Assembly (NCBI GenBank): GCA_001822075.1
Contig: MHPK01000006.1
Coordinates: 58,977-122,976 of the forward strand
DNA from: Candidatus Staskawiczbacteria bacterium RIFOXYB1_FULL_38_37
Lineage (GTDB): Bacteria > Patescibacteriota > Minisyncoccia > Minisyncoccales > Staskawiczbacteraceae
DNA: 64,000 bases
Direction: 5' to 3'
Shown: in pieces, positions 1 to 64,000 of the stretch
Layout: each line of letters starts with the position of its first letter
Position numbering within the stretch: the stretch's first letter is position 1
The notes under the pieces: model-generated
The model's input: only the letters and a program-made list of their open reading frames with translations
Databases searched by the model: none
Told to the model about the DNA's origin: nothing
Program-made: the position numbers and the translations under genes

Positions 1-916
1 TCAAATTATCTTTTACCATTGTTTCTTCTACGTCCACAATTGCTGAATAAGTATCTCCTTTAAAATCTGTTGAAACCAATGGCGCTTCTTCAACTCTTAA
101 AATTCCTTTAAAATTTTCAGTTTCTGATGCATCTTTAAATGCTTTATTAACCTCTTCTTTGGTTGTTGCTTTTTCAACTTCCACAATTAAATCTAAAACA
201 GAAACTGTTGGAGTGGGCACCCTCATTGCAATGCCGTCTAATTTCCCGTTTAATTCCGGCATCATTTTTCCGATGGCTTTTGCCGCTCCCGTGCTTGTGG
301 GAATTATATTCATTGCCGCCGCCCTGGCTCTTCTTAAATCTTTGTGGGGCAAATCTAAAATTTTCTGGTCATTTGTATAGCTGTGGACCGTTGTCATAAA
401 CCCTTTTACAATTTTGAAATTGTCGTTTAAAACTTTGGCTATTGGAGCCAAGCAATTGGTTGTGCAAGAACCCATATCCATTATATCAACAGAGACCGAG
501 TCAAAATTATCAGCGTTGACCCCTAAAACAAATCCCGGCGTGTCTTTTGTAGGAGCTGAAATTATAACTTTTTTAGCTCCGGCATTAATGTGTTTTTTGG
601 CGCTCTCTGCATCGGTAAACAAACCCGTGCACTCTAAAACAATATCAACTTCAAGCTCTTTCCACGGCAGTTTTTCCGGGTCCTTTTCAGCTAACGTTTT
701 ATATTCTTTACCGCCCACAGAAATACTTTGCTCTGTATAGCTCACATCTTTATCTAAAATGCCATAAACAGAATCATATTTTAAAAGATGGGCCAAAGTT
801 TTATTATCTGTAAGGTCATTAATGGCGACAACCTTTAAATTTGGGTGTTTTTCTATTATTCTCCTGAATGTCTGACGTCCGATACGGCCAAACCCGTTTA
901 TTGCAATTTTAATCAT
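1..916 (-). CDS. gap: glyceraldehyde-3-phosphate dehydrogenase, N-terminal ~305 aa (C-terminus runs off the window start)
   Basis: Minus-strand translation from ATG at 916-914 gives MIKIAINGFGRIGRQ (NAD-binding GFGRIGR) and later SCTTNCLAP (catalytic Cys motif). No stop before position 1. Confidence 0.85.
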   Translation of the reverse strand, partial: MIKIAINGFGRIGRQTFRRIIEKHPNLKVVAINDLTDNKTLAHLLKYDSVYGILDKDVSYTEQSISVGGKEYKTLAEKDPEKLPWKELEVDIVLECTGLFTDAESAKKHINAGAKKVIISAPTKDTPGFVLGVNADNFDSVSVDIMDMGSCTTNCLAPIAKVLNDNFKIVKGFMTTVHSYTNDQKILDLPHKDLRRARAAAMNIIPTSTGAAKAIGKMMPELNGKLDGIAMRVPTPTVSVLDLIVEVEKATTKEEVNKAFKDASETENFKGILRVEEAPLVSTDFKGDTYSAIVDVEETMVKDNL

Positions 917-917
917 A

Positions 918-1148
918 CTAATTAATTTTTAATAGTTTGTCTATTTTTTCTTTGTCAAAGCCAACAATAATTTCTCCATCAATATCAACCACCGGAACAC
1001 CCATCTGACCAGAATCTTTTATCATAACTTCCAATTGTTTTTCATCTTTAGAAACATCAATGACCTCAAAATCAACGCTATGTTTTTTGAGATATTCTAT
1101 TAAAGTTTTGCAATATACGCATGTAGGAGTAGTATATATTTTTACCAT
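918..1148 (-). CDS. glutaredoxin/NrdH-like small redoxin
   Basis: 76 aa. CxxC active site near the N-terminus (TPTCVYCK) and a GVPVV..DG thioredoxin-fold motif. Confidence 0.7.
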   Translation of the reverse strand: MVKIYTTPTCVYCKTLIEYLKKHSVDFEVIDVSKDEKQLEVMIKDSGQMGVPVVDIDGEIIVGFDKEKIDKLLKIN

Positions 1149-1166
1149 TTTATTTAGAATATCTTA

Positions 1167-2225
1167 TTATTGGGCTGGAGCACAATTTGCTCCGCCGGCG
1201 CCGGAATTTCCAGAACTGCCTGCTCCGGCATATGTTTCAGAAAAAGAAGAAGCCGCTGAAGCTGTGTTCAAAGTTTGTGAACAAAAACCTGGCTGGGAAT
1301 TAAACGCCGCGCACACAATTGTTTTTACTGCGTCAGATGTTCTGCCTCCAAAATTAAACTCTGCTACTTTATTATCTCCTAAAATTAATGTCGGAGAGCC
1401 TGTCACTTCATATTTTTTTTCCAAATCAAAATCTTCTTTTGCATAAGCTACTCCTCTGCTGGTATCTGACATACAGGCTGACAATTTTGCCGAATCAATT
1501 CCTGTTGATTTTTCACAACCTGCTGTGTCGCCGCTCTTCATCTGGCAGGCAACATAACTCCAATATTTGCTCGCCTGTTCATCTCTAATGCAAATCTGCC
1601 TCAAGTTTTCCTGCGCTTCTGCATCTCCGTGCATAGCTGTAATAGTATTTCCCGAAACATTGCCCATATACCTTACTTTTATATATTGCGCTAATTGAGG
1701 AGCGCTGTTTACTGCGTCAGCCATTGCCCTCTGTATTTGAAGACCAAAAGGGCATCTTGAAACAACATATGCCTCTAACATTGGATTGTCTGTTTTTTGT
1801 ATTGCAGCTGCTGCCGCTTGTATCTCTTCTTCTGTTGGCTGAGTGCTGGCTGTTGTATTTGAATTATCAGCGCCGTCATCTTCCATTTTTAAAACCGATG
1901 GAAACAAAAGCTTCCCGTCTTTGGTTGCATAAGAGTCAAACTGGTTCCCGCCGATTTCCAGCTTAATTTTTACAAGCCCGCTTTCTTCTGAAACGTTCAC
2001 CAAAGAAGCTGTAGATCCCGCCAAGCCGTTATCATTTATATAATTTATTGCCTTTTCGGCAATTTTCTGGTTTGACATGCCAAAACCTAAAAACCCAGAC
2101 ACAGAAGAAGAAAATTCCGGATTTGAGTTGGCATAAATCAAGCCTCCCACTAAAAGAACGCCTATTACGGCAATCCCTATAAAAAACGTATTTTTGTTGA
2201 TGCCTTTAATGTTAAAATTTGCCAT
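1167..2225 (-). CDS. membrane-anchored thioredoxin-fold (DsbA-like) protein, Cys-rich C-terminal half
   Basis: N-terminal TM helix, then a soluble domain with a SRCPFG motif and multiple Cys. Family assignment is tentative. Confidence 0.4.
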   Translation of the reverse strand: MANFNIKGINKNTFFIGIAVIGVLLVGGLIYANSNPEFSSSVSGFLGFGMSNQKIAEKAINYINDNGLAGSTASLVNVSEESGLVKIKLEIGGNQFDSYATKDGKLLFPSVLKMEDDGADNSNTTASTQPTEEEIQAAAAAIQKTDNPMLEAYVVSRCPFGLQIQRAMADAVNSAPQLAQYIKVRYMGNVSGNTITAMHGDAEAQENLRQICIRDEQASKYWSYVACQMKSGDTAGCEKSTGIDSAKLSACMSDTSRGVAYAKEDFDLEKKYEVTGSPTLILGDNKVAEFNFGGRTSDAVKTIVCAAFNSQPGFCSQTLNTASAASSFSETYAGAGSSGNSGAGGANCAPAQ

Positions 2226-2332
2226 TTTTTTTAAGCTGTTAACTGTTAACTTGTTAATGGTAATTCAACCTTAAACAATAAACTATTCACAGCTGTTAAA
2301 TTATATAGATTGATTATAATATATTTTTAAAT

Positions 2333-2935
2333 TTATGCAAATTTAGTGTAATTTTTGCTGTTAAAATCGTATTTCACAAGCGCGCCGAAAGGAAGCTCAA
2401 GATTAATTATATCATGGTCGGATATATTCTCAATATATTTTACTATCGCCCTTAAACTGTTATGGCTTGCAACCAATAGAACATTTTTGCCGTCTTTTAA
2501 ATCTTTTTCAACATATTTTTTAAAAAAAGGAACTGCCCTATCGCAAACATCTTCTAACGATTCTCCGCCCGGAGGTGCAATATTATAGCTTCTGCGCCAC
2601 AAATGCACTTTTTCTACGCCGTATTTTTTAATTGTTTCGTTTTTGTTCAAACCCGTAAGCTCCCCGTAATTTCTCTCGTCTAAAGCCTTATCAAAAACAA
2701 TGGGCAAGTCCTTTATATTCAAACTTTTTAAAATTAAAAAAACCGTCTCTTTATTTCTTATCAAGGGCGAAGTAAAAATTTTATCAATTTCAAAGCCTTC
2801 CAGGCCTCTTGAAATGTCTTTTGCTGAATCAATGCCTTCTTTGCATAAGGGCACGTCAGTCCAGCCTGTAAACTTATTTTCTAAATTCCACTGAGATTTT
2901 AAGTGCCTCAATAAGAATAGTTTTGACATAGTCAA
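2333..2935 (-). CDS. gpmA: 2,3-bisphosphoglycerate-dependent phosphoglycerate mutase (histidine phosphatase family)
   Basis: LFLLRHLKSQWN (RHG-type catalytic motif variant) followed by FTGWTDVPL, and length, match dPGM. Confidence 0.8.
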   Translation of the reverse strand: MTMSKLFLLRHLKSQWNLENKFTGWTDVPLCKEGIDSAKDISRGLEGFEIDKIFTSPLIRNKETVFLILKSLNIKDLPIVFDKALDERNYGELTGLNKNETIKKYGVEKVHLWRRSYNIAPPGGESLEDVCDRAVPFFKKYVEKDLKDGKNVLLVASHNSLRAIVKYIENISDHDIINLELPFGALVKYDFNSKNYTKFA

Positions 2936-3036
2936 AACAATTTTTAATTTTAAATTCTAAATTTTAAATGAAAAAACTTAATTTTTAATGTTTTAAACAT
3001 TTAGATATTTAGATTTGATTTAAAATTTAAAATTTG

Positions 3037-4287
3037 TTATTTAAAATTTTTATTTATCTCGTCTTCAATGTCCAACAACCTTTTATATTTTACCATTCTT
3101 TCTTCTTTTGCGGGAGAGCCTGATTTTATAAAATCAGCTCCTATGCCGACAGAAAAATCTGCAATAAAATCATCCATTGTTTCTCCGGACCTGTGGCTTA
3201 CAATTGTTTTCCAGCTAAATGATTTTGCAAGGTTTGAGGCTTCCACAGCTTCTGTAACACTGCCTATCTGGTTTGGCTTTATTATTACAGCATTGCAGGC
3301 TTTTTTATTATGCGCCTCTTTTATTTTTTCTGAATTAGTTGTTGTGAGGTCGTCTCCCGCCACAATAAATTCCCCACTCCTATGCGTCGGAGCGTAGGAG
3401 CGCGACAGCTTCATTATTTCTTCAAAACCCTGCCAATCGTTTTCTGCAAACGGGTCTTCTATAGAAATAATACAAAATCTCTCTGCTAAATCCTGATAAA
3501 ATTCTAAAAGTTCTGTCCTTGTCAATTCCTGGCCGTCTAAAGCATATTTGTTATCTTTATAAAATTCGGAAGCAGCGCAATCTAAAGCAATTTTTACCGG
3601 CTCATGGCTTATTGCATTTTGAAGTAAAAATAATGCCTGCTCTGTTTTAGAAATATCAGGCGCAAAACCCCCTTCATCCCCTAACTTTGCCGATTTATAA
3701 TTTTTTTCTACTAACTCTTTTAGGGCATTAAAAATTTTATTGCACAAAATCAGATTTTCTGCAAAAGTTTCTTTTTGCGGAACTGCCATAAATTCTTGAA
3801 TGGCCAATCCATTATCTGCGTGCCTGCCTCCATTTAAAATATTAAACATAGCTTTTGGAATTTTGAATTTGGAATTTGGAATTTTGAATCCAGAAAATTC
3901 TGCAATATGCTGGTATGGCGGAATTTTTTTTGCAGCAGCTCCTGCCCGGCACACAGCCATTGAAACTCCCAAAATTGCATTTGCTCCCAGCTTTGACTTA
4001 TTTTTCGTTCCATCCAACTCATTCATTATATTATCTATTTCTGCCTGATTTTGAGGGTTTAAGTTTTTTAATTTTGGCGCTATTATATTGTTTACGTTTA
4101 AAATGGCTGTTTTGACTCCTTTTCCGTCAGCATCCCGCAATTCCAGCGCCTCATTTTCACCGGTTGAAGCGCCAGAAGGAACTGAAGCTAAAAATACTCC
4201 TTTATCTGTTTCAAGTTCTACCTCAAGGGTAGGATTCCCTCTGGAATCTTTTATTCCTTTTGCGATTATGCTTTTTATCTTGCTCAT
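3037..4287 (-). CDS. eno: enolase
   Basis: MSKIKSIIAKGIKDSRGNPTLEVEL...SGASTGENEALELRD. Full-length enolase signature throughout. Confidence 0.95.
   Translation of the reverse strand: MSKIKSIIAKGIKDSRGNPTLEVELETDKGVFLASVPSGASTGENEALELRDADGKGVKTAILNVNNIIAPKLKNLNPQNQAEIDNIMNELDGTKNKSKLGANAILGVSMAVCRAGAAAKKIPPYQHIAEFSGFKIPNSKFKIPKAMFNILNGGRHADNGLAIQEFMAVPQKETFAENLILCNKIFNALKELVEKNYKSAKLGDEGGFAPDISKTEQALFLLQNAISHEPVKIALDCAASEFYKDNKYALDGQELTRTELLEFYQDLAERFCIISIEDPFAENDWQGFEEIMKLSRSYAPTHRSGEFIVAGDDLTTTNSEKIKEAHNKKACNAVIIKPNQIGSVTEAVEASNLAKSFSWKTIVSHRSGETMDDFIADFSVGIGADFIKSGSPAKEERMVKYKRLLDIEDEINKNFK
3855..3889. repeat. 5 x 7-nt tandem heptad (ttggaat/tttgaat; sense strand ATTC[AC]AA) inside eno, in frame (encodes FKIPNSKFKIPK)
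   Basis: Direct reading of ttggaattttgaatttggaatttggaattttgaat. The same heptad family recurs in gatA and in the rpsM-rpsK spacer. Confidence 0.8.
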
Positions 4288-5213
4288 TAAGGCTTTGTTT
4301 TTAAAATATAGTCGTAGGCTGACAGGGCAGCTTTTGCCCCTTCGCCGGCTGCCGCTATAATCTGCTTGTATTTTCCCTTGTTGCAGTCGCCTGCCGCAAA
4401 AATGCCCGGAGTTTTTGTGACGTATGTTTCCAAATCCGTTATAATTTCGTCTCTGTCTGAAAAATCAACAAGATTTTTTACAAAGGCTGTTGCTGGCAAA
4501 TACCCTATTTCAATAAATACTCCGCTGACATCCAATTTTTTTTCTTGGCTGGATTTTGTATCTTTATAAGTTAAAGATTTTACAAAATTATCGCCCTTAA
4601 TATTCAGAACTTTTGCGTTTGTTGTCACTTCTGCTTTTCCTAATTTTAAAACTATATCCTGGTTTTCTTTATCTGCTATCACCTTATCTGAAGATTCCAA
4701 AATATAAATTTTACTGACGTAATTGGACAAAAACGAAGCTGTCTCAAAGCCGGAATTTCCTCCTCCAATTACAGCCACTGTTTTGTTCTTAAAAACAGGA
4801 CCGTCGCACAATGCGCAATAGCTCACCCCTTTGCCGATAAATTCCTTTTCGCCCTCAACTTCAAGCGGCCTGGGGTCAGACCCCGTAGCTATAATTAAAG
4901 CTAAAGTTTCATAAGTATTGCCAGATTTTGTTGATATAAAAAATTTATTTTCTTTTTTTTCTATCTTTAGAACTTCATCTAATGCAATTTCAATTTCATT
5001 TTCCTTCAACTGTTCTTCAAAAACTTTTGCCAAATCGGGCCCTGAAATTTTTGCAAATCCCGGGTAGTTTCCAATATCAACAGCTTTTTTTGCGACTTGG
5101 CCTCCGACATCTTTTGAAATTATCAAAAAATTAAGCTTTTGCCTGGCGCTGTATATTGCAGCTGATATGCCAGCAGGGCCTGCTCCTATTATTATTAGGT
5201 CATAAATCATTTT
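4287..5213 (-). CDS. trxB: thioredoxin-disulfide reductase (FAD/NAD(P)-binding)
   Basis: IIGAGPAGISAA dinucleotide fold and a CALC redox-active disulfide motif. Start trimmed to MIYDLIIIG (track ORF extends 35 aa further upstream). Confidence 0.8.
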   Translation of the reverse strand, partial: KMIYDLIIIGAGPAGISAAIYSARQKLNFLIISKDVGGQVAKKAVDIGNYPGFAKISGPDLAKVFEEQLKENEIEIALDEVLKIEKKENKFFISTKSGNTYETLALIIATGSDPRPLEVEGEKEFIGKGVSYCALCDGPVFKNKTVAVIGGGNSGFETASFLSNYVSKIYILESSDKVIADKENQDIVLKLGKAEVTTNAKVLNIKGDNFVKSLTYKDTKSSQEKKLDVSGVFIEIGYLPATAFVKNLVDFSDRDEIITDLETYVTKTPGIFAAGDCNKGKYKQIIAAAGEGAKAALSAYDYILKTKP

Positions 5214-6091
5214 ATTGTTTTTATGTAATCTTTTAATTCTTTTGCAAATCTTGGATCGCGGAGCGCGAAGTAAAAAAAGGATTTTAGCCATTTTTCCTTG
5301 TCCCCGCACTCCAGCCATTCGCCCTTTAGCTCATAGCCATAAATCATTTTTCCATCATTAAGCATTTTATCAAAAACTTCAGCCAAAATTATCTCCCCCT
5401 TTTTTGAGGGTTTCGCATTTTTAAGATAGCCGAAAATATCCGGAGTCAAGATATATTTGCCGACAATCACAAGGTTTGAAGGAATTTTTGACGGTTCGGG
5501 CTTTTCTATAATTTTTTTGATTTTGTACAGGCGATTTGCAATTTTTTCAACTGCAACAGCTCCGTAGGCCGGAACTTTTTCTGTTGGCATAGACTTTAAA
5601 GCAAGCACTGGAGCCGAACAAGTTTTGAAAATATTGGCAAGCTGGAGCAAAGCGGGTTCTGCAGAATCAATAACGTCATCTCCAAAAGACAATGCCACAG
5701 ATTCGCCTTTTACTTTGCCGGCCGCCTGTAAAACCGCATGCCCGTCGCCCAAAGGCTCTTTTTGTATAACATAAGAAAACTTCACGCCCTCTATCATTGA
5801 TTCAAAATCTTTGTAATCTTTGAGCTGTTTTTCTTTTTTCCGCTTTATAAGAAGTTTCTCTAAGTCCGGAGCTTTTTTGAAATATTCTAAAATGGTTTTT
5901 TGGCCAGGGCTCAAAACAAAAATTATTTCCTTTATGCCGGATTTTATAACTTCTTCTGCCACATATTGGATTACTGGCTTGTCAACCAGCGGAAAAAGGT
6001 CTTTTGATAAAACCCTTGACATGGGTAAAAATCTTGTGCCGAGCCCAGCCACAGGAACAATTGCTTTTTTTATATCGCTCATACTTCGCAA
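5207..6091 (-). CDS. galU: UTP--glucose-1-phosphate uridylyltransferase
   Basis: KAIVPVAGLGTRFLP nucleotidyltransferase motif with GalU-type layout. It overlaps trxB by 7 nt. Confidence 0.8.
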   Translation of the reverse strand: MRSMSDIKKAIVPVAGLGTRFLPMSRVLSKDLFPLVDKPVIQYVAEEVIKSGIKEIIFVLSPGQKTILEYFKKAPDLEKLLIKRKKEKQLKDYKDFESMIEGVKFSYVIQKEPLGDGHAVLQAAGKVKGESVALSFGDDVIDSAEPALLQLANIFKTCSAPVLALKSMPTEKVPAYGAVAVEKIANRLYKIKKIIEKPEPSKIPSNLVIVGKYILTPDIFGYLKNAKPSKKGEIILAEVFDKMLNDGKMIYGYELKGEWLECGDKEKWLKSFFYFALRDPRFAKELKDYIKTIK

Positions 6092-6093
6092 TT

Positions 6094-6192
6094 GCGATAC
6101 TAATATACTAATTCATGCTAATTATACTAATGTGTGATACGAATTATATTTATTCGCATCATTAGTATGCATTCGCATATTGGCATCGCATT
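6094..6192. repeat. repeat family A copy 1 (~99 bp imperfect palindromic intergenic element)
   Basis: gcgatactaatatactaattcatgctaattatactaatgtgtgatacgaatt...ttcgcatcattagtatgcattcgcatattggcatcgcatta is nearly identical to 12756-12855. A 36-bp reverse-oriented fragment sits at 37902-37937. Confidence 0.85.
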
Positions 6193-7873
6193 ACTTGTTA
6201 AATTTTACTCTTCTCAAAAAAGCTGGAATTTCCCATTCTTTTTCCTGCGCCACTCTCTTTTTTTCTTCCTGTTCTTGCACTTTTTTGACGTCAAGCCCGC
6301 TCCTTCTTATGGCTTTTTTGGCGGGAGCTGAAAATTCTTCAACAATACTTAACCTTTTTTCACCAGCTGGCGACAAACCGGCTGAAACCGACGTATTGCC
6401 GAAAACAGGCGCTAAAATTTGGCCATCCTGTTTTTCTGTCGGCTTTTGGGAACTGCCGGATTTTTTTGCGCCGGGCTTTTTTGTTTTCTTTTGCTTGTTT
6501 TTCTTTTCAGCAATGCTAATTTTCTTTTTTGGCTTTTCGGGCTTTGCGGCTTCCGGCCCTGAAACTTCTTTTATAATTGGGCTCTCAAACTCGTCTTCTA
6601 TAAATTTGCCTCCGGCTGCCCTGCCTGTCATTAAAATTGTAGTTTTTATTTTATTTTTTAATTTATGGTTTTTTGAAATGCCAAAAATAATTTTGGCTGC
6701 GGGGTTTGACTCTGCAATATGCCTGCTGATTTTTTCAACTTCAAACATTGAAAGGGTGTCGGACCCTGATATATTAAACAGAATTTTTTCAGCCTGAAAT
6801 TTACTGCTCTGCAGCAAAGGATTTAACAAAACGTTTTTGCAAATTTTATCTGCCCTATCTTTGCCAGACTCTTCAATGGTGTTTAAAAAAGACATATTTC
6901 CCCTGCCCCTCAAAATCGTCCTTAAATCAGCAAAGTCTATATTTATAACTCCTGGATTATAAATCAAATTTATCAGGCTTTCCAAAGAGTCCGTAAGGCT
7001 TTTGTTTACAACAGAAAAAGCTTGGGTAATGGGAGTGTTGGCATTTATAATTTTAAATATCTTTTCGTTCGGTATTACCAATGAAACGTTTAAAAGCGGC
7101 TTTAATGCCCTTAATGCGTTTTGGGCTGTTTTATGCTTGCTTTTTCCTTCAAATTTAAAGGGCATTGTAAATATCCCAAAAGTTATTACTCCGCAATCGC
7201 GGGCAATTTCAGCAAAAACTTGCGCAGCTCCAGAACCTAATCCCCCGCCCAATGAAGCAATTAAAATTACAATATCCTGGCCTTTCAAAATGCTTTCTAC
7301 TTTTTCTTTTGCCTGCAAAGCTGCTTTTTTTCCGAGCTCTAAATTGGACCCAGTTCCCAGTCCGCGAGTTAAATTTTCTCCGAACCAAAAATATTTTAAT
7401 CCAGGCCTTTTCTTAAGAGCCCTGATGTCTGTGTCTGCCACAAGAAAGCTTGCTCTTGGCAAAGACCTTCCTATTTCAGAAACAATTGACCCTCCCCCGC
7501 CGCCAATTCCAACAACCTTAATTTTTGCCTTAAATAAAGATTCATCGCGAGAGTCGGCTAGTTTTGTCTGGGGTTGAACTATTTTTCGTTTTTCCGCAAT
7601 ACTCTTTTTAATTATTTTTTTCGTCTTTTTAGATTTTTTAACTTTTACCTGTTTTTTTACGGCTTTAGATACTTTTTTTACCCGGTTAAATAATTTCTTT
7701 TTGGAAGAAATTATCGTTTTGCGGTATTTAATCGGGTGAATCTTTTTTATGTTTTTTTTGGCCTTTGGTTTTTTAGCTAAAAACTTCCTGCTTTTTACAG
7801 GCTTTGTTTTTTTTACAGCTTTGCGATGTTTAACTGAATAAATTTTTAGTCTTGCCTTTTTTGGTTTGGCCAT
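6191..7873 (-). CDS. ftsZ: cell division protein FtsZ with ~125-aa Lys-rich N-terminal extension and long basic C-terminal linker
   Basis: VGIGGGGGS and GGGLGSGAAQVFAEIAR tubulin/FtsZ GTP-binding motifs, plus the C-terminal IPAFLRR peptide. The N-terminus is a histone-H1-like K-rich tail. Confidence 0.85.
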   Translation of the reverse strand: MAKPKKARLKIYSVKHRKAVKKTKPVKSRKFLAKKPKAKKNIKKIHPIKYRKTIISSKKKLFNRVKKVSKAVKKQVKVKKSKKTKKIIKKSIAEKRKIVQPQTKLADSRDESLFKAKIKVVGIGGGGGSIVSEIGRSLPRASFLVADTDIRALKKRPGLKYFWFGENLTRGLGTGSNLELGKKAALQAKEKVESILKGQDIVILIASLGGGLGSGAAQVFAEIARDCGVITFGIFTMPFKFEGKSKHKTAQNALRALKPLLNVSLVIPNEKIFKIINANTPITQAFSVVNKSLTDSLESLINLIYNPGVINIDFADLRTILRGRGNMSFLNTIEESGKDRADKICKNVLLNPLLQSSKFQAEKILFNISGSDTLSMFEVEKISRHIAESNPAAKIIFGISKNHKLKNKIKTTILMTGRAAGGKFIEDEFESPIIKEVSGPEAAKPEKPKKKISIAEKKNKQKKTKKPGAKKSGSSQKPTEKQDGQILAPVFGNTSVSAGLSPAGEKRLSIVEEFSAPAKKAIRRSGLDVKKVQEQEEKKRVAQEKEWEIPAFLRRVKFNK

Positions 7874-7912
7874 TATATTATGTTAACTGCTTATAGAATT
7901 AAATCAAGTGCC

Positions 7913-7947
7913 AAACAAAAAAATAGCTGTTGGACTTTCCAACAGCT
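7913..7947 (-). terminator. intrinsic terminator downstream of the pyrE-like/pyrF unit
   Basis: On the minus strand, agctgttggaaagtccaacagct hairpin followed by a T-run, just 3' of the stop at 8007. Confidence 0.6.
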
Positions 7948-8006
7948 TATATCGCTATTTTCAGCAAATGATTTGCCGTTTCTTTATTTGTTTCCTTCCC
8001 GCCGCG

Positions 8007-8831
8007 CTACGTCTCCTGGATGAAACTCAAACGGGTTAAAAATTCTTTGCCTTTGCCAAGATCAATGCGAACTGATTTTAACCCGCGTTCCTTGCAAATG
8101 GGACATTCGTCCTCCGGAAACATTTCCATATTCAGATTAAGCAAAGAAAACAATTCCGGAACCCCGAGGGTTTGGGCGGTCACTTTTCCTCCGCTTCTGT
8201 TGCAGAGACATCCAACGCCAATAACCTCGCCTTCAGCTTCCAAAACAGCATCGCGCGTTTTGGCAACAGTGAGGCCGGAGTTGATAACATCTTCAACAAT
8301 CAGGCATCGCTTGCCTTTAACAAGTTTGGCATATCCGCGTTTAATAACGCGTCGAGTGCCTATTTTTTCACGGTAGAATGCAGAGGTAAACCGGGCTACA
8401 GGATCGAGCACAATGCTTACATCACCGACAGCGCTAAACTTGAATTCCAAAAAAGATTGTATCCCCACGTCATTCCTGTTCACTTCTTTTTGCTCTAAAA
8501 CATCCTCTTCGTCAGCGCAGATAGCAAAAACTTCTATGCCTGGCGAAAGAACTTCTTCTGAAAGAGTCAGAAAATGAGCTGTCCATTGCGACAAGCTCAC
8601 AGCTCCGACCGTAGGTCCAACTACGACATCTACATGTTCATGTTTGAAGTGCTGGGCGATATCACGAGCCAGCAACCTGACAAACTTTGTGTGCGGATAA
8701 ATCGCATCTTTGTTTACATATTCTCGGCCATGATACCAGCCATCTGCTTTTTTTGCATAAACAAAATGGTCGTCCGTAATTATCGCTTCAGCTTCCGCAA
8801 AAATCTGTTTTAGCTCAATCTCGCTTAACAT
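8007..8831 (-). CDS. pyrE: phosphoribosyltransferase, orotate-PRTase-like
   Basis: PRPP-binding motif RCLIVEDVINSGLT. Adjacent to pyrF. GC content is clearly above the window average. Confidence 0.55.
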   Translation of the reverse strand: MLSEIELKQIFAEAEAIITDDHFVYAKKADGWYHGREYVNKDAIYPHTKFVRLLARDIAQHFKHEHVDVVVGPTVGAVSLSQWTAHFLTLSEEVLSPGIEVFAICADEEDVLEQKEVNRNDVGIQSFLEFKFSAVGDVSIVLDPVARFTSAFYREKIGTRRVIKRGYAKLVKGKRCLIVEDVINSGLTVAKTRDAVLEAEGEVIGVGCLCNRSGGKVTAQTLGVPELFSLLNLNMEMFPEDECPICKERGLKSVRIDLGKGKEFLTRLSFIQET

Positions 8832-8857
8832 ATTGCACCTCCTTTCAAGGTTTGCAT

Positions 8858-9751
8858 TTACAACGCAACGTTAATTGCGTCGCGCAATTCTTCGGCTTTT
8901 TTAGCCGCATCTGTCGCATAATATTCTCCCGAACCGGCAAAAATAATCTCAGACGACGAATTTATGGCGATTGAACCCGAACCGGCATATGCTGCTTTAA
9001 CGGTTTCTTTAATAAATCCTCCCTGTGTGCCAATGCCGGGAATCAAAAACCAAAGCCGGTTGCCTACAAGCTGTCTGCAGATTGTCAGATGTTCAGAATA
9101 AATATTTCCGGAGTCTTTGGGACTTTCATAGGCAGCTGCCATCACAAGCCCGGCATTTTCAACAACCTCAAGTTCACATGCCCACTGTAAAGTTCTTCTG
9201 GCAATAAATTGCCAATAAGGCATTTGAACCCCAACATATTCCACCAACACATCCTGTACTTCCCTGGCTGAAGGATTGCTTGTGTAGCAAAGCCCAACAA
9301 GCGCCCGACCCAAATGCTCTTTATCAACCAATCCTGCCATACAGGATTTTCCCATATATGGCGAAAAATTCACTCCGTCAGCACCGTTAAGGTCAAAATG
9401 CGCGATTCTGTATCTTTCCTGTGTGCGGTCAATATCCCCGCGTTTGCAGTCAAGAAAAACAGGGATGTCTGGAAACATTTGATGAATACGTCCTATTAAT
9501 CTTCTCAACGCCTCAACGCCGCCCGGAATTGCTTCCCAGTGAGCGCTTTGGGGTTTAAACATTGAAGCAAATGGCGCTGTCGCAACTGCGATATTCCCCA
9601 TCCATATTTCAATGTCTCTGGCCAAAGAATTTTTTTGGTTTTTCAGGTATTCCGGCAATTTTTCCGGAAGCGGGTCTAAACCAACGCAAACCAAAGAGCC
9701 AACTTTTTTCTGCCTTTCAGCAAGCATTTTTTTGAAATTCCTCTCAACCAT
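8858..9751 (-). CDS. pyrF: orotidine 5'-phosphate decarboxylase (long, type 2)
   Basis: VCVGLDP, LDCKRGDI and IPGIGTQGG motifs. Start trimmed to MVERNF. GC-elevated. Confidence 0.75.
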   Translation of the reverse strand: MVERNFKKMLAERQKKVGSLVCVGLDPLPEKLPEYLKNQKNSLARDIEIWMGNIAVATAPFASMFKPQSAHWEAIPGGVEALRRLIGRIHQMFPDIPVFLDCKRGDIDRTQERYRIAHFDLNGADGVNFSPYMGKSCMAGLVDKEHLGRALVGLCYTSNPSAREVQDVLVEYVGVQMPYWQFIARRTLQWACELEVVENAGLVMAAAYESPKDSGNIYSEHLTICRQLVGNRLWFLIPGIGTQGGFIKETVKAAYAGSGSIAINSSSEIIFAGSGEYYATDAAKKAEELRDAINVAL

Positions 9752-9890
9752 CTTACACCTCCAATAAGTTATCAAAGAACATCTAACGTCTCCTGCCAAC
9801 GGCCGGAAAAGACGTAGTTATATTCTACATCTTTTTATTCTCGTGTCAACGCGTTGCGCTTTTATTCCAATAACTCAACAGCCTGTTGAG

Positions 9891-10112
9891 TTATTCAACA
9901 ATCTCAATTATTTTGTTCCTTGATGTATGCCCTGAAACTATTTTAATGCAAGATGAACCTGTTTTAAAATAAACAGCTAAAGCATTCTTAATGGCGTTAT
10001 TGGCTTTTCCCCGCGCCGGCGGTTCTTTAACAAAAACAATATAATTTTGTTTGTCAATTTTTTCCACTTTTTCCTGTTTTGAATTCGGCTTTGCTTTTAT
10101 AAAAATCTTCAT
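9891..10112 (-). CDS. DUF167/YggU-family small protein
   Basis: 73 aa. The G..NNAIKNALAVYF....IKIVSGHTSRNKIIEI pattern is typical of UPF0235. Confidence 0.45.
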   Translation of the reverse strand: MKIFIKAKPNSKQEKVEKIDKQNYIVFVKEPPARGKANNAIKNALAVYFKTGSSCIKIVSGHTSRNKIIEIVE

Positions 10113-10120
10113 TAAAATTT

Positions 10121-11419
10121 TTAAATTTCAACTTTTTCTCCTTCTCCTATTAAAACCGTCTGCCTGCCTTGCACTAAAATTGCCTGCTGGTCAGTTAAAA
10201 TTTTTAATTTTCTTCTCTGCCATTTCCACGGCAATTTTTTCTTTATTATTTCTACGTGCTCTGGCTGATAATGCACAAAAATATCAAATGGCGCAAGATT
10301 TAATCCCTTTAAATTTTTAAGCTTTACCAAATTTTTATCGCCAGATTTCCAGCTTGCAGTTTTAATTGTTTTTCCCGCCGCAATGCTTCCGGCTGAAGCG
10401 CCAATATAAACCTTTCCTTGCTTTAAAAAATTATTTATAACTTTTTTAAAATTGCATTTTCTCATTGCTTTTAGCAAATAAAAAGTATTGCCGCCGGCAA
10501 CAAAAATAATGTCTTTTAGCTTAAATATCTCCGCCAGCTCTTTTTCATTTTTATCTTCAATGTCAACTTCCTGCACATTAAAACCCATTTCTTTCATTGC
10601 CTCAAAATCTTTGCTTAAATAAGAAGTATCCTCTTCGGGCTTGGCGGCAGTTGTGATAAAAGCCACTGTTATATCGTAAGCCGGCTTTTGCAACAGCTTT
10701 GCTATTTCCCCTCTCATTTCCATGCCTGCTGAAGTTAAAAGCAAAGTTTTAGCTTTATTGCGTTTTATTGCATTGCTTATTGAAGAAAAAACAGAACCTA
10801 TAATTATAAAAAATATTATCAAAACTGCAACTCCAACTATGCCGCCTATTGCAAGCGGAGTAAAGAAAAACTGCCAGACAGACGTTTCAAAAAAATTAAT
10901 TTTTAATAAAGGAATCTGCCAGAAAAGATTAAGCAAAGAAACCGCGCTAAACGATTCTTTTTCTCCTACAGCCAAAACATACCTGCCTGTGTTGTCTTGA
11001 GAAAAAACTTCTATTTTATATTTTCCAGCAAGAACGCGCTGTTTAAACTCGGGCCCTTTTAAATAATAATCTCGGCCGAACTGCTCGTAAAATTCCTGCC
11101 ATTCAAAAAACTCGCCGTTAAGAAAAGCAATTTCCTGTTCCTGCCCGTTTTTTATTAAAAAAACTTTGGCAGAATATTTAACGTCGGGGTTTGCTATTTC
11201 TGGCGCTAAAATATTAACATGCAAATCAAATTCCGCTTCAGAATAAATAAAATACCGCCTTGCCTCGCCCTTCAGCTCATCATAAAACGCCCGAGAAATT
11301 TCAGGCTTATTAATTTGTATCTCGCCTTGCTTTTGGTAAATAATCTCTGGCTGATGGGCTAAAACAGCTGTTCCTAAAGCCAAAAACGAAAAAATTGTTA
11401 AAAATAAAGTTGGTTTCAT
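10121..11419 (-). CDS. fusion protein: signal peptide + extracytoplasmic domain + TM helix + C-terminal S51 peptidase (dipeptidase E/cyanophycinase-like)
   Basis: C-terminal LLTSAGME...FVAGGNTFYLL...GASAGSIAAG (S51 catalytic Ser motif). N-terminal MKPTLFLTIFSFLALGTAVLA signal peptide. Start chosen at the ATGA overlap with the upstream stop. Confidence 0.6.
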   Translation of the reverse strand: MKPTLFLTIFSFLALGTAVLAHQPEIIYQKQGEIQINKPEISRAFYDELKGEARRYFIYSEAEFDLHVNILAPEIANPDVKYSAKVFLIKNGQEQEIAFLNGEFFEWQEFYEQFGRDYYLKGPEFKQRVLAGKYKIEVFSQDNTGRYVLAVGEKESFSAVSLLNLFWQIPLLKINFFETSVWQFFFTPLAIGGIVGVAVLIIFFIIIGSVFSSISNAIKRNKAKTLLLTSAGMEMRGEIAKLLQKPAYDITVAFITTAAKPEEDTSYLSKDFEAMKEMGFNVQEVDIEDKNEKELAEIFKLKDIIFVAGGNTFYLLKAMRKCNFKKVINNFLKQGKVYIGASAGSIAAGKTIKTASWKSGDKNLVKLKNLKGLNLAPFDIFVHYQPEHVEIIKKKLPWKWQRRKLKILTDQQAILVQGRQTVLIGEGEKVEI

Positions 11420-12171
11420 TTTCTTTTGTGGCTGCATCCGCAAAGGTCGCAGTCCAAATTGCATTCGCAGCACCTAATGCATATTGAAGGCTGGCACAAG
11501 CACCTCTCATTCTTCTGCATGGGCCTGTGGCATTTTCTGCAAAATGGCTGGGTGTCGGTTGATTTTTTTACAGGTTGCTCTTTGTCTTCCTTAAAAGGAG
11601 CTCTTACGTTCTCATACATGCCAGCATGCCCTGGCACTATCCAGTCTGCCATTCTTAAAACAAGGTGCCTGCTGTTTTCAAGTTTCTCTGGGTCTAATGC
11701 ATAAACATCATATTTAGGGTAATTTTCTTTCCAAAATACATCTCCGCAGACAGCAACAACTCCCTCATCTGTGCTAACAAAAAGGGTTATAGAAGTATAA
11801 TCGTGGCCCGGAGTTTTCAAAATTTGTATATTGGGGGTAAAATACTCGCGCCATTCTTCACACGCGTTTTTATTCCATAATCCAAAATAATCTAATGCCT
11901 TGGCATCTTTAAACATTCCTATGTTTCTGTAATGGTCTATATGCGAATGAGTTATACACACTACGTCAACGTCCTCTAATGCCAACCTCTCTTTTTTTAA
12001 AGCATCAATTAAAATTTGCTGGCTTTCTAAAACCCCCGGGTCAACCACTATTGCCAAATCTTTGTCTCTTATTAGGCTAATTGTGGCGCAGGTTTTTTCT
12101 TCACCTCTATTTTCAGCTTTTGCATCAGCTGTTGTATAACCCTCCACTAAAATTTTAACTTCGGCTGGCAT
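11416..12171 (-). CDS. MBL-fold metallo-hydrolase with Cys-rich C-terminal tail
   Basis: VVCITHSHIDHYRNIG (HxHxDH motif). The tail is CRKCHRPMQKNERCLCQPSICIRCCECNLDCDLCGC. Confidence 0.7.
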   Translation of the reverse strand: MPAEVKILVEGYTTADAKAENRGEEKTCATISLIRDKDLAIVVDPGVLESQQILIDALKKERLALEDVDVVCITHSHIDHYRNIGMFKDAKALDYFGLWNKNACEEWREYFTPNIQILKTPGHDYTSITLFVSTDEGVVAVCGDVFWKENYPKYDVYALDPEKLENSRHLVLRMADWIVPGHAGMYENVRAPFKEDKEQPVKKSTDTQPFCRKCHRPMQKNERCLCQPSICIRCCECNLDCDLCGCSHKRK

Positions 12172-12176
12172 GTTAT

Positions 12177-12560
12177 TTAGCTTATTGTAATATTTTTATT
12201 CGAAAATATCTTAACATCCATTTTTGTTTTGTCTTCTGTTTCTCCGTCAAGTTCAATATTAAACCCTAACGTCATTAAAATAAATACCTTTCCCTTTTTA
12301 GCTTCTATGCTTATGTCAGCCAGCGACACTTCAGCTAAAGCCCCCGACAAAGAACTATGCCTTTTTTCAAGCTCTTCTTGCAGGCAGGTAAAAAAATACT
12401 TTTCTGAAAATTTTTGCAGGCCTTTTAATAATTTTTTAAAAAAAGCTTCACTAACGCCCGACTTTTTAGCGAGTTTCTCAAAATTCCTGCAGTTTATAAT
12501 ATTCCTTTCTATATATATTAGGGCGTCTTCGAGGTATCCATATTTATCTATTATCTCCAT
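12177..12560 (-). CDS. hypothetical protein
   Basis: 127-aa ORF with no recognisable motif. Its position is consistent with the operon. Confidence 0.3.
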   Translation of the reverse strand: MEIIDKYGYLEDALIYIERNIINCRNFEKLAKKSGVSEAFFKKLLKGLQKFSEKYFFTCLQEELEKRHSSLSGALAEVSLADISIEAKKGKVFILMTLGFNIELDGETEDKTKMDVKIFSNKNITIS

Positions 12561-12574
12561 TATCTTATATTAAC

Positions 12575-12601
12575 AAAAAATCGCCGAAATGGCGATTTTT
12601 T
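12575..12601. terminator. bidirectional intrinsic terminator hairpin
   Basis: aaaaaatcgccgaaatggcgatttttt: GC stem flanked by A/T runs on both strands. Confidence 0.6.
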
Positions 12602-12749
12602 AATTATCTTTTTTCGACTTGTTTTTATTTCTAACGTTTACGCGCTCTAACCTTGCGGCATTGCCCCAAAACCTATTAACCGACTTATCGGCAAATAGTT
12701 TGTGCCTAAGTTTCCCTTTTTGAATGTTTCTTGCAATTTTCCTTTCCAT
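12600..12749 (-). CDS. small basic ORF (49 aa), possible small protein
   Basis: MERKIARNIQKGKLRHKLFADKSVNRFWGNAARLERVNVRNKNKSKKDN, below the track's 60-aa cutoff. Family A repeat lies upstream and a terminator lies right after its stop. No family recognised. Confidence 0.25.
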   Translation of the reverse strand: MERKIARNIQKGKLRHKLFADKSVNRFWGNAARLERVNVRNKNKSKKDN

Positions 12750-12755
12750 ATAGGT

Positions 12756-12855
12756 GCGATTCTAATATACTAATTCATGCTAATTATACTAATGTGTGAT
12801 GCGAATTTTATTTATTCGCATCATTAGTATGCATTCGCATATTGGCATCGCATTA
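12756..12855. repeat. repeat family A copy 2
   Basis: About 95% identical to 6094-6192. Confidence 0.85.
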
Positions 12856-13233
12856 ATTACAGTCTTGAGGGCAGCTTTCAGAAGTTTCAGGGCAAACGCA
12901 AGCTAAATTATTTTTAACTTTGCCGCAATCAGGATCTGTTTCCAAACAAATCCCATCTCCGCACTCATCTAAACATACAGAAAACCCCTGGCTGTCTAAA
13001 TAATTTATTTCGCCTTCAGCCTGCACTTCAACCTGAGGACTTGAATCCGTAATATTTTGGTCGTCAGTGTTCTGCTGATCTGTCTGAATTTCTGTGTTAG
13101 CGCCGCCAGTGGTGTTTTGCACTTCGATTCCTATAGTACCGATATATTTATAAAACAAAAATATGCCCAGTAAAATTACTATGAGAATTATAATGGAAGT
13201 TATTAAAATCTTCTTGTCCATTTTTGCAAACAT
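12853..13233 (-). CDS. small membrane-anchored Cys-rich protein
   Basis: N-terminal TM helix, then a Q/T/D-rich linker and a C-terminal CxxxC-rich module. Confidence 0.35.
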   Translation of the reverse strand: MFAKMDKKILITSIIILIVILLGIFLFYKYIGTIGIEVQNTTGGANTEIQTDQQNTDDQNITDSSPQVEVQAEGEINYLDSQGFSVCLDECGDGICLETDPDCGKVKNNLACVCPETSESCPQDCN

Positions 13234-13265
13234 AATTTTATTGTTTAATTCTACCTTCTTTCAAA

Positions 13266-14324
13266 TTACTGCGTCAAGGTTACTATTTTTTCCCATGGCA
13301 GATTGTCTTTGCCAAAATGCCCATAAGCTGATGTCTGGCTATAAATTGGCTGGCGCAGATTTAATCTTTCTATTATGGCTTTTGGAGTAAAATCAAAATT
13401 CTTTTTTACAATATCAACTAAACTTTCTCCTTTCTCATTTATGGCTTCCACCATTAAGGGTTCTGCTTTTCCAATTGCGTAAGCCACAGAAACAAGGCAT
13501 TTTTCAGCCAGCCCGGCAGCTACCAAATTTTTTGCGGCAAACCTGCACATATAAGCAGCTGACCTGTCTACTTTGCTGGGGTCTTTGCCAGAAAAGCATC
13601 CTCCTCCGTGCGTAATCAGCCCGCCATAAGTGTCAACCATAATTTTTCTGCCAGTAAGCCCTGCGTCTGCCTCAAACCCGCCTTGCACAAACCTGCCTGT
13701 AGGGTTTACTAAAATTTCAATTCCAGAAATATCCCCCATTGCAGGCTTTATTAATTTTTCTATAAGCTCTTTTTTAATTTCCTCTTGGCTCACATTTTCA
13801 TCGTGCTGGCAACTTACTAAAATAGTTTTTATTTTTCCGTTTTCAACTGTAATTTGAGTTTTGCCGTCTGGCTTCAGCCATTTTAAAATTCCTTGATTTC
13901 TCAAATCTTCCAAACCTTTTGCCAGCTTGTGAACCTTCACAACGGCCTCTGGCATAAATTTTTCTGTTTCGTTTGTGGCATATCCGTACATAATGCCCTG
14001 GTCCCCAGCTCCTCCTGTATCAACTCCCTGCGCAATGTCTGGAGATTGTTTTACAATGCCTGTTATAATTTTTAAATCCTGCTCGTATCCTATTTTTTTG
14101 TAAACTTCTTTTGCAATTTTTTCTGCGTCAAAATTTGCTTTTGTGGTTACCTCTCCCCCAATTACAAGCATGCCATGGTTTCCAAATGTTTCAATGCCGG
14201 CCCTTGCAAGAGGGTCTTGTTTTAAGCACTCGTCTAAAATTGCGTCTGAAATTTGGTCGCAAACTTTATCTGGATGTCCGGATGTTACGCTTTCTACTGT
14301 GTATGTTTTTGGCGTGAATATCAT
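13266..14324 (-). CDS. metK: S-adenosylmethionine synthetase
   Basis: GHPDKVCDQISDAILD signature near the N-terminus. GAGDQG motif present. Confidence 0.9.
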   Translation of the reverse strand: MIFTPKTYTVESVTSGHPDKVCDQISDAILDECLKQDPLARAGIETFGNHGMLVIGGEVTTKANFDAEKIAKEVYKKIGYEQDLKIITGIVKQSPDIAQGVDTGGAGDQGIMYGYATNETEKFMPEAVVKVHKLAKGLEDLRNQGILKWLKPDGKTQITVENGKIKTILVSCQHDENVSQEEIKKELIEKLIKPAMGDISGIEILVNPTGRFVQGGFEADAGLTGRKIMVDTYGGLITHGGGCFSGKDPSKVDRSAAYMCRFAAKNLVAAGLAEKCLVSVAYAIGKAEPLMVEAINEKGESLVDIVKKNFDFTPKAIIERLNLRQPIYSQTSAYGHFGKDNLPWEKIVTLTQ

Positions 14325-14343
14325 AGTTTTATATTTAATTGTG

Positions 14344-14415
14344 TGGGCGCGGAAGGAATCGGACCTTCGACCTCTGTCTTATCAGGACAGCGTTCTGCCA
14401 CTGAACTACGCGCCC
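14344..14415 (-). tRNA. tRNA-Ile (anticodon GAT), CCA not encoded
   Basis: Manual cloverleaf: acceptor GGGCGCG/CGCGCCC, D-arm GTTC-AGTGGCA-GAAC, anticodon stem CTGTC/GACAG with loop CTGATAA, T-stem GAAGG/CCTTC. Confidence 0.7.
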
Positions 14416-14469
14416 CGTATTAATTAACATTTTAACAAATATTTTTACTTATTGCAATAAGATTTTAGC

Positions 14470-14497
14470 AAAAAAAAGGGTCACCAGATGATGACCC
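14470..14497 (-). terminator. intrinsic terminator at the 3' end of the candidate ncRNA
   Basis: Minus strand reads gggtcatcatctggtgaccc followed by tttttttt. Confidence 0.65.
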
Positions 14498-14964
14498 TCG
14501 CGAAATGGCAGGCGCAATTTTGCTTCTGCCAAATTGCCTAGATTGTGTGCCTGCGAGTGCGCAGGCGACGTCTTATGTTGTGCCTGCGCATACGCAGGCG
14601 AGAAAAATTGTTAAAGAACGGTACGCAGGACAGTTGGCAGAGGAGATTGGAGCTGAGGATGAAAGACGTCGGGCGTCGCATCGGGGAATGCTTTTGCCGA
14701 GGACGGCCGAATCGCCTATCAAAGCCATTCAACGTGCTCTTCTCTCACAAAGCATTCTTTCTGGCCGGCGCGGCGCAAAAGAAATGCCTTGCACTGCTTT
14801 GACTACTACGATGCGAATTGCAGCGGATTAACACCGCGCATATCTCGGGATTCGAACCCGGAAGAATATCGCAGTACTCTGCCAACTGTCCGCAAAAATG
14901 AAAGCTTTTTAAAGTTTGCATTTTTGCGGACAATTAACTCTTTAAAAGTGCTATTCCTTATCTC
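14470..14964 (-). ncRNA. candidate ~500-nt GC-rich structured RNA of unknown class (promoter-to-terminator unit with no credible ORF)
   Basis: Near-consensus sigma70 promoter upstream, intrinsic terminator at the 3' end, and GC ~50% against ~35% background. A 15-bp long-range complement (14877-14891 vs 14628-14642) encloses ~260 nt. Contains a GGGTTCGAATCCCG T-arm-like hairpin, twin related hairpins at 14549-14599 and a 14-bp perfect inverted repeat at 14887-14932. Confidence 0.4.
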
Positions 14965-14970
14965 AATTTA

Positions 14971-14999
14971 ATCATACTAAAGCCACAAATCCTTGTCAA
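14971..14999 (-). promoter_or_regulatory. near-consensus sigma70 promoter (TTGACA-17 nt-TATGAT) driving the candidate ncRNA
   Basis: Minus strand: TTGACAaggatttgtggctttagTATGAT. The -35 box is at 14999-14994 and the -10 box at 14976-14971. Confidence 0.55.
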
Positions 15000-15015
15000 C
15001 CCCAAAAACTAAAAT

Positions 15016-15783
15016 TTATTGTAAATTCGTATTTTTGTCTTTGTTATAACCCTCAAATGCCCTTAAAACTTCCAGGGGCACCGCAAACACTATTGTGTTT
15101 GACTGGTCAGAACTGATGTCGTTTATTGACTGCAATGTCCTCAAATGCAAAGCTCCTTTTGCTCCGGCTAAAGTTTCAGCCGCTTTTGCCATATTATTAG
15201 CTGCCATGACTTCTCCTTCAGCTTTAATAATGATAGCCCGTTTTTCTCTTTCAGCCTCTGCCTGCTTGCCTATTACTCTTTTCATTTCTTCTGGCAAAGC
15301 AATATCTTTTAATTCAACATTGCTTACTTTAATGCCCCAGGGGTCTGTGGCAATGTCTATTATGTTTCTTATATTTTCTGAAACCCTGTCTCTTGCAGAA
15401 AGCAATTCGTCTAAATCAACCTGGCCAACAACATTTCGCATTGTTGTTTGCGCTAATTGTGAAATCGCATAAAAATAATTTTCAACTTCCAAAATAGCTT
15501 TGTCGGCATTGGCAACTTTATAATATATTACAGCATTTACTCCCACAGAAATATTATCTTTTGTAATTGCTTCCTGATTGGGAACGTCAACTGCTTTAAC
15601 TCTTAAATCCACTTTCTGGTAAGACTGCACAATCGGAAAAACCAGCCTCCATCCCGGATTCATCAGCCCGGTATATTTTCCTAAAGTAAACCTAATTCCC
15701 TTTTCATATTGGTTTATCTGCTTTATAGAAGCTAAAATAATTAAAATTACTATTGTTGAAATTATGTATGTTGAACCTGCCAT
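15016..15783 (-). CDS. SPFH/band-7 (stomatin/prohibitin/HflC-like) membrane protein
   Basis: N-terminal TM helix and an SPFH domain with a C-terminal coiled-coil region rich in AEAEREK. Confidence 0.8.
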   Translation of the reverse strand: MAGSTYIISTIVILIILASIKQINQYEKGIRFTLGKYTGLMNPGWRLVFPIVQSYQKVDLRVKAVDVPNQEAITKDNISVGVNAVIYYKVANADKAILEVENYFYAISQLAQTTMRNVVGQVDLDELLSARDRVSENIRNIIDIATDPWGIKVSNVELKDIALPEEMKRVIGKQAEAEREKRAIIIKAEGEVMAANNMAKAAETLAGAKGALHLRTLQSINDISSDQSNTIVFAVPLEVLRAFEGYNKDKNTNLQ

Positions 15784-15805
15784 GTTTTTAAAATATTAAT
15801 AATAA

Positions 15806-16069
15806 TTATTTTGAATTATATTGTTTGCTAATTATTTTTCCTGTTTGTTTATCAATATATATTAATGCATTGCCTCCCCTAAAAGATTTATTTGTCAAAA
15901 CAAACCATTTGCTTTTATCTTCTGTTTCGGTTATTGAAACATTGCTAAAATCCCAGTCAGAATCTTTGCATTCCTTTTCTGCAATTTCCAATGCTTTTTT
16001 TGATGATATATCTTGCATAATTGATAAAGATAAAATAATTGCTAACAGAAACAAAACTATTTTTTGCAT
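15806..16069 (-). CDS. small secreted hypothetical protein
   Basis: 87 aa with an N-terminal signal-peptide-like hydrophobic segment. Confidence 0.3.
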   Translation of the reverse strand: MQKIVLFLLAIILSLSIMQDISSKKALEIAEKECKDSDWDFSNVSITETEDKSKWFVLTNKSFRGGNALIYIDKQTGKIISKQYNSK

Positions 16070-16151
16070 ATATAAAATATTAAATAACTATAACAAGAAA
16101 TGCCCAAAAGCGCAACAAACGTTAATTTCCTCTAATATTTCCATAGCGTTA

Positions 16152-16175
16152 GGTAACGTTACTAGTAACGTTACC
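16152..16175. promoter_or_regulatory. 24-bp perfect palindrome GGTAACGTTACTAGTAACGTTACC (candidate operator) upstream of 15806..16069
   Basis: Exact self-complementarity read directly. A third GTTACGTTAC half-site follows. Related GTAACGTTAC/GTTACGTAAC palindromes occur at 50088-50110. Confidence 0.5.
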
Positions 16176-16196
16176 TGTTACGTTACTTGGCAAAAT

Positions 16197-16222
16197 GGGA
16201 TCCCGCTCTGGCGGGGCCATTA
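16197..16222. repeat. direct repeat DR1 (gggatcccgctctggcggggccatta) flanking the tRNA-Gln + GIY-YIG unit
   Basis: Matches 16594-16619 at 25 of 26 positions. Contains the hairpin ccccgc-tctg-gcgggg. Confidence 0.8.
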
Positions 16223-16236
16223 TCTTGTTTCCACGG

Positions 16237-16307
16237 CTGCCGGGCTTGGATTCGAACCAAGATGAAATGCTTCAGAGGCATCTATCCTACCATTAGATGA
16301 CCCGGCA
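16237..16307 (-). tRNA. tRNA-Gln (anticodon CTG), CCA not encoded
   Basis: Manual cloverleaf: U1-A72 and G73 (Gln identity), acceptor TGCCGGG/CCCGGCA, anticodon stem GATGC/GCATT with loop CTCTGAA, T-arm CTTGG-TTCGAAT-CCAAG. The acceptor complementarity extends to 11 bp. Confidence 0.7.
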
Positions 16308-16329
16308 GCCCTAGAAACAAAATTATTGA

Positions 16330-16572
16330 TTACTGATTTATAATTCTATGAAACTCGTTACCTCCTTTCAATTTTTTAAGATAATTTTCCCTTTTTCTGG
16401 CTTCTGCTCTAGTGTCGAATGACTCTGTTTTGACAATCACGAAAGGAACTCTCAACCTTGTTGATTTTACCAGACCGCGGTTATGCATATCAAGTCTCTT
16501 ATTTATGTTTTCTGCTTGACCGATATAATATCCATTGTCTTTTATGCTTTTTAAAATATATACGAAAAACAT
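16330..16572 (-). CDS. GIY-YIG domain nuclease-family protein (80 aa)
   Basis: FFVYILKS...GYYIGQAENINKRLDMHN matches the GIY-YIG core (GIY, YIG, R, H/N). Confidence 0.7.
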   Translation of the reverse strand: MFFVYILKSIKDNGYYIGQAENINKRLDMHNRGLVKSTRLRVPFVIVKTESFDTRAEARKRENYLKKLKGGNEFHRIINQ

Positions 16573-16593
16573 AGTGTCCTATCCCGCCACAGC

Positions 16594-16619
16594 GGGACCC
16601 CGCTCTGGCGGGGCCATTA
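16594..16619. repeat. direct repeat DR2 (gggaccccgctctggcggggccatta)
   Basis: Partner of 16197-16222. Preceded by a second hairpin, tcccgc-caca-gcggga. Confidence 0.8.
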
Positions 16620-16636
16620 GACGATCCCGCAATATT

Positions 16637-17551
16637 TTAAACTTTTAAATACTTTTTTACAACTATTATGCTTGAAATAATGCCAACGGCAATTCCAAAT
16701 CCTAATTGTATTAATACCAAAATCCACAAATTTGTCAAGAAATAATCAAACAAATTAAACCCTGGCATAATAACAGAAATTTTGGGAGACGTTAATAGAA
16801 CCAACGCAAATGAAATTAAGAAGCAGAAAACAAATGCTATAAACCCGTAAATTATTCCCTGGATTATAAATGGCCCGCGAATAAACCAATCAGAAGCTCC
16901 TACAATGCGCATAGTGGTAATTTCCTCTTTTGAATTATCAACTGCCAGCTTTATTGTGTTAAACACAACGGACGCTGCTATTATAATTAAAACAATTCCC
17001 AAAAAAATTCCGAACTTGTTTATGGTGCTTGTTATTTCATAAATTTTTTCAATAGTGTCTTTTTTTTCATAGAAATCAACGTTTTCTATTAAGTCTGAAA
17101 AGCTTGATGTTTGCAATGCATTTGCCACTTGTTCGTACTGCAAAGGGTCGCCATTAGTGGTAATGCTCAAAGACGGCAAAAAGGGATTGCTGCCAACTTG
17201 TTCTATGGCGCGGAATAGAACTTCATCTCCCTGGTGGTTTTCGCTAAAAATTATAAATGCCTGGTCTTGCGAAATATATTCAACTTTTTTAATTTCAGGC
17301 AAAATATTTAAAATTTCTTCTTTTACAATTAGAATATCCTGCTCGGCTGTGCCGTCCTTAAAGTAGGCTGTAATATCAATTTTGTTTTGTATCTCTTCTG
17401 TTAAATAAGAAGCCACTCCCTGAAAAAAGAAAAGCCCTGTCACTAGCAGTATTGTGATAATCAAAATAAATATTGTTGCCACAGAAACTCCTTTGTTTCT
17501 GAAAAAGTCCTGAAATGCAAATTTTGTTGCCCTAGAGATATTTGTAAACAT
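16637..17551 (-). CDS. ftsX: cell division ABC transporter permease FtsX
   Basis: Four TM segments with a large periplasmic loop, located downstream of ftsE. Confidence 0.85.
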   Translation of the reverse strand: MFTNISRATKFAFQDFFRNKGVSVATIFILIITILLVTGLFFFQGVASYLTEEIQNKIDITAYFKDGTAEQDILIVKEEILNILPEIKKVEYISQDQAFIIFSENHQGDEVLFRAIEQVGSNPFLPSLSITTNGDPLQYEQVANALQTSSFSDLIENVDFYEKKDTIEKIYEITSTINKFGIFLGIVLIIIAASVVFNTIKLAVDNSKEEITTMRIVGASDWFIRGPFIIQGIIYGFIAFVFCFLISFALVLLTSPKISVIMPGFNLFDYFLTNLWILVLIQLGFGIAVGIISSIIVVKKYLKV

Positions 17552-17553
17552 GA

Positions 17554-17626
17554 AACATCGTCGAATTACGAATTTCTTGCGAATTTACGAATTCGTATAT
17601 CCGTATTAATTCGTTATTCGTTGATG
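17554..17626. repeat. repeat family C copy 1 (~73-bp MITE-like element with ~17-bp terminal inverted repeats and a central acgaattcgt palindrome) between ftsE and ftsX
   Basis: catcgtcgaattacgaatttcttgcgaatttacgaattcgtatatccgtattaattcgttattcgttgatg. Near-identical copies at 25318-25390 and 40387-40461, a split copy at 18315-18775 and a half copy at 38042-38078. Confidence 0.85.
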
Positions 17627-17630
17627 ATAA

Positions 17631-18311
17631 TTATATTATAAATCTTCCTTCAGCTTCGTCTCTTATAATTCTGCCTCCCACCAAAGTAATAACCCTTTTG
17701 CCTAATTTATTTATTATTTCTCTGTTGTGGGTCAATAAAATTACTGTGGCTCCGGCTTTATTTATTTTTTCTAAAAGATAAATCACTTCATAGGTATTAT
17801 ACGGGTCAAGGTTTCCTGTGGGCTCGTCGGCTATTATTATTTTGGGATGTATAACCAAAGCCCTTGCTATAGCCAGCCTTTGCTGTTCTCCCCCGGAAAG
17901 CTCTTTTGGAAAATTATCTTTTTTATCTTTTAGGCCTATTAAATCTAAAACTTTTTCAACTTCTTTTTTTATTTCACCCTGAGCTGTCCCCTTTACTTCT
18001 AAAACATAAGACACGTTTTCGTATACGGTTTTTGCGGGAAGAAGCTTGTAATCTTGGTAAATGCCCCCGATGCTTCTTCTTATTTTCTGTATTTCTGAGG
18101 CGTCTGCAACCAGCATATTTTTTTCTTTAAAATAAACTTCGCCGTAAGTCGGCTCTTCTAAGCCCAATATAAGCCTTGTCAAAGTTGTTTTGCCAGCTCC
18201 CGACTTTCCAATTATAGAAACAAACTCACCCTCTTTTATTTCAAAAGTTACGTCTTTTAAAACAGCCGTGTTAGAAGGATATATTTTTGTAACTTTATCA
18301 AACTTAATCAT
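17631..18311 (-). CDS. ftsE: cell division ATP-binding protein FtsE
   Basis: GKSGAGKTT Walker A, LSGGEQQRLAIARAL ABC signature, IIADEPTGNLD Walker B. Confidence 0.9.
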   Translation of the reverse strand: MIKFDKVTKIYPSNTAVLKDVTFEIKEGEFVSIIGKSGAGKTTLTRLILGLEEPTYGEVYFKEKNMLVADASEIQKIRRSIGGIYQDYKLLPAKTVYENVSYVLEVKGTAQGEIKKEVEKVLDLIGLKDKKDNFPKELSGGEQQRLAIARALVIHPKIIIADEPTGNLDPYNTYEVIYLLEKINKAGATVILLTHNREIINKLGKRVITLVGGRIIRDEAEGRFII

Positions 18312-18314
18312 ATA

Positions 18315-18775
18315 ACATCAGCGAATTACGAATTAATACGAATTTACGAATTTAAATTAACTATTCTTTTCGAAATAACTCCTTTATTTGTAAAATTTAT
18401 TAAAATGGCTAATTTGAGATTTTCGGTTTTCAAATAATTAATAACTTGATCTATATGTCTTTTCGAAAATATGTTTCCTTTTTTTAATTCTACAATTATA
18501 TTATCATCCACTAAAAAATCTAAATATTGTTTTCCAATTATCTTGCCCTTATATTTTAAATCACAAACTTTCTGTTCTAAAAAATTTAAGCCGCTCTGTT
18601 TAAAAGATTCTGCCAATGCTCTTTGATAATATTTCTCATGGTATCCGGGTCCTATCTCGTTATATACATCAAACGCACAGCCCATAATCGCATAACTTAT
18701 ATCAGGATATAAAATGTCTTTTTTTCTTATTTTTTTATATTCGTACATTCGTAAAAAATTCGCTATTCGTTGATG
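18315..18775. mobile_element. family C element containing a GxxExxY (PD-(D/E)XK) gene: candidate autonomous version of the 73-bp repeat
   Basis: Left half catcagcgaattacgaattaatacgaatttacgaattt (18315-18356) and right half attcgtacattcgtaaaaaattcgctattcgttgatg (18738-18775) flank ORF 18344..18748. Both its start and stop codons lie inside repeat sequence. Confidence 0.6.
18344..18748 (-). CDS. GxxExxY-family protein (PD-(D/E)XK nuclease-like, PDDEXK_3-type)
   Basis: GPGYHEKYYQRALAESF...DFLVDDNIIVELKKG...LKLAILINF. Paralog of 48329..48748. Confidence 0.65.
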   Translation of the reverse strand: MYEYKKIRKKDILYPDISYAIMGCAFDVYNEIGPGYHEKYYQRALAESFKQSGLNFLEQKVCDLKYKGKIIGKQYLDFLVDDNIIVELKKGNIFSKRHIDQVINYLKTENLKLAILINFTNKGVISKRIVNLNS

Positions 18776-19855
18776 TTTTTTAGTTCTGCTTGTATAAATT
18801 CTTCTAAGTGGCCGTCTAAAACGTTTTCTGTATCAGATGTTTCATATTGGGTTCTCAAATCTTTTACCATTTTATACGGGTGCAAAACATAAGACCTTAT
18901 TTGGTTGCCCCAGCTTGCTGAAATTGCCTCGCCCTTGATTTCTTTTAATTCTTTTTCTTTTTTTTCTTCTTCTAACTGGTAAAGTTTTGCCTGCAGTATT
19001 TTCATTGCCTTGTCTTTGTTTTTGCCTTGCAGTCTTTCTGCCTGCGAAGAAACAACAATGCCTGTTGGCATATGGGTTATTCTTATAGCAGACTCTGTTT
19101 TATTTACATACTGGCCCCCGGGGCCCGAAGCCCTAAATGTATCAATTTTCAAATCCTCTGGCTTTACCCCGTTAGAGACATCGTCTCTAACGGGGTTTAT
19201 TTCGGGCAATACGTTGACTAAAACAAAAGAAGTGTGGCGGAGCTTCTGGGCTGAAAAAGGAGAAATTCTGACTAATCTGTGCACGCCGGTTTCCTTTTTC
19301 AAAAATCCGTAGGCAAATTTTCCTTTTATCTCTAATGCCAAAGATTTAGTTCCAATTCTTCCTTCTGGCCCCCCTGCATCTCCAAATGACTGATGTAAAA
19401 TTTCTGTTTTGAATCCCTTTTTTTGGCAATATCTTTCGTACATTCGCAAGAGCATTGTTGCCCAATCTTGCGCATCCTGCCCCCCTGCCCCGGAGAATAT
19501 TTCCAGTATGGCGTTATTTTTATCGTATTTTCCTGAAAGAAAAATTTTAAACTCTTGCTTTTCTATTTCTTTCATCGCCTCGCCATAGCCTTTGGCGAAG
19601 GCGGGTTCATCATTTTCTTCCTGCAAAATTTCCAAATCCTCCTCAATCTTTTTTAAACTTTCTGTTTCTTGTTTTAATTCTGAAATTTCCTGCTGGACTT
19701 TACCAGCCTTTTCAGCATTTTGCCAAAAATCAGGCTTTAATGATTCTGCTTCAAGTTTGTTTAAATTTTTTTTCTTTTCTTTTACGTCAAAGGCGCTCCA
19801 CCAAATGATGGAGCCTTTTTTTTAATTCTTCAATTTTATTGATATTATCTGCCAT
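18763..19855 (-). CDS. prfB: peptide chain release factor 2, expressed via programmed +1 frameshift
   Basis: Frame 0 reads MADNINKIEELKKRLHHLVERL then TGA at the CTT TGA C site (19792-19786). The +1 frame continues DVKEKKKNLNKL... into the track ORF, which carries the SPF and GGQ motifs. Total 363 aa. Confidence 0.9.
19786..19792 (-). promoter_or_regulatory. RF2 autoregulatory +1 frameshift site CUU UGA C with upstream SD-like GGUGGAG
   Basis: Minus strand: ggtggagcgcctttgacg. This is the canonical prfB recoding site. Confidence 0.85.
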
Positions 19856-19888
19856 GTTTATTTTAACTTATCATATTTTAACAAAATA

Positions 19889-19912
19889 AAAAAGAGGCCT
19901 TGCCTCTTGTTT
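19889..19912 (-). terminator. intrinsic terminator after tRNA-Thr
   Basis: Minus strand: aagaggcaaggcctctt hairpin followed by ttttattt. Confidence 0.6.
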
Positions 19913-19915
19913 ATG

Positions 19916-19987
19916 AGCCGGAGGTGGGATTCGAACCCACGGTCTATCGCTTACGAAGCGATTGCTTTGCCGCTAAGCTACTCCGGC
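19916..19987 (-). tRNA. tRNA-Thr (anticodon CGT)
   Basis: Acceptor GCCGGAG/CTCCGGC, D GCTT/AAGC, anticodon stem ATCGC/GCGAT with loop TTCGTAA, T-arm GTGGG-TTCGAAT-CCCAC. Confidence 0.85.
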
Positions 19988-19994
19988 GCGCTTG

Positions 19995-20068
19995 TGGAGC
20001 GGGTAACGGGAATCGAACCCGTGTCATGTCCTTGGGAAGGACAAGTTCTACCATTGAACCATACCCGC
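19995..20068 (-). tRNA. tRNA-Gly (anticodon CCC), 3' CCA encoded
   Basis: Acceptor GCGGGTA/TACCCGC, D GTTC/GAAC, anticodon stem TGTCC/GGACA with loop TTCCCAA, T-arm ACGGG-TTCGATT-CCCGT, then TCCA. Confidence 0.85.
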
Positions 20069-20087
20069 GCTTATATAATAATATATC

Positions 20088-20507
20088 CTAAAATATACTT
20101 TTAATCCAGTTCCATGACTGGCCTATCCACCCAAACCAAAAATTAGAATTCCAAACATTTTCTTTTGCGGGCTGTTCTTTTTGCTCAGAATTTTGCTCTA
20201 CAAAAGACACTACTTTTTCTCCGGGCTTTTGCATATCAGATTCCTCTCTGGCAATTTTTTCAACATAATCTGGATTATCGGAATTGGCTATTTCTTCTTT
20301 TAAAGTTTCGTTTCTGTTTTTAAGTTCTTGAATCTGATTATCATAGTTGTTAATTTGCCAGGCAAGTTCGCGCTTTTTTTTAAACATTTGGAAATTGGCA
20401 AAAATTAAAACAATAGCTGTAATCAAAAGCAAAACTCCTGCAATTTTCAAAAACAAATCTTCTGCGGAAAAACTGCTCTTTTGTTTTTTATTAAATTTTG
20501 ATACCAT
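20088..20507 (-). CDS. septum-formation initiator-like (FtsB/DivIC-type) membrane coiled-coil protein
   Basis: Single N-terminal TM helix followed by a coiled coil (NQIQELKNRNETLKEEIANS). Family assignment tentative. Confidence 0.4.
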   Translation of the reverse strand: MVSKFNKKQKSSFSAEDLFLKIAGVLLLITAIVLIFANFQMFKKKRELAWQINNYDNQIQELKNRNETLKEEIANSDNPDYVEKIAREESDMQKPGEKVVSFVEQNSEQKEQPAKENVWNSNFWFGWIGQSWNWIKSIF

Positions 20508-20605
20508 AAACTATTATGAAGAAGAAAAAAGTTTTCAAAATTATCTGGACTATTCTAATAAGCTTGGTGGCCATAAGCACCATCTTATTTTTAGTAGCTC
20601 CTATG

Positions 20606-21148
20606 CTATGAGATGCCAATGGTATTGATGGCTGACTCGTAAACGTTTAATATTCTTTTTGCCTGTTCCAAATTTAGTTTATAGTCTGGATTGTAAACTA
20701 TGGAATTTCTTAATTCGCGCGCCCTCAAAATATCATTTAAAATTGGAGAAATCAGGCGCCCTGCCTTTTTAACAGACTCTTCAAAAGTTTTTTCTTCGAA
20801 TCCGGCATCCTCTAAAACTTCGTTTAGAAAATCATCTGCCTCTATGATGGCTAATTTTAATTCTGCTTCAGAGCCAAGTTCAATCCTTTTTTTAATCTTG
20901 CCCCAGCGCCTTGTAATCTGCCTCAACCCATAAGACTGCCACGAAAAAAATTCTGTAACATCCTCTAAAAATTTATACTGCAGCCAGCTGCTGTTTAACG
21001 TAAAATAAACAACGCCCACAAGAAAAAACATCGAAAAAACAATAAAAACCAGCTTTACAGGAAAAAGCATGTCTTGTATTTGGGGAGAAGATATAAAATA
21101 AATAAAATCTCTAATTCCGAGCAAATTGTATAATTGTTCCCAGTTCAC
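20606..21148 (-). CDS. hypothetical membrane protein
   Basis: 180 aa with an N-terminal TM helix and no recognised motif. Confidence 0.3.
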   Translation of the reverse strand: MNWEQLYNLLGIRDFIYFISSPQIQDMLFPVKLVFIVFSMFFLVGVVYFTLNSSWLQYKFLEDVTEFFSWQSYGLRQITRRWGKIKKRIELGSEAELKLAIIEADDFLNEVLEDAGFEEKTFEESVKKAGRLISPILNDILRARELRNSIVYNPDYKLNLEQAKRILNVYESAINTIGIS

Positions 21149-21151
21149 TGA

Positions 21152-21250
21152 TTATAATGCAAATCTACAAATCTTATGCTAATGAATGCGAAAATGCGAA
21201 TTCGCATTTTTGTAGATTAGCATACCATTCGCATTATTTGCATTTTTGTA
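21152..21250. repeat. repeat family B, intact empty copy (~100-bp imperfect palindrome)
   Basis: ttataatgcaaatctacaaatcttatgctaatgaatgcgaaaatgcgaattcgcatttttgtagattagcataccattcgcattatttgcatttttgtaattataa. Its two halves reappear at 48276-48323 and 48725-48772 split by a GxxExxY gene. Confidence 0.85.
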
Positions 21251-21251
21251 A

Positions 21252-22667
21252 TTATAACACATTTTCCAACTCTTGAGCTATAGCCAGTATCTTATTTTCT
21301 TCAAAATGGTTTCCTATTATTTGAAGCCCTACGGGTAAGCCTCCAACATTTCCTGCAGGAAGAGACAACCCTGGCAGGCCGGCTAATTTTACGCCACAAG
21401 TGTAAATGTCAACCAAATACATAGAAAGCGGGTTGTCTGCCTTCTCTCCTATTTTAAATGCAGGGAAAGGCGCTACCGGACAAAATATCAAATCAATTTT
21501 TTCAAAAGCCTTTGTAAAATCCTGCTTTACAAGCTTGCGGACTTCTTGGGCTTTTTTATAATAAGCATCGTAATACCCAAACGACAAGCTATGAGTCCCA
21601 AGCATAATTCTTCTTTTGGGCTCCAAACCAAAACCTTCTCCCCTGCTTTTGTAATACACTTGCATTAAAGTTTTCTGCGACTGGTCTGAATATCCATATT
21701 TTATCCCGTCAAACCTTGCTAAATTTGAAGAGGCTTCTGATGGAACAATAATATAATAGCAGGCAATGCAATATTTTGTGTTAGGCAGAGAAATTTCCTC
21801 GATTTCGGCTCCCGCCTGCTCTGCTTTTTTAATTGCATTTTTTATTATTTTTTCAACTTCTTTGTCTAAACCCTCTGCAAAATATTCTTTGGGCACGCCT
21901 ATGCGTGAATTTCGAATTTCGAATTTCGAATTTTGAATTTCCGACTCGACAGATGTCGCATCCTTTTTATCTTTGCCCTTTATAACATTAAAAACTATTT
22001 TGCAGTCCTCCACGTTCTTTGTCATAGGGCCAATTTGGTCTAATGACGAAGCGTGCGCAATAAGGCCATACCTTGAAACAGACCCGTATGTTGGATTTAA
22101 CCCCACTATTCCGCAGAAGGACGCTGGCAAACGAATTGAGCCTCCGGTATCTGACCCCAGAGAAAAACAAGCTTCTTTTGCAGCAACGGCAGCAGCCGAG
22201 CCCCCAGAGCTTCCGCCAGCAACGCGCGTTTTATCGTGCGGATTTTTTACAACCCCAAAAGCTGAATTTTCTGTAGAAGCCCCCATTGTAAATTCATCGG
22301 TGTTTGTTTTTCCTAAAATAACGCTCCCCTCCTTTTTTAGCTTTTTTGTTACGGTAGCGTCATACACTGCCGTGTAATTTTTTAAAATTTTAGAAGCTGC
22401 TGTGCATTTTTGCCCCTCAACTAAAATTGCGTCTTTAATAGCGCACGGAATTCCTGTTAATTCTGAAAAATTTCCTGAAGCAATTTTTTTATCAGCAAGC
22501 TCGGCATCTGACAAAGCAGATTCCTCTGCCACAGACAAATAAGCGTTTAAATCTTTGTCTGTTTGTTTAATCTTTTTTAGATAAGCTAAAGCAAGCTCTC
22601 TTGCGGAAAATTCTTTTTTTTTAAATCCTTGGTGCGCCTGTTTAATTGTCAAATCTGTTAAGTCCAT
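21252..22667 (-). CDS. gatA: Asp/Glu-tRNA amidotransferase subunit A
   Basis: Amidase signature GGSSGGSAAAVAA and catalytic Ser region, with gatC immediately upstream. Confidence 0.9.
   Translation of the reverse strand: MDLTDLTIKQAHQGFKKKEFSARELALAYLKKIKQTDKDLNAYLSVAEESALSDAELADKKIASGNFSELTGIPCAIKDAILVEGQKCTAASKILKNYTAVYDATVTKKLKKEGSVILGKTNTDEFTMGASTENSAFGVVKNPHDKTRVAGGSSGGSAAAVAAKEACFSLGSDTGGSIRLPASFCGIVGLNPTYGSVSRYGLIAHASSLDQIGPMTKNVEDCKIVFNVIKGKDKKDATSVESEIQNSKFEIRNSRIGVPKEYFAEGLDKEVEKIIKNAIKKAEQAGAEIEEISLPNTKYCIACYYIIVPSEASSNLARFDGIKYGYSDQSQKTLMQVYYKSRGEGFGLEPKRRIMLGTHSLSFGYYDAYYKKAQEVRKLVKQDFTKAFEKIDLIFCPVAPFPAFKIGEKADNPLSMYLVDIYTCGVKLAGLPGLSLPAGNVGGLPVGLQIIGNHFEENKILAIAQELENVL
21907..21941. 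repeat. 5 x 7-nt tandem heptad (gaatttc/gaatttt) inside gatA, in frame (encodes EIQNSKFEIRNS)
   Basis: gaatttcgaatttcgaatttcgaattttgaatttc. Same ATTCNAA heptad family as the array in eno. Confidence 0.8.
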
Positions 22668-22669
22668 AA

Positions 22670-22954
22670 CTAAAGTATTGCTTTAACCTTTATATAATCA
22701 TCTTTTTTATCTGGAGCTGACCCGATAATTTCATCTGACAGCTGGCAGCGCTCTGCCTCGTCTTTTCGCAAGTTTTGGGCTTGCCCTCCTAAATTTTGTT
22801 TCTGCAAAATTTTGGAGGGCAAAGGAGCTGATTTTAACAAATCAAAATAATCTAAAATAGCAGACAAGTCTTTCTGCATTTTTTCTATTTCATTTTCTGT
22901 AAGTTCCAAACGGGCGAGCTTTGCTATATGCTCAACTTCTTTTTTGCTTATCAT
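22670..22954 (-). CDS. gatC: Asp/Glu-tRNA amidotransferase subunit C
   Basis: 94 aa, LARLELTENEIEKMQKDLSAILDYFDLL, typical GatC. Confidence 0.85.
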   Translation of the reverse strand: MISKKEVEHIAKLARLELTENEIEKMQKDLSAILDYFDLLKSAPLPSKILQKQNLGGQAQNLRKDEAERCQLSDEIIGSAPDKKDDYIKVKAIL

Positions 22955-22982
22955 AATTTGCAGGCACTAATTAAATTATTTA

Positions 22983-24047
22983 TCACACTGGCACAGCGTC
23001 TTCTTCATCTTTTGACATAACTTCTGAAAGGCTTTGAATGTTTTCTAAAGCCAAGCCAGCCCCCCTTACAACAGAAGTCAAAGGGTCGTCAATTATTCTG
23101 CATGGAACTTTTGTTTCTCTGGCAATTAAAACATCAAGCCCTTTGAGCAAAGACCCGCCTCCTGCCAAATAAATCCCGTTTGACATTACGTCAGCTAACA
23201 ATTCAGGAGGAGTTTCTTCAATTGTTGTTTTTATGGCTCCCACAATCGTTTTAACAGACCTGTCCAGCGCCCTTTGAATGTCATCATTAAAAACAACAAC
23301 TTCTTCCGGAAGCCCTGTCACCAAATTCCTTCCGCGCATTGCCATTTCTTTTTTTTCTTTCATCGGCAAAGCAGACCCAATATTTATTTTTATCAATTCA
23401 GCGGTTCTTTCGCCTATCAAAAGCTTATATTCTTTTTGGGCAAATTGCACAATATCATCATTCAGTTTGTCCCCGGCAATCCTTAAGCTCCTGGAGGCAA
23501 CTATGCCTCCCAAAGAAATTACAGCCACTTCTGTTGTCCCTCCCCCAATATCAACTATGAAATTTCCTCCCGGATCCTGTATGGGAAGCTTTGCCCCGAT
23601 AGCTGAAGCCAGCGGCTCTTCAATTAAAAAAACATTTCTTGCGCCTGCGTTTTTTGCCGCATCCCTCACTGCTTTCCTTTCAACCTCTGTGACTCCGCAG
23701 GGAATGCCGATAATAACTCTTGGCAAGTATCCGAATCCAAATAGTTTTTTTGACGTGGCAGCTGACTTTTCAATAAAATACTTTAACATCTGTTCTGTAA
23801 TTTCAAAATCTGAAATAACTCCGTTAACCAGGGGCCTTGTAGCTGATATGTAAGCTGGAGTGCGCCCCACCATTTTTCTTGCCTCTTCTCCTATAGCTAA
23901 AATCTGGCCGGTTTTGTTGTTCACGGCAACCACGGAAGGTTCGTTTATGATGATTCCCCTGTCTTTCACATAAACCAATGAGTTGGCAGTTCCCAAATCA
24001 ATTGCCATATCCATTGATAAAAAAGAAAAAGGATTTTTTATTTTCAT
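22983..24047 (-). CDS. mreB: rod-shape determining actin homolog MreB
   Basis: DLGTANSLVYV phosphate-1 motif and an actin-fold ATPase signature throughout. Confidence 0.85.
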   Translation of the reverse strand: MKIKNPFSFLSMDMAIDLGTANSLVYVKDRGIIINEPSVVAVNNKTGQILAIGEEARKMVGRTPAYISATRPLVNGVISDFEITEQMLKYFIEKSAATSKKLFGFGYLPRVIIGIPCGVTEVERKAVRDAAKNAGARNVFLIEEPLASAIGAKLPIQDPGGNFIVDIGGGTTEVAVISLGGIVASRSLRIAGDKLNDDIVQFAQKEYKLLIGERTAELIKINIGSALPMKEKKEMAMRGRNLVTGLPEEVVVFNDDIQRALDRSVKTIVGAIKTTIEETPPELLADVMSNGIYLAGGGSLLKGLDVLIARETKVPCRIIDDPLTSVVRGAGLALENIQSLSEVMSKDEEDAVPV

Positions 24048-25315
24048 TTATTTATTGTTTTTTCTATGCTATTAATTTTAACAAGCTTAAGCTGTTTTTT
24101 ATTCCTTTCTTTAATTTCAACAGAGTTGCTTTTTCGGGTATTTTCAGACACTACAATCCTGTAAGGTATGCCTATTAAATCGGCTTCCGCAAACTTTTCT
24201 CCCGCTGTTTTGTCTTGCCTATCGTCGTATAATATCTCAATATTTTTCTTTTGTAAATCTGTGTATAACTTTTTGGCAATTTTATTTATTTTTGGGGCAT
24301 TTCCAAGCTGAATCAAGTGAACCAAAAACGGAGCCACTGATTTTGGCCAAATAAGTCCCTTTTCATCGTAATTTATTTCAGCTACAGCCCCCATAAGCCT
24401 GCCCAGCCCAATGCCAAAGCACCCCATTATAACCGGCTTTTCTGAACCGTCTTTGTCTTTGAATTTTAAATCAAACGGCAAAGAATATTTATTCCCCAGT
24501 TTAAAAATATTTCCAACTTCAACTGCTTTCTTTTCGTCAAAATCAGCGCCGCCGCATTTTGGACATTTAGAATGCTCGTTTTTTATCTCTTTGTTAATCG
24601 CTAATTTACACTTTTTACAAACGTAAATTATATCTTCTCCTACGTCAGTTATTGTTTGAAACTCGTCTGAATATTTTGAAAAACTTCCGCCAGACGCCAA
24701 AGTCTGGTGCGTATTTTTACCAATTCCGCATTCGCTAAAAATATTTAAATAAACTTTTATCAATTTGTCATAATATTTATCTAAATCCTCCTGAGTTGCG
24801 TGAAAAGAATACATGTCTTTCATTAAAAATTCTCTTGTTCTTAAAATTCCCGATTTTGCCCTTAGCTCATCGCGGAATTTTGTTTGTATTTGAAAAACAG
24901 ATAAAGGCAAATCTCTATAAGAAAAAATAATTTTTTTAGCCAAAGGAGAAACAACTTCTTCATGCGTGGGGCCCAAAGCATATTCTTTGTCACCAGAACC
25001 ATTCACCTTAAAAAGAATGTCTAAACTTTGCCACCTGCCGGTTTTTTGCCAGTTTTCTTTTGGCTGCAAAACAGGCATTAAAATTTCCTGGCTGGAGACT
25101 GGAGCTGACTCCATGTTTTTTCTTATTATGTTTTCAATTTTCTGCAAAACTTTAAATCCTAAAGGCAAAAAAGTGTAAACCCCTGCCATAAGCTGGTCTA
25201 AAAATCCAGCCCTTACAAGCAATTCATTCGAAATTGCCTGACCCTCGCCCGTCAAAATGCGCGAAGCGCTTTTGTCGGGTTTTTCTGTTTTATAAAATAA
25301 TTTTGACTGCAACAT
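24044..25315 (-). CDS. proS: prolyl-tRNA synthetase (short form without editing insertion; C-terminal CxxC zinc motif)
   Basis: Class II motif 2 with the ProRS-specific QIQTKFRDELRAKSGILRTREFLMKDMYSF. Confidence 0.8.
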   Translation of the reverse strand: MLQSKLFYKTEKPDKSASRILTGEGQAISNELLVRAGFLDQLMAGVYTFLPLGFKVLQKIENIIRKNMESAPVSSQEILMPVLQPKENWQKTGRWQSLDILFKVNGSGDKEYALGPTHEEVVSPLAKKIIFSYRDLPLSVFQIQTKFRDELRAKSGILRTREFLMKDMYSFHATQEDLDKYYDKLIKVYLNIFSECGIGKNTHQTLASGGSFSKYSDEFQTITDVGEDIIYVCKKCKLAINKEIKNEHSKCPKCGGADFDEKKAVEVGNIFKLGNKYSLPFDLKFKDKDGSEKPVIMGCFGIGLGRLMGAVAEINYDEKGLIWPKSVAPFLVHLIQLGNAPKINKIAKKLYTDLQKKNIEILYDDRQDKTAGEKFAEADLIGIPYRIVVSENTRKSNSVEIKERNKKQLKLVKINSIEKTINK

Positions 25316-25317
25316 AA

Positions 25318-25390
25318 GACATCGTCGAATTACGAATTTTGTACGAATTTACGAATTCGTATATTCGCAGCAAATTCGTTATTCGTTGAT
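25318..25390. repeat. repeat family C copy 3 (between proS start and rseP stop)
   Basis: gacatcgtcgaattacgaattttgtacgaatttacgaattcgtatattcgcagcaaattcgttattcgttgatg. Confidence 0.85.
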
Positions 25391-25398
25391 GATTACTA

Positions 25399-26547
25399 TT
25401 AAAGGCCGTATTTAAAAAAATCTGTAAGCCTTGGGATGTCGAATTTAACTGTTATAAAAAGCGATAAAGCAATTAACAATATAAAGAATGTTAATGTTAT
25501 TGTTTGCTCCACTTTCACTGAAACGGGCCTGCCCTTTATTTTTTCAATAGCCAAAAATATCAGCTTTCCCCCGTCTAGAGCAGGAATTGGAAACAAGTTG
25601 AATATGGCAATAAACACAGAAATCAATCCTATAAAATAAAGGAAAAATCCCGGGCCGTAAGTGGCGGCGTTCGCCAAAAAAACCGTAATGCCCAACGGCC
25701 CCGCAAAAGACGCTCCTTCTGGCGCTCCTTTGCCAGAAAGCAAATCTGCAAAAACAAGGTACAAACCCTTCAAAGCATTAACAGTTGTGTCCCAAGTATA
25801 AACAGCCCCTTGCAATGGCGCCCTGTACCAGGCGTATTTTTCTATTAAAGTTCCCATCCGTTCTAGCGAAATGCCGACTGCTCCCTGGCCTTCAGGCGGG
25901 TTTGCTCTTGGAGACAAACTAACATCAAAAATGCCGCCTTGCCTTTTAATTTCAAGAGTTATGAGTTCGCCTGCATGAGCTGTTGTAAAATCTTGAAATT
26001 CTTTTATAGTGTTTATTTCCACAGTTTCAGAGCCAGCGCCGGCTGATTCATATGCCTGGCTTTGCGCTTGCAAAATGACGTCTTCTGCTTTTAATCCTGC
26101 CTCGCTTGCGGGAGAATTTAAAGCCACCTGAAGCACTTGCACCCTTACGTTTGTAAAACCTTCTACATTCTGGTCTGGCAAAGGCAAATCAGCTCCAATC
26201 ATAAAAACCACAGAAAAAATAATTATGGCTGCCAGCCAGAAAGCAGCCACGCCCCCTATGACTATTAAAACTCTCTGCCAAATTTTTAGTCCAGTAAAAC
26301 TCCTGTAATCGTCTACTCCGCCTTCTTCTCCGTAGATTTTTACGAAAGCTCCCAGCGGCAAAAGGTTTACAGAATAAATTGTTTCGCCTATTTTTTTCCC
26401 GAATAATCTTGGCGGATACCCTATGCCAAATTCATCAACTTTGACGCCGAATTTTTTGGCGATTATAAAATGCCCGAATTCATGTATTATCATTAAAACT
26501 ATCAGGCATAAAAACGCGAAAATAAAAGTTAAAATTGCTGATATCAT
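25399..26547 (-). CDS. rseP: site-2 (RIP) zinc metalloprotease RseP-like with PDZ domain
   Basis: HEFGHFIIAKKFGV (HExxH) in the first TM region, with a LDGG motif near the C-terminus. Confidence 0.8.
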   Translation of the reverse strand: MISAILTFIFAFLCLIVLMIIHEFGHFIIAKKFGVKVDEFGIGYPPRLFGKKIGETIYSVNLLPLGAFVKIYGEEGGVDDYRSFTGLKIWQRVLIVIGGVAAFWLAAIIIFSVVFMIGADLPLPDQNVEGFTNVRVQVLQVALNSPASEAGLKAEDVILQAQSQAYESAGAGSETVEINTIKEFQDFTTAHAGELITLEIKRQGGIFDVSLSPRANPPEGQGAVGISLERMGTLIEKYAWYRAPLQGAVYTWDTTVNALKGLYLVFADLLSGKGAPEGASFAGPLGITVFLANAATYGPGFFLYFIGLISVFIAIFNLFPIPALDGGKLIFLAIEKIKGRPVSVKVEQTITLTFFILLIALSLFITVKFDIPRLTDFFKYGL

Positions 26548-26551
26548 AATA

Positions 26552-27106
26552 TTAAGAAATTTCGTTTTTTTTCTTTTCTATTAAATTTTTAATTTTTTCG
26601 TTGTATTCGTCAATGACTTTTTGAAGCTCGTCTTTTCCCCTGAATTTATCGTCTTCTGAAATTTTCTTTTCCTTAAAAGCGTCCTGAATTGCATTCCATG
26701 CATGCTCTCTCTGGCGCCTTATTGTCTGGCGGGCCTGCTCTGATTTTTCATTCAAAATTTTGCCCAGCTGCGCCCGATATTCTTCTGTAAGCGTGGGAAG
26801 GGTCATTCTTATAATGTTTTTGTCCACAACAGCCGACATTCCAAGCCCCGACTGGGAAATCGCTTTTTCTATTGGTTCTATATAAGAAGTGTCCCAGGGC
26901 TGGATTATAATCTGGTTTGTCTGGGGGGCTGAAATTGCAGCTAATTGCTTTATGCTAAACTTCGAGCCAAAAGCATTTACTTCTATGTCCTCAACCAAAG
27001 CCGGAGACGCCCTTGAGGTGCGTATTTTTGCAATTTCCTGCTCTAAAAATTTGTATGCTTTTTCAAATTCCGGCTTTATTTTATCAATGAATTCTTTATA
27101 TGTCAT
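26552..27106 (-). CDS. frr: ribosome recycling factor
   Basis: 184 aa, RRF-typical sequence throughout. Confidence 0.9.
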   Translation of the reverse strand: MTYKEFIDKIKPEFEKAYKFLEQEIAKIRTSRASPALVEDIEVNAFGSKFSIKQLAAISAPQTNQIIIQPWDTSYIEPIEKAISQSGLGMSAVVDKNIIRMTLPTLTEEYRAQLGKILNEKSEQARQTIRRQREHAWNAIQDAFKEKKISEDDKFRGKDELQKVIDEYNEKIKNLIEKKKNEIS

Positions 27107-27109
27107 TTT

Positions 27110-27958
27110 TTATATTTCCATTAATAATATTTCTAATGCTAATTTTGGATTTGCGTTAGTAAAGGTTATTTTATTGCTTATATCCTCTGACAAATTTATA
27201 ATTTTTTTAATTTTTGAAACAGGATAATTTTCTAAAACCGGAGATAATCCAAAAAAATATTTTTGCTCTATCTGGCGCTCTATTCCTATTTTTGAGAATA
27301 AGACATATCTTAAATATTTTTGAAAAGCTTCCAATGTTTTTGCCAGCTTCTGCTGGTCGGGGTCAAGCTGTTTTACATACTTGAATTTTTCAGAAAGCGG
27401 AAGCGGAGCTGTTTTTAATAAATCCTGCAAAATCTTTTTCTCTTCTTCAGCCTCTGCCTCGTTCTGAGCGGGCTTTCCTAAAAATTTTATTTCCTGGCAC
27501 CTTGAAAAAATAGTTGGCAAAAGCATGCCGGGCTTTGAAGAAATTAAAATTAGCAAGGTTTGGCCTTTTGGCTCTTCTAGGGTTTTCAAAAAACAGCTTT
27601 GAGCCTCCAAATTCATTAAGTGCGCGTGGTCAACAATTACAATTTTGAAACCGCCGTTATAAGATTTATATGCCAAAAAATTCTGCACTTCCCTTATTTT
27701 TGAAATTGGTATCCCTGCATGGTTTGAATGCTCCCGCCCCTTTGGGGCGAGGCTCGCCTCGCCTGTTGGCGAGGCGGCAACAATCATTAAGTCGGGAAAC
27801 TTGCACCCGATAAGCTCTGCCAATTTTTTGGCAAAATCCTTTTTGCCCAGATTTTTTTCGCCAGAAAACAAATATGCATGAGAAAGCTGTTTTGAATCAA
27901 ACTTTCTTTTCAAGAAATCCCATTGTTTTTGATGCCTATCTGACATTATTTTTTCCAA
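27110..27958 (-). CDS. holB: DNA polymerase III delta-prime-like clamp-loader subunit (AAA+)
   Basis: N-terminal AAA+ region (LFSGEKNLGKKDFAKKLA) and an SRC motif (TIFSRCQ). Confidence 0.55.
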   Translation of the reverse strand: MEKIMSDRHQKQWDFLKRKFDSKQLSHAYLFSGEKNLGKKDFAKKLAELIGCKFPDLMIVAASPTGEASLAPKGREHSNHAGIPISKIREVQNFLAYKSYNGGFKIVIVDHAHLMNLEAQSCFLKTLEEPKGQTLLILISSKPGMLLPTIFSRCQEIKFLGKPAQNEAEAEEEKKILQDLLKTAPLPLSEKFKYVKQLDPDQQKLAKTLEAFQKYLRYVLFSKIGIERQIEQKYFFGLSPVLENYPVSKIKKIINLSEDISNKITFTNANPKLALEILLMEI

Positions 27959-28143
27959 TCTTTAATGTTAATTGTTTTCTCTTTCAGAGTCACAACCACT
28001 TTCTGGTGTTCCCTCCAATCTAGTTTATCCAAAAATTCAATGGGCAAGGTAATTCCCATAGTCCTGCCCTTGCCCATTTTTGTTATTTTCCTTATATTTT
28101 TTTCACTTAGATTTCTCATGTTATTTCTACTGTCACGTCTCAT
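27946..28143 (-). CDS. AbrB/MazE/SpoVT-like small DNA-binding protein (possible orphan antitoxin)
   Basis: GITLPIEFLDKLDWREHQKVVVTLKEKTINI has a swapped-hairpin-like pattern. The true start may be the internal MGKGR. Overlaps promoter-like motif D. Confidence 0.35.
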   Translation of the reverse strand: MRRDSRNNMRNLSEKNIRKITKMGKGRTMGITLPIEFLDKLDWREHQKVVVTLKEKTINIKDWKK

Positions 28144-28182
28144 GTCAAATGACAGTAAATTAAATTAATGCTTATTAACCTG
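28104..28182. promoter_or_regulatory. motif D copy 1: ~60-80-bp conserved palindrome-containing element (TTGACA -35 overlapping the palindrome actgtcaaatgacagt) plus TTAAATTAATGCTTATTAACCTG tail
   Basis: cacttagatttctcatgttatttctactgtcacgtctcatgtcaaatgacagtaaattaaattaatgcttattaacctg. Homologous copies at 30971-31022, 49940-50000 and 59258-59314. Confidence 0.55.
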
Positions 28183-28188
28183 ACCCTT

Positions 28189-29910
28189 TTATGCTACTTC
28201 TTGCTGATAACATTTCTCGCAGTAAACAATTTCCGGCCTGTCGGGAGCGTAGCTTGTCTCGAATTTATTGGTACAGCCTGGCTTCATGCACTTTCTGTGC
28301 CAGAGCTTCTGTGGATTTTTCTTTTTAAATCTTTGCATGTGCCTGCAATTAAAACATAACTTTGGAACAGGCACGCTAAGCTTTCTGTATAATTGCAATT
28401 CCTCAGGAATAATCTTAAAGGCTAATGAACAGCCCTCGTTGCATTTACCGCTATGTTCACAACCAATTACTTCATTAAGAATGGTGTCTTGGGTTTCTTC
28501 GATAATATTGGGAACATTTTCTGAAGATAGAGTAACCTTATAATTCCTTTCTTCGGGCTCTCTCCAAAAATATCCTGCCCTTTCTGCCTGCTCTTTATTT
28601 TTGGGAGAATACTCTTGAGCAGCTGTTTCATTATAGGCAAATGGTGCCAGCGAAGCTGGAAAAAAACTGCCATATTTATATTCAATACCGCTTTTGTCTG
28701 TGTATGGCTGTGAATTCATGTGCTTAATTATCTTTGGCAAGAGCTCCTCGTATTCTTCTTTTGTGTATTGTTTGTTTAAGATGCAGTATTCGGCTTTTTT
28801 GATGCCTACACAACCAAAAAGATTATTAGAATTTTCACAGTTATCGCAATATTGGCAATCATAATCATTCCAAACACAAAAACTAAACTTAACGTTGTTG
28901 AGATTTATAGCGCTTACAATTTCATAAGAAAAAGATGATTTATCAACAACAACATACCCATCATGACAATTATTTGAATTATCTCCCCAAGTTAAATATT
29001 TAGAGTCTTCTATGGCGTTAGAACCATAGCATTCAAAACTGTTTTTGGAATTAAAAACATAATCACCAACCACATTTACATTCTTAATACCGTGCATGTA
29101 TTTGGCTATGTTTTCTCCAAAAAATTTATTAGCTTTTGCTAAAACGGCGTCCATCCCTTCACGGGTTTGCAAATTTGATTCTTCAATTTTTTTAAGATAC
29201 TCTTCTTTTGTGTAGGGCTTGTTAAAAATATAATAATTTTTGTTCTTTAAATTTACGCAACCCACGCAGTCTTGGCAATTTGAACAATTTTTAGAGGCCA
29301 CAACATTCCGACAATCAGTGCAGTCTTCAGAAAATTTTGTCATGTAACACTTTTTGCAACCAATACATTCATAGCAAAGCTCGCAATCGTTTGAGGTGTG
29401 GCAATCAATAGCGTTTCTTGAGTGCATAAGCGAATAAGAATAAAGGGAATCTTCATTGTTATCGCTCACAAAAATCATGTAGCAGTTTTTATCATATGCG
29501 GCTCCGTTAACATATTCGCTGTTTGTATTCTGAAAAATAAAAGAATACAAACGTGGCACCCGAAGCTGGAGTTCTCGAAACTGATCAAAAAACGGCCTAG
29601 AAAAATCGTATTCTCTTCCAAAACTCAACGTGTCCCATTTGTCGCCGTGATAGCATTCATTGCAATAAACTGCATACGGCGATTTTGGTGAATAAATAGA
29701 AATTATATTTTTTCTACAAAGGTCGCAGGTGCGGCGATAAAGAGTTCTTTCATTCCTCCATACAACCCGCCTTATAAAACGGCACTCCGGACACCATGTT
29801 GGCGCAGGCACTTTTATTTTTTCATAGAATGCAAAGTCGTCAGGCTCTATTACAAAGTCCTTTTTGCAATTTTGGCATATTTTTGTTTCAGAATTTTTAT
29901 TCATGATCAT
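28189..29910 (-). CDS. cysteine-rich multi-zinc-ribbon protein, paralog P1 (uncharacterised family)
   Basis: 573 aa with ~60 Cys. N-terminal CQNCKKDFVIEPDDFAFYEKIKVPAPTWCPECR, internal duplicated Cys-cluster modules each ending CILNKQYTKEEY, and C-terminal SYAPDRPEIVYCEKCYQQEVA. Paralogous to 31071..32840, 50111..51772, 55188..56840 and 57529..59244. Confidence 0.6.
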   Translation of the reverse strand: MIMNKNSETKICQNCKKDFVIEPDDFAFYEKIKVPAPTWCPECRFIRRVVWRNERTLYRRTCDLCRKNIISIYSPKSPYAVYCNECYHGDKWDTLSFGREYDFSRPFFDQFRELQLRVPRLYSFIFQNTNSEYVNGAAYDKNCYMIFVSDNNEDSLYSYSLMHSRNAIDCHTSNDCELCYECIGCKKCYMTKFSEDCTDCRNVVASKNCSNCQDCVGCVNLKNKNYYIFNKPYTKEEYLKKIEESNLQTREGMDAVLAKANKFFGENIAKYMHGIKNVNVVGDYVFNSKNSFECYGSNAIEDSKYLTWGDNSNNCHDGYVVVDKSSFSYEIVSAINLNNVKFSFCVWNDYDCQYCDNCENSNNLFGCVGIKKAEYCILNKQYTKEEYEELLPKIIKHMNSQPYTDKSGIEYKYGSFFPASLAPFAYNETAAQEYSPKNKEQAERAGYFWREPEERNYKVTLSSENVPNIIEETQDTILNEVIGCEHSGKCNEGCSLAFKIIPEELQLYRKLSVPVPKLCFNCRHMQRFKKKNPQKLWHRKCMKPGCTNKFETSYAPDRPEIVYCEKCYQQEVA

Positions 29911-30376
29911 TTTTTAATAATTTAATCTGCGGATTTTTAGCCTCAATAAAACCTTCGATTGTTTTAATAAATGTTTCGGCCAAATCAATAGCTTTTTGCG
30001 CCTCGGTCATAGATATCGTAAGCCCCACTCCATAAATCAAATAGTTCCTATCTTCTCTTGTCTTATCAAATCTTCCCACCAAACTTTTATAATCATTGCC
30101 AAGTATATCCCCCACAAATTGCACTACAATTTTATGAGAGCCCGCCGCGCGCGGACGCAAATTATGTGAAAAAATAAGCGCTCGGCCGGACAAAAGCATG
30201 GCATCATAAGCCAACTGAAAGCTATTGTCGGAGTCTTCATTTTCAATTAAAAGACGGGAACTTTTTAGTTTTTTATAAGCGTTCTCTATGAGTTTTTGAA
30301 CTTTATCAAATCCAATTTCTTCCTTCTTGAGCAAACCCTTATTGACTAATTCTTCGTAATTCATTTTCGTTGCCAA
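29897..30376 (-). CDS. HEPN domain protein (toxin-like partner of the adjacent nucleotidyltransferase)
   Basis: 159 aa with R-x4-6-H motif RPRAAGSHK. Overlaps the upstream NTase gene. Confidence 0.6.
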   Translation of the reverse strand: MATKMNYEELVNKGLLKKEEIGFDKVQKLIENAYKKLKSSRLLIENEDSDNSFQLAYDAMLLSGRALIFSHNLRPRAAGSHKIVVQFVGDILGNDYKSLVGRFDKTREDRNYLIYGVGLTISMTEAQKAIDLAETFIKTIEGFIEAKNPQIKLLKNDHE

Positions 30377-30914
30377 ATATAAAAATTTTTATGTTCTTAA
30401 AAATGCTTAAAATAAAAGAGTCTTTCTCTTTTATTCTTTTCCGCCAATCTTTTTCAGAAAAAATTCGGTAATTTATTTCACGGGAAAGCTTTCTTTCTAA
30501 ATCGCTTATTTTATTAAAAAATTTATCTTCATCGGGTTCGCCAATTATCATTAAATCAATGTCTGATAAAGAGTCTTCCTCTTGTTTCGCAAACGAGCCG
30601 AATATAAAAATGATTTTCACATTCTCAACATTTTCAAATATTTCTTTCAATTTTCCCTCAGCGCCAAGTGTTTTAAAAAAAATACTCTTTACTTCATTAT
30701 ACAGCGGATACTCCTTGTTTATTTTAAAAAAACGGCTATTGGCTTTTTTATCGCTTAAAAGAATTTTATTTTTAACTAGGCTTTCTATGTCTTTCTGAAA
30801 AACACCAGGCTTTTTATTCAAAATCCGGCCAATTTGCCTGAAATAATAATCTTTCTCCGGATCTTTAAAGAAAAGTTCAAGAATCAGTGTTTGATTTTTA
30901 GTAAAGTTTAACAT
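30339..30914 (-). CDS. minimal nucleotidyltransferase (MNT/Pol-beta-like) with C-terminal extension
   Basis: GSFAKQEEDSLSDIDLMIIGE (GS...DxD motif). Confidence 0.7.
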   Translation of the reverse strand: MLNFTKNQTLILELFFKDPEKDYYFRQIGRILNKKPGVFQKDIESLVKNKILLSDKKANSRFFKINKEYPLYNEVKSIFFKTLGAEGKLKEIFENVENVKIIFIFGSFAKQEEDSLSDIDLMIIGEPDEDKFFNKISDLERKLSREINYRIFSEKDWRKRIKEKDSFILSIFKNIKIFIFGNENELRRISQ

Positions 30915-30970
30915 ATGTTCCTCACATACAATTGTATGCTGTTTACATACAATGTGTCAAACAGCTCGCG

Positions 30971-31022
30971 CCTCACGTCTCATGTCAAATGACAGTGAAT
31001 TAAGTTAACGCTTATTAACCTG
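30971..31022. promoter_or_regulatory. motif D copy 2
   Basis: cctcacgtctcatgtcaaatgacagtgaattaagttaacgcttattaacctg. Confidence 0.55.
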
Positions 31023-31035
31023 CGCTTGCTATTGC

Positions 31036-31067
31036 GACGGCTTTTTGCCGAACGGCAAAAAGCCGTC
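31036..31067. terminator. palindromic terminator hairpin (family F) immediately 3' of P2 stop
   Basis: gacggctttttgccgaacggcaaaaagccgtc. Near-identical copy at 50026-50057. Confidence 0.6.
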
Positions 31068-31070
31068 GAG

Positions 31071-32840
31071 CTACGCCACTTCCTTATTGTAGCAATTTTT
31101 ACAATAAACTATTTCAGGACGGTCTGGGGCATAGCTTGTCTCAAACTCATTCTGGCATTTTCCTTTTCCATGGGAATGATTTTCTTTATTGCACATGCAT
31201 TCCCGATGCCAAAGCCTAATAGGCGTACGCTGGGAAAGCCGGGCGAAGTGGCGACAGTTTGGGCACATTTTCGGAATCGGAATGCCCATACGTTTATAAA
31301 AATTCAAATCGCTTGTCGTAATTTTGAAAGCTTGCGTGCATTGGTGATTACATTTTCCATCGTGGGCACACCCGATTATTTCTTTTAAAATCTGATCGCT
31401 TACCTCTTCAATAGAATCTGGAATATTTTCTGCTTTTAAAGTAACAGTATAGCTCTTTACCTCTGGCTCAAGCCACCTATATCCCTGCTTTAGCGCTTCC
31501 TCTTTTGAAATTGGAAAAAGCTCCTGCGCAATGGTTTCGTTGTATGCAAACGCATGCATGTCCAGTGGGAAAGTTGAACCATAGCGATATTCTCTTCCCA
31601 AAGCGTCTTTATAAGGCATTGCATTCATGTGCTCAATAATTTTAGGAATTAGTGCTTCGTATTCTTCTTTTGTATACTGCTTATTCAAAATACAATACTG
31701 TTTTTTGCGCAAACCGACGCAGCCGAATAAATCGGACGAACTCATGCAGTTCACGCAATATTGCGCCCGAACTAACTGGTCCCAGCATTCGTTTGAGAAA
31801 AACACTTGCGAGCATTGCCTGCCAATGCTTGAACATTCATAAATCAATTCTGAATTCTTGCCCCAATATGTATAGTCCATCACATCTTTTGCATCCATGA
31901 TTCCAAAAAGATACTTGCCGTCTTCCACTCTTTCGCAATTAAAACCAACCTGCACATTCTTGCATTCATCAAGCCAGTTACCAGAAATATTTGTACTGTG
32001 ATTTTCAACAACAGCCGGCATTATCTGCTTTTTAACAAATTCCAAAAACCTGCTTTGCATGGCCTCAATCTCGCCACGTTTTTTTGGCCACAATTTTTCA
32101 ATCTGTTTCTTATATTCTTCTTTTGTAAATTGCTCGTTGAAAATGCAATATGATTTATTGCGAAGATTCACACAGCCAAAGCAGTCATTGCAATTCAAAC
32201 AATGAAACAAAAAAGAAGAGCTCACACAACTGCCGCATTCCTGCGAATACATCAAGCGACTGCATCTGTAACAATCAATACACTCAAAACACAATTCAGA
32301 CGAATGGATATTGTAATTATCCATGCTGTCTTTTGAATCCCATACCGAAGTGCCATAAGAACAATTTTCATTATTTGCGGCAGCAAAAATAAGATAGCAA
32401 TCTTTATTGTCGCTTACCCTGTTAGTGTAATCGCTGTTTACATTTATTCCTTGCTGGATAATTCCAAGCCGGGGCACCTTTAAAAACAAATCTTTAAACT
32501 GCTGGAAAAATGGTTTTGAAAAATTATAATCTTTTGCATAAGACTGGGTATCCCATTTGTCTGACCACCAACAAGAATGGCAATAAGCAGTGTAGGGGCT
32601 ATCGGGATGATAAATTAAAATTTTATCTTGACCGCACAAATTGCATTTTCTTTTATAAAGGGCCCTCTCGCCCCTCCATGCCAAACGCTTAATAAGCCGG
32701 CATTCCGGGCACCAGGTTGGCGGGGGGACTTTCATTTTTTCGTAGAACGCAAAATCATCAGGCTCGATGGTAAACTCTTTTTTACAATTCTGGCATGCCC
32801 GCACTGAGCTTGCCGAAGTGTTATTGGTTTCGCTTTGCAT
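31071..32840 (-). CDS. cysteine-rich multi-zinc-ribbon protein, paralog P2
   Basis: 589 aa. CQNCKKEFTIEPDDFAFYEKMKVPPPTWCPECR at the N-terminus and SYAPDRPEIVYCKNCYNKEVA at the C-terminus. Confidence 0.6.
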   Translation of the reverse strand: MQSETNNTSASSVRACQNCKKEFTIEPDDFAFYEKMKVPPPTWCPECRLIKRLAWRGERALYKRKCNLCGQDKILIYHPDSPYTAYCHSCWWSDKWDTQSYAKDYNFSKPFFQQFKDLFLKVPRLGIIQQGINVNSDYTNRVSDNKDCYLIFAAANNENCSYGTSVWDSKDSMDNYNIHSSELCFECIDCYRCSRLMYSQECGSCVSSSFLFHCLNCNDCFGCVNLRNKSYCIFNEQFTKEEYKKQIEKLWPKKRGEIEAMQSRFLEFVKKQIMPAVVENHSTNISGNWLDECKNVQVGFNCERVEDGKYLFGIMDAKDVMDYTYWGKNSELIYECSSIGRQCSQVFFSNECWDQLVRAQYCVNCMSSSDLFGCVGLRKKQYCILNKQYTKEEYEALIPKIIEHMNAMPYKDALGREYRYGSTFPLDMHAFAYNETIAQELFPISKEEALKQGYRWLEPEVKSYTVTLKAENIPDSIEEVSDQILKEIIGCAHDGKCNHQCTQAFKITTSDLNFYKRMGIPIPKMCPNCRHFARLSQRTPIRLWHRECMCNKENHSHGKGKCQNEFETSYAPDRPEIVYCKNCYNKEVA

Positions 32841-32983
32841 AATTTTTTTATTCTTCTATCATAACCGACTAAATTAGTCTGTTATGCATTTTTATTGCTA
32901 CTTACATATGTAAGTAAACGTGTAAATAGCAGATTCTTAGATTAACACTTATCAACCTGAATTTTCCAGCGCAAGCTCAGCTC

Positions 32984-33011
32984 TTGACAAGGCGGTAGAT
33001 GCGAGTATAAT
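32984..33011 (+). promoter_or_regulatory. consensus sigma70 promoter on the + strand (TTGACA-16 nt-TATAAT)
   Basis: cTTGACAaggcggtagatgcgagTATAAT. No + strand ORF follows. Transcript would run to the terminator at 33069-33100. Confidence 0.5.
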
Positions 33012-33017
33012 TAAAAT

Positions 33018-33100
33018 ATAAACGGCTTCGGCCCGACTCTGCCGCAAGGCAGAGGTAAAAAAACAAAAAAATTCAAGGTATCAATTCCTTGAATTTTTTT
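33018..33100 (+). ncRNA. candidate ~85-nt sRNA, antisense to the 3' end of the MazF-like gene
   Basis: Defined only by the upstream consensus promoter and the downstream hairpin + T-run terminator. Contains internal hairpin ctctgccgcaaggcagag. Confidence 0.3.
33069..33100. terminator. bidirectional intrinsic terminator
   Basis: aattcaaggtatcaattccttgaatttttttg with T/A runs on both sides. Confidence 0.6.
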
Positions 33101-33462
33101 GTTAATTTTTCAAAATCATCTGTTTTCATAACGCCTATTTTGTGATCCAAACGCCTAGCATCTATAAGTCTTATCTGAGACAGAATTGCAGCACTCTTAG
33201 CGTTATCCTGAAAAATAAACTGAAAATAAAATTTTGACTCTTTTTCGGTGCGAGTTAATGGGAATGCCAAAAAAATCTCGTTATTAAATTTTTTATAAAT
33301 AATCACTGGCCTCAAAAAATCTGTGCCCCTGCCATCCTGCTCAAAACCAACGTTTACACCCATAGCGCAATACCAAACTTCGCGCTCGTGAAAAAACGGC
33401 CTTGGTTCAATTTTGTTAATCAGTGCTTTTTTATTATGCCATTTTGTGTAATCTTTCATCAT
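33073..33462 (-). CDS. PemK/MazF-family toxin-like protein (no adjacent protein antitoxin)
   Basis: VGFEQDGRGTDFLRPVIIYKK...FLAFPLTRTEK...SQIRLIDARRLDHKIGVMKTDDFEKL matches the MazF/Kid pattern (GxEQxG, RPxlv, PxTs, IRxiDxxRL). Confidence 0.65.
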   Translation of the reverse strand: MMKDYTKWHNKKALINKIEPRPFFHEREVWYCAMGVNVGFEQDGRGTDFLRPVIIYKKFNNEIFLAFPLTRTEKESKFYFQFIFQDNAKSAAILSQIRLIDARRLDHKIGVMKTDDFEKLTKKFKELIP

Positions 33463-33465
33463 ATT

Positions 33466-34473
33466 CTATTTTTTAGACATTACCACTTTTTTGTACTCGT
33501 CTAAGTGCTCTAAAACAGTTCCAGTTCCCTTGACCACGCAAAACAATGGCTCTTCTGCAACAAAGCAAGGAACACCCGTGCTCTGAGCCACTAATTCATT
33601 AATTTTAGGAAGCAAAGCTCCGCCGCCAGCCATTATAATGCCCTTATTCATTATGTCAGCTGAAAGCTCTGGCGGAGTTTCAGACAAAACATGTTTTGTG
33701 GCCTGCATTATTTCAGCTAAAACATCTGAAATAGCTTCGCAGACTTCATTGTTTGATATTTTAATATTTCTTGGCAGGCCCAAAATCAAATCCCTGCCCT
33801 GGATTTCAAGATACTTTAACTCTTTTTGCATTAAAGCCGTGCCCACCTTAATTTTTATTTCTTCGGCTGACTGAGTGCCAATAGCCAAATTGTATTTTTT
33901 CTTAATATATTCAGCAATAGCTGTGTCTATTCTATCCCCGGCAACTCTTACAGAATGCCATGTTACAATTCCGCCTAAAGAAATTACAGCAACTTCTGAG
34001 GTGCCTCCCCCAATATCAATAATCATGTGCCCTGAACATGAATTAATGGGAATGCCAGCTCCAATGGCAGCTAAAATTGGCTCTTTGGCAACGTAGGCTG
34101 ATTTTGCCCCGGCTGAAAGCGCGGCTTCAATTACAGCTCTTCTTTCTGTGCTGGTAATTCCTGCTGGAACTGAAATCACAAGCTCTGGCTTAAAAATTTT
34201 AAATCTGCTGGCTGTTTTATTTATAAAGTATCTCATCATTGCCTGGGTCACCCTGTAGTCAGCTATAACTCCGTCTTTCAATGGTCTGTAAACCTTAATG
34301 TCGGCTGGAGTTCGGCCTATCATTTCTTTTGCCTGCTCTCCCACAGCTAAAATTCTGTTGTCGTCTAAAGAAATCGCCACCACAGAAGGCTCGTATAAAA
34401 CAATGCCCTTGCCCTGCACATACACAAGAGAGTTGCAGGTGCCTAAATCAATTGCTATTTTATTGTTAAACAT
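33466..34473 (-). CDS. mreB: MreB/Mbl actin-like protein, second paralog
   Basis: IAIDLGTCNSLVYV and full actin-fold motifs. Confidence 0.8.
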   Translation of the reverse strand: MFNNKIAIDLGTCNSLVYVQGKGIVLYEPSVVAISLDDNRILAVGEQAKEMIGRTPADIKVYRPLKDGVIADYRVTQAMMRYFINKTASRFKIFKPELVISVPAGITSTERRAVIEAALSAGAKSAYVAKEPILAAIGAGIPINSCSGHMIIDIGGGTSEVAVISLGGIVTWHSVRVAGDRIDTAIAEYIKKKYNLAIGTQSAEEIKIKVGTALMQKELKYLEIQGRDLILGLPRNIKISNNEVCEAISDVLAEIMQATKHVLSETPPELSADIMNKGIIMAGGGALLPKINELVAQSTGVPCFVAEEPLFCVVKGTGTVLEHLDEYKKVVMSKK

Positions 34474-34500
34474 GATAATTTTAATTCATTAAAAAACTCA

Positions 34501-35754
34501 CTACGTTCGCTTTATATCTGCCCCCAGCTTTTGCAATCTTTCTTCTATTTTTTCATATCCTCTGTCAATCTGATAAATATTTTCTATTGTTGTTTTTCCT
34601 TCAGCCATTAACCCTGCCACAATCAAGCTTGCTCCAGCCCTTATATCCCAGGATTCAATTGCAAGGCCCGAAAGTTCTTTTGGCCCATAAACAAATGCCC
34701 TGTGCGGATCTACTATTTCAATATCAGCTCCCATTTTACGCAGCTGCTGCACATAATTAAACCTGTTTTCATACAAGGGGTCGTGGATTAATGATTTTCC
34801 TTCAGCTTTTGCCAAAAGCGGAGCTATTATAGGAAGCAAGTCTGTGGGAAAACCAGGGTGCGGCAAAGCTTGCACTCTTACTGCTTTCAAATCCGGGGAA
34901 TAGGAGACATTAACACTGTTTTCTTTTTTCTCAAAATTAACTCCCATCTCTTCAAGTTTTGCCAAAAATAAATCTATGTCTTGCGCGTTTACGTTTTTTA
35001 CTTCAATTGACCCTGGCGCCCCAGCTCCAATGGCAATAAAAGTGCCAGCTTCTATATAATCAAAAATAATGCTGTGTTCGGCTCCCTTTAATTCTTTCAC
35101 CCCCTCTATTTCAATTGTATGAGTTCCTGCTCCCTCTATTTTAGCTCCCATTGATTTTAGCATTTTTGCTAAATCCTGCACATGAGGTTCACAAGCTGCT
35201 CCTTTTATTATCGTTTTACCTTCGGCTAAAACAGCAGCCAGCATTATATTTTCTGTGGCTGTAACCGAAAATTCCTCTAAAACAACTTCCGCTCCTTTCA
35301 GATTCTCGCAGTCAACTTTATATAAGCTCCCTTCTTTCTCAATTTTTGCCCCTAATTTTTCAAGGGCATTTATATGCACGTTTATGGGCCTTAGTCCTAT
35401 TTTATCCCCTCCCGGAGCTGATATTTTAAAATGCTTTACTCTAGCCATCAATACTCCAAAAAGCAACACAGACATTCTTGTTTTTGATATTTTTTCAAAA
35501 TCTATTTTTTCTACGTCTATTTTTTCTGCCTTTATTTTTACTTTCCGTTCTGAAATGTTTTTTATTTCAACTCCCATTAATTTAAAAACTTCCAACATAT
35601 TAGAAATGTCTTCTATCAAAGGGAGGTTATCTATTTGGCATTCTTTGTCTGTCAAAAGGCAGGCTGCCAAAATGGGGCCTGCTGCATTTTTTAAACCTCG
35701 CACTTCTATTTCTCCTGAAAGCTTTTTTTGCCCTTGAATTATAAATTTGTCCAT
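34501..35754 (-). CDS. murA: UDP-N-acetylglucosamine 1-carboxyvinyltransferase
   Basis: 417 aa, EPT-family repeats with an active-site Cys region. Confidence 0.9.
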   Translation of the reverse strand: MDKFIIQGQKKLSGEIEVRGLKNAAGPILAACLLTDKECQIDNLPLIEDISNMLEVFKLMGVEIKNISERKVKIKAEKIDVEKIDFEKISKTRMSVLLFGVLMARVKHFKISAPGGDKIGLRPINVHINALEKLGAKIEKEGSLYKVDCENLKGAEVVLEEFSVTATENIMLAAVLAEGKTIIKGAACEPHVQDLAKMLKSMGAKIEGAGTHTIEIEGVKELKGAEHSIIFDYIEAGTFIAIGAGAPGSIEVKNVNAQDIDLFLAKLEEMGVNFEKKENSVNVSYSPDLKAVRVQALPHPGFPTDLLPIIAPLLAKAEGKSLIHDPLYENRFNYVQQLRKMGADIEIVDPHRAFVYGPKELSGLAIESWDIRAGASLIVAGLMAEGKTTIENIYQIDRGYEKIEERLQKLGADIKRT

Positions 35755-35866
35755 ATTGTATGGCTTTATCTTAATCTAAAAAAACTATCTTTGCAAGTGT
35801 AATTAAATGTGATTAAAATCTGGAAAAAATACTCGGTTTGTGATAATATGACATCATACTAAAATT

Positions 35867-37198
35867 ATGAAAAAAGCAACGAGACTGACAATATTAGCTG
35901 TCTGTATTATTCTGTTTTTTATTTTTACCCCCTACATCGTGCTTTATTCTATGGGCTATAGGTTAGATTTTGCAAACATAAAAATTTTAGCTACCGGAGG
36001 AATCTATGTTAGAAGCTACCCGCAGGCTGACCAAATTATCATTGATTCAAAAATAGATGGCAAACCGGGAATGTTTTTAAATGCATTTTTTGTGCAAAAT
36101 CTGGCGCCGCAAAACCACACCTTGCTTGTAAAAAAGCCAGGCTATTTTAGCTATGGAAAAAATGTTTCTGTAATAGAAAACCATGTGACAAAGCTTGAAA
36201 ACATACTTTTGATAAAAGAAAATTTAAGCTTTGATTTGCTTGCCGAAAAAACAGATTATTTTTCGCTGTCTTCTGACAAAAAATATATCTTGGTTTCAGA
36301 ATACAGCCAGGAGTCCTTAGCTCTTGAATATTTGCAGCTGTCTTCGCCCGGCTTAAAAAAGAATTATTCCGTACTCCTGAAAAATACAGAAATTTTAGAT
36401 ACTACTTGGGCCGACAACTCAAACATCGCCTTAATAAAAATAAAAAATGCTTCCGACGTTTCATATTATATTTTTGACCCTTCTAGCGCCAAAACAGTTT
36501 TGGCTGCTGTTCCGTATTTAGATAAAAACTCAACCCAAATTTATTTTGACGGAGCCCAAATATATTATGTCGAAAACCAAACGCTTTATTATTTGAAAAA
36601 TACCAAAGTAACAGCTCTAATCAAAGATATAGCTGCCTATAAAATTTTAGATAACAAAATATTGGCGCTGTCTTCTGACGGGCTTTTATTAGAATATGAC
36701 GTTTTAGGAAAGCTTTTGCAAAATATTACAACAAAAAAGTTTTTGCTATATAAAAACAAAAGTTATAAGCTAAGTGTTGAATTCCAAAGAACCTTTTTAG
36801 AAACGAATGATTCTTTGTATCTTTTTGATCCAGACAAAGAGGCTTTTGCTGACTTTTATTCGCCCATAGAAAATTATGAAATTTTATTTGCCCCGGACGG
36901 CAAAAATTTAATTTTATCCAACAGCAATGAAATATATTTATACTCTTTTGAAGAAAAATTATATAAAAAATTATTCTCAGGAGAAAAAATAAAAAACTGC
37001 CAATGGCTAAATAACGATTATATAATTTTTGAAGATAATAAAACTATAAAAATTTCTGAAATAGATTATAGGGGGAACATAAACATAGTTTCATTGCCCC
37101 CCGATAACCCTTCTCAGATAGCCTTCAACAGGCAAGACGGCAAGCTATACGTACTTGCAGAAAAACAGCTTATTTTTTCAGAAAAAATAACCCAGTAG
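35867..37198 (+). CDS. membrane-anchored protein with PEGA-like domain and C-terminal beta-rich region (hypothetical)
   Basis: N-terminal TM helix, a PEGA-like stretch (VRSYPQADQIIIDSKIDGKPGMFLNAFFVQNLAPQNHTLLVKKPGYFSYGKNVSV), then Y/N-rich beta-strand repeats. Confidence 0.4.
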   Translation: MKKATRLTILAVCIILFFIFTPYIVLYSMGYRLDFANIKILATGGIYVRSYPQADQIIIDSKIDGKPGMFLNAFFVQNLAPQNHTLLVKKPGYFSYGKNVSVIENHVTKLENILLIKENLSFDLLAEKTDYFSLSSDKKYILVSEYSQESLALEYLQLSSPGLKKNYSVLLKNTEILDTTWADNSNIALIKIKNASDVSYYIFDPSSAKTVLAAVPYLDKNSTQIYFDGAQIYYVENQTLYYLKNTKVTALIKDIAAYKILDNKILALSSDGLLLEYDVLGKLLQNITTKKFLLYKNKSYKLSVEFQRTFLETNDSLYLFDPDKEAFADFYSPIENYEILFAPDGKNLILSNSNEIYLYSFEEKLYKKLFSGEKIKNCQWLNNDYIIFEDNKTIKISEIDYRGNINIVSLPPDNPSQIAFNRQDGKLYVLAEKQLIFSEKITQ

Positions 37199-37209
37199 GA
37201 TTATTTTTT

Positions 37210-37902
37210 TTACGAAGTTTGAGTTTCTTGTTCTGCAACTTTTTTTTTGAATTCTTCCCAGTTTAAAGCTTCCCCATTCGCCATTTTGCATATGTCTTTA
37301 AACTGGCAATAACTGCATTGCCAGTTTCTGGGATAATCTGCAAGCCTGGCTGGAACCTCATTCTTTTCTACCTGGGCTTTCAAAGAATTAAATTTATCTA
37401 AAAGAGAATTGCATAGCTGTTCATCGTAATCCACAAAAAATTCTTTCATATCCTGCTGGTCTTTGTCTATGTAAAGCAGTATGCCTTTTTTAATGTTAAA
37501 AAAATGCAGATAAAGCTGTATCTGATAAACATTCTCCTCTTTGGGAGCTGCCATTCTTTTAAAAATCATGCTGTTTATTGATTTTATATCCAGCACATAA
37601 TTTTCATTTCCAATGCATAAAATTGCGTCCGCCCTGCCTGAAATTATTTCGCTCGTCGGAATTGGAATCTCTGTTACAACTCCTAATCTCAAGCGGTATA
37701 AAATGTTAAAAATGCTTCTGTGCATGTTTTCTCCACGTTCAAAAATGCGCATTATTCTTGCGTCCATTGGCTCGCGCGGAGCATTTTTAAACTTAAAAAA
37801 AACAGCGCGCGGGCATTTACCGGCATCTGTAATATAAAACCTCGTCTGGTCTTTATTTTTTTGATTATCCAAATAAAACTGGTCTATAAGCTCTTTTAAC
37901 AT
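37210..37902 (-). CDS. Cas4-like / RecB-family PD-(D/E)XK nuclease with 4-Cys (Fe-S-type) cluster, stand-alone
   Basis: N-terminal Cys (GKCPRA), motif II-III GRADAI...VLDIKS, QhxxY (YQIQLYLHF) and C-terminal CSYCQFKDIC. No CRISPR array or cas1 nearby. Confidence 0.6.
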   Translation of the reverse strand: MLKELIDQFYLDNQKNKDQTRFYITDAGKCPRAVFFKFKNAPREPMDARIMRIFERGENMHRSIFNILYRLRLGVVTEIPIPTSEIISGRADAILCIGNENYVLDIKSINSMIFKRMAAPKEENVYQIQLYLHFFNIKKGILLYIDKDQQDMKEFFVDYDEQLCNSLLDKFNSLKAQVEKNEVPARLADYPRNWQCSYCQFKDICKMANGEALNWEEFKKKVAEQETQTS

Positions 37903-37937
37903 AATGCGATGCCAATATGCGAATGCATACTAATGAT
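37902..37937. repeat. family A repeat fragment (right arm, reverse orientation) abutting the Cas4-like start codon
   Basis: taatgcgatgccaatatgcgaatgcatactaatgat is the reverse complement of the 3' 36 bp of family A. Confidence 0.75.
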
Positions 37938-38012
37938 ACTAATAATATTTAAATGATAACAATTATAAAAAATATATGCAAATTCCGACCGCTCAAACAC
38001 GTCTGAGCGATT

Positions 38013-38039
38013 AAAAAGCCGCCTTTCGGCGGCTTTTTT
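38013..38039. terminator. bidirectional intrinsic terminator
   Basis: aaaaagccgcctttcggcggctttttt. Confidence 0.65.
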
Positions 38040-38041
38040 AA

Positions 38042-38078
38042 ATTCGTACATTCGTAACAGATTCGTAATTCGTTGATG
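38042..38078. repeat. family C repeat, right half only, directly after rpsI stop
   Basis: attcgtacattcgtaacagattcgtaattcgttgatg matches the right arm of the split copy at 18738-18775. Confidence 0.75.
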
Positions 38079-38672
38079 TTACCTCTTGCTCCATTGCGGG
38101 GCTTTTCTGGCTCTCTTCAATCCGAATTTTTTTCTTTCCCTCATTCTTTCGTCTCTTGTCAAATAGCCTGCTTTTCTTAACCTTTTTCTGAAATTATTAT
38201 TAAAATCAACCAAAACCCTTGCTGTTCCATGCCTTACAGCTTCAGCTTGGGCATGCCTGCCTCCCCCTTTTACTTTTACTGTCACCCTGAATTTATCAAG
38301 GCACTTCATTTTTTTCATTGAAGAAACAGCTGTTTCCTGGTCGTCTTCCAAAGAAAAATATTGCTTGTAAGATTTATTGTTTACTAAAAAATCTTTATCT
38401 CCTTTTGTAAAAAGGCGCACGCGGGCCACAGCTGTTTTTCTCCTTCCAATGGCTTCAAAATAGCGGTCTGGCTTTCCGGTGCTTTCTTTTATTGATTTTG
38501 CAATTTCTTCTGAAATATCTTCATCTGCCATATCAGTTGCCTCATCCTGGTCAATTAAAACCACTGGAGTTTTTTCCTCCTTCGCCTCGCCGAAGCTTTC
38601 AGCGAAGGCGGGTTTCTTTTCTTCAGCAGGTTTTTTCTCTTCTTTTGTTATTTTCTTAGTTCTTGGTGACAT
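38079..38672 (-). CDS. rpsI: 30S ribosomal protein S9 with ~65-aa N-terminal extension
   Basis: C-terminal GGGRHAQAEAVRHGTARVL...KAPQWSKR, canonical S9. Confidence 0.9.
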   Translation of the reverse strand: MSPRTKKITKEEKKPAEEKKPAFAESFGEAKEEKTPVVLIDQDEATDMADEDISEEIAKSIKESTGKPDRYFEAIGRRKTAVARVRLFTKGDKDFLVNNKSYKQYFSLEDDQETAVSSMKKMKCLDKFRVTVKVKGGGRHAQAEAVRHGTARVLVDFNNNFRKRLRKAGYLTRDERMRERKKFGLKRARKAPQWSKR

Positions 38673-38674
38673 TA

Positions 38675-39037
38675 TTATTTTTCAAATTTTAATCTTTTTA
38701 TCTGCCTTGCCCTTAATTTATTTTTACAAAGCATTCCCATCACAGCTTTTCTCAAAACTTCTTCCGGACCCCTTTTAATTAAAAATTCTTTCAATGTTGC
38801 CTGCTTCATATTTCCTAAATAGCCTGTAAAATGGAAATAATTTTTATTTTCTAATTTATTTCCTGTAAATTTCATTTTATCAATATTTTTTACAACAACA
38901 GTGTCGCCCATATCTTTGTATGGCACAAAATCTGGCTTATTTTTACCTCTTAATAAAACAGCCGCATGGACAGCCAGCCTGCCCAAAGATTTATTTTCAG
39001 CGTCTAATATATGTGTTTTTCTTTCTGCTTTTTCCAT
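38675..39037 (-). CDS. rplM: 50S ribosomal protein L13
   Basis: 120 aa, THILDAENKSLGRLA, typical L13. Confidence 0.9.
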   Translation of the reverse strand: MEKAERKTHILDAENKSLGRLAVHAAVLLRGKNKPDFVPYKDMGDTVVVKNIDKMKFTGNKLENKNYFHFTGYLGNMKQATLKEFLIKRGPEEVLRKAVMGMLCKNKLRARQIKRLKFEK

Positions 39038-39043
39038 ATCAAA

Positions 39044-39397
39044 TTATTGTTTTACAAGCTCTATAATCGCCATTTTTGCTCCGTCTGAATTCCTGGGGCT
39101 TAATCTTAAAATTCTTGTGTACCCCCCATTCCTGTCTTGATATTTGGGAGCTGTTTCTACAAATATCTTTTTTGCCATTTCCGGAATAAGGGTTCTTAAA
39201 ATCTGCCTGCGGTTTGCAACAGTGTCTTTTTTAGCTCTTGTTATCAGCTTTTCAACTATGGGCCTTAATTCTTTAGCTTTGGCTTCTGTAGTTTTAATTC
39301 TTTCGTGCAAGAAAAAATTATTGGCCAAAGACCTTAACAAAGCTTTTCTTGGCCCCTTTTTCCTTGATAATTTTCTGCCTTTGTTTAGCTTTCTCAT
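39044..39397 (-). CDS. rplQ: 50S ribosomal protein L17
   Basis: 117 aa, GYTRILRLSPRNSDGAKMAIIELV. Confidence 0.9.
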   Translation of the reverse strand: MRKLNKGRKLSRKKGPRKALLRSLANNFFLHERIKTTEAKAKELRPIVEKLITRAKKDTVANRRQILRTLIPEMAKKIFVETAPKYQDRNGGYTRILRLSPRNSDGAKMAIIELVKQ

Positions 39398-39403
39398 AAT
39401 AAT

Positions 39404-40384
39404 TTACTCTCCTGATTTTAACTCAAGCCCTAATTTTTTAATTTTTCTTTTTATTTCAGAAATAGCCTTATCCCCCATGCCTTCTAATTCCAATAAAGAC
39501 TTTTCTGATTTTTTCAAAATCCCGCCTACTGTTTTTATATTATTCTTCAGCAAAGCATTAAACGTTCTGCCTGTGAATTTTAAATCTTCAACGTTGATTT
39601 GGGTTGCATCAGAAATTTTTTCTTCTTTGGCAGATGAGCCTTTGCCATGAGCTGTTTTTTCTAAAGGCCTTATTGCTTTGCCTTCAAAAATTACATTAAA
39701 ATGCCTTATCAAAATATCACAAGCTTCAAAAAAGGCTTCTTCTGGAGTAATGGTGCCATCAGTCTCTATTTCCAGGCTCAATTTATCAAAGTCTGTCCTG
39801 TCGCCCACGCGCATATTTTCAATTTGAAAATTTACATTTTTAATGGGAGTGTAGATTGCGTCTAATGCAATTACCCCTATTTCTGATTTTTTAGATGCGC
39901 CAGAGGCCGCTTTTTCAACCTGAACTTTTCTTTGTTCTTTTGGCTCGTACCCCAGTCCTTTTTGTATATGTATTTCTATTTCAAGCTCTGTTTTTTTATC
40001 GCTTATTGTGGCAATGTGAGTTTCTGGGTTCACAAGTTCTACCTGGGAAGGAAGCTTAAAATCAGACCCTTTCACTTCTTTTTCTCCTTTTACTTTAAGC
40101 TCTATTTTGTAATCCTCTCCCTCGTGGATTTTAAATCTTAACTTTTTTAAATTCAAAAGAACCATTATCCCGTCTTCTAAAACTCCGGGGATTGTGGAAA
40201 ACTCATGGGGAGCGCCTTTTATTTTTGCCTCTGTTATGGCAACTCCCTGCAAAGAAGAAAGCAAAACTCTTCTTATGGCATTTCCAATGGTAACACCGTA
40301 TCCAGGATAAAGCCCTTCTATTTCAAAAACCGCTTGGTTATTTTTTTTATGAATTACTTTTGGGGGCAATGGAAGTGAAATCAT
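39404..40384 (-). CDS. rpoA: DNA-directed RNA polymerase subunit alpha
   Basis: 326 aa with N-terminal dimerisation domain and alpha-CTD (SLLELEGMGDKAISEIKRKIKKLGL). Confidence 0.9.
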   Translation of the reverse strand: MISLPLPPKVIHKKNNQAVFEIEGLYPGYGVTIGNAIRRVLLSSLQGVAITEAKIKGAPHEFSTIPGVLEDGIMVLLNLKKLRFKIHEGEDYKIELKVKGEKEVKGSDFKLPSQVELVNPETHIATISDKKTELEIEIHIQKGLGYEPKEQRKVQVEKAASGASKKSEIGVIALDAIYTPIKNVNFQIENMRVGDRTDFDKLSLEIETDGTITPEEAFFEACDILIRHFNVIFEGKAIRPLEKTAHGKGSSAKEEKISDATQINVEDLKFTGRTFNALLKNNIKTVGGILKKSEKSLLELEGMGDKAISEIKRKIKKLGLELKSGE

Positions 40385-40386
40385 GA

Positions 40387-40461
40387 AAAATCATCGAATT
40401 ACGAATTTTTTACGAATTTACGAATTCGTATATTCGTAGCAGATCCGTTATTCGTTGATGG
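40387..40461. repeat. repeat family C copy 4 (between rpoA start and rpsD stop)
   Basis: aaaatcatcgaattacgaattttttacgaatttacgaattcgtatattcgtagcagatccgttattcgttgatg. Confidence 0.85.
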
Positions 40462-41091
40462 TTACCTTGAATAAAATTCGAATATAGAAGAAATTTCCGC
40501 CGGAGCATTTACCTCTTCAAGGTTTGGATCTCCAACAGCTTTTCCTTCAAGTTCTTCTTTGTTTAAATTTAGCCATACCGGAGGCTCATATTTTTTAATC
40601 TGCGCTTGCAAATCTTTGAGCGCTCCTTTTTTCTTTTTATTTTCTTTTATAGAAATTATATCTCCTTTTTTTATGCTGTATGAAGGTATGTTAGCTGGCT
40701 TGCCGTTTATCAAAAAATAACCGTGAGACACCAGCTGCCTTGCTTGCGCCCTTGATTTGGCTATGCCCAAGCGAAAAATCACGTTGTCTAATCTTTTTTC
40801 TAATTTTTTTATAAATTCTTCAGCTATGTTTTCAACTTTTCCCATTTTAGCTAAAGATTCTTCTGCATATTTTTTAAACTGCCTTTCTGAAACTCCGTAC
40901 CATTTCTTCAAAGTCTGCTTTTCTTCTAAAGACTTTTTAAAAGCAGACGGAGAGCCCCCCCTTCTTTTTTTCTGGGGGCCCGGAGCATATGCTCTTTTTA
41001 CCATAGCGCATTTTTGTGAAAAGCACCTCTCTCCTTTCAAAAAGAGTTTTTGCCCCAAACGTCTGCAAGTTTTACATTGATCGTATCTCAT
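40462..41091 (-). CDS. rpsD: 30S ribosomal protein S4
   Basis: 209 aa with N-terminal Zn-ribbon-like CKTCRR...C..C and an S4 domain. Confidence 0.9.
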   Translation of the reverse strand: MRYDQCKTCRRLGQKLFLKGERCFSQKCAMVKRAYAPGPQKKRRGGSPSAFKKSLEEKQTLKKWYGVSERQFKKYAEESLAKMGKVENIAEEFIKKLEKRLDNVIFRLGIAKSRAQARQLVSHGYFLINGKPANIPSYSIKKGDIISIKENKKKKGALKDLQAQIKKYEPPVWLNLNKEELEGKAVGDPNLEEVNAPAEISSIFEFYSR

Positions 41092-41096
41092 AGTTT

Positions 41097-41552
41097 TTAT
41101 ATTCTTCTTACTTTTTTAGGCCTGCATCCGTTATGCGGAATTGGAGTAATATCCTTGATAGAGGAAATATTCAATCCCTGCGAAACTAAAGTTCTTACAG
41201 CTGACTCGCGCCCGGCTCCAATTCCTTTTATAAAAACATCTGTTTTCTCAATGCCTAATTTTTTGCATATATTTACTACGGCTTCGGCCACCTTGGAAGC
41301 CGCAAAAGACGTGGCTTTCTTGGTCCCCTTAAAACCCACAGACCCAGCTGATTTGAAAGCTAAAACTTGGCCCTTGTGGTTTGTAAGGGTTATAAGCGTG
41401 TTATTGTAAGAGGATGATACGTATATTCTTGCCTGTCGCACCCCTAAAGCTGCTGCCTTAACCTTTGTTTCCTTTTCCACTGCCTTGTCAACTTTCTCTT
41501 TTTCTTTCATCAACTCCTCTTGGTCTGCTTCTATAATATGTTTTTTCCCCAT
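41097..41552 (-). CDS. rpsK: 30S ribosomal protein S11 with short N-terminal extension
   Basis: ARIYVSSSYNNTLITLTNHKGQVLAFKSAGSVGFKG. Confidence 0.9.
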   Translation of the reverse strand: MGKKHIIEADQEELMKEKEKVDKAVEKETKVKAAALGVRQARIYVSSSYNNTLITLTNHKGQVLAFKSAGSVGFKGTKKATSFAASKVAEAVVNICKKLGIEKTDVFIKGIGAGRESAVRTLVSQGLNISSIKDITPIPHNGCRPKKVRRI

Positions 41553-41571
41553 AGCTTTTTACTTCGTAAAA

Positions 41572-41663
41572 GAAATTCGAAATTCGAATATCGAAATTCG
41601 AAACGTGTTTTGAATTTTGAATTTTAGATTTGTTTCGGATTTCGGATTTCGTGCTTCGGATTT
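41572..41663. repeat. unusually long rpsM-rpsK spacer made of short tandem repeats (gaaattc x4, ttttgaa x2, tttcggattt x3)
   Basis: gaaattcgaaattcgaatatcgaaattcgaaacg...ttttgaattttgaatttt...tttcggatttcggatttcgtgcttcggattt. Same heptad family as the in-gene arrays in eno and gatA. Confidence 0.8.
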
Positions 41664-41668
41664 TCTAA

Positions 41669-42058
41669 TTATGTTGGCGCTGCCGCCGGCTTGCGTCCTG
41701 AACCCATAGTCTTTCTTACGTTTCCCCTGACTGTTCTTGTATTTGTTTTTGTCCTCTGCCCTCTTACCGGCAATCCTTTGGCATGGCGCATGCCTCTCCA
41801 TGCTCCAATGTCTTTCAGCCTTTTAATATTAATCATTATCTGCCTTCTTAAATCTCCTTCAATTTTATAATTTTTTTCAATAAATTCTTTCAAATCATTT
41901 ACCTCTTTAGAAGTTAAATCTTTTGCCTTTTTATTTAAATCAATCTTAAGCTCTCCTAAAATTTTTTTACTCAAAGAATTGCCTATTCCGTAAATATAGG
42001 TTAAAGATATTTCTATTCTTTTGTTTTCCGGGATATTTACCCCTGCAATTCTCGGCAT
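41669..42058 (-). CDS. rpsM: 30S ribosomal protein S13
   Basis: MPRIAGVNIPENKRIEISLTYIYGIG. Confidence 0.9.
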   Translation of the reverse strand: MPRIAGVNIPENKRIEISLTYIYGIGNSLSKKILGELKIDLNKKAKDLTSKEVNDLKEFIEKNYKIEGDLRRQIMINIKRLKDIGAWRGMRHAKGLPVRGQRTKTNTRTVRGNVRKTMGSGRKPAAAPT

Positions 42059-42137
42059 TTTTCATGGAACATAGAACATGGAACATGGAACAAAAAATAA
42101 AAATTGTTTCATGTTATGTGTTTTATGTTATGTGAGA

Positions 42138-42254
42138 TTAACCTTGTCTTTGTTTGTGCTTTGGATTTTTTTTACATACAACATAAATACGACCTCCTCT
42201 TCTGACGATTTTGCAATCTTTGCACATTTTTTTAATTGCCGGCCTTACTTTCAT
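42138..42254 (-). CDS. rpmJ: 50S ribosomal protein L36 (38 aa; below track cutoff)
   Basis: Manual translation gives [38 protein letters not shown] with the C-x2-C-x12-C-x4-H zinc ribbon. Confidence 0.8.
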
Positions 42255-42303
42255 TGTATAAATAAAAAAAATCTAAAAAATTTTAGGTTTTTATATTTTT
42301 ATT

Positions 42304-42546
42304 CTATTTGAGCCGATAAACAATCCTGCCTTTTTTATCATCATACGGAGTCATTTCCACCAAAATCTTATCTCCTGGTAAAATGCTGATTCTGTTCATT
42401 CTCATTTTTCCCGAAAGAAATCCCATTATCTCATTGCCGTCATCTAATACTACCTTAAAAAAGGCGTTTGGTAAAGCCTCAGTGACCCTACCCTCCTTTT
42501 TTATAACTTTTTTATTTTGGTTATTTTTTTCCTCTTCTTGAGGCAT
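42304..42546 (-). CDS. infA: translation initiation factor IF-1
   Basis: [51 protein letters not shown]. Confidence 0.9.
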
Positions 42547-42585
42547 CTTTTATATAATAGCAAATTAGACTGCAAAGGTCAAGCC

Positions 42586-43887
42586 CTACTCAAATTTTAG
42601 CTCAACTTTAATAGCCTTTTGACTGTTAGGAGACTTTTTAACCCAGAAGGGCCACAAGTTAACTTTTACATTAGAAACCTGGTCCCCTAAATTATCTTTT
42701 ATGGTTTCCTTTATCTGATCTTTGTTTTTATTAACCAGCAAAGGTATTAAATAATTTTTATTGATGTCTTGGTAAATTCCAGATGAAAAATTTAAATTAA
42801 GGATTGTCTTTCCCTTATCAATATCTGTTTTGGAAGCCGTGCAATCCGTTTTAAATGCGCTTTCGAGCAGTGTTTCTGAATCTGGCATCTGCGAAATAAT
42901 ATAATCTTTGGCAAATTTTTCCAAATCAGATTTCTTAAACGTCAAAGCTCTTGATTTAACCTTTGCATTGTATGTAAAGCTATCAGCCGCTGTGCCGGAT
43001 TTTGTATCCGCTGAGGCAGAAATAATTTCAGAATAAATCATCTCGTCTATCAGCATATAATCTTCTGGAAGGTTGTTTCTTAAGTCTGCTTCAGCTTCAG
43101 ATATCAACTTTTTAGTCAAGCTGTCTTTTGCAAGCTCAATATCATCATCTATCACTTTTTTAACTTTGCCTGCGTATCCGCCAGACATACCATTAGAAGA
43201 TTCTGCGTAAATGCTGTAATAGTAAGCAGTCCCCGATAATTTGGGAACAGAAAAAGTGGCAGGTCCTATATTGTACCCCTCCCCGCCTTCTACGGCCTCA
43301 ACCTCAACTTCAACAGACCCCGGGGCAATCTTGCTTCCGCTTTTTTTGCCAGCTGGTATGGCAACTCTTTTCAAAGTAACAAAATATTTCCCAGAATCTG
43401 AAAGAAAATGCGTTCCCACTTTTAAAGTAACGGGCGCGGGGGGATCATATTTGTTGTAAATAGCGATTATTCCCGTAGCCTTTCCTTCGTTTGACGCGTT
43501 TCCTGTGGCTGGGAATTCCTGGCTTCCTGTTTTTTCTGCTTCAAAATATTTTGCCGGTATTATGTTTGACGCAAAATCAATTTCATCAGCTGAAGTGTCA
43601 GCTGTAACTGTCTCTTCAAAACTCAGGGTTTCTACTTTCGGCCAAATTTCAACATTGGCCTTTGGCAATTTAAAAAATAAATATACGCAGGCTAAAACAA
43701 CAATGACTCCAGCCCCAATTGCAACTTTTCTCCATGGAAAAAATCTTTCTTCCCGCGGCCCTGCTGCCCGTTTGTTTCTGGAAACAGAAGAAGAACGAGG
43801 TTTTTTTTCTTCCAAAAACTCTTTTATATTTTTTTCTGTTTTACGAGATATTTTTGGCGGTTTAACATCATATACTTTTCTTGGCAT
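42586..43887 (-). CDS. hypothetical single-pass membrane protein with large extracytoplasmic domain
   Basis: 433 aa with a basic N-terminus, one TM helix and no recognised motif. Confidence 0.3.
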   Translation of the reverse strand: MPRKVYDVKPPKISRKTEKNIKEFLEEKKPRSSSVSRNKRAAGPREERFFPWRKVAIGAGVIVVLACVYLFFKLPKANVEIWPKVETLSFEETVTADTSADEIDFASNIIPAKYFEAEKTGSQEFPATGNASNEGKATGIIAIYNKYDPPAPVTLKVGTHFLSDSGKYFVTLKRVAIPAGKKSGSKIAPGSVEVEVEAVEGGEGYNIGPATFSVPKLSGTAYYYSIYAESSNGMSGGYAGKVKKVIDDDIELAKDSLTKKLISEAEADLRNNLPEDYMLIDEMIYSEIISASADTKSGTAADSFTYNAKVKSRALTFKKSDLEKFAKDYIISQMPDSETLLESAFKTDCTASKTDIDKGKTILNLNFSSGIYQDINKNYLIPLLVNKNKDQIKETIKDNLGDQVSNVKVNLWPFWVKKSPNSQKAIKVELKFE

Positions 43888-43956
43888 AATCCTGTAAATT
43901 TTTAATTTTAAATTTTTAATTTTAATTCAATTTTCAATAACTAAATGTTTAAATTT

Positions 43957-43974
43957 AAAAACCCGGCGGGTTTT
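43957..43974 (-). terminator. intrinsic terminator after alaS
   Basis: aaaacccggcgggtttt hairpin flanked by A/T runs, 30 nt 3' of the alaS stop. Confidence 0.55.
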
Positions 43975-44001
43975 AATCATTGGAAATTGTAAATTGGTAA
44001 T

Positions 44002-45750
44002 TTACTCGAGTACTGCTTTTATTCTTCTGACTCCAGAAGAGGAGCTTTCTTCTTTTTGTATTTTAAAATGGCCTAACACTCCGGTTCTTTCAACATGCGG
44101 GCCTCCGCAAATTTCCCGGCTGGCTATATTGTCGCCGGAACCTACAGTATAAACTTTTACATTTTCGCCGTATTTTGACTCAAAAACGCCCATAGCCCCA
44201 AGCTCTTTAGCTTTTCCCAAAGTCATCTCTTCAAATGAAACTGTCAGGTCTTTTTTTATTATACCATTTACAAAATTTTCCACATCTCTTATTTGTTCAC
44301 CAGTCATCTTTTCAGAATGTAAAAAATCAAACCTTAAACGTTCTGCTGTAATGTTGCTTCCTTTCTGCACAACATTTTCGCCTAAAACTTTTCTTAATCC
44401 AGCCAGCATTAAATGAGCAGCTGTGTGTAATTTTGTGGTTTCCAAACTTGCATCAGCCAATCCCCCCTTAAACATTCCTGCCGAAGCTGTTTGCGACAAT
44501 TCCTGATGTTTTTTAAATTCTTCTTTGAATTCTTCAATATTTATTGATATACCTTTTTCTTTTGCCAGCTCTTCTGTAATTTCAATTGGAAAGCCAAATG
44601 ATTGATAAAGTAAAAAAGCATCCTTGCCGGATATTTTATCTAATTTTTCAAATTCCCTTAATCCAATTTCCAAAATTTTTTCAAATTTTTCTTCTTCTGT
44701 TTCAAATTGTTTTAAAATAAAATCTTTTTTATTTTTTATCTCATTATAAAAATCTGCGTAAATTTCTGCTACGGCCGGATAAATTTTAACAATAAAATTT
44801 TCTTTAATTCCCAACTGCTTTCCATATCTTATTGCCCTTCTTATTAATCTTCTTAAAATATATCCCCTGCCCAAATTAGACGGCTCAATTTCAGAAGCTA
44901 AAAGAAAAGCCGACGTTTTAACATGGTCGGCAATAATTCTAAATGCTTTTTTATTTTCCTCGTATTTTTTGCCTGATAATTCTTCAATTTTTTTTATAAT
45001 CGACAAAAATAAATCTGTTTCATAAACATTTTCTTTTCCGTTTAAAACAGCTATTGTTCTTTCCAGTCCCATTCCTGTATCAACATTTTTTTGTTTAGCC
45101 GGAATATATTTTCCGTCTTCTGTTTTTATGTATTGCATAAAAACATCATTCCAAATTTCAACCCAATTTTTATCTTTTGGGTCAAATTCTTCAGGAGCTG
45201 ACGTATCGTTTAATTTCCAATAAAACATTTCTGTATCCGGACCGCATGGCCCTGTTTGCCCGGCAGGCCCCCACCAGTTATCTTCTTTTGGCAAAAAAGC
45301 AATTCTTTCTTTTTTAATTCCCAAACCTTCCCAAATTTCAGCTGACTCTTTGTCTTTTGGCGCGTCGTCATCGCCGGCAAAACAAGACACAGCCAATTTT
45401 TCTGTTGAAATTTTTAATTCTTTGGTTAAAAATTCATAACTCCATTTTATTGCGTCTTCTTTCCAGTAATCTCCCAAAGACCAGTTTCCCAGCATTTCAA
45501 AAAAAGTATTATGAGTATCGTCGCCAACTTCATCAATATCTACTGTTCTTATGCATTTTTGCGCGCTTGTTAATCTTTTTCCTGAAGGATGTTTTTCGCC
45601 CAACAAAAAAGGCACCAAAGGATGCATTCCGGCTGTGGTAAATAAAACAGTCGGGTCGTTTTCTGGAATTAAAGAAGCACTAGGAATTATTTTATGCCCC
45701 TTTTTATTGAAGAATCTCAAGAATAATTTTCTTAACTCAGATGATGTCAT
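44002..45750 (-). CDS. alaS: alanyl-tRNA synthetase, truncated form (catalytic + editing domains, no C-Ala domain)
   Basis: N-terminal FFNKKGH...FTTAGM...WGPAGQTGPCGPDTE. Editing-domain HTAAHLMLAGL and CGGPHV are present. 582 aa against ~870 typical. Confidence 0.85.
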   Translation of the reverse strand: MTSSELRKLFLRFFNKKGHKIIPSASLIPENDPTVLFTTAGMHPLVPFLLGEKHPSGKRLTSAQKCIRTVDIDEVGDDTHNTFFEMLGNWSLGDYWKEDAIKWSYEFLTKELKISTEKLAVSCFAGDDDAPKDKESAEIWEGLGIKKERIAFLPKEDNWWGPAGQTGPCGPDTEMFYWKLNDTSAPEEFDPKDKNWVEIWNDVFMQYIKTEDGKYIPAKQKNVDTGMGLERTIAVLNGKENVYETDLFLSIIKKIEELSGKKYEENKKAFRIIADHVKTSAFLLASEIEPSNLGRGYILRRLIRRAIRYGKQLGIKENFIVKIYPAVAEIYADFYNEIKNKKDFILKQFETEEEKFEKILEIGLREFEKLDKISGKDAFLLYQSFGFPIEITEELAKEKGISINIEEFKEEFKKHQELSQTASAGMFKGGLADASLETTKLHTAAHLMLAGLRKVLGENVVQKGSNITAERLRFDFLHSEKMTGEQIRDVENFVNGIIKKDLTVSFEEMTLGKAKELGAMGVFESKYGENVKVYTVGSGDNIASREICGGPHVERTGVLGHFKIQKEESSSSGVRRIKAVLE

Positions 45751-45959
45751 AAAAATAGAATTATCCTTTGCTTAAAGAAATCCCTGCCTGCCGGCAGGCA
45801 GGTAAATACTTTGTCCTCAATTCTGACGACTTCATGATTTTATAATTTTACATCAAAATTTATTTTCTTGCAACACTCAAAAAACGCCGTTTTCGGCGTG
45901 TTTTAAAATTAGGATATTAAAAATTGATTTAAAATTTAAAATTTAAAATTGAAAATTCA

Positions 45960-46511
45960 TTACGTATACCTATCTGCCACAACTGATGCGGCAAATGACT
46001 GCGGTTTTATGCGCGGTTCAAATCCATTGCTTCTTATTAAGCCAACCACCTCTTTTACCATTTCTTTTGTTTTGCCGTGCTCGCCCACATCAGCATGGAT
46101 ATACTGAAATTGATAATTAAACGATGGTGTAGTATTTGCCCCTGCCTGCCGGCAGGCAGGAAATTCTTTTTCCAAAGTTTCTCTTAAAGACAATGCCAGT
46201 TCGCAAGACAAATAAACTTCCTGTAAAATCCTATTTTTCCAGTTTATGTTTGCAAACTTTTTTAAAAAGTTGTCGGGATAATGCATTTTTTTTAAAAAAA
46301 ATCTGCCGCCAAAGCCTGTTCTTAAAATCACAATAGCTATCGGAAAAAACGGCTTGTCTGATGAGGGTGAATCGCACCCCACCACAATTTCATATTGGGC
46401 ATCTGGAAATTCCTGCATATATCCAAAAATTTCTTTTTTTACCTGGTCAAAGTCTAAATTACCCTTGCTTGGGCTATAAAAATGCCCACTATTTAAAATT
46501 TCGCTACTCAT
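45960..46511 (-). CDS. hypothetical protein (possible RNase-H-like fold); contains a 20-bp palindrome within its coding sequence
   Basis: 183 aa with no firm family. cctgcctgccggcaggcagg at 46142-46161 encodes FPACRQAG. Confidence 0.3.
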   Translation of the reverse strand: MSSEILNSGHFYSPSKGNLDFDQVKKEIFGYMQEFPDAQYEIVVGCDSPSSDKPFFPIAIVILRTGFGGRFFLKKMHYPDNFLKKFANINWKNRILQEVYLSCELALSLRETLEKEFPACRQAGANTTPSFNYQFQYIHADVGEHGKTKEMVKEVVGLIRSNGFEPRIKPQSFAASVVADRYT

Positions 46512-46580
46512 AATACTTGAATATACAAAAAAATACGCTTCTGGTCAAGCCGGGCGTATTTTTGTCAACGGGCATATTTT

Positions 46581-47024
46581 CTAAAATAACTTTTGGGCCG
46601 TACCTTCTGCGTTCAGCGCTTCGTTTACGAGCCGGTCTGCTTCCCTATTTCTTTCGCGGGGTATGTGTTTAAATTTAACTGATTTGAAATCAAATTTTAA
46701 ATTCCAAATTTCTATAAAAAACTGCTGTATTTTTGGGTTTTCAAGCCGGTATTGCCCGTTTAACTGTTTTACAACCAGTTCGGAGTCTGCTCTTAGTTCA
46801 ATTTCTGTGTTTTCAGCCAGCTTTTTTCCAAACAGCGCCTTAAACTTTTTTAAAGCAAAAATAACAGCTGAATATTCGGCCTCATTGTTTGTCATATTAT
46901 CTCCCAGATATTCTCCATATTTTTTGACTTCCTGGTCTTTTTCGTTGCATATTACAACTCCAATGCCGGCTTTTCCCGGATTTCCCCTTGACCCCCCGTC
47001 TGTGTAAATAATAAATTTCTTCAC
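46581..47024 (-). CDS. rnhA: ribonuclease HI (GTG start)
   Basis: KKFIIYTDGGSRGNPGKAGIGVV with the DEDD catalytic pattern. Confidence 0.85.
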   Translation of the reverse strand: MKKFIIYTDGGSRGNPGKAGIGVVICNEKDQEVKKYGEYLGDNMTNNEAEYSAVIFALKKFKALFGKKLAENTEIELRADSELVVKQLNGQYRLENPKIQQFFIEIWNLKFDFKSVKFKHIPRERNREADRLVNEALNAEGTAQKLF

Positions 47025-47128
47025 CCCGTTAGAAGTCTGTTTTATATAGTTTTACAGCTAATTTAAACAGAACTCTGTTAGTTTAACGTCCCCCATTAGT
47101 GCAACGCCATGACTTCTAACGGGGTTCA

Positions 47129-48277
47129 TTAATTGAAGTAATCATTCAGGCATTTTTTAAATTCTTCCAGGTTTTCATTTTTGATGCGGAATCCCGATGC
47201 CTGCGCGTGCCCCCCGTAAGTTAAAAGAAAATCTGAACAGATCTTCATTGCGTCAACTGTATTTGTACCTTTCGGGCTTCTTACAGAACCGCAGGATTCC
47301 TTGTCCATTTTTCTATAAATAAAAGCTGGCTTTGAATATTCCTGTGAAATTATTGAAGCCACGGACCCCGCCAACACCAGCCTCCATGACGGATCTCCTT
47401 CAAAAATAATAGATTCCCCCTCATCTTTTTTTGAAACCCGCCTTTTTATTTCCTCAACTATGCTTTTTATAGTTTGTTGCTTATGTAAATTCTTGTCAAT
47501 TAATTTTTGGGCTATTCTCATGCACTCTTTGGCATCCGGACAAGTCAAAAGAAAATAAGATTCATTTTCAAAGTTTATGCTTTCTGCTGCGTTCAAAGCT
47601 GAAATAATTTTTCCTAAAGCGCCTTCAAAAATCGCTCCTTGGCCAATTATACCAAAAAACGCCCTTAATCCTGGCCTGAAAGTATCTTTTAAGGACCTTA
47701 ATCCCTGTTCTATAATTTTTTGGTTTTCATCAATTTGCGGGACCATATCGGCTATAGTGCCCAAAGCAGCTAACTCCAAAAAACTGTCTTCTAATTTTTT
47801 TGACATATTGTTTCCCAATATTTCTTTGCAAAGTTTAAAGGTTATGCCAACGTTAGCCATGCCTTTAAATGGAAAATCATCTATTTTCTGTTTCGGGTCA
47901 ACTATAATTGAGGCTTCCGGAGCTCCATCCAAAGTTTCGTGATGGTCTACAATTATAACCTCAAAACCCATTTTATTTGCTAATTTTACCTCTTCTATGT
48001 TTCCTATACCAAGGTCTAATGTAATAAAAAGAGCCGGCGCTTTATCTTTAAGCATATTCAAGCCGTTAAGGTTTATGCCATAGCCGTCTTTTTCTCTGTC
48101 AGGAAAAAAGGCGGAGTCAATATGCCCGCCCGAACTTTTAATCGCCTCTTCTAATATGACCACAGAAGAAATCCCATCTAAATCAGAATCTCCGTACAAA
48201 ATAATGCGCTCCTTATTCTGGACCGCTTTCTTGATCCTTTCTGCGGCTTTTTCTATGTTTTTAATTTTATGAATCAT
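47129..48277 (-). CDS. DHH-family phosphoesterase (RecJ/NrnA-like) with DHHA1 domain
   Basis: GDSDLDGISS, IIVDHHE and GGHAQASG (DHHA1 GGH motif). Confidence 0.75.
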   Translation of the reverse strand: MIHKIKNIEKAAERIKKAVQNKERIILYGDSDLDGISSVVILEEAIKSSGGHIDSAFFPDREKDGYGINLNGLNMLKDKAPALFITLDLGIGNIEEVKLANKMGFEVIIVDHHETLDGAPEASIIVDPKQKIDDFPFKGMANVGITFKLCKEILGNNMSKKLEDSFLELAALGTIADMVPQIDENQKIIEQGLRSLKDTFRPGLRAFFGIIGQGAIFEGALGKIISALNAAESINFENESYFLLTCPDAKECMRIAQKLIDKNLHKQQTIKSIVEEIKRRVSKKDEGESIIFEGDPSWRLVLAGSVASIISQEYSKPAFIYRKMDKESCGSVRSPKGTNTVDAMKICSDFLLTYGGHAQASGFRIKNENLEEFKKCLNDYFN

Positions 48278-48772
48278 AATGCAAATCTACAAATCTTATG
48301 CTAATGAATGCGAAAATGCGAATATCGGTTATTCTTTTGCTAAAGAATTTAATATCCTTTTAGGAACTATATATTTTTTTCTAAAATTGACTAAAATTCC
48401 TAGTTTTTTGTTCAAAGCAGTTAAATATCTTTTCACCTGATAATAATCTTCAGTGATGAGTAGTTTTTTAGCTTTTACTTCTAATATTATTTTATCTTCA
48501 ATTAAAAAATCGACTTTATTTCTACCTTCTGCCTCGCCTTCAAAAGCCGGAGGTAAAATTTTTTCTCTTCTGTAATTTATATTTATTTTTTTAAGATAAC
48601 TTTCTATAAGGTCGCAGTATTGTTTTTCATTAAGAAATTGACCTAACTCATTATGAACTGCGAATAGAATCCCATTAATTTTGTAAGATAAATCTGAATA
48701 AATTACTTTTTCCATAAAAATCACATTCGCATTTTTGTAGATTAGCATACCATTCGCCGTATTTGCATTTTA
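48276..48772. mobile_element. family B element split by a GxxExxY gene: candidate autonomous copy (empty copy at 21152-21250)
   Basis: Left half 48276-48323 (ataatgcaaatctacaaatcttatgctaatgaatgcgaaaatgcgaat) and right half 48725-48772 (attcgcatttttgtagattagcataccattcgccgtatttgcatttta) flank ORF 48329..48748. At 21152-21250 the same two halves are contiguous. Confidence 0.65.
48329..48748 (-). CDS. GxxExxY-family protein (PD-(D/E)XK nuclease-like), paralog of 18344..18748
   Basis: GILFAVHNELGQFLNEKQYCDLIESYL...VDFLIEDKIILEVKAKK...KLGILVNF. Confidence 0.65.
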   Translation of the reverse strand: MLIYKNANVIFMEKVIYSDLSYKINGILFAVHNELGQFLNEKQYCDLIESYLKKININYRREKILPPAFEGEAEGRNKVDFLIEDKIILEVKAKKLLITEDYYQVKRYLTALNKKLGILVNFRKKYIVPKRILNSLAKE

Positions 48773-49828
48773 GCTTAATGCTTCAATTCCCGGCAGTTCT
48801 TCTCCAGAAAGATATGCCAACATCGCTCCTCCGCCAGTTGAAATCCAGCTGAACTTATTTATCATACCTTTTTTATTTAAAAATTCAATGGTTTCCCCGC
48901 CCCCCGCAACAGAAAACGCTCTGCTTTCCATTATAGCTTTTGCCAAATCAAACGTTCCCTTTTCATATTTTTTTTCTTCAAACTTGGTAAACGGCCCGTT
49001 CCATAAAACAGTTTTTGCCTGCATTATCTTTTGGCAAAAAACTTTAACAGATTTTTCATCAAGGCCGTAGCTGTCTAAATTATCTTCAGGGCCTATTATT
49101 TTTTCAGCATGCAAAAATTCAACTTTTTTTTCAATGGCCTCTTTTTTGATAGGCCCGCTGATTATAACCCAGTCCGCAATTTCAGAAATTTTATTGATGA
49201 ACTTTACTTTTGTTTCAACTTTTTTCCCGCCAATAAGAACCACCATTGGCCTTTCCGGACTATACAAAACTTTATTCAGATTTTCTATTTCTTTTTGCAA
49301 CAAAAGCCCCGCGCAAGAAGGCAAAAGCTTTGGCAATAAAACTATTGAAACGTGATTTCTATGGCAGACTGAAAAGGCGTCATTTACATAAATGTCGCCC
49401 AAATAAGAAAGTTTTTTAGCGAATTCTTCATCGGCTTGCCCTAAACTTGTTGAATGGGTTTCTTCTTTGTGAAACCTTAAATTTTCAAGCAGTAAAACAT
49501 CTCCCCCCTTCATTGCACTACTTTGGTTTTCAATTTCAGGCCCTATGCAATCGTCAGCCATGGCAACTGGCATATTTAAATGTTCTGACAATTTCTCTGC
49601 AACTTTTCGCAAACTAAATTTAGAATCAGCAACCCCTGTGCCTTCAGGGTCTAAATGGCTCATCAAAATTGCTTTTGCCTTTTCTTTTACCAAATAATTT
49701 ATTGTGGGCAAAGATTTTACAATCCTGAAGTCATCTAAAATTTCTCCGTTGTTATCTACAGGAACATTAAAATCGCACCTCACCAAAACCCGTTTATCTA
49801 TTACGTTAATATCTTTAAGTGTTTTCAT
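48770..49828 (-). CDS. pgk: phosphoglycerate kinase (short form)
   Basis: VLVRCDFNVP...DDFRI...PTI at the N-terminus and STGGGAMLAYLSGEELPGIEAL at the C-terminus. Confidence 0.85.
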   Translation of the reverse strand: MKTLKDINVIDKRVLVRCDFNVPVDNNGEILDDFRIVKSLPTINYLVKEKAKAILMSHLDPEGTGVADSKFSLRKVAEKLSEHLNMPVAMADDCIGPEIENQSSAMKGGDVLLLENLRFHKEETHSTSLGQADEEFAKKLSYLGDIYVNDAFSVCHRNHVSIVLLPKLLPSCAGLLLQKEIENLNKVLYSPERPMVVLIGGKKVETKVKFINKISEIADWVIISGPIKKEAIEKKVEFLHAEKIIGPEDNLDSYGLDEKSVKVFCQKIMQAKTVLWNGPFTKFEEKKYEKGTFDLAKAIMESRAFSVAGGGETIEFLNKKGMINKFSWISTGGGAMLAYLSGEELPGIEALS

Positions 49829-49867
49829 ATATTAATATTATAAAATATCACATTAACTATAAAGTAA

Positions 49868-49892
49868 GTTTTTTTGGCTCGAGACAAAAAAC
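49868..49892. terminator. palindromic hairpin family E (tttttggctcgag[ac]caaaaa)
   Basis: gtttttttggctcgagacaaaaaac. Perfect-palindrome versions at 56877-56910 and 57478-57507. Confidence 0.5.
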
Positions 49893-49939
49893 AGACAATT
49901 TCATATTACTCTTGTTACTCATATTATTTCTAACTTGTG

Positions 49940-50000
49940 CTTCTACTGTCACGTCTCATGTCACGTCTACTGCCAAATGACAGTGAATGTTTTATTTTAA
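49940..50000. promoter_or_regulatory. motif D copy 3 (upstream of pgk, downstream of P3)
   Basis: cttctactgtcacgtctcatgtcacgtctactgccaaatgacagtgaatgttttattttaa. Confidence 0.5.
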
Positions 50001-50025
50001 CATATGTTATTGGCTCAGTCTCATA

Positions 50026-50057
50026 GACGGGTTTTTGCCGAACGGCAAAAACCCGTC
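50026..50057. terminator. palindromic terminator hairpin family F
   Basis: gacgggtttttgccgaacggcaaaaacccgtc, differing at one stem pair from 31036-31067. Confidence 0.6.
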
Positions 50058-50110
50058 TATCTTTATTTTTTTTAGCCTCACGTGAGGGGTAACGTTACTG
50101 GTTACGTAAC

Positions 50111-51772
50111 CTAAGCCACTTCACGCTGGTAGCATTCCATACAGGCTATTTTTTGAAATCCAAGTTCTGGACTATAATAATGTTCAATTTCTTTATTGCA
50201 ATGTGCGCAAATTCCGCACTGCAACTCAACCATATGGCTAAAGGGTTTGTAGTGCTCTTGTGTGCGCCAGTCAAAATGCCTGTTTGGAAGCGGAATACCG
50301 TGCTCTTTATAAAATGCCAGCTCGTCTTTTGTAATATTATAACTTAATTTGGTTTCAGGGCATAAAATACGCTGTTTTGTAATTTCATCTTTTACATCAT
50401 CTATACTATCTGGCAAAGTGTCGGCTGTTATAATGTTTTCGTAATGCGGCTTTGAAGCCTCTTCCCACTTGGCGCCAAACTGAAGGGCTTCTGTTTTTGT
50501 CATGGGAAACTGCATGTGAGCCAAAGAAAGGTTGTATCCGGAATATGCGGCTGAGAGCGGCCAAAGCCTTCCCCACTCTCCATTTTTTTTCATATCGCTC
50601 TTAATTTTTTCAACCAAACTCTCATATTCTTCTTTTGTATATTGTTTGTTCAAAACACAATATTTCTTTTTTCGTAAACCCACACAACCAAAACAATATT
50701 CAGATTCCTCGCAAAAGTCTAAATAGCTACTATAACGACAATTAGTAGTGTAAAGATTGCATAGGTTGCCGTACGCGAACTGGTCCGACGACCCAAAAGC
50801 GCACTTCTCGCTTTTAAGAGCGCCCACCGAATCAATGATTTCTTTATTCTGAAAACCTCTAAAAACGTAATGGCAATTTTCCGATTCTTCAAGAAAATAA
50901 CATTGATGGCAATTTTTATCATTCGTGATAAGGTTTCCTGTGGAATTCACCGTCTGAACATTATAATTCTGTCGGTGCACAGCATCCTGTTGGATATGCT
51001 TCCAAAATTCTTTTTTTAATTTTTCAACAGATGCTCGCGATTTTAGGTTATATTCTTCAAGCTTTTTCTCGTATTCTTCTTTGGAATATGGCTGGTTTAA
51101 AATATGGTATTTTTTATTTTTTAGATTCCAGCACATAAAACAGTTTTGGCAGTTTCGGCAGTCATATAAAAATAAGCTGTCAATGCAGTCGCGGGAATTA
51201 AAAGAATATTTTAGGTTGTAACTTTTGAAACAAAACAGGCAATCGTATGAACGCTCCAGGTCAAAAGAATAAGTTACATCAATACATTTTTTACAATTTG
51301 CTAAACGATATCCATAGATGATTGACTCAATGCGAAAAGCGGAGCGCGTAAGGTGTGCGTCTTTTGATTCCCACAAATCATCGGCCCAATCACAATTAGT
51401 ATTTTTTGTGCCGACTTGGTGAGGGTGCGGAACTTTCGATTGCAGCTCAACAAGCTGGTCAATAAATAAACGCGAGGCATCATAGTCTTTTCCATATGTG
51501 AGCGGGTCCCAGGCATCGGATACAAATTCGTTCCTTTCATAAATGGGGAAAGGAACTGATTCTGGCAGAACCGTTATAATTGTTTTGCCGCTCAAGGCCG
51601 ATTTGCCAATTCTAAATCTCCCAAACACCCAAAAAGCCAAAAGATATTTAAAGCGGCAACTGGGGCACATGGTGGGCATGGGCAAATCCATCTTTTTGTA
51701 AAGGGAAATATCATCTGAATAGATGACAAAATCTTGATTACACTTTTGGCATTGTTTGGTTTCGGTATGCAT
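50111..51772 (-). CDS. cysteine-rich multi-zinc-ribbon protein, paralog P3 (most divergent)
   Basis: 553 aa. N-terminus CQKCNQDFVIYSDD...CPSCR, internal CVLNKQYTKEEYE module, C-terminus IACMECYQREVA. Confidence 0.55.
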   Translation of the reverse strand: MHTETKQCQKCNQDFVIYSDDISLYKKMDLPMPTMCPSCRFKYLLAFWVFGRFRIGKSALSGKTIITVLPESVPFPIYERNEFVSDAWDPLTYGKDYDASRLFIDQLVELQSKVPHPHQVGTKNTNCDWADDLWESKDAHLTRSAFRIESIIYGYRLANCKKCIDVTYSFDLERSYDCLFCFKSYNLKYSFNSRDCIDSLFLYDCRNCQNCFMCWNLKNKKYHILNQPYSKEEYEKKLEEYNLKSRASVEKLKKEFWKHIQQDAVHRQNYNVQTVNSTGNLITNDKNCHQCYFLEESENCHYVFRGFQNKEIIDSVGALKSEKCAFGSSDQFAYGNLCNLYTTNCRYSSYLDFCEESEYCFGCVGLRKKKYCVLNKQYTKEEYESLVEKIKSDMKKNGEWGRLWPLSAAYSGYNLSLAHMQFPMTKTEALQFGAKWEEASKPHYENIITADTLPDSIDDVKDEITKQRILCPETKLSYNITKDELAFYKEHGIPLPNRHFDWRTQEHYKPFSHMVELQCGICAHCNKEIEHYYSPELGFQKIACMECYQREVA

Positions 51773-51781
51773 ATTTTTATC

Positions 51782-52108
51782 TTAAAATCGGTTTAAATTT
51801 GCGACGTAGTTAAAACAATAGAAGTAGTTATTCCATTTCTCGTCACTTGAACCATAAATATTATCAAAACAAAAATAATCTGACAATGCTTCTCGGACTC
51901 GCAAAAGTTCCTTCAATCTTTTTCTATTTTTCGGATCTTCTATTGTTAAATCAAGCAGCTCCAGCCCTCGTTCAAAAAAGGCGACGCCTTCTTTTTTGCT
52001 TTTTTTATTCCAATTTATGGCTCTGCCAATTTCAGCTCCAATATTTGCCATTTGTTCCACTAGCGAAAATTTAAACCATCTGTTTTTAAATTCTTTATTA
52101 AAAATCAT
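51782..52108 (-). CDS. hypothetical protein
   Basis: 108 aa. Overlaps the upstream gene by 4 nt, so probably translationally coupled within the ATPase operon. Confidence 0.35.
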   Translation of the reverse strand: MIFNKEFKNRWFKFSLVEQMANIGAEIGRAINWNKKSKKEGVAFFERGLELLDLTIEDPKNRKRLKELLRVREALSDYFCFDNIYGSSDEKWNNYFYCFNYVANLNRF

Positions 52109-52491
52109 TTTTGCACCAGCTTATTAATAATTTTTAATATTTTTTCTCTAATCTCGGCGCTATCGATTCCTCTTGTGCGGTTTCCAAGACCAGGCTTTAA
52201 ATTGATCATAGAATCAAATTCAACAAAATCATCTTCGGATTTTGCCGGCCATATATTGACTCCCCAAAGATTTTTTGGCTCAGAATTTTCTTTTTCAATC
52301 AAAACTTGCTCCAAATCAATGTGCATTTCCGCATCTACTGCCATAATTTCTTTTTCTATATCAACAACTGCCTTAACTAAATTTTCATACATTCTTTTTG
52401 CCATTTCTTTTAATTCCAGAATTGATATTTTATCTGCCCCGTTTTTTTCAGGGTCTTTTACAACTTTCATAAAATTTTTTGAGATAATCAA
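52105..52491 (-). CDS. hypothetical acidic protein
   Basis: 128 aa. Overlaps the ATPase stop by 4 nt. Confidence 0.35.
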   Translation of the reverse strand: MIISKNFMKVVKDPEKNGADKISILELKEMAKRMYENLVKAVVDIEKEIMAVDAEMHIDLEQVLIEKENSEPKNLWGVNIWPAKSEDDFVEFDSMINLKPGLGNRTRGIDSAEIREKILKIINKLVQK

Positions 52492-53963
52492 ATTAATGGT
52501 TCTTCGGGTTTGTCTTCCTTGCCCCCGCCTGAAGCTTCGGCATCATGGCGGGCAGGCTTTCCCTTGCCTTCAATTATGGATTTTTCATGCGAGCTTCTCA
52601 TAATTTTTGACTCTTCTTCTTCCATAAGTTTTTTTGCCGCCTCAGCTGGAATAGTGTACCTTGCGCGAGAGCGCTTTATAATTTCATCTTTAAAAGATTT
52701 GTGCTTTGGCGGCAAAACTTTAAGGGTTTCTGCTGAAAATGGGTCGTACGCTTCCCCATCAATAGTTTCTTTAATATAAAAATTCTGGACTCCCAGGTTT
52801 ACCATGTCTTTAACGCCGAATATCGGCGCCATTTCCGGTTCTAATTTAACCGCGTCTTCGCCGCCAACTCTAAACACAATAATGGTTCCTGTGTTTCCCA
52901 AAACTGCCTGCTGAACTTTTTCAAGAAGCTGGCCCATGTATTGGTGGGCTACGGTAAGGCAAAGTCCGTATTTGCGGGCTTCCGACAATAAGTTTTCAAA
53001 GGTTTCTGTCATAAGATTGTGGAACTCGTCAACATACAGATAAAAATCTTTTCTTTCAGATTCCGGCAGCGCGGCCCGCGCCATGCCTGCCTGCTTTAGC
53101 TTGGTAATAAACATTGAGCCAAAAAAACTGGAGTTTTCTTCTCCCAGCTTGCCTTTAGATAAGTTTATTAAAATAATTTTATCTTCATTCATTAATTTCT
53201 CCAAATCAACCTTATTTTCTTCCTGGCCAAAAATGCCCCTTAAAGCAGGGTCTGATAAAAACTGCGCTAACTTGTTAACCAAAGGAATAATGGCTTCGGT
53301 ATCATATTTTTCAGACCAGTCGGCAAACTCAATTGCCCAAAAACGTTTTACCATGTCGTCTTGGATGTATTCAACAACAAGCTGGCGGTAGTTTCTGTCG
53401 GTAAGCATGGAAATCATGCCCCGCATGGTGCCATGAGGATAATCTAAAAGCGCCAAACAAGTAAAGCGAAACACGTGCTCAAGCCTGGGCGTCCAATTGG
53501 CGCCAAATTGCTTTTCCAAAACTTCAATCAATCCCTGAGTCAGCTGATGCTTAAAGCCCGGGTCAATGTTAGCCAAAGGATTAAAAGAAATAGGATATTT
53601 TGAATCAGAGGGGTCAATAAGCACTACGTCGTCTATGCGCTCTTCTGGAATGAAGTGCAAAATTTCCTCTATAACGTCGCCGTGAGGGTCAATAAAACAA
53701 ACTCCGTGGCCATATCCAAGGTCTTGGCGAACAAAAAGCTCTAAAAGCTTAGACTTGCCCACTCCGGATTTACCGACAATGTACACGTGCCTGCGCCTGT
53801 CTATCCTCTTAATTCCAAAGATAAACTTTTGCTCCTGCAAAGCAGCCTCATAATTGGTTTTGCCGATAAAAGAACAATCTTCGGAGTCTACTGACCCATA
53901 AACAGGAAGCTCGGGAGGCGGAGGAGCCAATTTAAATCTACGAATTCTTTTATTATCTGCCAT
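52488..53963 (-). CDS. P-loop ATPase, VirD4/TraG/TraD-like (T4SS coupling-protein-like, FtsK/HerA superfamily), no TM segment; copy 1
   Basis: Walker A VGKSGVGKS, Walker B-like FYLYVDEFHN, VAHQYMGQL (TQSxxQL-like). Paralog of 59378..61408. Confidence 0.55.
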   Translation of the reverse strand: MADNKRIRRFKLAPPPPELPVYGSVDSEDCSFIGKTNYEAALQEQKFIFGIKRIDRRRHVYIVGKSGVGKSKLLELFVRQDLGYGHGVCFIDPHGDVIEEILHFIPEERIDDVVLIDPSDSKYPISFNPLANIDPGFKHQLTQGLIEVLEKQFGANWTPRLEHVFRFTCLALLDYPHGTMRGMISMLTDRNYRQLVVEYIQDDMVKRFWAIEFADWSEKYDTEAIIPLVNKLAQFLSDPALRGIFGQEENKVDLEKLMNEDKIILINLSKGKLGEENSSFFGSMFITKLKQAGMARAALPESERKDFYLYVDEFHNLMTETFENLLSEARKYGLCLTVAHQYMGQLLEKVQQAVLGNTGTIIVFRVGGEDAVKLEPEMAPIFGVKDMVNLGVQNFYIKETIDGEAYDPFSAETLKVLPPKHKSFKDEIIKRSRARYTIPAEAAKKLMEEEESKIMRSSHEKSIIEGKGKPARHDAEASGGGKEDKPEEPLI

Positions 53964-54059
53964 GTTTTTGTAACTTAAAATTATTAGCTTATCATAGCTT
54001 TTTTACGCCTCTTTATCAAGTTAAACAACTAAAAAGCCGTTCGGGACGGCTAGTATTTT

Positions 54060-54386
54060 TTATTTTAAATAATCTTCAATTTTATCAATTAAGTCAGGGA
54101 TATCCATTTGCATGGTATTCCAAATCTGGACTAAATCAATGTCAAAATATTCGTGAACAGCCATATTGCGAAAACCCATAATCATACGCCACGGCAAATC
54201 AATTGCTAATTTTATTTCTTCGGGCAGCTTTTTTGCTTCTTCTCCAATCACAATCAATTTCATAATAACCGCGCTTTGAGTTTTATTGTCAGCCAAAAAA
54301 TCTTTCTTCGACATTTTGTCACAATATCCAATCGCCTCATTTGCCTTATCAACAATATTTTTTAAATATATATTGCTATCTTTCAT
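54060..54386 (-). CDS. HEPN/DUF86-family protein (toxin-like)
   Basis: 108 aa, RNMAVHEY (Rx4-6H). Confidence 0.65.
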   Translation of the reverse strand: MKDSNIYLKNIVDKANEAIGYCDKMSKKDFLADNKTQSAVIMKLIVIGEEAKKLPEEIKLAIDLPWRMIMGFRNMAVHEYFDIDLVQIWNTMQMDIPDLIDKIEDYLK

Positions 54387-54720
54387 AAATTAAAGTTAGG
54401 TCTTTTTCAATGTATGGCTTAATATATTTATTTATCGCTCTGTCAGAAACCAGGTCAACATTTTTTCCCAAAGCGTCTTCCAAGTCATACTTAAGGCCGA
54501 TAAATTTATAGACCCCCATTTCGTCGCCCAAACGGACTAAAAAATCAATATCACTATCCGGCCCGTTCTCCCCTCTGGCGGCGCTGCCAAAAACCGCGGC
54601 AGATTGAATGCCATATTTTTTAAAGACAGGAGCAGATTTTTTTTTGATAATTTCTATATCCATTTTTTTGACGCCTCGCGGACACATTTTTAATATAACA
54701 TAAAATTTATAAAATTTCAA
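54376..54720 (-). CDS. minimal nucleotidyltransferase (MNT; antitoxin-like partner of the HEPN protein)
   Basis: FGSAARGENGPDSDIDFLV. Confidence 0.7.
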   Translation of the reverse strand: MKFYKFYVILKMCPRGVKKMDIEIIKKKSAPVFKKYGIQSAAVFGSAARGENGPDSDIDFLVRLGDEMGVYKFIGLKYDLEDALGKNVDLVSDRAINKYIKPYIEKDLTLIYER

Positions 54721-54775
54721 TTACTTTAAGTCCGACGGCTGGCGACCGCCAGCATTTGAGAAAAAATTGCTTTTA

Positions 54776-55099
54776 TTAACTGGTGGCGGCAATCAGCCAG
54801 TCTTTGAAATCCCTATTCAGACGATACAGCGAAATAGTTGCCATGCAGGGAACACCACCCTGGTAATACTCTCTGACAATATCCTCTATGCCTTGGACAT
54901 GCTTGTCTATGGTCATAATAATCATAGTTGCCCCCGGAGCCTCCACAACTCCGCCTGCCTGCGCAGACAGGCCGTTGTCCCGAGAAACTGAATTGGTGAG
55001 CATAATGTCCACTTTGCCCGCCATTCTTTTTTCCACCAAAATTTTGGCAATAATTTTGGCCGTATCCAAATTCTGACACGGCACATAAATAAATATCAT
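54776..55099 (-). CDS. cutA: CutA1-like divalent-cation tolerance protein (GC-elevated)
   Basis: 107 aa. MIFIYVPC...A..IAK.L....A and the C-terminal YQGGVPCMATISLYRLNRDFKDWL fit the CutA pattern. Confidence 0.5.
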   Translation of the reverse strand: MIFIYVPCQNLDTAKIIAKILVEKRMAGKVDIMLTNSVSRDNGLSAQAGGVVEAPGATMIIMTIDKHVQGIEDIVREYYQGGVPCMATISLYRLNRDFKDWLIAATS

Positions 55100-55142
55100 T
55101 TACCCTGGCCTTATGAAGGCCTATATTAAATCGACCTTTACC

Positions 55143-55185
55143 CCGTTAGAAATTACGCTGTATGAGCTATTTCTAACGGGGTTTA
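55143..55185. repeat. inverted repeat hairpin (ccccgttagaaat / atttctaacgggg) immediately 3' of P4
   Basis: accccgttagaaattacgctgtatgagctatttctaacggggt. Related arms ccccgttagaagt / acttctaacgggg at 47027-47123. Confidence 0.6.
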
Positions 55186-55187
55186 TT

Positions 55188-56840
55188 TTACGCTACTTCT
55201 TGATTGTAGCAACTTTTGCATAAAATATCTTTTACTTCCTCTTCAGGATAGTGGGTTTGAAATTCAGCGCCGCATTTAGAGCAGGTTCTCTTGTACAGCC
55301 TCAACTGCTTAACCCAACGATTAAACTTTTCTTGAATACGGCAGAATGGACATTTTCTTGGCAAAGGAAAATTCATATTTCTCAAAAAATTCAACTCTGC
55401 TTTTATAATTTTAAATCCCTTTTTGCAATTTTGACATTCTATTACTTCGTTCAAAATCTCGTCAGAAGCATCTTTTATATGGTCTGGCAAATCGCTGGGT
55501 TTTTTTGTAATTTGATATTGCGCGATTTTTATTTCTGTTCGGTTTTGTGGATAAAAACTCTGAGCAATTGTGTCATTATATGCAAACGGACTTAAATTTA
55601 TCGGAAAAAATTCTCCATACTCTTTTCTTTCCTTCATCTGTTCAATAATTTTTGCCTTTAAGGTATTATAATCTTCTTCTGAATAACGCTTGTTAAGAAT
55701 GCAATAACTTCCACTTTTAATTGACATACAACCAAAAAGATGAGAGGTGCGACCATAACAAGAAACAGAATATTCAATATCGCGCGCTCCATGTCCGCCA
55801 CTAAGGCAGAACTTTAATTCAGATGCCCCCTCGCCGCACGAACAACATTCATAACACAAAGAAACATTGTTGCCCCAAGCTGTAAAATCATATGTGTCTT
55901 TAATCGGCGAAAGATAAGCCAAAGAAATATATTTTGAATTCTCAGCTCCCTCTACCTCAAAACATTGCTGGCAATTTTTGGATTGAAAAACATAACTGCC
56001 CAGGCAATTAACCGAAAAATCGTCATACGCGGGGCGGGGCGGAAATTTTTTCCAGTGTTCCTCTGCTCGCCTTTTAATTTCCTGATATGTTGCGTATGAA
56101 CCCAAATCCCATTTTTTAATTTCCTCAAAATAAGTTTCTTTGGTATAAGGTTTATTAAAAATATAATATTTTTTGTTTCTTAAATTCGCGGAAGCAAAAC
56201 AGTCTTGGCAATTATCTGAATCCCTTAGAAAAAAACAATTCAGCGACTCTGTAACGTTTCCCTTTGTGCCAGCGCATCGGTTGCATCTGAACAAATTAGT
56301 TGCGTCAAAACAAAAATCTGACTGCATTGCCATTGAAACATCAAGCAAAGATTTGTTCTTTAAAAGATAATGGCCATACATGCAGTCTTCGTTGAAGTCG
56401 CCAAAAAAAATCAAATAACAATTTTTAAGATGTCCAACTTGATTAGTGTAGTCTGAATTCTCTAATGTAGCATAATCAGCATCAAGACCCAGCTGGGGTA
56501 CCTGATGCCAAAACTCATTAAATTGGTCAAAAAATGGCCTGGAAAAATCATAATCTCGGCCATACGAAAACGGGTCCCAATCGTCAGACCACCAACATTT
56601 TGCGCAGTACACTTTATATGGTGAATCCGCAGAATGAGCTAAAATCAGTTCCTTCTGACAAAAATCACACTTGCGCTTGTAAAGTTTAAACATATTATAA
56701 AACGCCATGCGTCTTTGCCTCCTGCACTCTGGGCAAAAAGTCGGCGGCGGAACTTTTATCTTTTCGTAGAATGCAAAATCATCGGCTTCAATTACAAAGT
56801 CCTTTTTGCAGTTCTGGCATTGTTTGGTTTCGGAATTCAT
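55188..56840 (-). CDS. cysteine-rich multi-zinc-ribbon protein, paralog P4
   Basis: 550 aa. CQNCKKDFVIEADDFAFYEKIKVPPPTFCPECR at the N-terminus and CKSCYNQEVA at the C-terminus. Confidence 0.6.
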   Translation of the reverse strand: MNSETKQCQNCKKDFVIEADDFAFYEKIKVPPPTFCPECRRQRRMAFYNMFKLYKRKCDFCQKELILAHSADSPYKVYCAKCWWSDDWDPFSYGRDYDFSRPFFDQFNEFWHQVPQLGLDADYATLENSDYTNQVGHLKNCYLIFFGDFNEDCMYGHYLLKNKSLLDVSMAMQSDFCFDATNLFRCNRCAGTKGNVTESLNCFFLRDSDNCQDCFASANLRNKKYYIFNKPYTKETYFEEIKKWDLGSYATYQEIKRRAEEHWKKFPPRPAYDDFSVNCLGSYVFQSKNCQQCFEVEGAENSKYISLAYLSPIKDTYDFTAWGNNVSLCYECCSCGEGASELKFCLSGGHGARDIEYSVSCYGRTSHLFGCMSIKSGSYCILNKRYSEEDYNTLKAKIIEQMKERKEYGEFFPINLSPFAYNDTIAQSFYPQNRTEIKIAQYQITKKPSDLPDHIKDASDEILNEVIECQNCKKGFKIIKAELNFLRNMNFPLPRKCPFCRIQEKFNRWVKQLRLYKRTCSKCGAEFQTHYPEEEVKDILCKSCYNQEVA

Positions 56841-56876
56841 AATTAAAAAATATCAGATTAAACAGATTAAACAGAA

Positions 56877-56910
56877 AGTTAGTTTTTTGGCTCGAGCCAA
56901 AAAACTAACT
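56877..56910. terminator. perfect 34-bp palindrome, family E hairpin
   Basis: agttagttttttggctcgagccaaaaaactaact. Confidence 0.55.
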
Positions 56911-57444
56911 CAACTTATATCTTAGTTTGATTTTTTCTTGATTATCAATAAAATTAAGCAATCCAAACCGGATATATTTTTCCAAATTAAACAGTCTGGC
57001 AAAATCATCAATTTCTTTCTTGCAATCATACGGATGCAGAAATAGGCTTTCCTGCAACTCATAAAATCCTCCCATTTTTAATCTGTATCGCAATGCATTT
57101 CTGTCTTTTCTATGAGAATTAGGAATATCAAAAGCCACCATTCTCCATTTTCCATCCCATTTCCCTTTTTTATGACCCAATCGCCTAAATCTAAAATTTA
57201 TAACTCGCAGAATTCCTTTTTCAGTAAGAGAAACTAAAATTGATCCTTCGTAATTTTTCTTTTTTTCCAATAGCTTTTGTTTTTTGAGATCTGTCACTGC
57301 AGAAATTAACTGTTTTGATGTAAAACCATGAATGCCTTTTATTGCGTCGTTTAGTAAAATAAGCCGAGCGTCTCCATGGCGACCAACTTTTTCGCTGCTT
57401 GCGTAATATATTCTCCATAATATTTCTTCAACAATTTTATTCAT
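56905..57444 (-). CDS. PaaX-like protein: N-terminal winged-helix + C-terminal Cas2/VapD-like domain
   Basis: WRMVAFDIPNSHRKDRNALRYRLKMGGFYELQESLFLHPYD resembles the Cas2-type beta-alpha core. N-terminal HTH-like region. Confidence 0.4.
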   Translation of the reverse strand: MNKIVEEILWRIYYASSEKVGRHGDARLILLNDAIKGIHGFTSKQLISAVTDLKKQKLLEKKKNYEGSILVSLTEKGILRVINFRFRRLGHKKGKWDGKWRMVAFDIPNSHRKDRNALRYRLKMGGFYELQESLFLHPYDCKKEIDDFARLFNLEKYIRFGLLNFIDNQEKIKLRYKLS

Positions 57445-57477
57445 GCTTCCATTATATAAAACAGATATGAAATAGTA

Positions 57478-57507
57478 AACTTTTTGGCTCGAGCCAAAAA
57501 ACTAACC
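57478..57507. terminator. family E palindromic hairpin (second copy flanking the PaaX-like gene)
   Basis: aaactttttggctcgagccaaaaaactaacc. Confidence 0.55.
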
Positions 57508-57528
57508 TAATTATTACCTACATTTTAT

Positions 57529-59244
57529 TTAAGCTACTTCGGCGTTGTAACAGCTTTCGCAATAAATAATCTCCGGCCTGTCCGGAGCATATGAGGTTTT
57601 TATTTCTTTTCCGCATTTGGCGCATTGGCGGTCCCAAAGCTTAAATGGCGTGCGCTGGGCAAGCCTTCTATAATGCCTACAGTTAGAGCATAGCCTTGGC
57701 AAAGCAAGATTCATTTTTCTGTAAAATTCAAGCTCAGAGAGAATAATTTTGAATGCACCCATACATTGTTCGTTGCAATTACCCTGATGTTCGCACTCTA
57801 TTACCTGATTTAAAATATTGTCTTTTACGTTTTTTATGTGGTCTGGCAAGTCAGCAGCTTTAAGCGTGATGGAATAATTTTTTATGTCAGGCTCTCTCCA
57901 CTTGTACCCTTTTTCCAAAATTTCTGATTTTGTTTTTGGGTAATATTCCTGGGCGATCGTTTCGTTGTAAGCAAAAGGCGATATTTCAGATGGAAAAAAT
58001 TCTCCGTATTTATACACTCTTCCCTTTTTATCTACATAAGGCATGTCATTCATATGAGCAATTACTTTAGGAACAAGTTCTTCATATTCTTCTTTGGTGT
58101 AATGTTTGTTTAAGATACAATATTTTTTGCTGCGAAGCCCCACGCATCCAAACAAATTTGCTGAATTTTTGCACGCATAAGTATAATTTGTATTTTGACA
58201 AGAATGAGTAAAAACGGCAAAAAAATTGCGAGTAGCGTTATCTCCAGTATCCATAACTTCATAAGAATTGTCGTGGGTTGCGCCTACGCCCGGACCGCCA
58301 TCATAAATATCATGCAAAGGCCCCACAGCATGCAATATGTACTTACAACCTTCAGCTCCCCCGAATATATCAAACCCCATATAAACGTTTTTAGAATTAA
58401 GAATATTATTTCCAATGCAATTCACTGATTTATAAATAAATCCGTAGCGCCTTGGATATTGCATTATAAATTCGGCTAATTTTTTTCTGAAATCAGTAAG
58501 CCCTTTATAACTTCCAAAGTCATATTTATTCCGCTCTTTTGCATATTCTTCTTTTGTGTATTGCTGGTTAAAAATACAGTTTGACTTGTTTCGCAAATTT
58601 ATACAACCCAAAGAATCTATCATATTTTTGCATGCATGCAAAAATGCGCAGTTAACACTTTCGTCACTATCATAAGAAAAGTAAATTCGATTTAAATCTC
58701 CGCACGCAGTATTATCGTAACATTGCATCTGATTAAAAGCTAAATATAAATCAAGAGAATTTTTACAATTTACGGCTCCGCGAGAATAACTTAAATCTTC
58801 ATCTGTCATAGAGGCATATACAAGATAGCAATTTTTCATATCAAGGTTATGATTTCCGTATTCAGAATTTACTACATTAGAATTAGCGAGATTAGGAAGA
58901 GGAGCTTTTTTGAACAGTTCATGAAATTGCTGAAAAAACGGTTTTGAAAAATCATAATCCATTCCAGACTCAAGCTGATCCCATTTGTCTGACCACCAAT
59001 AATCTCTTTCATAAACCAAGAGTGGCTGTTCTGGAGAAAACATCGTAATAATATCTTTGCCGGTGGCATTACACTTTCTATGATATAGAGTTCGCTCGTT
59101 TCTCCAACTCATTCGCCGTACAATCCTGCACTCTGGACAAAATGTCGGCGGCGGGACTTTTATCTTTTCATAGAACGCAAAGTCATCGGGCTCGATAATA
59201 AACTCGTTATGGCAGTTTTGACATTGTCTAGTCTCTGATTGCAT
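57529..59244 (-). CDS. cysteine-rich multi-zinc-ribbon protein, paralog P5
   Basis: 571 aa. CQNCHNEFIIEPDDFAFYEKIKVPPPTFCPECR at the N-terminus and SYAPDRPEIIYCESCYNAEVA at the C-terminus. Confidence 0.6.
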   Translation of the reverse strand: MQSETRQCQNCHNEFIIEPDDFAFYEKIKVPPPTFCPECRIVRRMSWRNERTLYHRKCNATGKDIITMFSPEQPLLVYERDYWWSDKWDQLESGMDYDFSKPFFQQFHELFKKAPLPNLANSNVVNSEYGNHNLDMKNCYLVYASMTDEDLSYSRGAVNCKNSLDLYLAFNQMQCYDNTACGDLNRIYFSYDSDESVNCAFLHACKNMIDSLGCINLRNKSNCIFNQQYTKEEYAKERNKYDFGSYKGLTDFRKKLAEFIMQYPRRYGFIYKSVNCIGNNILNSKNVYMGFDIFGGAEGCKYILHAVGPLHDIYDGGPGVGATHDNSYEVMDTGDNATRNFFAVFTHSCQNTNYTYACKNSANLFGCVGLRSKKYCILNKHYTKEEYEELVPKVIAHMNDMPYVDKKGRVYKYGEFFPSEISPFAYNETIAQEYYPKTKSEILEKGYKWREPDIKNYSITLKAADLPDHIKNVKDNILNQVIECEHQGNCNEQCMGAFKIILSELEFYRKMNLALPRLCSNCRHYRRLAQRTPFKLWDRQCAKCGKEIKTSYAPDRPEIIYCESCYNAEVA

Positions 59245-59257
59245 ATTTATTTTGTTT

Positions 59258-59314
59258 CACTTAGATTTCTCATGTCATTTCTACTGTCAAATGACAGTGA
59301 ATGTTTTATTTTAA
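59258..59314. promoter_or_regulatory. motif D copy 4, directly upstream of P5 (best-preserved; 16-bp perfect palindrome ACTGTCAAATGACAGT)
   Basis: cacttagatttctcatgtcatttctactgtcaaatgacagtgaatgttttattttaa. Minus strand gives TTGACA overlapping the palindrome, 60 nt upstream of the ATG. Confidence 0.55.
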
Positions 59315-59377
59315 TATATCAAAAAACCCCGAAATCCGCCAGCTGGCGGAAACGGGGCCAAATCACAAATTACAAAA

Positions 59378-61408
59378 TTATAGTTTGACAGACTCGCCTG
59401 GCTTTAGGGGCTTCTTGTCCGCCTGATTGCCCGCACTTTCGGCGGGCTTTCCCGAGCCCTTAAACTTGTCTTCTGCTGCCATTTTATCTTCATATTTTTC
59501 CTGTTCAATCCTGTCTTTTAATTCTTCCTCTGGCGTTTTTTCGTTTTGTTCTTCTGAGATTTTTGTGTTGGTTGCAGCTAATGATTCTTCCAATGCCTTT
59601 TTTAAATCAGATAAATTAATTTCTTTTCTTTGCTTTGACGGGGCATTGCCCTGCTTTGGCGAAGGCGAAGTAAAACCTGAATGCTGGCCATCTTTTGTTT
59701 TTGGCTTGTGAAATGGAACGTTCTCTAATTTAGCTTCCTCGCCAGAAAAATTCTGATTAGAACGGGAAGGAGCGCCAAATTCTATACCCAAATCTGCCAA
59801 AGCGCTATCCCCTTTTGTCCTGTTTGTCTCCCGGCGAGCTGACGCGCCCGCCTGCACAGGCAGGTTAAACGCCCCCTTATATGCTGCCGGTGATTTTAAT
59901 TTTTCTTCCTGTATTTTTTTCAGGCAGGCTTTGCAATAAACAGCTCTGCCGGGTTCTGGCGGAAAAATAACTTTTGTTGACTTGCCACAGTTGGAACATA
60001 CAGCATCATACAGCTTGGTAGAATTAGGATTAGAAGAGCGGGAGCTGTTGGATTGGTACATGGGTTTGGTAGATTTCTGGGGATTAGAAAGGTCGGAAGC
60101 ATTGGAAACAGGAATATCCCTATTAGCTGCCCAGCGGTTAATTTCTTCTTCTACGGCTTTTACGTTGCGGGCGTACTTTAACCTGGACGTATTAATTATT
60201 TCATCTCTCTTTTTATCGTCTTTAGCAATGGGCGCCAATGTAATGGTTCTGGCAGAAAACGGCCTGGAAGTAATGCCGTCTATCATAAGTTTCATATAAA
60301 CATTGCGGTTATCCAGGCGGATTAAATCGGTTTGCTCAAATTCCGGCGTGAATTCCTGCTCTAAAAATTCGGCATCAGCTGCGCCCACTCTAAAAGAAAG
60401 CATAGTTCCCACGTTGCCAAAAACAGCATCTCTAACAGCAGTGCTCTCTCCTGTAACCAGCTGGCCGACATATTGATGGGCAATAACCAGATCCAAGCGG
60501 TATTTGCGCGCCTCTGACAAAATGTTCACGAAAGAATCTGTGGCAAAATTTTGGAACTCGTCAACATACAGATAAAAATCTTTTCTTTCGTCTTCGGGGA
60601 TTCTAACGCGCTCCATGGCCGAGAGCTGTATTTTTGTAATAAGCATGGCTCCCAAGATGGCTGAATTATCTTCGCCAATTCTCCCTTTAGAAACATTGAC
60701 CAAAAGAATTTTTTGATTATTCATTATATCTTCAATATCAATGGTATTTTTAGCTTGCCCCACAATATTTCTGACAAAAGAAACATTCAAAAACTGCCCA
60801 ACTTTATTTTGAACTGGGGCTATGGCTTCGTTGCGATATCTAGAGTCCCATTCTTCGTATTCGTTCACCCAAAATGATTTTACAACCGGGTCATTGAGAT
60901 TATTGATAATTTTTTGCCGGTAGTCTCTGTCAACAAGCATTCTTGGTATGCCAAGCAATGTGGTGCCTGGAGTATCCAGCAAAGCTAAAATGCAATTGGC
61001 AAGAATGTATTCCATGCGGGCTGACCACACGTTGGCCCAAATTTTGGTAAAAATGCCAATCAATCCCGATGCAATCAGGTGCTTATATCTTGGATCTGCC
61101 ACATCCATAATATTAAAGCTAACGGGATGCTGCATATCCACTGGATTAAAATAAACCACATCCTTTATTCTGTGCGAAGGGATGCTTTCTAAAATTTCTT
61201 CAACAAACTCGCCATGAGGGTCAATAATAGCAAGCCCTTCCCCGTTATCAATATCCTGCAGGGCCATATTTTTTAAAAAGCCTGTTTTACCAACTCCGGT
61301 TTTTCCAATCACATACATGTGCTGGCGCCTATCGTTCCTTTTAATTCCAAACTTTTGTTCAGCTCCGCGGAAGTTTGTTTGGGCAATATAAGTTAAATCT
61401 TTAGACAT
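59378..61408 (-). CDS. P-loop ATPase, VirD4/TraG/TraD-like, copy 2, with long low-complexity C-terminal tail containing a CxxC...CxxC zinc ribbon
   Basis: IGKTGVGKTG Walker A, FYLYVDEFQN, IAHQYVGQL. C-terminal CSNCGKSTKVIFPPEPGRAVYCKAC. Confidence 0.55.
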   Translation of the reverse strand: MSKDLTYIAQTNFRGAEQKFGIKRNDRRQHMYVIGKTGVGKTGFLKNMALQDIDNGEGLAIIDPHGEFVEEILESIPSHRIKDVVYFNPVDMQHPVSFNIMDVADPRYKHLIASGLIGIFTKIWANVWSARMEYILANCILALLDTPGTTLLGIPRMLVDRDYRQKIINNLNDPVVKSFWVNEYEEWDSRYRNEAIAPVQNKVGQFLNVSFVRNIVGQAKNTIDIEDIMNNQKILLVNVSKGRIGEDNSAILGAMLITKIQLSAMERVRIPEDERKDFYLYVDEFQNFATDSFVNILSEARKYRLDLVIAHQYVGQLVTGESTAVRDAVFGNVGTMLSFRVGAADAEFLEQEFTPEFEQTDLIRLDNRNVYMKLMIDGITSRPFSARTITLAPIAKDDKKRDEIINTSRLKYARNVKAVEEEINRWAANRDIPVSNASDLSNPQKSTKPMYQSNSSRSSNPNSTKLYDAVCSNCGKSTKVIFPPEPGRAVYCKACLKKIQEEKLKSPAAYKGAFNLPVQAGASARRETNRTKGDSALADLGIEFGAPSRSNQNFSGEEAKLENVPFHKPKTKDGQHSGFTSPSPKQGNAPSKQRKEINLSDLKKALEESLAATNTKISEEQNEKTPEEELKDRIEQEKYEDKMAAEDKFKGSGKPAESAGNQADKKPLKPGESVKL

Positions 61409-61431
61409 AACATAATACTAATATGCTAATT

Positions 61432-62823
61432 TTATATTGGTAAATTAGGTGGAGGGCCTCCTTTTTTTGATTCAATTGTTGTTAAAGCAGGGGCCAACAT
61501 TCCTTTTGTTGACAGCGGGAAGTGGAACATGGTAGCCATTTCTTCTGAGCTTAATATGGGGCATGACTCGCGCCTGTCCGGAAACAAAGGCTGATACCTT
61601 AAAACAGCATTCCTAAACATTTTTCTTGACCTCAAAAATCCCCTTCTTTGCCTCCAGAAAAAATGAACTTTTGGACGAGATTTTCTTACAAACCCAAAAC
61701 TATTCAAGTTATCTGTAAGAAAATGGCCCATATAAGACCTCATCAAAACTCTGTTAGAAGCATTCCACGAATCTCTTTTAGCAACATAAAGCCCTCTTAT
61801 ATTTGTTCGCCATGCGGGCTTTTTCAATTTATTTTCAACTTCTGTTATAACTTCTCTTTCGCCTGGAGTCAGCGATATCTTCAGCTCGCCTGTTTCTTCG
61901 TCCTCTTCTATTCGCTCCCAAGAATATTTTGCAGATTCCCCAGAGCCTTCTTTTTCAGGGCCCAAAACAACTTGCCTTGCCACATACCACAAATCTTCCA
62001 AAAACGTTGTTTCTTTTTTTTCAGGGCGCCTTGCTATTTTGTTAACTATTTTTTGGCCTTCTTGTCTATAGTTTGGCTCATCACGATCCGAAACAGGAAT
62101 TGAAGTAAACTGCACCCAATAATGCTCGCCTGGCCCCAGTTTTGACATTCCTTCCAACAAACTAATTATTGGGTCTAATCTTTTTTCTTCTGCTTGTATT
62201 CTTTCTCCCTGCGGTTCAAAAAACTTCTCGTATGTTTTTATAGGATATTGATCGGTTTTTCTTAGCTCCCAATCTTCTCCATAGGCATCCCATTCTTCGT
62301 TTGGAACTGTTTGGGGAACCAGCTTTGTATAATCTGGCGCTTCATTAATTTCTATATCAGGATAATGGCCAAAAAGCGCAGATTCAAAGGCTGTTCTGTG
62401 GTGCTGACCAACTCTTAAATAATAGTGTATTTTGCCCTCTATGCTAGCTATTTCCCATGAGCACCACTCAGGACCATAAGACAATTCCCCTTCGCACCAA
62501 ATTTCACGAAAGTTTGCTCCGTCAATAATAGGCCAAACAGAAGAAATCACGTCTTCCATAGCTTTGAAGGGAGCTAGCACTTCTTTTGGCGGAGTTATTT
62601 CCAAAAGCACCCATTTTCTTTTAGCAATAAAAAAATCCCAGCCAGCCCACCACAAATAAACTGCTTTTAACTGGGCTTGCAGCATTATGGGCAAAAACAC
62701 CCACCACCAAACTCTTAAAAACGGAACCCATAAAATAATCAAAAATAAAATCAGCCACCAAAAAGGGTCCAAAATCATTTTTTTAGCCCATTCTAACCAA
62801 AATAGCCACTCTGGTAATTTCAT
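61432..62823 (-). CDS. polytopic membrane protein (2-3 N-terminal TM helices + large soluble domain); possibly the split-off membrane module of the downstream ATPase
   Basis: W-rich TM segments (FWWLILFLIILWVPFLRVWWWVFLPIML). C-terminal ILSSEEMATMFHFP motif. Its stop lies 24 nt from the ATPase start. Confidence 0.4.
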   Translation of the reverse strand: MKLPEWLFWLEWAKKMILDPFWWLILFLIILWVPFLRVWWWVFLPIMLQAQLKAVYLWWAGWDFFIAKRKWVLLEITPPKEVLAPFKAMEDVISSVWPIIDGANFREIWCEGELSYGPEWCSWEIASIEGKIHYYLRVGQHHRTAFESALFGHYPDIEINEAPDYTKLVPQTVPNEEWDAYGEDWELRKTDQYPIKTYEKFFEPQGERIQAEEKRLDPIISLLEGMSKLGPGEHYWVQFTSIPVSDRDEPNYRQEGQKIVNKIARRPEKKETTFLEDLWYVARQVVLGPEKEGSGESAKYSWERIEEDEETGELKISLTPGEREVITEVENKLKKPAWRTNIRGLYVAKRDSWNASNRVLMRSYMGHFLTDNLNSFGFVRKSRPKVHFFWRQRRGFLRSRKMFRNAVLRYQPLFPDRRESCPILSSEEMATMFHFPLSTKGMLAPALTTIESKKGGPPPNLPI

Positions 62824-62826
62824 AAA

Positions 62827-63048
62827 TTAAAAAATAGAATTAATAAAATAAGGCAAATAATTTACAACAAGAGCTATAATTGCAACTATTAAAAATCCTA
62901 TTGCAAAAAATTCAAAAGTAAAAATCGCCGGCACAACAATAAAAGTAACTTTTTTCAAATGCCAGTAATAAATAAAAGAAAAGAAAATTATAAAAAATAT
63001 CGCTGTCGCTATAAATAAAATAACAAGCAGTATGCTAAAAATATCCAT
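62827..63048 (-). CDS. small integral membrane protein (2 TM)
   Basis: 73 aa, almost entirely hydrophobic. Stop is 4 nt from the next gene. Confidence 0.35.
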   Translation of the reverse strand: MDIFSILLVILFIATAIFFIIFFSFIYYWHLKKVTFIVVPAIFTFEFFAIGFLIVAIIALVVNYLPYFINSIF

Positions 63049-63229
63049 AGAAGTATTTTTATTACTTTATTATAAAACAATAAAAAATTACAATCAATAT
63101 TACAAATTATGCACATTATACAACAGAAATGCACTCGCCCAATGACTATCGCTTTTATTAAAACAATATTATTTCCTTTTAGCCCATAAAAACTTGGAAA
63201 GTCGTTTTATTATATGATAGGATAAAATC

Positions 63230-64000
63230 ATGAAAAAACATAACCTGCTTCAGCGCACAATAAAAGGCGAAAACTCCTTGCCATCGGCCAAAAATCAAAT
63301 CACTATATTAAAGCTCGGCGGAAGCATAATCACTGAAAAATTAAACAGGCAGCCGCGGATCAGAAAAGCAGTGGTCAAACAATTGGCTAAAGAATTAAAA
63401 CTATTTATTAAACGTTTCCCTAAGACTAGAATAATTCTTTTGCATGGCGCCGGCTCTTTTGGCCATCCGTTGGTTTACCGTTACAAACTGCTTGAACGAC
63501 CATTAACCGGCTCCCGTCTTTTAAATTTTTCCGAAACCGTACGTTCTATGCGCCAAATGGCCAACCTTTTAACAGGGATTTTTCTAAGTTCCGGGTTGCC
63601 GGTTTTGCCACTTCAGGCCAGTGCGGTTTTAAACGAGAAAAATAGTGTAATGTTTCTTTCTAATCTAAATCAACTGAAACAAATAATAGATATTGGCTTC
63701 ATTCCGCTGTTGGGCGGCGACATGAGCCTTATTAAAAAAAATCAAACTGCTGTTGTATCAGCCGATAAATTAGCCGTACTTTTAACTAAAACGTTTCCCG
63801 ATTCCAGAATAATTTTTGCAACTGATGTCAATGGTGTTTTTAATGAATTTCCCGCTCCAGACAATGCAAAACCGATTGCTCTTCTCTGTCGAAAAGAAAT
63901 TGAGTCTATGCTAAAAAAAATGGGCGGGCAAAAAACCCGCTACGACATAACCGGCGCTATGGCAGGAAAACTACGGACAATGCTCTCCCTGCAGAAGAAA
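63230..64000 (+). CDS. amino-acid-kinase family protein, isopentenyl phosphate kinase-like (3' end beyond window)
   Basis: ILKLGGSIITEK and LHGAGSFGH motifs of the IPK/aspartokinase fold. The ORF is open to the window end. Confidence 0.55.
   Translation, partial: MKKHNLLQRTIKGENSLPSAKNQITILKLGGSIITEKLNRQPRIRKAVVKQLAKELKLFIKRFPKTRIILLHGAGSFGHPLVYRYKLLERPLTGSRLLNFSETVRSMRQMANLLTGIFLSSGLPVLPLQASAVLNEKNSVMFLSNLNQLKQIIDIGFIPLLGGDMSLIKKNQTAVVSADKLAVLLTKTFPDSRIIFATDVNGVFNEFPAPDNAKPIALLCRKEIESMLKKMGGQKTRYDITGAMAGKLRTMLSLQKK

Follow-up and report, generated by a model that had tools for sequence, protein, structure and literature searches.

A GxxExxY nuclease gene between the arms of a palindromic repeat suggests a nuclease-repeat partnership in CPR bacteria and other phyla

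Introduction

In the window (the whole 64-kb stretch of DNA analysed here), a GxxExxY gene lies between the two halves of a palindromic repeat, and elsewhere the same halves are joined without a gene. Does the gene insert into palindromes that already exist, or do the gene and its arms give rise to the palindromes? The question bears on a large protein family. PF13366/TIGR04256 comprises 18,374 clusters at 50% identity in a representative library, and its function is given as 'unknown' (PMC3424549). We found no description of a partnership between GxxExxY genes and palindromic repeats in the literature.

A GxxExxY gene at the centre of a palindrome

The family-B element at 48276-48772 and its gene-less counterpart have the following parts.

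48276..48323, no strand assigned, family-B arm type Y, downstream of the GxxExxY-B gene
48324..48724, minus strand, cassette of 401 bp between the inner arm ends (5 nt, the GxxExxY ORF and 9 nt)
48329..48715, minus strand, GxxExxY-B gene, a 387-nt ORF for a predicted PD-(D/E)XK nuclease of 128 aa
48725..48772, no strand assigned, family-B arm type X, upstream of the GxxExxY-B gene
21152..21250, no strand assigned, solo (gene-less) family-B palindrome with centre GCGAATTCGC, filling the spacer from gatA to the next gene

As a sequence-only reading of this DNA had stated, the halves of the palindrome at 21152-21250 recur at 48276-48323 and 48725-48771, bracketing the GxxExxY gene. Within the 64-kb window, blastn aligns the left arm (48276-48323) with 21154-21201 at 48 of 48 positions (96.4% over 55 for the span 48273-48327 against 21151-21204, with one gap) and the right arm (48725-48771) with 21200-21246 at 45 of 47. 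In the intact copy the two matches share the dinucleotide AT at 21200-21201, which is precisely where the dyad of GCGAATTCGC is centred (GAATTC at 21198-21203). That reading correctly placed a GxxExxY gene between the arms, but the start ATG of its 139-aa ORF falls within the right arm, and the NCBI form (P0001) has 128 aa.

The type Y arm (48276-48323) has the module order ATGCAAAT-CTACAAATCTT-ATGCTAAT-GAATGCGAAA-ATGCGAAT. The inner 24 nt of the type X arm (48725-48772) are ATTCGCATTTTTGTAGATTAGCAT, a 24-mer present in 30 metagenome contigs. The outer ends run into the flanking genes: type Y overlaps the ATG (48275-48277) of the DHH/recJ-like gene, and type X the pgk stop codon (48770-48772). 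These ends read ATAAT...ATTAT, and the solo palindrome has TTATAA at both ends, itself palindromic and partly the gatA stop codon. No clear target-site duplication was found at the outer ends, nor did the 401-bp cassette (48324-48724) have terminal inverted repeats of its own. A promoter and terminator scan of the element returned no promoter-like site in the cassette and nothing within the arms, so the arms are not ordinary terminators. The solo palindrome is predicted to fold as a hairpin (−32.2 kcal/mol, z −5.4). An assembly artefact was rejected, because the same structure is found in independent NCBI, ENA and JGI assemblies.

Two further repeat families occur in the window.

18305..18352, no strand assigned, family-A arm downstream of GxxExxY-A, including the GxxExxY-A stop codon
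18344..18748, minus strand, GxxExxY-A gene between prfB and ftsE, 134 aa as listed (a 113-aa form elsewhere)
18739..18778, no strand assigned, family-A arm upstream of GxxExxY-A, encoding the last prfB codons and stop
17549..17632, no strand assigned, solo family-A palindrome with centre ACGAATTCGT, between ftsE and ftsX
25313..25396, no strand assigned, solo family-A palindrome
40382..40465, no strand assigned, solo family-A palindrome between rpsD and rpoA
38034..38083, no strand assigned, isolated family-A half copy, one arm only
6093..6196, no strand assigned, solo family-C palindrome with B-like TGCGAAT motifs
12755..12858, no strand assigned, solo family-C palindrome, 96% identical to 6093-6196
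37902..37945, no strand assigned, isolated family-C half copy

GxxExxY-A (18344-18748) is the only other GxxExxY paralog within the 64-kb window and splits family A likewise, at the centre of ACGAATTCGT. The sequence CGAATTCG occurs four times in 64 kb against about 0.7 expected, and all four sites are centres of intact palindromes. In the family-C palindrome at 6093-6196, 7 nt separate the inner ends GCGAAT and ATTCGC. In the window together with its 20-kb extensions there are three solo copies of family A, one of B and three of C. Across these 84 kb there is one GxxExxY gene for each of subfamilies A and B, and no cognate gene for family C.

The GxxExxY proteins

Both proteins match the family well above cut-off. 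GxxExxY-B scores 80.7 bits against TIGR04256 (cut-off 35) and 85.6 bits against PF13366 (cut-off 22), and GxxExxY-A scores 114.5 and 114.7 bits, respectively (TIGR04256 E value 3.3e-33). The N-terminal motif is G-Y-H-E-K-Y-Y in A and the variant G-QFLN-E-KQ-Y in B. Other profile matches were sub-threshold (HSDR_N_2) or weak (Cas4); no transposase family matched, a PDB sequence search gave no match, and neither did a scan of viral contigs with the protein alignment. A confident AF2 model predicts an alpha-beta-beta-beta-alpha-beta core of the PD-(D/E)XK fold, with Cas4 and restriction nucleases as its nearest relatives. The closest solved folds are Cas4 structures (4ic1, 4r5q); unlike these, the GxxExxY protein has no Fe-S cluster module or CRISPR context and is half the size. 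Residues D69, E79, K81 and Q93 of GxxExxY-B never vary across 52 homologues, and E30 is nearly invariant. Tandem two-domain fusions make up about 20 of the best 150 family representatives. Given the kept catalytic residues, the modelled fold and these fusions, the enzyme looks active and dimeric. An anti-phage defence system was rejected, as PADLOC returned weak Cas4 matches only.

Arms accompany GxxExxY genes in other genomes

B-type proteins have ATGCNAAT-motif arms at no fewer than five unrelated loci in other CPR genomes. The B-type homologue loci with arms are pgk/DHH, DHH/RNaseH, FtsX/HTH, GT/GT and TP_methylase/CofD; at the loci examined the proteins share 71-79% amino acid identity and the arm motifs are GCGAAT, GCTAAT and GCAAAT. 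Wherever both B arms were resolved (the window, L005, L008, L011, L021 and L039), the inner arm end is ...GCGAAT(A). A-type homologues have TACGAAT arms in CPR and Bacteroidota, at prfB/ftsE and on one Bacteroidota contig, with four to seven ACGAAT motifs and no GCTAAT, the Bacteroidota contig included. The GxxExxY gene of Bacteroides finegoldii has 30-nt inverted arms made of three copies of CAGAGGAC (z 13.4). The arm motifs follow the protein subfamily, ATGCNAAT for B and TACGAAT for A, which is the co-variation that the first reading had proposed to look for; such co-variation could arise from physical linkage alone.

At a score of at least 25, inverted flanks accompany 8 of 12 GxxExxY genes compared with 14 of 118 other ORFs. 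Some members have none: a Fusobacteria plasmid has direct repeats instead, and Persicobacter has neither. The link that had been argued to be no coincidence from two window families thus extends to B-type, A-type and Bacteroides homologues. Because the arms occur at many unrelated loci and are absent from the pgk/DHH junction of L019, where pgk and DHH overlap and there is no gene either, they are not pgk or recJ regulatory sequence, the finding that would have undone the earlier claim.

Most of the 14 other ORFs with inverted flanks adjoin GxxExxY-type arms, and some copies (L019, L039) hold extra cargo ORFs inside the arms.

In L011, an unrelated four-helix-bundle gene (23S_rRNA_IVP) beside a GxxExxY element has the same arm-ORF-arm arrangement, so the arms may be features of a generic hairpin cassette and not of the nuclease. 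The X/Y asymmetry of the arms relative to the gene is flipped between the window and L005, which would be unusual for a transposon whose left and right ends are fixed. All GxxExxY genes examined are promoterless and lie in sense orientation within an operon.

Gene-less palindromes were present in every place inspected in detail. One metagenome sample contained at least nine solo copies at separate loci together with one gene-bearing copy. Solo palindromes sharing identical 21-22-nt spacers sit at different loci, which indicates that they multiply as units. In Bacteroides, solo CAGAGGAC palindromes lie between housekeeping genes (gmd/fcl, dnaN/exonuclease and lptB/der), and Gemmatirosa has one solo palindrome too. 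The triad of arm, gene and gene-less palindrome is present in both Bacteroides finegoldii and B. ovatus. Scanned with a 20-nt arm, a genome-contig collection that lacks the source genome gave a sole match, a chance one within GC-rich coding sequence from a Pseudomonadota MAG. The central split is exact in families A and B, as had been suspected, but the spacing between inner ends of solo palindromes varies (−2, 0, 7 and 14-29 nt); the inner ends abut as GCGAAT/ATTCGC in solo palindromes of L016/L033 and L026. By eye, the 14-29-nt solo spacers have only a weak AT-rich similarity to the interior edges of gene-bearing copies.

Gene-bearing copies are old and orthologous sites are whole or empty

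Both window elements keep their synteny even in species that have diverged to saturation at synonymous sites. Synteny of GxxExxY-A is kept in L046, L048 and L050, where the site orthologous to the solo palindrome at 17549-17632 is also occupied (85-93% identical). For the gene-bearing B copy, synteny extends to L005 and L039, with arms about 80% identical. Between species, arms and solo palindromes are 78-93% identical, whereas identity at third codon positions is 44-56% in the ftsE neighbour and in the GxxExxY gene; arms and solos are thus constrained.

These comparisons make the gene-bearing B copy an old one. Its arms match the solo B copy at 96-100% identity, and the orthologous gatA junction of L050 has only 4 nt and no palindrome. 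We therefore infer that copying in family B probably went from the gene-bearing to the solo form. Family A gives no sign of recent copying, since its solos are 82-89% identical to A arms within the genome, no higher than to the arms of other species.

These observations bear on the first of two mechanisms raised earlier, insertion of the gene into palindromes that pre-exist. GxxExxY would then be a homing-endonuclease-like or IS-like cassette inserting at the dyad centre: a dimer would cut the symmetric centre, and repair would copy the cassette in with the 46-bp arms as homology. The exact central split in two families agrees with this, as do the abutting-end solos of L016/L033 and L026, which are perfect 'empty' versions of the gene-bearing form, and the unfixed orientation of the gene relative to the asymmetric arms, as expected for a symmetric target. 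Small PD-(D/E)XK homing endonucleases are known, for example I-Ssp6803I. Together with IS elements documented to target REP centres (PMC1525189, PMC8450116), they provide precedent.

However, at least four species keep intact, uninvaded CGAATTCG centres about 700 bp away from the cognate A gene, a persistence that speaks against efficient homing of the gene to palindromes. Among the orthologous sites compared, none was solo in one genome and gene-bearing in another; each had the whole element or was empty (L019 at pgk/DHH, L050 at gatA). Moreover, arms accompany the gene at loci with no solo palindrome of the same family within 20 kb, the variable inner-end spacing of solos offers no single centre sequence as a target, and the gene copies are ancient and syntenic, without recent spread. 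We consider insertion unlikely. The alternative wording of the first reading, a 'palindrome-generating' process, fits better, given the near-identity of the solo B copy and its absence at the L050 gatA junction.

A candidate partnership between nuclease and repeat

The reading that we favour, with slightly less than even confidence, is a partnership like that of RAYT and REPIN, in which a vertically inherited, arm-flanked nuclease gene recognises its arms and maintains or multiplies solo palindromes. It starts from the observed anatomy, co-occurrence, co-variation, conservation and intact active site. The unit is a promoterless gene for a 128-aa PD-(D/E)XK protein between two arms of about 46 bp in inverted orientation, each an array of a 7-8-bp motif (ATGCNAAT in subfamily B, TACGAAT in subfamily A); with their inner ends joined, these two arms form the solo palindromes of other intergenic spacers. 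The nuclease, presumably as a dimer, would bind its cognate arm motifs and cleave at, or close to, the inner ends of the arms (GCGAAT^ATTCGC). Cleavage followed by repair would keep the arms conserved and occasionally copy gene-less pairs into new spacers. The gene-bearing copy would thus be the vertically inherited 'master', and the solo palindromes its non-autonomous partners.

REPIN/RAYT systems (PMC3116915, PMC3337134, PMC2817692, bioRxiv 10.1101/2021.07.10.451892) likewise have a nuclease gene flanked by inverted cognate repeats, gene-less palindromic doublets scattered in extragenic space, distinct repeats for each protein subfamily and a long-lasting association. Their gene is usually single-copy and vertically inherited, and the GxxExxY gene may be so too, with one gene per subfamily in 84 kb and synteny kept across species. 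They differ in that RAYT is an HUH/Y1 (IS200-like) transposase rather than a 128-aa PD-(D/E)XK nuclease, and in that REP hairpins are short and GC-rich rather than arrays of 7-8-bp motifs about 46 bp long. The GxxExxY gene, moreover, occupies the precise dyad centre of a single repeat unit, and its hosts are CPR, Bacteroidota and Gemmatimonadota.

Other known systems share parts of this architecture. As in transposon/MITE pairs, the same terminal inverted arms bound copies with and without the gene, those without it outnumber those with it and multiply as units, and there are some cargo ORFs; unlike them, the GxxExxY element has no recognised transposase or clear target-site duplication, its copies are syntenic rather than mobile, and arm asymmetry relative to the gene is unfixed. 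IS1397 and ISPpu9 (PMC1525189, PMC8450116) are also coding inserts that split an extragenic palindromic repeat in or close to the middle. These are, however, complete IS with an IS3 or IS110 transposase and their own ends, in contrast to a nuclease ORF with 5 and 9 nt, and the GxxExxY arms go with the gene into other genomes.

Homing endonuclease genes act by cleavage and conversion of intact target alleles, so gene and target should not persist together, and presence/absence polymorphism is expected at one site. The GxxExxY element resembles such genes in being a small nuclease gene wedged among housekeeping genes with a putative symmetric target, but its uninterrupted 'targets' coexist stably with the gene, and no single-site presence/absence polymorphism was seen. 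Intervening sequences of 23S rRNA (IVS, with an S23p/four-helix-bundle ORF) are similar in size (about 400-500 nt), in having a small ORF within inverted repeats and in their vertical maintenance. They differ in ORF family and in location, as the GxxExxY-B element lies between pgk and DHH and the window contains no rRNA.

Alternative roles of the arms

This last resemblance underlies another explanation, which we regard as about as improbable as insertion: an IVS-like RNA cassette. The arms would pair around the ORF in a polycistronic transcript and RNase III would process the stem; solos would be host-selected intercistronic processing or stability hairpins, and the nuclease cargo that does not act on the arms. 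A precedent is the Coxiella IVS, a stem-loop of 428 nt that contains an ORF and is cut out by RNase III (PMC4990558). In the fold predicted for the entire element, the arms pair and close a 400-nt loop, solos fold strongly and are conserved at orthologous intercistronic sites, and the promoterless, sense-oriented genes and the IVS-family gene of L011 with the same layout are also in keeping with such a cassette. Yet folding shows no preference for the sense strand, the antisense strand being more stable in three of four orthologous solos. Sequence is conserved beyond pairing, in repeated motifs and even at mismatched positions (CATCAACGAATAACGAAT versus CATCAGCGAATTACGAAT), and arm motifs co-vary with protein subfamily. 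No Rfam family matched; searches returned only tRNAs and sub-threshold generic miRNA-hairpin matches.

Least probable of the three is that the arms are operators or binding sites of a domesticated, non-mobile GxxExxY DNA-binding factor (autoregulation, operon control) with no present movement: long-lived synteny, strong sequence conservation and motif arrays resembling multi-site protein-binding arrays suit it, but all catalytic residues are invariant, solo copies vary among related genomes, near-identical solos occupy many loci of one sample, and the same arm type occurs in different phyla. An integron attC cassette was rejected, as no integrase is present and the ORF interrupts the palindrome here instead of being followed by it on the 3' side.

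Implications

The RAYT/REPIN-like partnership now gives GxxExxY a specific candidate partner, namely inverted arms built of motif arrays together with their gene-less palindromic copies. More tentatively, GxxExxY proteins might represent a second, independently evolved class of 'repeat-keeper', analogous to RAYTs and built on a restriction-endonuclease fold, with subfamily-specific arms, that creates and maintains solo palindromes in CPR, Bacteroides and other phyla. The same logic may lie behind rRNA intervening sequences, which are hairpin cassettes that bear an ORF. Since Bacteroides finegoldii and B. ovatus can be cultivated and manipulated genetically, the hypothesis is directly testable.

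If true, the partnership would give a function to the large PF13366/TIGR04256 family, and a nuclease-repeat partnership based on a non-HUH enzyme would join the single known example, RAYT/REPIN. It would also explain why streamlined CPR genomes keep conserved intergenic palindromes that exceed the neighbouring coding DNA in conservation.

A GxxExxY gene within a divided palindrome

The source of the window is Candidatus Staskawiczbacteria, a member of the CPR; GCA_001822155.1 as well as assemblies at ENA and JGI contain identical proteins. The window has a G+C content of 37% and carries nearly all of its genes on the minus strand. The sequence-only reading held that a GxxExxY gene splits one copy of a palindrome whose intact copy lies elsewhere in the window, and this was confirmed by the near-identity of both halves to that copy.

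21152-21250: intact ('solo') family-B palindrome, ~100 bp, imperfect, centre GCGAATTCGC
48276-48323: left half of the second family-B copy, 48/48 identical
48725-48771: right half of the second family-B copy, 45/47 identical
48329-48715, minus strand: GxxExxY-B ORF, 387 nt, 128 aa
18344-18748: GxxExxY-A, between prfB and ftsE, the sole other paralog in the window (phmmer)
17549-17632, 25313-25396, 40382-40465: intact family-A palindromes
6093-6196, 12755-12858: family C, a third family, with B-like TGCGAAT motifs

The intact family-B copy takes up the whole space between gatA and the gene next to it, and its two halves overlap at a central AT (21200-21201). In the second copy they are separated by 401 bp, comprising 5 nt, the 387-nt ORF, and 9 nt. 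At their outer ends the arms reach into the stop codon of pgk and the DHH (recJ-like) start codon, and the gene-bearing element therefore occupies the entire spacer. A mechanical listing gives a 139-aa ORF that starts at an ATG within the arm; the NCBI deposit (P0001) is the 128-aa form.

A palindrome of another family, A, has its two halves on either side of GxxExxY-A, and one of these arms supplies the last codons and stop codon of prfB. The family-A split point is the centre of ACGAATTCGT. CGAATTCG octamers occur four times in the 64 kb (~0.7 expected), each time as the centre of an intact palindrome, and 21 of 23 TACGAAT heptamers lie within these elements, which occupy 1.3% of the window. 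The inner ends of family C (GCGAAT and ATTCGC) are 7 nt apart, and no family-C gene was found in the window or in 20 kb of extensions.

Further palindromes were also observed. A fourth family (D), with TTTAAAAT-type motifs, occurs at 2941-3046, 43897-43953, and 45901-45957 and in another locus (L058, 4044-4145), with two half copies on either side of alaS. Family D may correspond to the CAAAAT-motif arms round a four-helix-bundle gene in CPR locus L011. A type built on CCCCGTTAG...CTAACGGGG is found at 19166-19196 and 47030-47125 and in L008 (14734-14819), with one inverted pair round ~70 nt in the DHH/RNase H spacer. Several CPR loci carry CCTGCCTGCCGGCAGGCAGG palindromes (window 45766-45802 and 46141-46177; L008 11463-11500; L057 17979-18000); the two window copies, 338 nt apart, span the 3' part of an RNaseH-like ORF (45960-46511). 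Half arms of families C and A appear to be joined in a composite spacer (37902-38083), where a half copy of family C is followed by ~60 nt, then by a GC-rich hairpin that bears a T-run (AAAAAGCCGCCTTTCGGCGGCTTTTTT), and finally by a half copy of family A.

Elsewhere in the window, a set of five Cys-rich ORFs, paralogous to each other and 550-589 aa long (28189-29910, 31071-32840, 50111-51772, 55188-56840, 57529-59244), adjoins TraG/TrwB-like ATPase genes; a common upstream motif lies at 28126, 49954, and 59268, and copies covered by gene tables had no Pfam match. A 179-aa PaaX_M/Cas2-like ORF (56905-57444) has 33-nt inverted copies of GTTAGTTTTTTGGCTCGAGCCAAAAAACTAAC on its two sides, with 91% complementarity (56878-57506).

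The encoded protein

GxxExxY-B exceeds the curated score thresholds for TIGR04256 (GxxExxY) and PF13366 (PDDEXK_3), a family of 18,374 clusters at 50% identity whose function was given as unknown in a 2012 superfamily survey (PMC3424549). Across 52 aligned homologues the invariant positions include G15, N22, Y33, D69, F70, E79, K81, and Q93, and E30 is almost invariant; judged from this alignment, the predicted active site shows the classical E...D...ExK constellation. AF2 gives a confident model (pLDDT 90.6, pTM 0.85). A PDB sequence search gave no match, and PADLOC returned weak Cas4 matches and nothing else. Because some 20 of the best 150 family representatives carry two GxxExxY domains in tandem (250-277 aa), the sequences suggest that the active unit would be a dimer, the two-domain proteins being single-chain dimers.

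Arms accompany GxxExxY genes across genomes

CPR metagenomes are rich in B homologues (675 matches, with 67-85% identity among the 120 matches listed). Gene order pgk-GxxExxY-DHH is kept in L005 (79% amino acid identity), and the B-type gene lies elsewhere in L008 (FtsX/HTH gene), L011 (two glycosyltransferases), and L014 (methylase/CofD). Inverted arms of ATGCGAAT, ATGCTAAT, and ATGCAAAT surround the gene in all four loci, and in L005, L008, and L011 the inner arm end ...GCGAAT(A) directly adjoins it. A-type homologues (66-75% identity) keep the order prfB-GxxExxY-ftsE in three other species, with arms of CATCAACGAATAACGAAT...ACGAAT, and a Bacteroidota gene 57% identical to the A type has TACGAAT arms too, at an unrelated locus. 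Arm motif counts cleanly tell subfamily A from subfamily B.

Genes from outside CPR vary. In Bacteroides finegoldii, 30-nt inverted arms with three CAGAGGAC motifs (z 13.4) enclose a GxxExxY gene between radA and an FAD protein gene. A Treponema gene has a perfect 11-nt inverted pair, a Fusobacteria plasmid gene has a 26-nt repeat on both sides that is direct rather than inverted, and a Persicobacter gene has no flanking repeat. Inverted flanks are strongly enriched at GxxExxY genes relative to 118 other ORFs of the same loci, where outliers are mostly genes that lie by chance between two such arms, such as ftsE. That such genes sit in palindromes by more than coincidence is borne out, more strongly than the sequence-only reading could know.

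Some of these loci have features of their own. The Fusobacteria direct repeat (L054, 2440-2470 and 2905-2935) contains AATCCGTGT, the core that it has in common with the Treponema pair (L053, 2463-2473 and 2903-2913). In Gemmatirosa kalamazoonensis (L064, 1000-1100), a complete CGCGGAT-motif palindrome follows the GxxExxY gene, which does not split it. Between the orthologous pgk/DHH loci of the window (48276-48772) and L005 (9960-10462), asymmetric arm types X (CTACAAAA as inner linker) and Y (CTACAAAA as outer linker) have exchanged places with respect to the gene, despite unchanged gene orientation in the operon. L005 also has an apparently duplicated RNase H gene 5' end round a GC-rich insert (11800-12100) and an intein with a LAGLIDADG domain in the SAM synthetase gene (1352-3832).

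Gene-less palindromes

Gene-less palindromes are widespread and multiply as units. The inner 24 nt of the B arm, used as a query against JGI metagenomes, matched 30 contigs of varied environmental origin, which we oriented on the query arm. The partner arm is fused with the 2-bp overlap of the window copy in L035 and L044, abuts exactly in L016/L033 and L026, and lies 14-29 nt off in twelve contigs. At 393-401 nt one GxxExxY gene is enclosed (L021, L032), and at 805-863 nt a second small ORF as well: MazG-like in L019 (1118-1447; E 0.0012, which misses the Pfam cut-off) and, in L039, DUF7352 (1383-1658, opposite strand). In one metagenome sample, nine or more loci carry a solo copy, the majority with the same 22-nt spacer, and a gene-bearing copy is present too; L024 and L034 have a common 21-nt spacer at different loci. 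Bacteroides CAGAGGAC solo palindromes occupy the gmd/fcl spacer in two species and a dnaN/exonuclease gene spacer, and at lptB/der such arms surround a 110-nt interior. Gemmatirosa, too, has a solo palindrome.

A TTCACCACAGAGGAC arm is common to Gemmatirosa and Bacteroides, across phyla; in G. kalamazoonensis (L065, 640-830) a TTCACCACAGAGGAC solo palindrome, separate from the one beside the GxxExxY gene, is enclosed by a further inverted repeat built of CGCAGAGGGC motifs.

Age and constraint

Their synteny in other species shows both gene-bearing elements of the window to be old. The ftsE/ftsX solo A palindrome is also old: it occupies the orthologous site in L046, L048, and L050 and is 85-93% identical between these species, compared with 44-56% at ftsE third codon positions. 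A arms are 78-93% identical; the GxxExxY gene between them reaches 49-56% at its third codon positions. Conservation covers the repeated motifs and the positions where the two arms mismatch, while linkers vary, which indicates sequence-specific constraint and not hairpin stability alone. Sense RNA of solo palindromes folds no better than antisense RNA. L050 has no solo B at its orthologous gatA junction, where the genes are 4 nt apart. Solo B matches the arms of the old gene-bearing B at 96-100% identity; for the orthologous arms in L005 the figure is only ~80%. In L019 the pgk/DHH junction is empty and the element lies one gene further along.

A nuclease gene and its proposed palindromic partners

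Full-text searches (GxxExxY, PDDEXK_3/PF13366, CPR palindromic repeats) found no paper linking the family to repeats. Curators reportedly noted a similar genomic context for TIGR04256 and the four-helix-bundle/IVS family. The sequence-only reading suggested insertion into a palindrome, or a palindrome-generating mechanism. Homing or IS1397-like insertion into the palindrome centre (PMC1525189) would have the gene enter a host palindrome. We consider this the weaker reading and rather unlikely, because arms move together with the gene, intact centres long coexist with the cognate gene, no solo-versus-gene polymorphism was found at any single site, inner-end spacing varies among solo palindromes, and the only solo copy that can be dated (B) is more recent than its gene-bearing match. 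A cassette of the IVS-like RNA kind (PMC4990558) seems no more probable. Its arms are predicted to pair round the ORF, and a four-helix-bundle gene in L011 has the same layout. That L011 gene (8564-8935, 23S_rRNA_IVP) lies among housekeeping genes, ~1 kb from a GxxExxY cassette, within 54-56-nt inverted CAAAAT-motif arms (z 8.8). That the arms are purely regulatory binding sites is improbable.

Given the five points against insertion, we prefer a partnership model: the nuclease gene with its arms would be the master, inherited vertically, and the solo palindromes would be its non-autonomous partners; binding, cleavage, and copying are all inferred. The GxxExxY gene and its palindromes would thus resemble RAYT/REPIN systems in their mode of working (PMC3116915; bioRxiv 10.1101/2021.07.10.451892), without belonging to that family, since their enzyme differs from an HUH transposase.

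Follow-up and report, generated by a model that had tools for sequence, protein, structure and literature searches.

According to our analysis, the block of 13 genes near the 3' end of the window (the whole 64-kb stretch of DNA that was analysed, part of a tiny genome of the Staskawiczbacteria, Patescibacteria) contains a type IV coupling protein (T4CP) whose parts are now encoded by different genes. DUF8128 is the detached N-terminal half of such a protein, comprising a membrane anchor and a VirB4/EccE-like cytoplasmic domain, and the one-time C-terminal TrwB-type motor is present twice, as the paralogues ATP1 and ATP2. The arrays of P proteins encoded around these genes are probably clients of the split motor. 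The full reading, in which the locus is a chromosomal, vertically inherited, gene-split derivative of a monoderm conjugative T4CP with P proteins as motor clients, is the one we favour, with about even confidence.

All 13 ORFs are located on the minus strand, in the order and at the coordinates given by an earlier note on this DNA (Table 1). Their shared direction, which that note had stressed, is uninformative, as almost all long ORFs of the 64 kb lie on this strand; GC skew is negative across the whole window. The block is also not the single operon that had been proposed but several transcription units, interrupted by strong terminator-like hairpins 3' of P5 (57503-57478), the PaaX-like gene (56911-56876), HepT (54051-54035) and P3 (Table 1). 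Tight coupling is found only in TM73-DUF8128-ATP2 (gaps of 3 and 23 nt) and in ATP1-DUF5674-o108-P3 (4-nt overlaps and a 9-nt gap). No channel component, VirB4 or relaxase was found in the 64-kb window, where no ORF reaches 700 aa.

Table 1. Features of the 13-gene block and related genes elsewhere in the window.
Feature	Position	Strand	Description	Evidence
TM73	62827..63048	-	73 aa, two hydrophobic segments	ORF and hydropathy; no family match
DUF8128	61432..62823	-	PF26449; membrane anchor and ~390-aa cytoplasmic domain, end ...ESKKGGPPPNLPI	
ATP2	59378..61408	-	T4CP-like ATPase (core ~1-430), zf_Tbcl_2 (465-498), K/E/S/P-rich tail	Pfam
P5	57529..59244	-	571 aa; zinc finger, duplicated beta-solenoid, double zinc finger	
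PaaX-like	56905..57444	-	PaaX_M/Cas2-like winged-helix protein	Pfam PaaX_M 2e-20
P4	55188..56840	-	Paralogue, 550 aa	42% identity to P5
CutA1	54776..55099	-	CutA1	Pfam CutA1 2.8e-8
ATP1	52488..53963	-	T4CP-like ATPase, N-terminal junction motif KLAPPPPELPVYG	Pfam
DUF5674	52105..52491	-	DUF5674 protein, 4-nt overlap with ATP1	Pfam DUF5674 2.4e-27
o108	51782..52108	-	108-aa ORF, overlap-coupled between DUF5674 and P3	ORF listing
P3	50111..51772	-	Paralogue, 553 aa	33% identity to P5
Hairpin	50023..50060	.	Terminator-like, 17-bp stem, closes block 3' of P3	
P2	31071..32840	-	Paralogue, 589 aa, 40 Cys, outside block	tblastn 46% to P5
P1	28189..29910	-	Paralogue, 573 aa, 38 Cys, outside block	tblastn 46% to P5
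Small TM protein homologue	20606..21148	-	Displaced in this genome	tblastn 26% identity, E 2e-13

The two ATPases are paralogous (45% identity) and carry Walker A (GKSGVGKS/GKTGVGKT), YLYVDEF(H/Q)N and AHQY(M/V)GQL motifs. As previously noted, they are devoid of TM helices, and hydropathy shows no hydrophobic segment in either. Their likeness to T4CPs is borne out by Pfam, with TrwB_AAD_bind, T4SS-DNA_transf and TraG-D_C scoring above the gathering cut-offs. ATP1 matches TrwB_AAD_bind at 1.9e-11, with TraG-D_C and T4SS-DNA_transf likewise above cut-off, and for ATP2 the matches to TrwB_AAD_bind (7.6e-15) and zf_Tbcl_2 (1.6e-11) also exceed the cut-off. Among solved (PDB) structures, TrwB comes out as the best relative in single-sequence and profile searches alike, and the NCBI family name is 'type IV secretion system DNA-binding domain-containing protein'. 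A firm affiliation with FtsK/HerA, raised by the earlier note as the alternative, was not found, the HerA/DUF87 matches being weaker than those to T4CPs. ATP1 is very conserved, with 75-91% identity across many candidate phyla, and a single CxxC-x15-20-CxxC finger is present in the tail of 17/24 ATP2-type homologues.

Gene fusions and a fold match speak strongly for the earlier suggestion that the ATPases obtain their TM module from the membrane protein encoded upstream. This protein is indeed W-rich (25 Trp in 463 aa) but not polytopic, its sole hydrophobic stretch lying at ~13-48. The DUF8128 HMM matches ATPases of 790-921 aa over their N-terminal halves in three related loci (L036, L040 and L076; E 1e-18 to 1e-22), an 833-aa protein of pBM69 (E 4.9e-13) and an 812-aa Embleya protein, and the phrog_5156 profile matches DUF8128 at positions 79-289 and ATP1 at 385-812. 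A PPPxxLP motif marks the domain junction in the fused relatives and is kept at both the DUF8128 C-terminus and the ATP1 N-terminus; the ATP1 motif, carried by all ATP1-type homologues, matches the end of DUF8128. The DUF8128 model also resembles EccE of T7SS, a likeness confined to structure and based on a model of moderate confidence. The TM73 gene, 3 nt upstream of DUF8128, has homologues at the same position in four Staskawiczbacteria-type loci, and no family match was found for its product. In other lineages DUF8128 and ATP1 are separated by a gene for a small TM protein of 156-179 aa (7/7 diverse ATP1 loci); the displaced homologue in this genome has no Pfam match.

The fused proteins of Bacillus methanolicus pBM69 (named 'DUF87'), the Embleya plasmid and phrog_5156 have the same two domains, order and junction motif region. 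On the monoderm plasmids, a single polypeptide lies beside replication-relaxation, PrgI-family, VirB4-like ATPase and conjugal-transfer genes, which form a conjugation module, whereas our locus has a split, duplicated version with P genes as neighbours instead. With T4CPs in general (TrwB/VirD4/TraG/TraD), ATP1 and ATP2 share the TrwB-type P-loop motor. They differ in being chromosomal, vertically inherited and very conserved, in being duplicated, with a PPPPELP N-terminus in ATP1 and a zinc-finger tail in ATP2, and in having no relaxase or VirB4 nearby but flanking P arrays. An accepted subclass of T4CPs has no TMD and pairs with a membrane protein encoded by another gene (PMC7434980). TraJ of pIP501 with the membrane protein TraI resembles our locus in its soluble ATPase and separately encoded membrane protein, although the partner is a 463-aa protein here and a small TM protein in that subclass. 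In ESX/type VII secretion an FtsK-like EccC, the membrane protein EccE and paralogous substrate arrays occur together, but EccB, EccD, MycP and WXG100-type substrates are absent here, and the ATPase is of T4CP type and single-domain, unlike EccC.

A T4CP homologue is near-universal in Patescibacteria: 2,918 of 3,035 genomes hold 5,713 VirD4-type homologues, only 148 of them near virB4, and VirB4 was detected in 2,417 of the genomes surveyed and a T4SS in ~80% (PMC12102498). The authors raised T4CP exaptation as a possibility, and a Saccharibacteria Tn-seq study found the homologue to be non-essential (cited in PMC12102498). The system is thus not wholly undescribed, as had been supposed, since the orphan T4CP homologues are published; the partners described here are absent from that work (PMC12102498).

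Co-occurrence of P genes and ATPases holds in many Patescibacteria lineages. An ATPase gene lies within 10 kb of P in 33/80 loci versus ~3-4 expected (naive binomial 2e-21, which overstates significance given the lack of phylogenetic independence among the loci), and 30 of 49 ATPase genes are <=300 nt from a P gene. In the neighbourhoods of seven diverse ATP1 genes, the upstream side carried DUF8128 and a small TM gene in 7/7 and the downstream side a P array in 6/7. A Jorgensenbacteria locus (L083) has the motor module with no P within 10 kb. The motor module often stands beside secD-secF and near dnaK/dnaJ, and VKOR is a neighbour in one locus. Genes for secDF, dnaK/dnaJ, cysS and AI-2E recur in these loci as well.

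Pfam agrees with the identities assigned to CutA1, the PaaX_M/Cas2-like protein, DUF5674 and the NTase/HepT (MNT/HEPN) pair. The latter is an insertion rather than part of the system, as 0/80 related loci carry it. The PaaX-like gene occurs in ~10/80 loci, usually divergent from dnaK, and forms a separate unit between identical hairpins in the window; its product is a recurrent neighbour and possible regulator candidate. CutA1 directly follows ATP1 in 4/7 diverse ATP1 loci and occurs in 6/80 P loci, and DUF5674 adjoins P genes in 4/80. These three are at most recurrent accessories. For o108, neither a family nor a homologue in the 80 loci was found.

The P family comprises 4,918 clusters at 50% identity in Patescibacteria, with five to ten paralogues per genome and five in the window (33-46% identity to P5). 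Its architecture is fixed, with one treble-clef zinc finger on the N-terminal side of a duplicated beta-solenoid (Cys/Asn ladder) and two zinc fingers on the C-terminal side. The internal duplication ending in C(I/V)(L/F)N(K/Q)xY(T/S)KEEY is real, the halves of P1, P2, P3 and P5 matching each other by BLASTP at E 1e-13 to 1e-24 and those of P4 more weakly (5.5e-5). Other details of the earlier description need correction. We counted 28-40 Cys per protein (median 33 in 168 homologues) rather than ~55-60. Of two N-terminal ribbons, one CxxC...CxxC finger is universal, and the second has intact ligands in P1, P2 and P4 and has degenerated in P3 and P5. The C-terminus SYAPDRPEI(V/I)YC, described as strictly conserved, is so in P1, P2 and P5, and P3 and P4 share only CxxCYxxEVA. 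As had been stated, the P proteins resist assignment to a characterised family: no relatives were found in Pfam or PDB apart from the terminal zinc fingers, and Foldseek with the P model gave no significant match. Solved beta-solenoids such as curli CsgA, left-handed beta-helix acyltransferases and insect antifreeze proteins are, unlike P, without terminal zinc fingers, and the acyltransferase catalytic motif is absent from P. P4-type orthologues in distant loci (L077, L081, L082) have 54-58% identity, and those of P3 (L077, L081, L090) 44-55% to P3 and ~29-34% to other paralogues; judged by sequence, P3 belongs to an ancient, distinct orthologue group.

We posit that DUF8128 and the small TM proteins would tether ATP1 and ATP2 rings to the membrane, where P clients may dock via their conserved zinc-finger ends, each ancient paralogue owing its specificity to its variable solenoid face. 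The clients might be handed over as cargo or act as cargo or nucleic-acid adaptors. Any export would most plausibly run through the MPF-FATA-type T4SS found elsewhere, close to the replication origin, in most Patescibacteria genomes. The Legionella T4CP DotL, with a C-terminal extension that recruits zinc-binding DotN and cargo-selecting adaptor proteins, is a precedent for adaptors, although P proteins are much larger and multi-copy. The link between P and ATPase rests on adjacency and on the zf_Tbcl_2 finger common to the ATP2 tail and the P C-terminus. Counting against this reading are the absence of channel, VirB4 and relaxase genes from the window, locus L083, the P copies distant from ATPases and the non-essential T4CP homologue of Saccharibacteria.

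It is possible, though we consider it doubtful, that the split T4CP exports P proteins as cargo or injects them into a host cell, via a distal T4SS or another channel, the solenoid being adhesin- or effector-like outside the cell. The frequency of T4SSs among Patescibacteria genomes fits this. The closest solved beta-solenoids mostly act outside the cell or at its surface (CsgA, adhesins, antifreeze proteins; scores low), and conserved ends flanking a variable middle in multi-copy arrays beside a coupling ATPase resemble T7SS/T4SS substrate loci; the EccE likeness and the secD-secF, dnaK/dnaJ and VKOR neighbours point the same way. However, the C-terminal tail, earlier taken for a T4SS-type substrate signal, is not unstructured, because it is a confidently modelled zf_Tbcl_2 finger (pLDDT ~80-93) that is also present in cytoplasmic ATP2. 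A classical effector signal is made less likely by this structured C-terminus and by paralogues that are ancient and conserved rather than fast-evolving; tight folding of zinc-binding domains and 44-58% conservation of single paralogues across orders are unlike typical T4SS effectors. Neither a signal peptide, as noted before, nor a TM segment was found by hydropathy. The solenoid Cys are poorly conserved, and the even-number bias expected of disulfide-bonded exported proteins is absent (54% even among 168 proteins).

Less probably, membrane-tethered T4CP-type rings move DNA (uptake, segregation or export) without a T4SS, with P proteins as zinc-finger nucleic-acid accessories. T4CPs are DNA-dependent ATPases of the FtsK/HerA superfamily (PMC7434980), P holds the place that a relaxase-type gene occupies next to the fused T4CP on plasmids and has three or four zinc-finger modules, and the extreme conservation of ATP1 fits a housekeeping role. 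P proteins are, however, near neutral (pI 6.5-7.1), no DNA-binding, nuclease or relaxase family match was found for them, and their number per genome is hard to square with a DNA pilot.

We regard it as improbable that P and ATPase are functionally unlinked, their synteny reflecting gene order frozen in reduced genomes or a tandem-duplication hotspot. Patescibacteria do have long conserved syntenic blocks, among them the recurrent genes named above, and many P copies, such as P1 and P2 in this window and a tandem set of four in L001, are distant from ATPase genes. Yet the adjacency survives in two gene orders, dnaK-ATP2-P-ATP1-dnaJ and secDF-DUF8128-ATP1-P, and in fused-T4CP loci, overlapping ORFs join ATP1 to P3, and ATP2 and P share a finger. 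A conflict or defence system of HerA/mad8-like ATPase, toxin-antitoxin modules and diversified zinc-finger sensors is already disfavoured and very improbable: the ATPases weakly match mad8 (4.4e-15) and HerA in PADLOC, two NTase/HEPN pairs lie within P arrays and the PaaX-like protein has a Cas2-like domain, but ATP1 is near-universal (PMC12102498) and highly conserved, P has no PADLOC match and is essentially absent from viral contigs, and the NTase/HEPN pair does not recur.

Our preferred reading, a split motor with P arrays as its clients, provides a lead on the orphan coupling proteins of Patescibacteria that can be put to the test.

The two ATPases of the block, ATP1 and ATP2, are paralogues with 45% identity and, as the earlier note had proposed, resemble type IV coupling proteins (T4CPs). 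The Pfam domains TrwB_AAD_bind (55.1 and 43.9 bits; cut-off 20.5), TraG-D_C and T4SS-DNA_transf were all detected above their cut-offs, the TrwB_AAD_bind alignments, which bear on a possible all-alpha insertion in the nucleotide-binding domain, covering, in sequence only, profile positions 10-311 and 15-330 of 387. TrwB was the top solved relative in PDB searches with a single sequence and with a 21-sequence profile, and the NCBI name of the family is 'type IV secretion system DNA-binding domain-containing protein'. The motifs reported earlier, including GK(S/T)GVGK(S/T) and YLYVDEF, were read off both translations. An affiliation with HerA/FtsK translocases or with defence HerA was rejected: DUF87 scored E 4e-5 to 6e-6 versus 1e-11 to 1e-15 for TrwB_AAD_bind (Pfam), no HerA or FtsK chain was among the PDB profile matches of the ATPases, and PADLOC HerA reached just 1e-5. 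Judged from alignments of its ATPase domain, the motor belongs to the T4CP lineage. It fails two classical T4CP features, an in-cis TM domain and relaxase/VirB4 linkage: hydropathy analysis gave no hydrophobic segment in ATP1 or ATP2, in line with the earlier description, and no relaxase or VirB4-sized ORF was found within the 64-kb window. The extreme C-terminus of ATP1 (...E-P-L-I), nearly invariant in the ATPase alignment A2, follows a variable acidic/Gly-rich tail, and suggests a peptide-docking motif.

That the DUF8128 protein provides the missing TM module, as had been suspected, is strongly supported by its fusion to the ATPase in relatives. The DUF8128 protein matches one from Candidatus Staskawiczbacteria bacterium RIFOXYC1_FULL_37 at 100% identity, which places the window in a Paceibacteria-type Patescibacteria genome, and PF26449 (DUF8128) is assigned to the identical database protein P0121 and to many homologues. 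It had been described as polytopic, but is hydrophobic at residues ~13-48 only, the remainder being soluble. The DUF8128 HMM matches 790-921-aa ATPase homologues of three further Patescibacteria loci in their N-terminal halves (E 1e-18 to 1e-22). It also matches the N-terminal third of two plasmid proteins, one of 833 aa named 'DUF87' on pBM69 of Bacillus methanolicus (E 4.9e-13) and one of 812 aa from Embleya; both plasmid genes adjoin a replication-relaxation gene and other conjugation genes. In phrog_5156 (PHROG, 824 positions), DUF8128 aligns at 79-289 and ATP1 at 385-812. The junction in the fused proteins reads ...HFP...LKSxEAPPPxxLP..., and its remnants are found in the window at the C-terminal end of DUF8128 (...ESKKGGPPPNLPI) and at the N-terminal start of ATP1 (...KLAPPPPELPVYG). 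The junction motif is kept in all ATP1-type homologues and in no ATP2-type homologue. DUF8128 and the ATPases are one split coupling protein, for which gene fusion in relatives is the decisive evidence, and fission of a secretion ATPase gene is clearly documented here.

DUF8128 is not a degenerate ATPase, since hhalign against the ATPases recovered the PPPxxLP motif only and no domain homology. A sequence search of the PDB with the DUF8128 profile returned LIM-type finger noise or no match, and its possible likeness to folds of the EccE or VirB4 (TrwK) type comes from a structure model of moderate confidence. An accepted T4CP subclass, which ATP1 and ATP2 fit, lacks a TM domain and works with a membrane protein encoded separately (PMC7434980). 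The closest known counterparts of the motor are the TMD-less TraJ/TraI type and the fused DUF8128-ATPase proteins of monoderm plasmids. The combination of an FtsK/HerA-superfamily motor with a membrane protein resembling EccE and arrayed paralogous neighbours also parallels type VII secretion loci, as an analogy only. The Legionella DotL/DotN pair offers a further comparison.

Five P paralogues (P1-P5) are encoded in the window, as stated in the earlier note. Homologues of P5 form at least 7,987 clusters at 90% identity, every one named hypothetical and all from Patescibacteria, bar a few labels resembling mis-binning, and a profile search gave 4,918 clusters at 50% identity. The matches listed share a single architecture; full-length sequences (about 545-600 aa) predominate, and some fragments of smaller size also occur. 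We estimate that the family accounts for roughly 1-2% of each of these sub-megabase genomes. In a confident AF2 model (pLDDT 84.5, pTM 0.84), P5 starts with a treble-clef finger (C8, C11, C36 and C39 invariant). Next come a second ribbon, which has degenerated in some paralogues, and a WWSDxWD segment; a pair of homologous beta-solenoid modules bearing Cys/Asn ladders then leads to two C-terminal fingers. Invariant positions across the family are C8, C11, C36, C39, C544, C562 and C565, with C541 kept in at least 90% of members. The duplicated internal Cys-cluster module is genuine, but not all paralogues share the second N-terminal ribbon or the long consensus at the C-terminus, and 28-40 Cys were counted per protein, not the ~55-60 first given.

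The finger type that ends every P protein is also found in the tail of ATP2 (zf_Tbcl_2, 44.1 bits versus a cut-off of 27 in Pfam), as in 17/24 ATP2-type homologues. P proteins score 16.7-22.7 bits against zf_Tbcl and zf_Tbcl_2, below cut-off, with 24/40 and 15/40 members matching the two models; a model match and the four Cys ligands of the zinc-finger definition (TIGR04272, CxxC-x17-CxxC) were both found. The C-terminal ~90 residues are modelled in P5 as zinc fingers (pLDDT ~80-93) homologous to a domain within the ATPase protein, and the proposal that the tail is a T4SS-type substrate signal was dropped; for the same reason we rejected P as a T4SS effector with a disordered C-terminal signal. 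P proteins are near neutral, which also disposes of a DNA-mimic role of the solenoid, and lack a hydrophobic segment. A disulfide-rich exported P is weakened by the absence of an even-number Cys bias. P3-type proteins of distant loci are 44-55% identical to P3, against just ~29-34% for the remaining paralogues, and P4- and P2-type orthologues show a similar pattern; by this comparison, some paralogues are ancient. At comparable distances, P orthologues share ~45-60% and DUF8128 only ~25-29% identity, compared with 75-91% for ATP1 across many candidate phyla.

Searched against the PDB, P5 returned LIM-type finger noise or no match; in Pfam at E 0.5, 40 aligned P proteins matched zinc-finger families only; NCBIfam gave TIGR04272 alone, below cut-off; and PADLOC and PHROGs gave no match except a weak one of P3 to phrog_15341 (function unknown). 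An IMG/VR scan yielded a single partial match, and P is therefore not viral. In the literature on DUF8128, on PF13451/zf_Tbcl/TIGR04272 and on Cys-rich/zinc-ribbon families of Parcubacteria, the P family is undescribed, and the searchable literature holds no description of its association with orphan T4CPs.

This association was examined in 80 P loci of species-representative genomes, which contain 195 P genes; their tandem arrays have as many as 9 members. At 33/80 loci an ATPase homologue is no more than 10 kb away, where ~3-4 loci would be expected if a genome of 0.6-1 Mb has two ATPase genes, and of the 34 loci with full 20-kb context 18 have one; the co-occurrence raised in the earlier note is borne out. 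As the loci are related and the sets of loci not phylogenetically independent, significance is inflated in the naive binomial value (2e-21), and some MAG organism labels are as deposited and may be wrong. Thirty of 49 ATPase genes are located within 300 nt of a P gene. Two of the gene orders are [grpE] P paaX< dnaK ATP2 P (P) ATP1 dnaJ and secD secF sigma70_r4/HARE-HTH [ATP2] DUF8128 small-TM ATP1 CutA P...P, and loci with fused T4CPs contain P genes too. Starting from seven diverse ATP1 genes, DUF8128 and a 156-179-aa TM protein were immediately upstream in 7/7, a P array was directly downstream in 6/7 (the exception being a Jorgensenbacteria locus), and CutA1 followed ATP1 in 4/7. The linkage of P and motor survives rearrangement.

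The dnaK ATP2 P (P) ATP1 dnaJ order is seen in Nomurabacteria-type loci (L007, L008, L016, L022, L042, L050, L053, L056, L060, L063, L070, L072 and L074), where grpE and a divergently oriented PaaX-like gene lie upstream. Adjacency to dnaK/dnaJ/grpE occurs at about 30/80 loci and could reflect functional coupling to Hsp70 or inherited synteny, the latter because dnaK-dnaJ lies just upstream of secDF in L066 and L077. In loci of the secDF type (L081-L084, L089), a 340-aa Sigma70_r4 + HARE-HTH protein, a candidate dedicated regulator, always separates secF from the DUF8128/ATPase module; L084 also has a VKOR gene before secD. In L018, L038, L066, L071 and L077, the C-terminal domain of the small TM protein is helical and conserves the motif (A)HxxRNxLxH (Rx4H, HEPN-like), and the displaced window copy reads RELRNSIVY, with the His lost and Rx4H not kept.

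All 13 ORFs first reported for the block are present in the order claimed, but strong terminator-like hairpins split it into at least four units. Nearly all long ORFs of the window are on the minus strand, with negative GC skew throughout, and co-directionality is therefore uninformative on operons. Pfam supports the earlier calls of CutA (CutA1), a PaaX/Cas2-like protein (PaaX_M/Cas2-like) and MNT/HEPN (NTase + HepT), and identifies a DUF5674 gene, which recurs in 4/80 loci; the 108-aa ORF at 51782-52108 recurs in 0/80. The MNT/HEPN pair, absent from all 80 related loci, is not part of the system, and both NTase/HEPN pairs look like inserted toxin-antitoxin-type modules inside P runs. The PaaX-like gene forms a separate unit with identical palindromic hairpins on each side; about 10 loci have it, as a rule in divergent orientation to dnaK. 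The long hairpins around it are formed by two perfect copies of the TTTTTGGCTCGAGCCAAAAA palindrome, which could represent a REP-like terminator element or the trace left by a small insertion.

The window neighbours are housekeeping genes (ftsZ, enolase, gatA, mreB, murA, frr, pgk, alaS), and FtsZ carries a Lys-rich N-terminal extension of ~115 aa (MAKPKKARLKIY...KKNIKK...). The sole clear plus-strand gene near the block runs off the window end and looks, from its translated motifs, like an amino-acid/isopentenyl-phosphate kinase; it is divergent from the gene of TM73, the 73-aa protein upstream of DUF8128, and 63049-63230 is therefore a shared promoter region, with two sigma-70-like matches of 10 of 12 each.

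Coordinates of motor genes, insertions and other features of the window
Feature	Position	Strand	Remarks
ATP1	52488-53963		
ATP2	59378-61408		
DUF8128 protein	61432-62823		463 aa
NTase + HepT pair	54060-54720		between CutA and ATP1; no counterpart in 80 related loci
Second NTase + HEPN pair	29897-30914		between P1 and P2
20-nt palindrome TTTTTGGCTCGAGCCAAAAA	57481-57500, 56884-56903, 49871-49890		three copies, 0 expected; third copy with one mismatch, between P3 and pgk
Displaced small TM protein copy	20606-21148	-	no Pfam match
FtsZ	6191-7873	-	Tubulin/FtsZ_C domains from residue 117
ORF off window end	63230-64000	+	MKKHNLLQRTIKGENS...ILKLGGSIITEK...LLHGAGSFGH...
PemK/MazF-type toxin gene	33073-33462	-	immediately upstream of mreB; another toxin-antitoxin-type element

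According to our analysis, the T4CP is split and persistently linked to P. We posit that DUF8128, together with the small TM proteins, would anchor rings of ATP1/ATP2 to the membrane, and that P proteins would be clients docking by their conserved zinc-finger ends, with paralogue-specific solenoid surfaces. That P is a functional partner or client of the motor is the reading we favour, and we regard it as an evenly balanced proposition.

VirB4-based T4SS genes occur in 2,417/3,035 Patescibacteria genomes, usually near the replication origin, and only 148 of 5,713 VirD4-type homologues in 2,918 genomes are near virB4; the authors of that survey raised exaptation of T4CPs (PMC12102498). With T4SS genes in most Patescibacteria, a distal T4SS is available as a possible exit route for P. 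In Paceibacteria-type Patescibacteria, the split and duplicated coupling protein (DUF8128 and ATP1/ATP2) might be the exapted gate of an unrecognised protein-delivery pathway, with the 5-10 P proteins per genome as exported cargo, which we consider doubtful because the P C-terminus is a folded finger common to the ATPase, Cys counts show no even-number bias, and the paralogues are old and conserved; the cell surface or host as destination of such cargo is just as doubtful. Handling of DNA by the motor and P appears improbable, and it is very improbable that the P-ATPase neighbourhood is pure synteny. A defence system is unlikely.

Almost every Patescibacteria genome has about two VirD4-type homologues far from T4SS genes, and the question of what they do has been raised explicitly (PMC12102498). 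T4CP homologues themselves were already known; as far as the searchable literature goes, the P family and its association with orphan T4CPs are new here, and a family labelled only 'hypothetical protein' receives a domain-level definition. In this locus and about 90 related ones, orphan T4CPs are physically tied to DUF8128, small TM proteins and P arrays, which turns 'orphan T4CP, maybe exapted' into concrete protein pairs, namely P termini versus ATP1, ATP2 and DUF8128. Protein delivery, if true, would give orphan T4CPs a function and make P the first family of candidate substrates for the T4SS of Patescibacteria. If P proteins are cargo or adaptors, they would be prime candidates for the molecules behind the symbiotic lifestyle of Patescibacteria.

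Follow-up and report, generated by a model that had tools for sequence, protein, structure and literature searches.

The gene for the Cys-rich protein P5 is preceded, at positions 59258-59314, by an element of about 60 bp that recurs at three other sites nearby, and this raises the question of which gene the element serves and whether it acts as DNA or as RNA. The DNA comes from Candidatus Staskawiczbacteria (CPR/Patescibacteria), an uncultivated groundwater bacterium, and the window is the whole stretch of 64,000 nucleotides that was analysed. P5 and its relatives are proteins of Candidatus Staskawiczbacteria, with more than 7,900 homologues in a homologue search. In relatives the genes of this family lie in tandem arrays beside VirD4/TrwB-like ATPases. 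The five P paralogues of the window are 32-48% identical as proteins, whereas the element cores are more than 90% identical. Also encoded in the window are a VirD4/TrwB-like ATPase with a treble-clef finger, a PaaX-like protein, an NTase-HEPN pair, holB, frr and pgk. All genes of the window are on the minus strand, and an ORF scan found long ORFs near the elements on that strand only; the elements are hence read on the minus strand, called the gene strand below.

To our knowledge, gene regulation in CPR/Patescibacteria is almost unexplored, and no promoter or operator has been mapped in these organisms. A literature search on CPR promoters, leaderless mRNAs and the treble-clef finger found nothing specific. 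A sequence-only reading of the window had named the element motif D, counted four copies of it, and proposed that it is a sigma-70 promoter whose -35 box, TTGACA, lies in a 16-bp palindrome that serves as the operator of a dimeric repressor.

Anatomy of the motif D copies

Related sequence is present at all four sites, far above chance, so that the count of four copies stands. The core, CATGTCAAATGACAGTRAAT, has 4 matches at no more than 3 mismatches against 0.01 expected, and the 32-nt head has 2 matches against 0.00 expected, both in the 64-kb window. The 10-nt unit TCTMMTGTCA has 7 exact matches in 64 kb, all seven within the four elements. The gene positions are also as described before: copy 1 is upstream of the AbrB-like gene, copy 2 of the NTase-HEPN-P1 unit, copy 3 of pgk and copy 4 of P5. 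The idea of a single shared element of about 60 bp is correct in so far as the sequences are related at all sites, but they are not uniform, copy 2 sharing only about 35 nt and the tail. The copies fall into two subfamilies, 1/2 and 3/4, and the flanks outside the boxes are common to each pair as well.

Two further details of the earlier description apply to part of the copies. The 16-bp palindrome, with 7-bp arms around a non-symmetric AA/TT centre, is perfect in copy 4 but imperfect in copies 1-3: a single mismatch is found in copy 3 (ACTGCCA), and in copies 1 and 2 one side reads CATGTCA, so that only 5 bp pair with the adjacent unit. A tail had been assigned to three copies; two have one (copies 1 and 2), but the third tail is not joined to motif D and lies upstream of P2 beside a different palindrome.

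Within the copies there is an internal structure that the earlier description lacked (Table 1). On the gene strand, each copy consists of an inverted half box (ACTGTCA) and TT, followed by direct 10-nt boxes, one to three in number and spaced at 12 nt. They are of two kinds, A (TGACAGTAGA) and B (TGACATGAGA), and the start codon lies within the last box, which is of the B type. Direct and inverted neighbours alike keep the 12-nt spacing. Of the 10 positions, only 7 are retained in the inverted half box, where the counterpart of AGA is not conserved.

Table 1. Positions of motif D copies and associated features in the window.
Feature	Position	Strand	Remarks
57-aa stand-alone SpoVT/AbrB-fold (MazE-like) gene, predicted	27946-28119	-	ORF and translation; ATG 28119-28117
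Copy 1, box array	28114-28159	-	RNA fold: left arm pairs A box over 11 bp, B box in loop
Copy 1, inverted half box	28159-28150	-	TTTACTGTCA
Copy 1, B box	28147-28138	-	TGACATGAGA
Copy 1, A box	28135-28126	-	TGACAGTAGA
Copy 1, B' box	28123-28114	-	TAACATGAGA; contains start codon
Copy 1, tail	28160-28182	-	CAGGTTAATAAGCATTAATTTAA; degenerate type II palindrome directly after P1 stop
Copy 2, cut short	30971-31022	-	Tail 31000-31022; inverted half box and B box 30978-30996; then unrelated sequence
NTase-HEPN-P1 promoter, sigma-70-like	30931-30960	-	TTGACA-18-TACAAT; promoter scan, 11/12 matches
Copy 3	49922-50009	-	Palindrome, boxes and decayed 21-codon stub before pgk
Copy 3, type II core remnant	49998-50009	-	TAACATATGTTA
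Copy 3, palindrome	49984-49969	-	ACTGTCATTTGGCAGT
Copy 3, boxes		-	A' 49975-49966; B 49963-49954; A 49951-49942
Copy 3, 3' part		-	TAGAAATAAT and ATG (49922) of decayed 21-codon stub running into hairpin before pgk
Copy 4	59247-59298	-	Palindrome, A box, B box, stub ORF
Copy 4, palindrome	59298-59283	-	ACTGTCATTTGACAGT
Copy 4, boxes		-	A 59289-59280; B 59277-59268
Copy 4, stub ORF	59273-59247	-	MRNLSETK-stop; stop 2 nt before P5 ATG (59244)
AT-rich flank common to copies 3 and 4	59299-59321	-	ATATRTTAAAATAAAACATTC (gene strand); -10-like TATATT, TAAAAT
Intrinsic terminator of VirD4/TrwB-like ATPase	59321-59357	-	CCCCG...CGGGG stem, then T6; read from sequence, unflagged by terminator scan
Fifth module, upstream of P2	32860-32962	-	Tail 32937-32959, palindrome, decayed stub; absent from the sequence-only reading
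Fifth module, type III palindrome	32897-32918	-	TACTTACATATGTAAGTA

The head of the element, CACTTAGATTTCTCAT, is the reverse complement of ATGAGAAATCTAAGTG, with which, in copy 1, a 57-aa gene begins (its ATG and first codons). The head is hence coding, and the element is not intergenic throughout. Homologues of the 57-aa protein form 23 clusters, nearly all of 57 aa. The ATG in the head is the true start of the ORF, because the N-terminus (MRNLSEKNIRKITKMGKG) is nearly invariant among these homologues while the codons of the head differ synonymously between loci.

The protein encoded at copy 1 (MRNLSEKNIRKITKMGKGRTMGITLPIEFLDKLDWREHQKVVVTLKEKTINIKDWKK) has a weak Pfam match to MazE_antitoxin (E=0.0018, below the cut-off), and a search of PDB sequences with its profile found nothing. 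Its AlphaFold (AF2) model (pLDDT 71) has a beta-beta-alpha-beta-beta topology, and the top 22 matches in a fold search of the PDB all belong to the SpoVT/AbrB superfamily, including AbrB-N (probability 0.97), MazE, SpoVT, Abh, VapB, Sso7c4 and C68. The protein ends right after the last fold strand, with no C-terminal tail, and the D of the DXXXR motif is missing in the family, which has TKMGKGR instead. The model and its matches support a SpoVT/AbrB fold that is a bare predicted DNA-binding domain and not a typical antitoxin. No toxin gene was found beside the mazE-like gene in the window or in the loci of relatives; the genes downstream are holB, P genes or unrelated ORFs. The sole PemK-like gene (33073-33462) is about 5 kb off, behind mreB. 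A type II toxin-antitoxin module of the mazEF kind was rejected on the missing adjacent toxin and the missing C-terminal toxin-binding region.

Modules in relatives and the history of the copies

Orthologues of the 57-aa protein were fetched by protein, independently of the DNA motif, from five species (L002, L044, L045, L047 and L049). In four of these (L002, L044, L045 and L049) an A box and a B box with the ATG are found upstream of the mazE-like gene, in the arrangement palindrome-TGACAGTAGAARTRAC-ATGAGAAA. In L047 the region upstream of the mazE-like gene is different, with a type III palindrome and no A box; A boxes occur elsewhere in that genome, and the fifth module of the window aligns with this upstream region. 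Two fetched loci that have no mazE-like gene (L004 and L005) have no boxes.

A scan of metagenome DNA with an A-B pattern, which included ATGAGA and was thereby biased towards mazE-like starts, revealed 18 further modules. Twelve head a mazE-like gene and one heads an in-frame P-gene start (MRDTSETKVCQNC); the usual start of P proteins, M-x-x-ETK-x-CQNC, resembles the module start MRNLSE(T/K)K. The remaining five head stubs of 8-15 codons, which end at or no more than 10 nt from the next start; the gene that follows is a P gene in three cases, holB in one and tatD in one. Where the sequence reaches far enough, stub modules are accompanied by an intact mazE-like gene: in the window and in the L044/L063 and L047/L060 contigs. 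Genome contigs scanned with a two-box pattern (TGACAKKAGANNTGACAKKAGA) gave 37 single matches in unrelated phyla and none in Patescibacteria, and these are chance matches. Viral contigs scanned with the A-B pattern gave 0 matches and thus no sign of a phage or mobile carrier.

The gene upstream of the module varies (a P gene, ruvA and others) while the ATG always follows in fixed register, which supports assignment of the element to the downstream gene and not to the upstream one. That the element always lies just downstream of a P-gene or ATPase stop, as had been noted, is true in the window but incidental. The association with P genes is likewise frequent, in about half of the modules, but not obligatory.

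Comparison of the loci makes it well supported that motif D represents the 5' control module plus first codons of a mazE-like/P operon, with one intact copy and three derivatives. Copy 1, judged by its sequence, is the intact one and drives the mazE-like gene and holB. In relatives the mazE-like gene usually heads a P gene. In L045, L044 and L002 its end reads ...TGGAAAAAATAAAAATATG-(P gene), and the stub of copy 4 reads ATGAGAAATCTAAGTGAAACAAAATAAATATG-(P5); the sequence at the stub junction, GAAACAAAATAAATATG, matches that of these three relatives where the 3' end of mazE meets the P gene (GGAAAAAATAAAAATATG). The stub has the sequence expected from a deletion between A-runs, and copy 4 is for that reason read as a locus whose mazE ORF was lost by internal deletion between the A-runs at codons 6-8 and at the stop, with an 8-codon stub left. 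L045 has the order P-module-mazE-P-pgk and the window P3-copy 3-pgk, while L059 has a module and a stub before holB where the window has module-mazE-holB. Copy 2 ends after a single B box, and downstream the NTase-HEPN pair is served by a promoter of its own, which lies outside motif D, is overlapped by its own palindrome and is followed by a GAGGAA Shine-Dalgarno sequence.

The remodelling of the P arrays is seen here as module duplication, precise loss of a small gene, and insertion of a toxin-antitoxin pair at a module.

The P5 orthologues of closer relatives (L073, L071 and L002) are without motif D and have -10-like hexamers 6-7 nt before the ATG. In L073 a flank, TTTTTTGATA..TAAAAT, that is alignable with the upstream flank of copy 4 continues through a -10-like TAGGAT straight to the ATG of the P5 orthologue, the copy 4 flank aligning with TTTTTTGATAGGATAAAATC-ATG. 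Because this L073 flank with TAGGAT abuts the ATG without the element, we infer that the element was inserted downstream of an existing P5 promoter. The actual P5 promoter is probably carried by the AT-rich flank at 59299-59321.

This history also bears on the possibility that the copies have no present function and are paralogous leftovers of duplicated or rearranged 5' ends of P and mazE-like genes, similar through recent duplication or gene conversion and serving only as recombination substrates for change in the P arrays. Copies 2 and 3 are clearly decayed or cut short, the stub of copy 4 is a deletion product, non-box flanks are common within the pairs 1/2 and 3/4, the P5 orthologues of close relatives do without the element, and the number of units varies as slippage would give. 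Such a reading does not account for the A box and the A-B order, which persist between species even though their mazE-like proteins diverge by up to 28% and no alignment is possible over the rest of the intergenic DNA, nor for the retention of a palindrome beside the boxes even when its sequence is replaced. As an explanation of the repeats as such it appears improbable. Whichever model holds, copies 2 and 3 may themselves be inert remnants.

The palindrome and the start of transcription

A promoter scan indicates that consensus sigma-70 promoters are in use, as at TTGACA-16-TATAAT (32984-33011) and at the NTase-HEPN-P1 promoter. This favours motif D as a promoter, as do the TTGACA in three of the four copies (1, 2 and 4; copy 3 has TTGGCA) and the location of copies 2-4 after hairpins or terminators, from which it follows that transcription must restart nearby. 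No acceptable -10 hexamer, however, is found 16-18 bp after the TTGACA in any copy (AATCTA, CGTGAC, AATAAC, GCTGTT), and none of the promoters listed by the scan makes use of the TTGACA in the palindrome. Nor is the spacing between TTGACA and the ATG conserved; it varies by 12-nt steps (12 nt in L049, 23 nt in copy 1), and in L049 a -10 at 17 bp would place the transcription start inside conserved coding sequence. Orthologous modules carry unrelated palindromes, such as GGTTGCCCGTGGGCAACC, instead; the TTGACA palindrome is replaced by other types in L002, L044, L045, L047, L053 and L068. The palindrome is imperfect in the sole copy still driving an intact gene, and the P5 orthologue of L073 lacks the element altogether. 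These observations speak against the identification of TTGACA as a -35 box and make a sigma-70 promoter with a repressor bound at the palindrome very improbable. From the proposed repressor-controlled promoter there remains an operator-like element linked to an AbrB-like gene, but no -35 in a perfect palindrome. The earlier naming of the AbrB-like protein among the candidate binding factors has gained support, the repeated boxes adjoining the gene of an AbrB-fold predicted DNA-binding protein.

Few window genes have a Shine-Dalgarno sequence. A leaderless-type pattern is found at the PaaX-like gene (TATAAT-6-ATG) and at P5 orthologues (TAGGAT-6-ATG and TAAGAT-6-ATG). Most genes lack a Shine-Dalgarno sequence and several have a -10-like hexamer 6-7 nt upstream of the ATG, which makes leaderless or short-leader mRNAs plausible in this genome. 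A leaderless -10 signature in the module itself was rejected as a poor fit, with TAGAAA or TAGACG only 4 nt before the ATG where 6-7 nt were sought. Several known site types were also rejected by inspection: an E. coli-type LexA box needs CTGT-N8-ACAG and the spacer here is N6; MetJ boxes appear as AGACGTCT in one locus only, with the wrong unit length; LytTR-type repeats have the wrong spacing; sigma-54 promoters need a GG/GC pair that is missing; and integron attC sites lack GTTRRRY cores here and an integrase nearby.

Five unrelated palindrome types occupy the same position: ACTGTCAnnTGACAGT; CAGGTTnnnn..nnnnAACCTG; GCTACTTACA..TGTAAGTAGC; TTCCAAn6TTGGAA; and GGTTGTCATATGACAACC. The fifth was seen only between P genes, at sites that have no boxes. 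A perfect palindrome with arms of at least 6 bp abuts the first box in 17 of 23 modules, compared with 4% of random positions. The window tail is a decayed CAGGTT...AACCTG palindrome, of which copy 3 keeps the core; in copy 1 it is homologous to CAGGTTAACAnnTGTTAACCTG of L002, L044 and L045, and folds on the gene strand into an 8-bp hairpin with G-U pairs. The inner arms of the CAGGTT family change together (AACA/TGTT, ATCA/TGAT, GCCC/GGGC and GTCA/TGAC). In the type II palindromes 94.7% of cells are paired, three pairs have changed on both sides, and 0 of 500 shuffles reach the covariation score; the arms of type I are invariant and carry no covariation information. Identical AbrB-fold DNA-binding loops (KMGKGRTMGITLP) occur with three palindrome types. 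The palindrome as the specific site of the AbrB-like protein was rejected on this ground, and the palindrome behaves as a structure, a hairpin, rather than as a site whose sequence the 57-aa protein recognises.

The main rival of an operator, accordingly, is an RNA-level 5' leader. A promoter would lie upstream, the palindrome would form a 5'-proximal stem-loop that stabilises or delimits the mRNA, and the purine-rich boxes with the AUG would be an initiation region independent of a Shine-Dalgarno sequence, possibly bound by an RNA-binding factor; stubs would pass ribosomes on by termination-reinitiation. The abutting palindromes of five unrelated types and the compensatory changes in type II fit this reading, as does the scarcity of Shine-Dalgarno sequences. 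In the type II palindromes 12 pairs are G-U when the gene strand is read and 5 when the other is read, the only arm mismatch of copy 3 is a U-G on the gene strand, and the window lineage, which has type I, shows type II in decay. The stop of the stub overlaps or abuts the next start in 6 of 7 cases (ATGA, TGATG and gaps of 2, 3 and 10 nt), and the L073 flank suggests insertion of the element downstream of a promoter. Against this reading, the G-U excess is not significant, half of it falls at the terminal pair, and it does not settle the strand. The closeness of stop and start in copy 4 is inherited from the mazE-P junction, so that selection is not needed. RNA fold z-scores of the elements are weak (+0.1 to -1.25), and with the Rfam 15 covariance models only four tRNAs pass in the window, with nothing relevant at E<=1 around the elements. 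A hairpin that ends 9-14 nt before the AUG could hinder initiation, and the strongly conserved 10-mer points to a sequence-specific reader, beyond open structure. An RNA leader is possible, though on balance unlikely.

The palindrome as an intrinsic terminator on the gene strand was rejected, since AGAAAUGAC follows it where a U-run would be needed, and the terminator scan made no minus-strand call and only a weak plus-strand call at 59282-59299. This call would agree with a plus-strand function, in which the palindrome and a T-rich run terminate antisense transcription or a cis-antisense RNA of about 60 nt from the 5' end of the downstream gene. Promoter-like sites are present just to the left (59218-59247, TTGACA-18-CATATT; 49900-49927; 28070-28098), and reading of the orthologous palindromes shows a T-run after most of them on that strand. 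The stems are short and AT-rich, however, and the A-richness of the gene strand gives T-runs in all intergenic regions; the promoter-like sites follow from coding constraint (CQNC and N-I codons), and in the region of copies 1 and 2 such matches are no commoner than in shuffles. Read on the plus strand, the mismatch of copy 3 becomes a C-A, and in copies 1 and 2 the palindrome is not followed by a T-run. Antisense termination is extremely improbable.

A box array beside an AbrB-fold protein

The repeats are probably a binding-site array for an AbrB/MazE-type protein, new in detail and familiar in kind. We put the probability at about one half (0.5) that the box array is bound by the 57-aa AbrB-fold protein, which would regulate its own gene and co-regulate P genes, and that the array is accompanied by a hairpin that acts independently of its sequence. 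Dimers of the protein would bind the boxes cooperatively, one per box, and would cover the transcription start or the early transcribed region together with the start codon. The protein would thereby repress its own gene and the P genes that bear the module. The palindrome would play a structural part of its own, forming a hairpin at the 5' end of the transcript or close to it. TTGACA would serve as one arm of the palindrome and would open the first box, and would not be a -35.

Two features expected of such an operator are present. A gene of the SpoVT/AbrB fold lies immediately downstream in copy 1, in the five protein-fetched species and in 12 of the 18 modules found by DNA, and the repeated and inverted boxes extend over the start of that gene, conserved in four of the five protein-fetched species. 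An AbrB-type gene directly behind conserved boxes is the usual layout of an autoregulated operator, and by analogy supports this assignment. The conserved 10-mers, the constant 12-nt spacing in either orientation, the position over the start region and the linkage to an AbrB-fold gene are consistent with cooperative binding. The different upstream region of the L047 mazE-like gene, the missing D of the DXXXR motif and the incompletely kept inverted half box speak against the AbrB-fold protein as the reader of the boxes, and the fixed register with the ATG, the purine-rich sequence and the hairpin-type covariation would fit an RNA-level role equally. Operator and RNA leader are not mutually exclusive.

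AbrB, MazE and the AbrB-type VapB proteins each recognise repeats in the promoter of their own gene. The array described here resembles the operators of these proteins and of PrlF in that a small swapped-hairpin protein is encoded behind short direct and inverted repeats over its own start region. It differs from them in that the 57-aa protein is a DNA-binding domain only, with no toxin-binding tail and no adjacent toxin, in that the array also heads P genes and stub ORFs, and in that the start codon lies in a box. Constant centre-to-centre spacing of boxes, direct or inverted, and variable box number are known from Omega (pSM19035) and MetJ-type arrays, and both are found here; those regulators have a ribbon-helix-helix fold and units of 7 or 8 bp, and there is no homology. 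REP-like palindromes and stabilising 5' stem-loops, as in B. subtilis cggR-gapA, share with the present palindromes the position between co-directional genes, compensatory changes and an interchangeable sequence. Unlike REP-like palindromes, those described here are few, are tied to a box array and a start codon, and have no evident RAYT transposase.

MraZ, a member of the AbrB superfamily, is by analogy a close functional precedent. It is encoded first in its operon and autoregulates through three to four tandem short boxes spaced at about one helical turn (PMC12957436), four boxes with 6-nt spacers being described, the transcription start lying inside the first (PMC12957436). The MraZ family is defined by a two-domain protein, GTG(G/T) boxes at a 10-bp period and dcw genes downstream (PMC12957436). 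MraZ has about 150 aa and cell-division genes downstream, whereas the protein here has a single domain of 57 aa and its 10-nt boxes (TGACA..AGA) have a 12-bp period, with one inverted, before P genes or holB. Membership of the MraZ family was rejected on the single domain, the box sequence and period, and the downstream genes.

An AbrB-type regulator on tandem boxes is already well known, so that the gain is a lineage-specific example and not a new principle. For the CPR it would provide a concrete cis element, with 10-nt boxes, a register and a start codon, together with one small candidate regulator, and the element is linked to a very large Cys-rich protein family of unknown function (more than 7,900 homologues). 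A wider interpretation, which we regard as speculative and distinctly unlikely, is that the module is a portable expression cassette peculiar to one clade within the Staskawiczbacteria. Such a cassette would combine a 5' hairpin that acts independently of its sequence, 12-nt boxes read as DNA or RNA by the AbrB-fold protein, and a start codon embedded in a box; it would have been moved by recombination among P genes, holB, tatD and pgk, and its small ORF would be excisable between two A-runs to leave a stub that ends at the start codon of the next gene. If this were true, the very large P-protein/VirD4-like ATPase loci of these episymbiont-like bacteria would have the 57-aa protein as their master switch.

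Cys-rich P genes and the palindromes between them

P proteins are about 570 aa long and Cys-rich, begin with the motif M-x-x-ETK-x-CQNC, and give weak matches to treble-clef zinc fingers. The family has more than 7,900 homologues. In the window and in five loci from related species (L002, L004, L005, L044 and L045) the genes form tandem arrays of up to eight members, adjoining genes for VirD4/TrwB-like ATPases that share the P family's zinc-finger type. The arrays are interrupted by toxin-antitoxin or defence pairs (NTase-HEPN, MNT-HepT, AbiEii, Fic) that have inserted between neighbouring P genes.

Along the long P arrays of L004 and L005, a CAGGTT...AACCTG-family palindrome recurs at intervals of two or three genes. 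These palindromes lack the A/B boxes (10-nt units of motif D), and the next start codon lies 7-26 nt downstream. Long hairpins of nearly perfect palindromic sequence form two further families, TTTTTTGGCTCGAGCCAAAAAA and GACGGSTTTTTGCCGAACGGCAAAAASCCGTC, which recur between genes in the window; relatives are found between P genes of other species (L002, L044). Many of these hairpins stay palindromic across the loop and have restriction-site-like centres (CTCGAG, GCGGCCGC).

Coordinates of P genes, palindromes, promoters and repeats. Positions are those of the window unless a locus is named.
Feature	Position	Strand	Remarks
P genes	28189-29910, 31071-32840, 50111-51772, 55188-56840, 57529-59244		
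CAGGTT...AACCTG palindromes, L005	8253-8272, 13527-13546		between P genes
CAGGTT...AACCTG palindromes, L004	9969-9990, 11750-11770		between P genes
Long palindromic hairpins	56876-56911, 57478-57503, 49873-49897; 31036-31067, 50023-50060		intergenic
PemK-like toxin gene	33073-33462		immediately behind mreB
Consensus promoter	within 32984-33110	+	TTGACA-16-TATAAT; 12/12 positions match
Terminator-like hairpin	33062-33103		bidirectional
Promoter-like sequence of the PaaX-like gene	57451-57479	-	TTTACT-17-TATAAT-6-ATG
ATTCGTA/ACGAAT family	17549-17632, 18302-18334, 18731-18777, 25313-25396, 38000-38083, 40382-40465		
TCGCAT/TTAGCAT/TTAGTAT family	21191-21246, 48716-48771		two 56-nt copies, 89% identity
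Same family, further sites	upstream of 37210-37902 and of 5207-6091		
104-nt repeat	6093-6196, 12755-12858		two copies, 96% identity, 6.7 kb apart

Promoters and translation starts

The PemK-like toxin gene has no neighbouring antitoxin gene. The plus-strand promoter near it opposes the direction of all genes. Downstream of it lie a pair of small hairpins and the terminator-like hairpin. An RNA of about 90 nt, overlapping the 3' end of the toxin gene, could be made from this promoter.

Among the upstream regions inspected, very few contain a Shine-Dalgarno sequence, and several genes have a -10-like hexamer 6-7 nt upstream of the ATG. Together these features suggest that leaderless mRNAs are frequent in this Staskawiczbacteria genome.

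Repeats upstream of other genes

In a second family of upstream elements, ATTCGTA/ACGAAT units are arranged in tandem and extend to the ATG itself. These arrays precede housekeeping genes (a class II aminoacyl-tRNA synthetase gene, ftsX, ftsE and rpoA) and also lie close to rpsI and a PDDEXK gene. Units of a third family, TCGCAT/TTAGCAT/TTAGTAT, precede an unannotated 180-aa gene and a DHH-family gene region. The window also contains two near-identical copies of a 104-nt sequence.

Arrays of short tandem boxes beside start codons appear to be a general trait of the Staskawiczbacteria genome studied.
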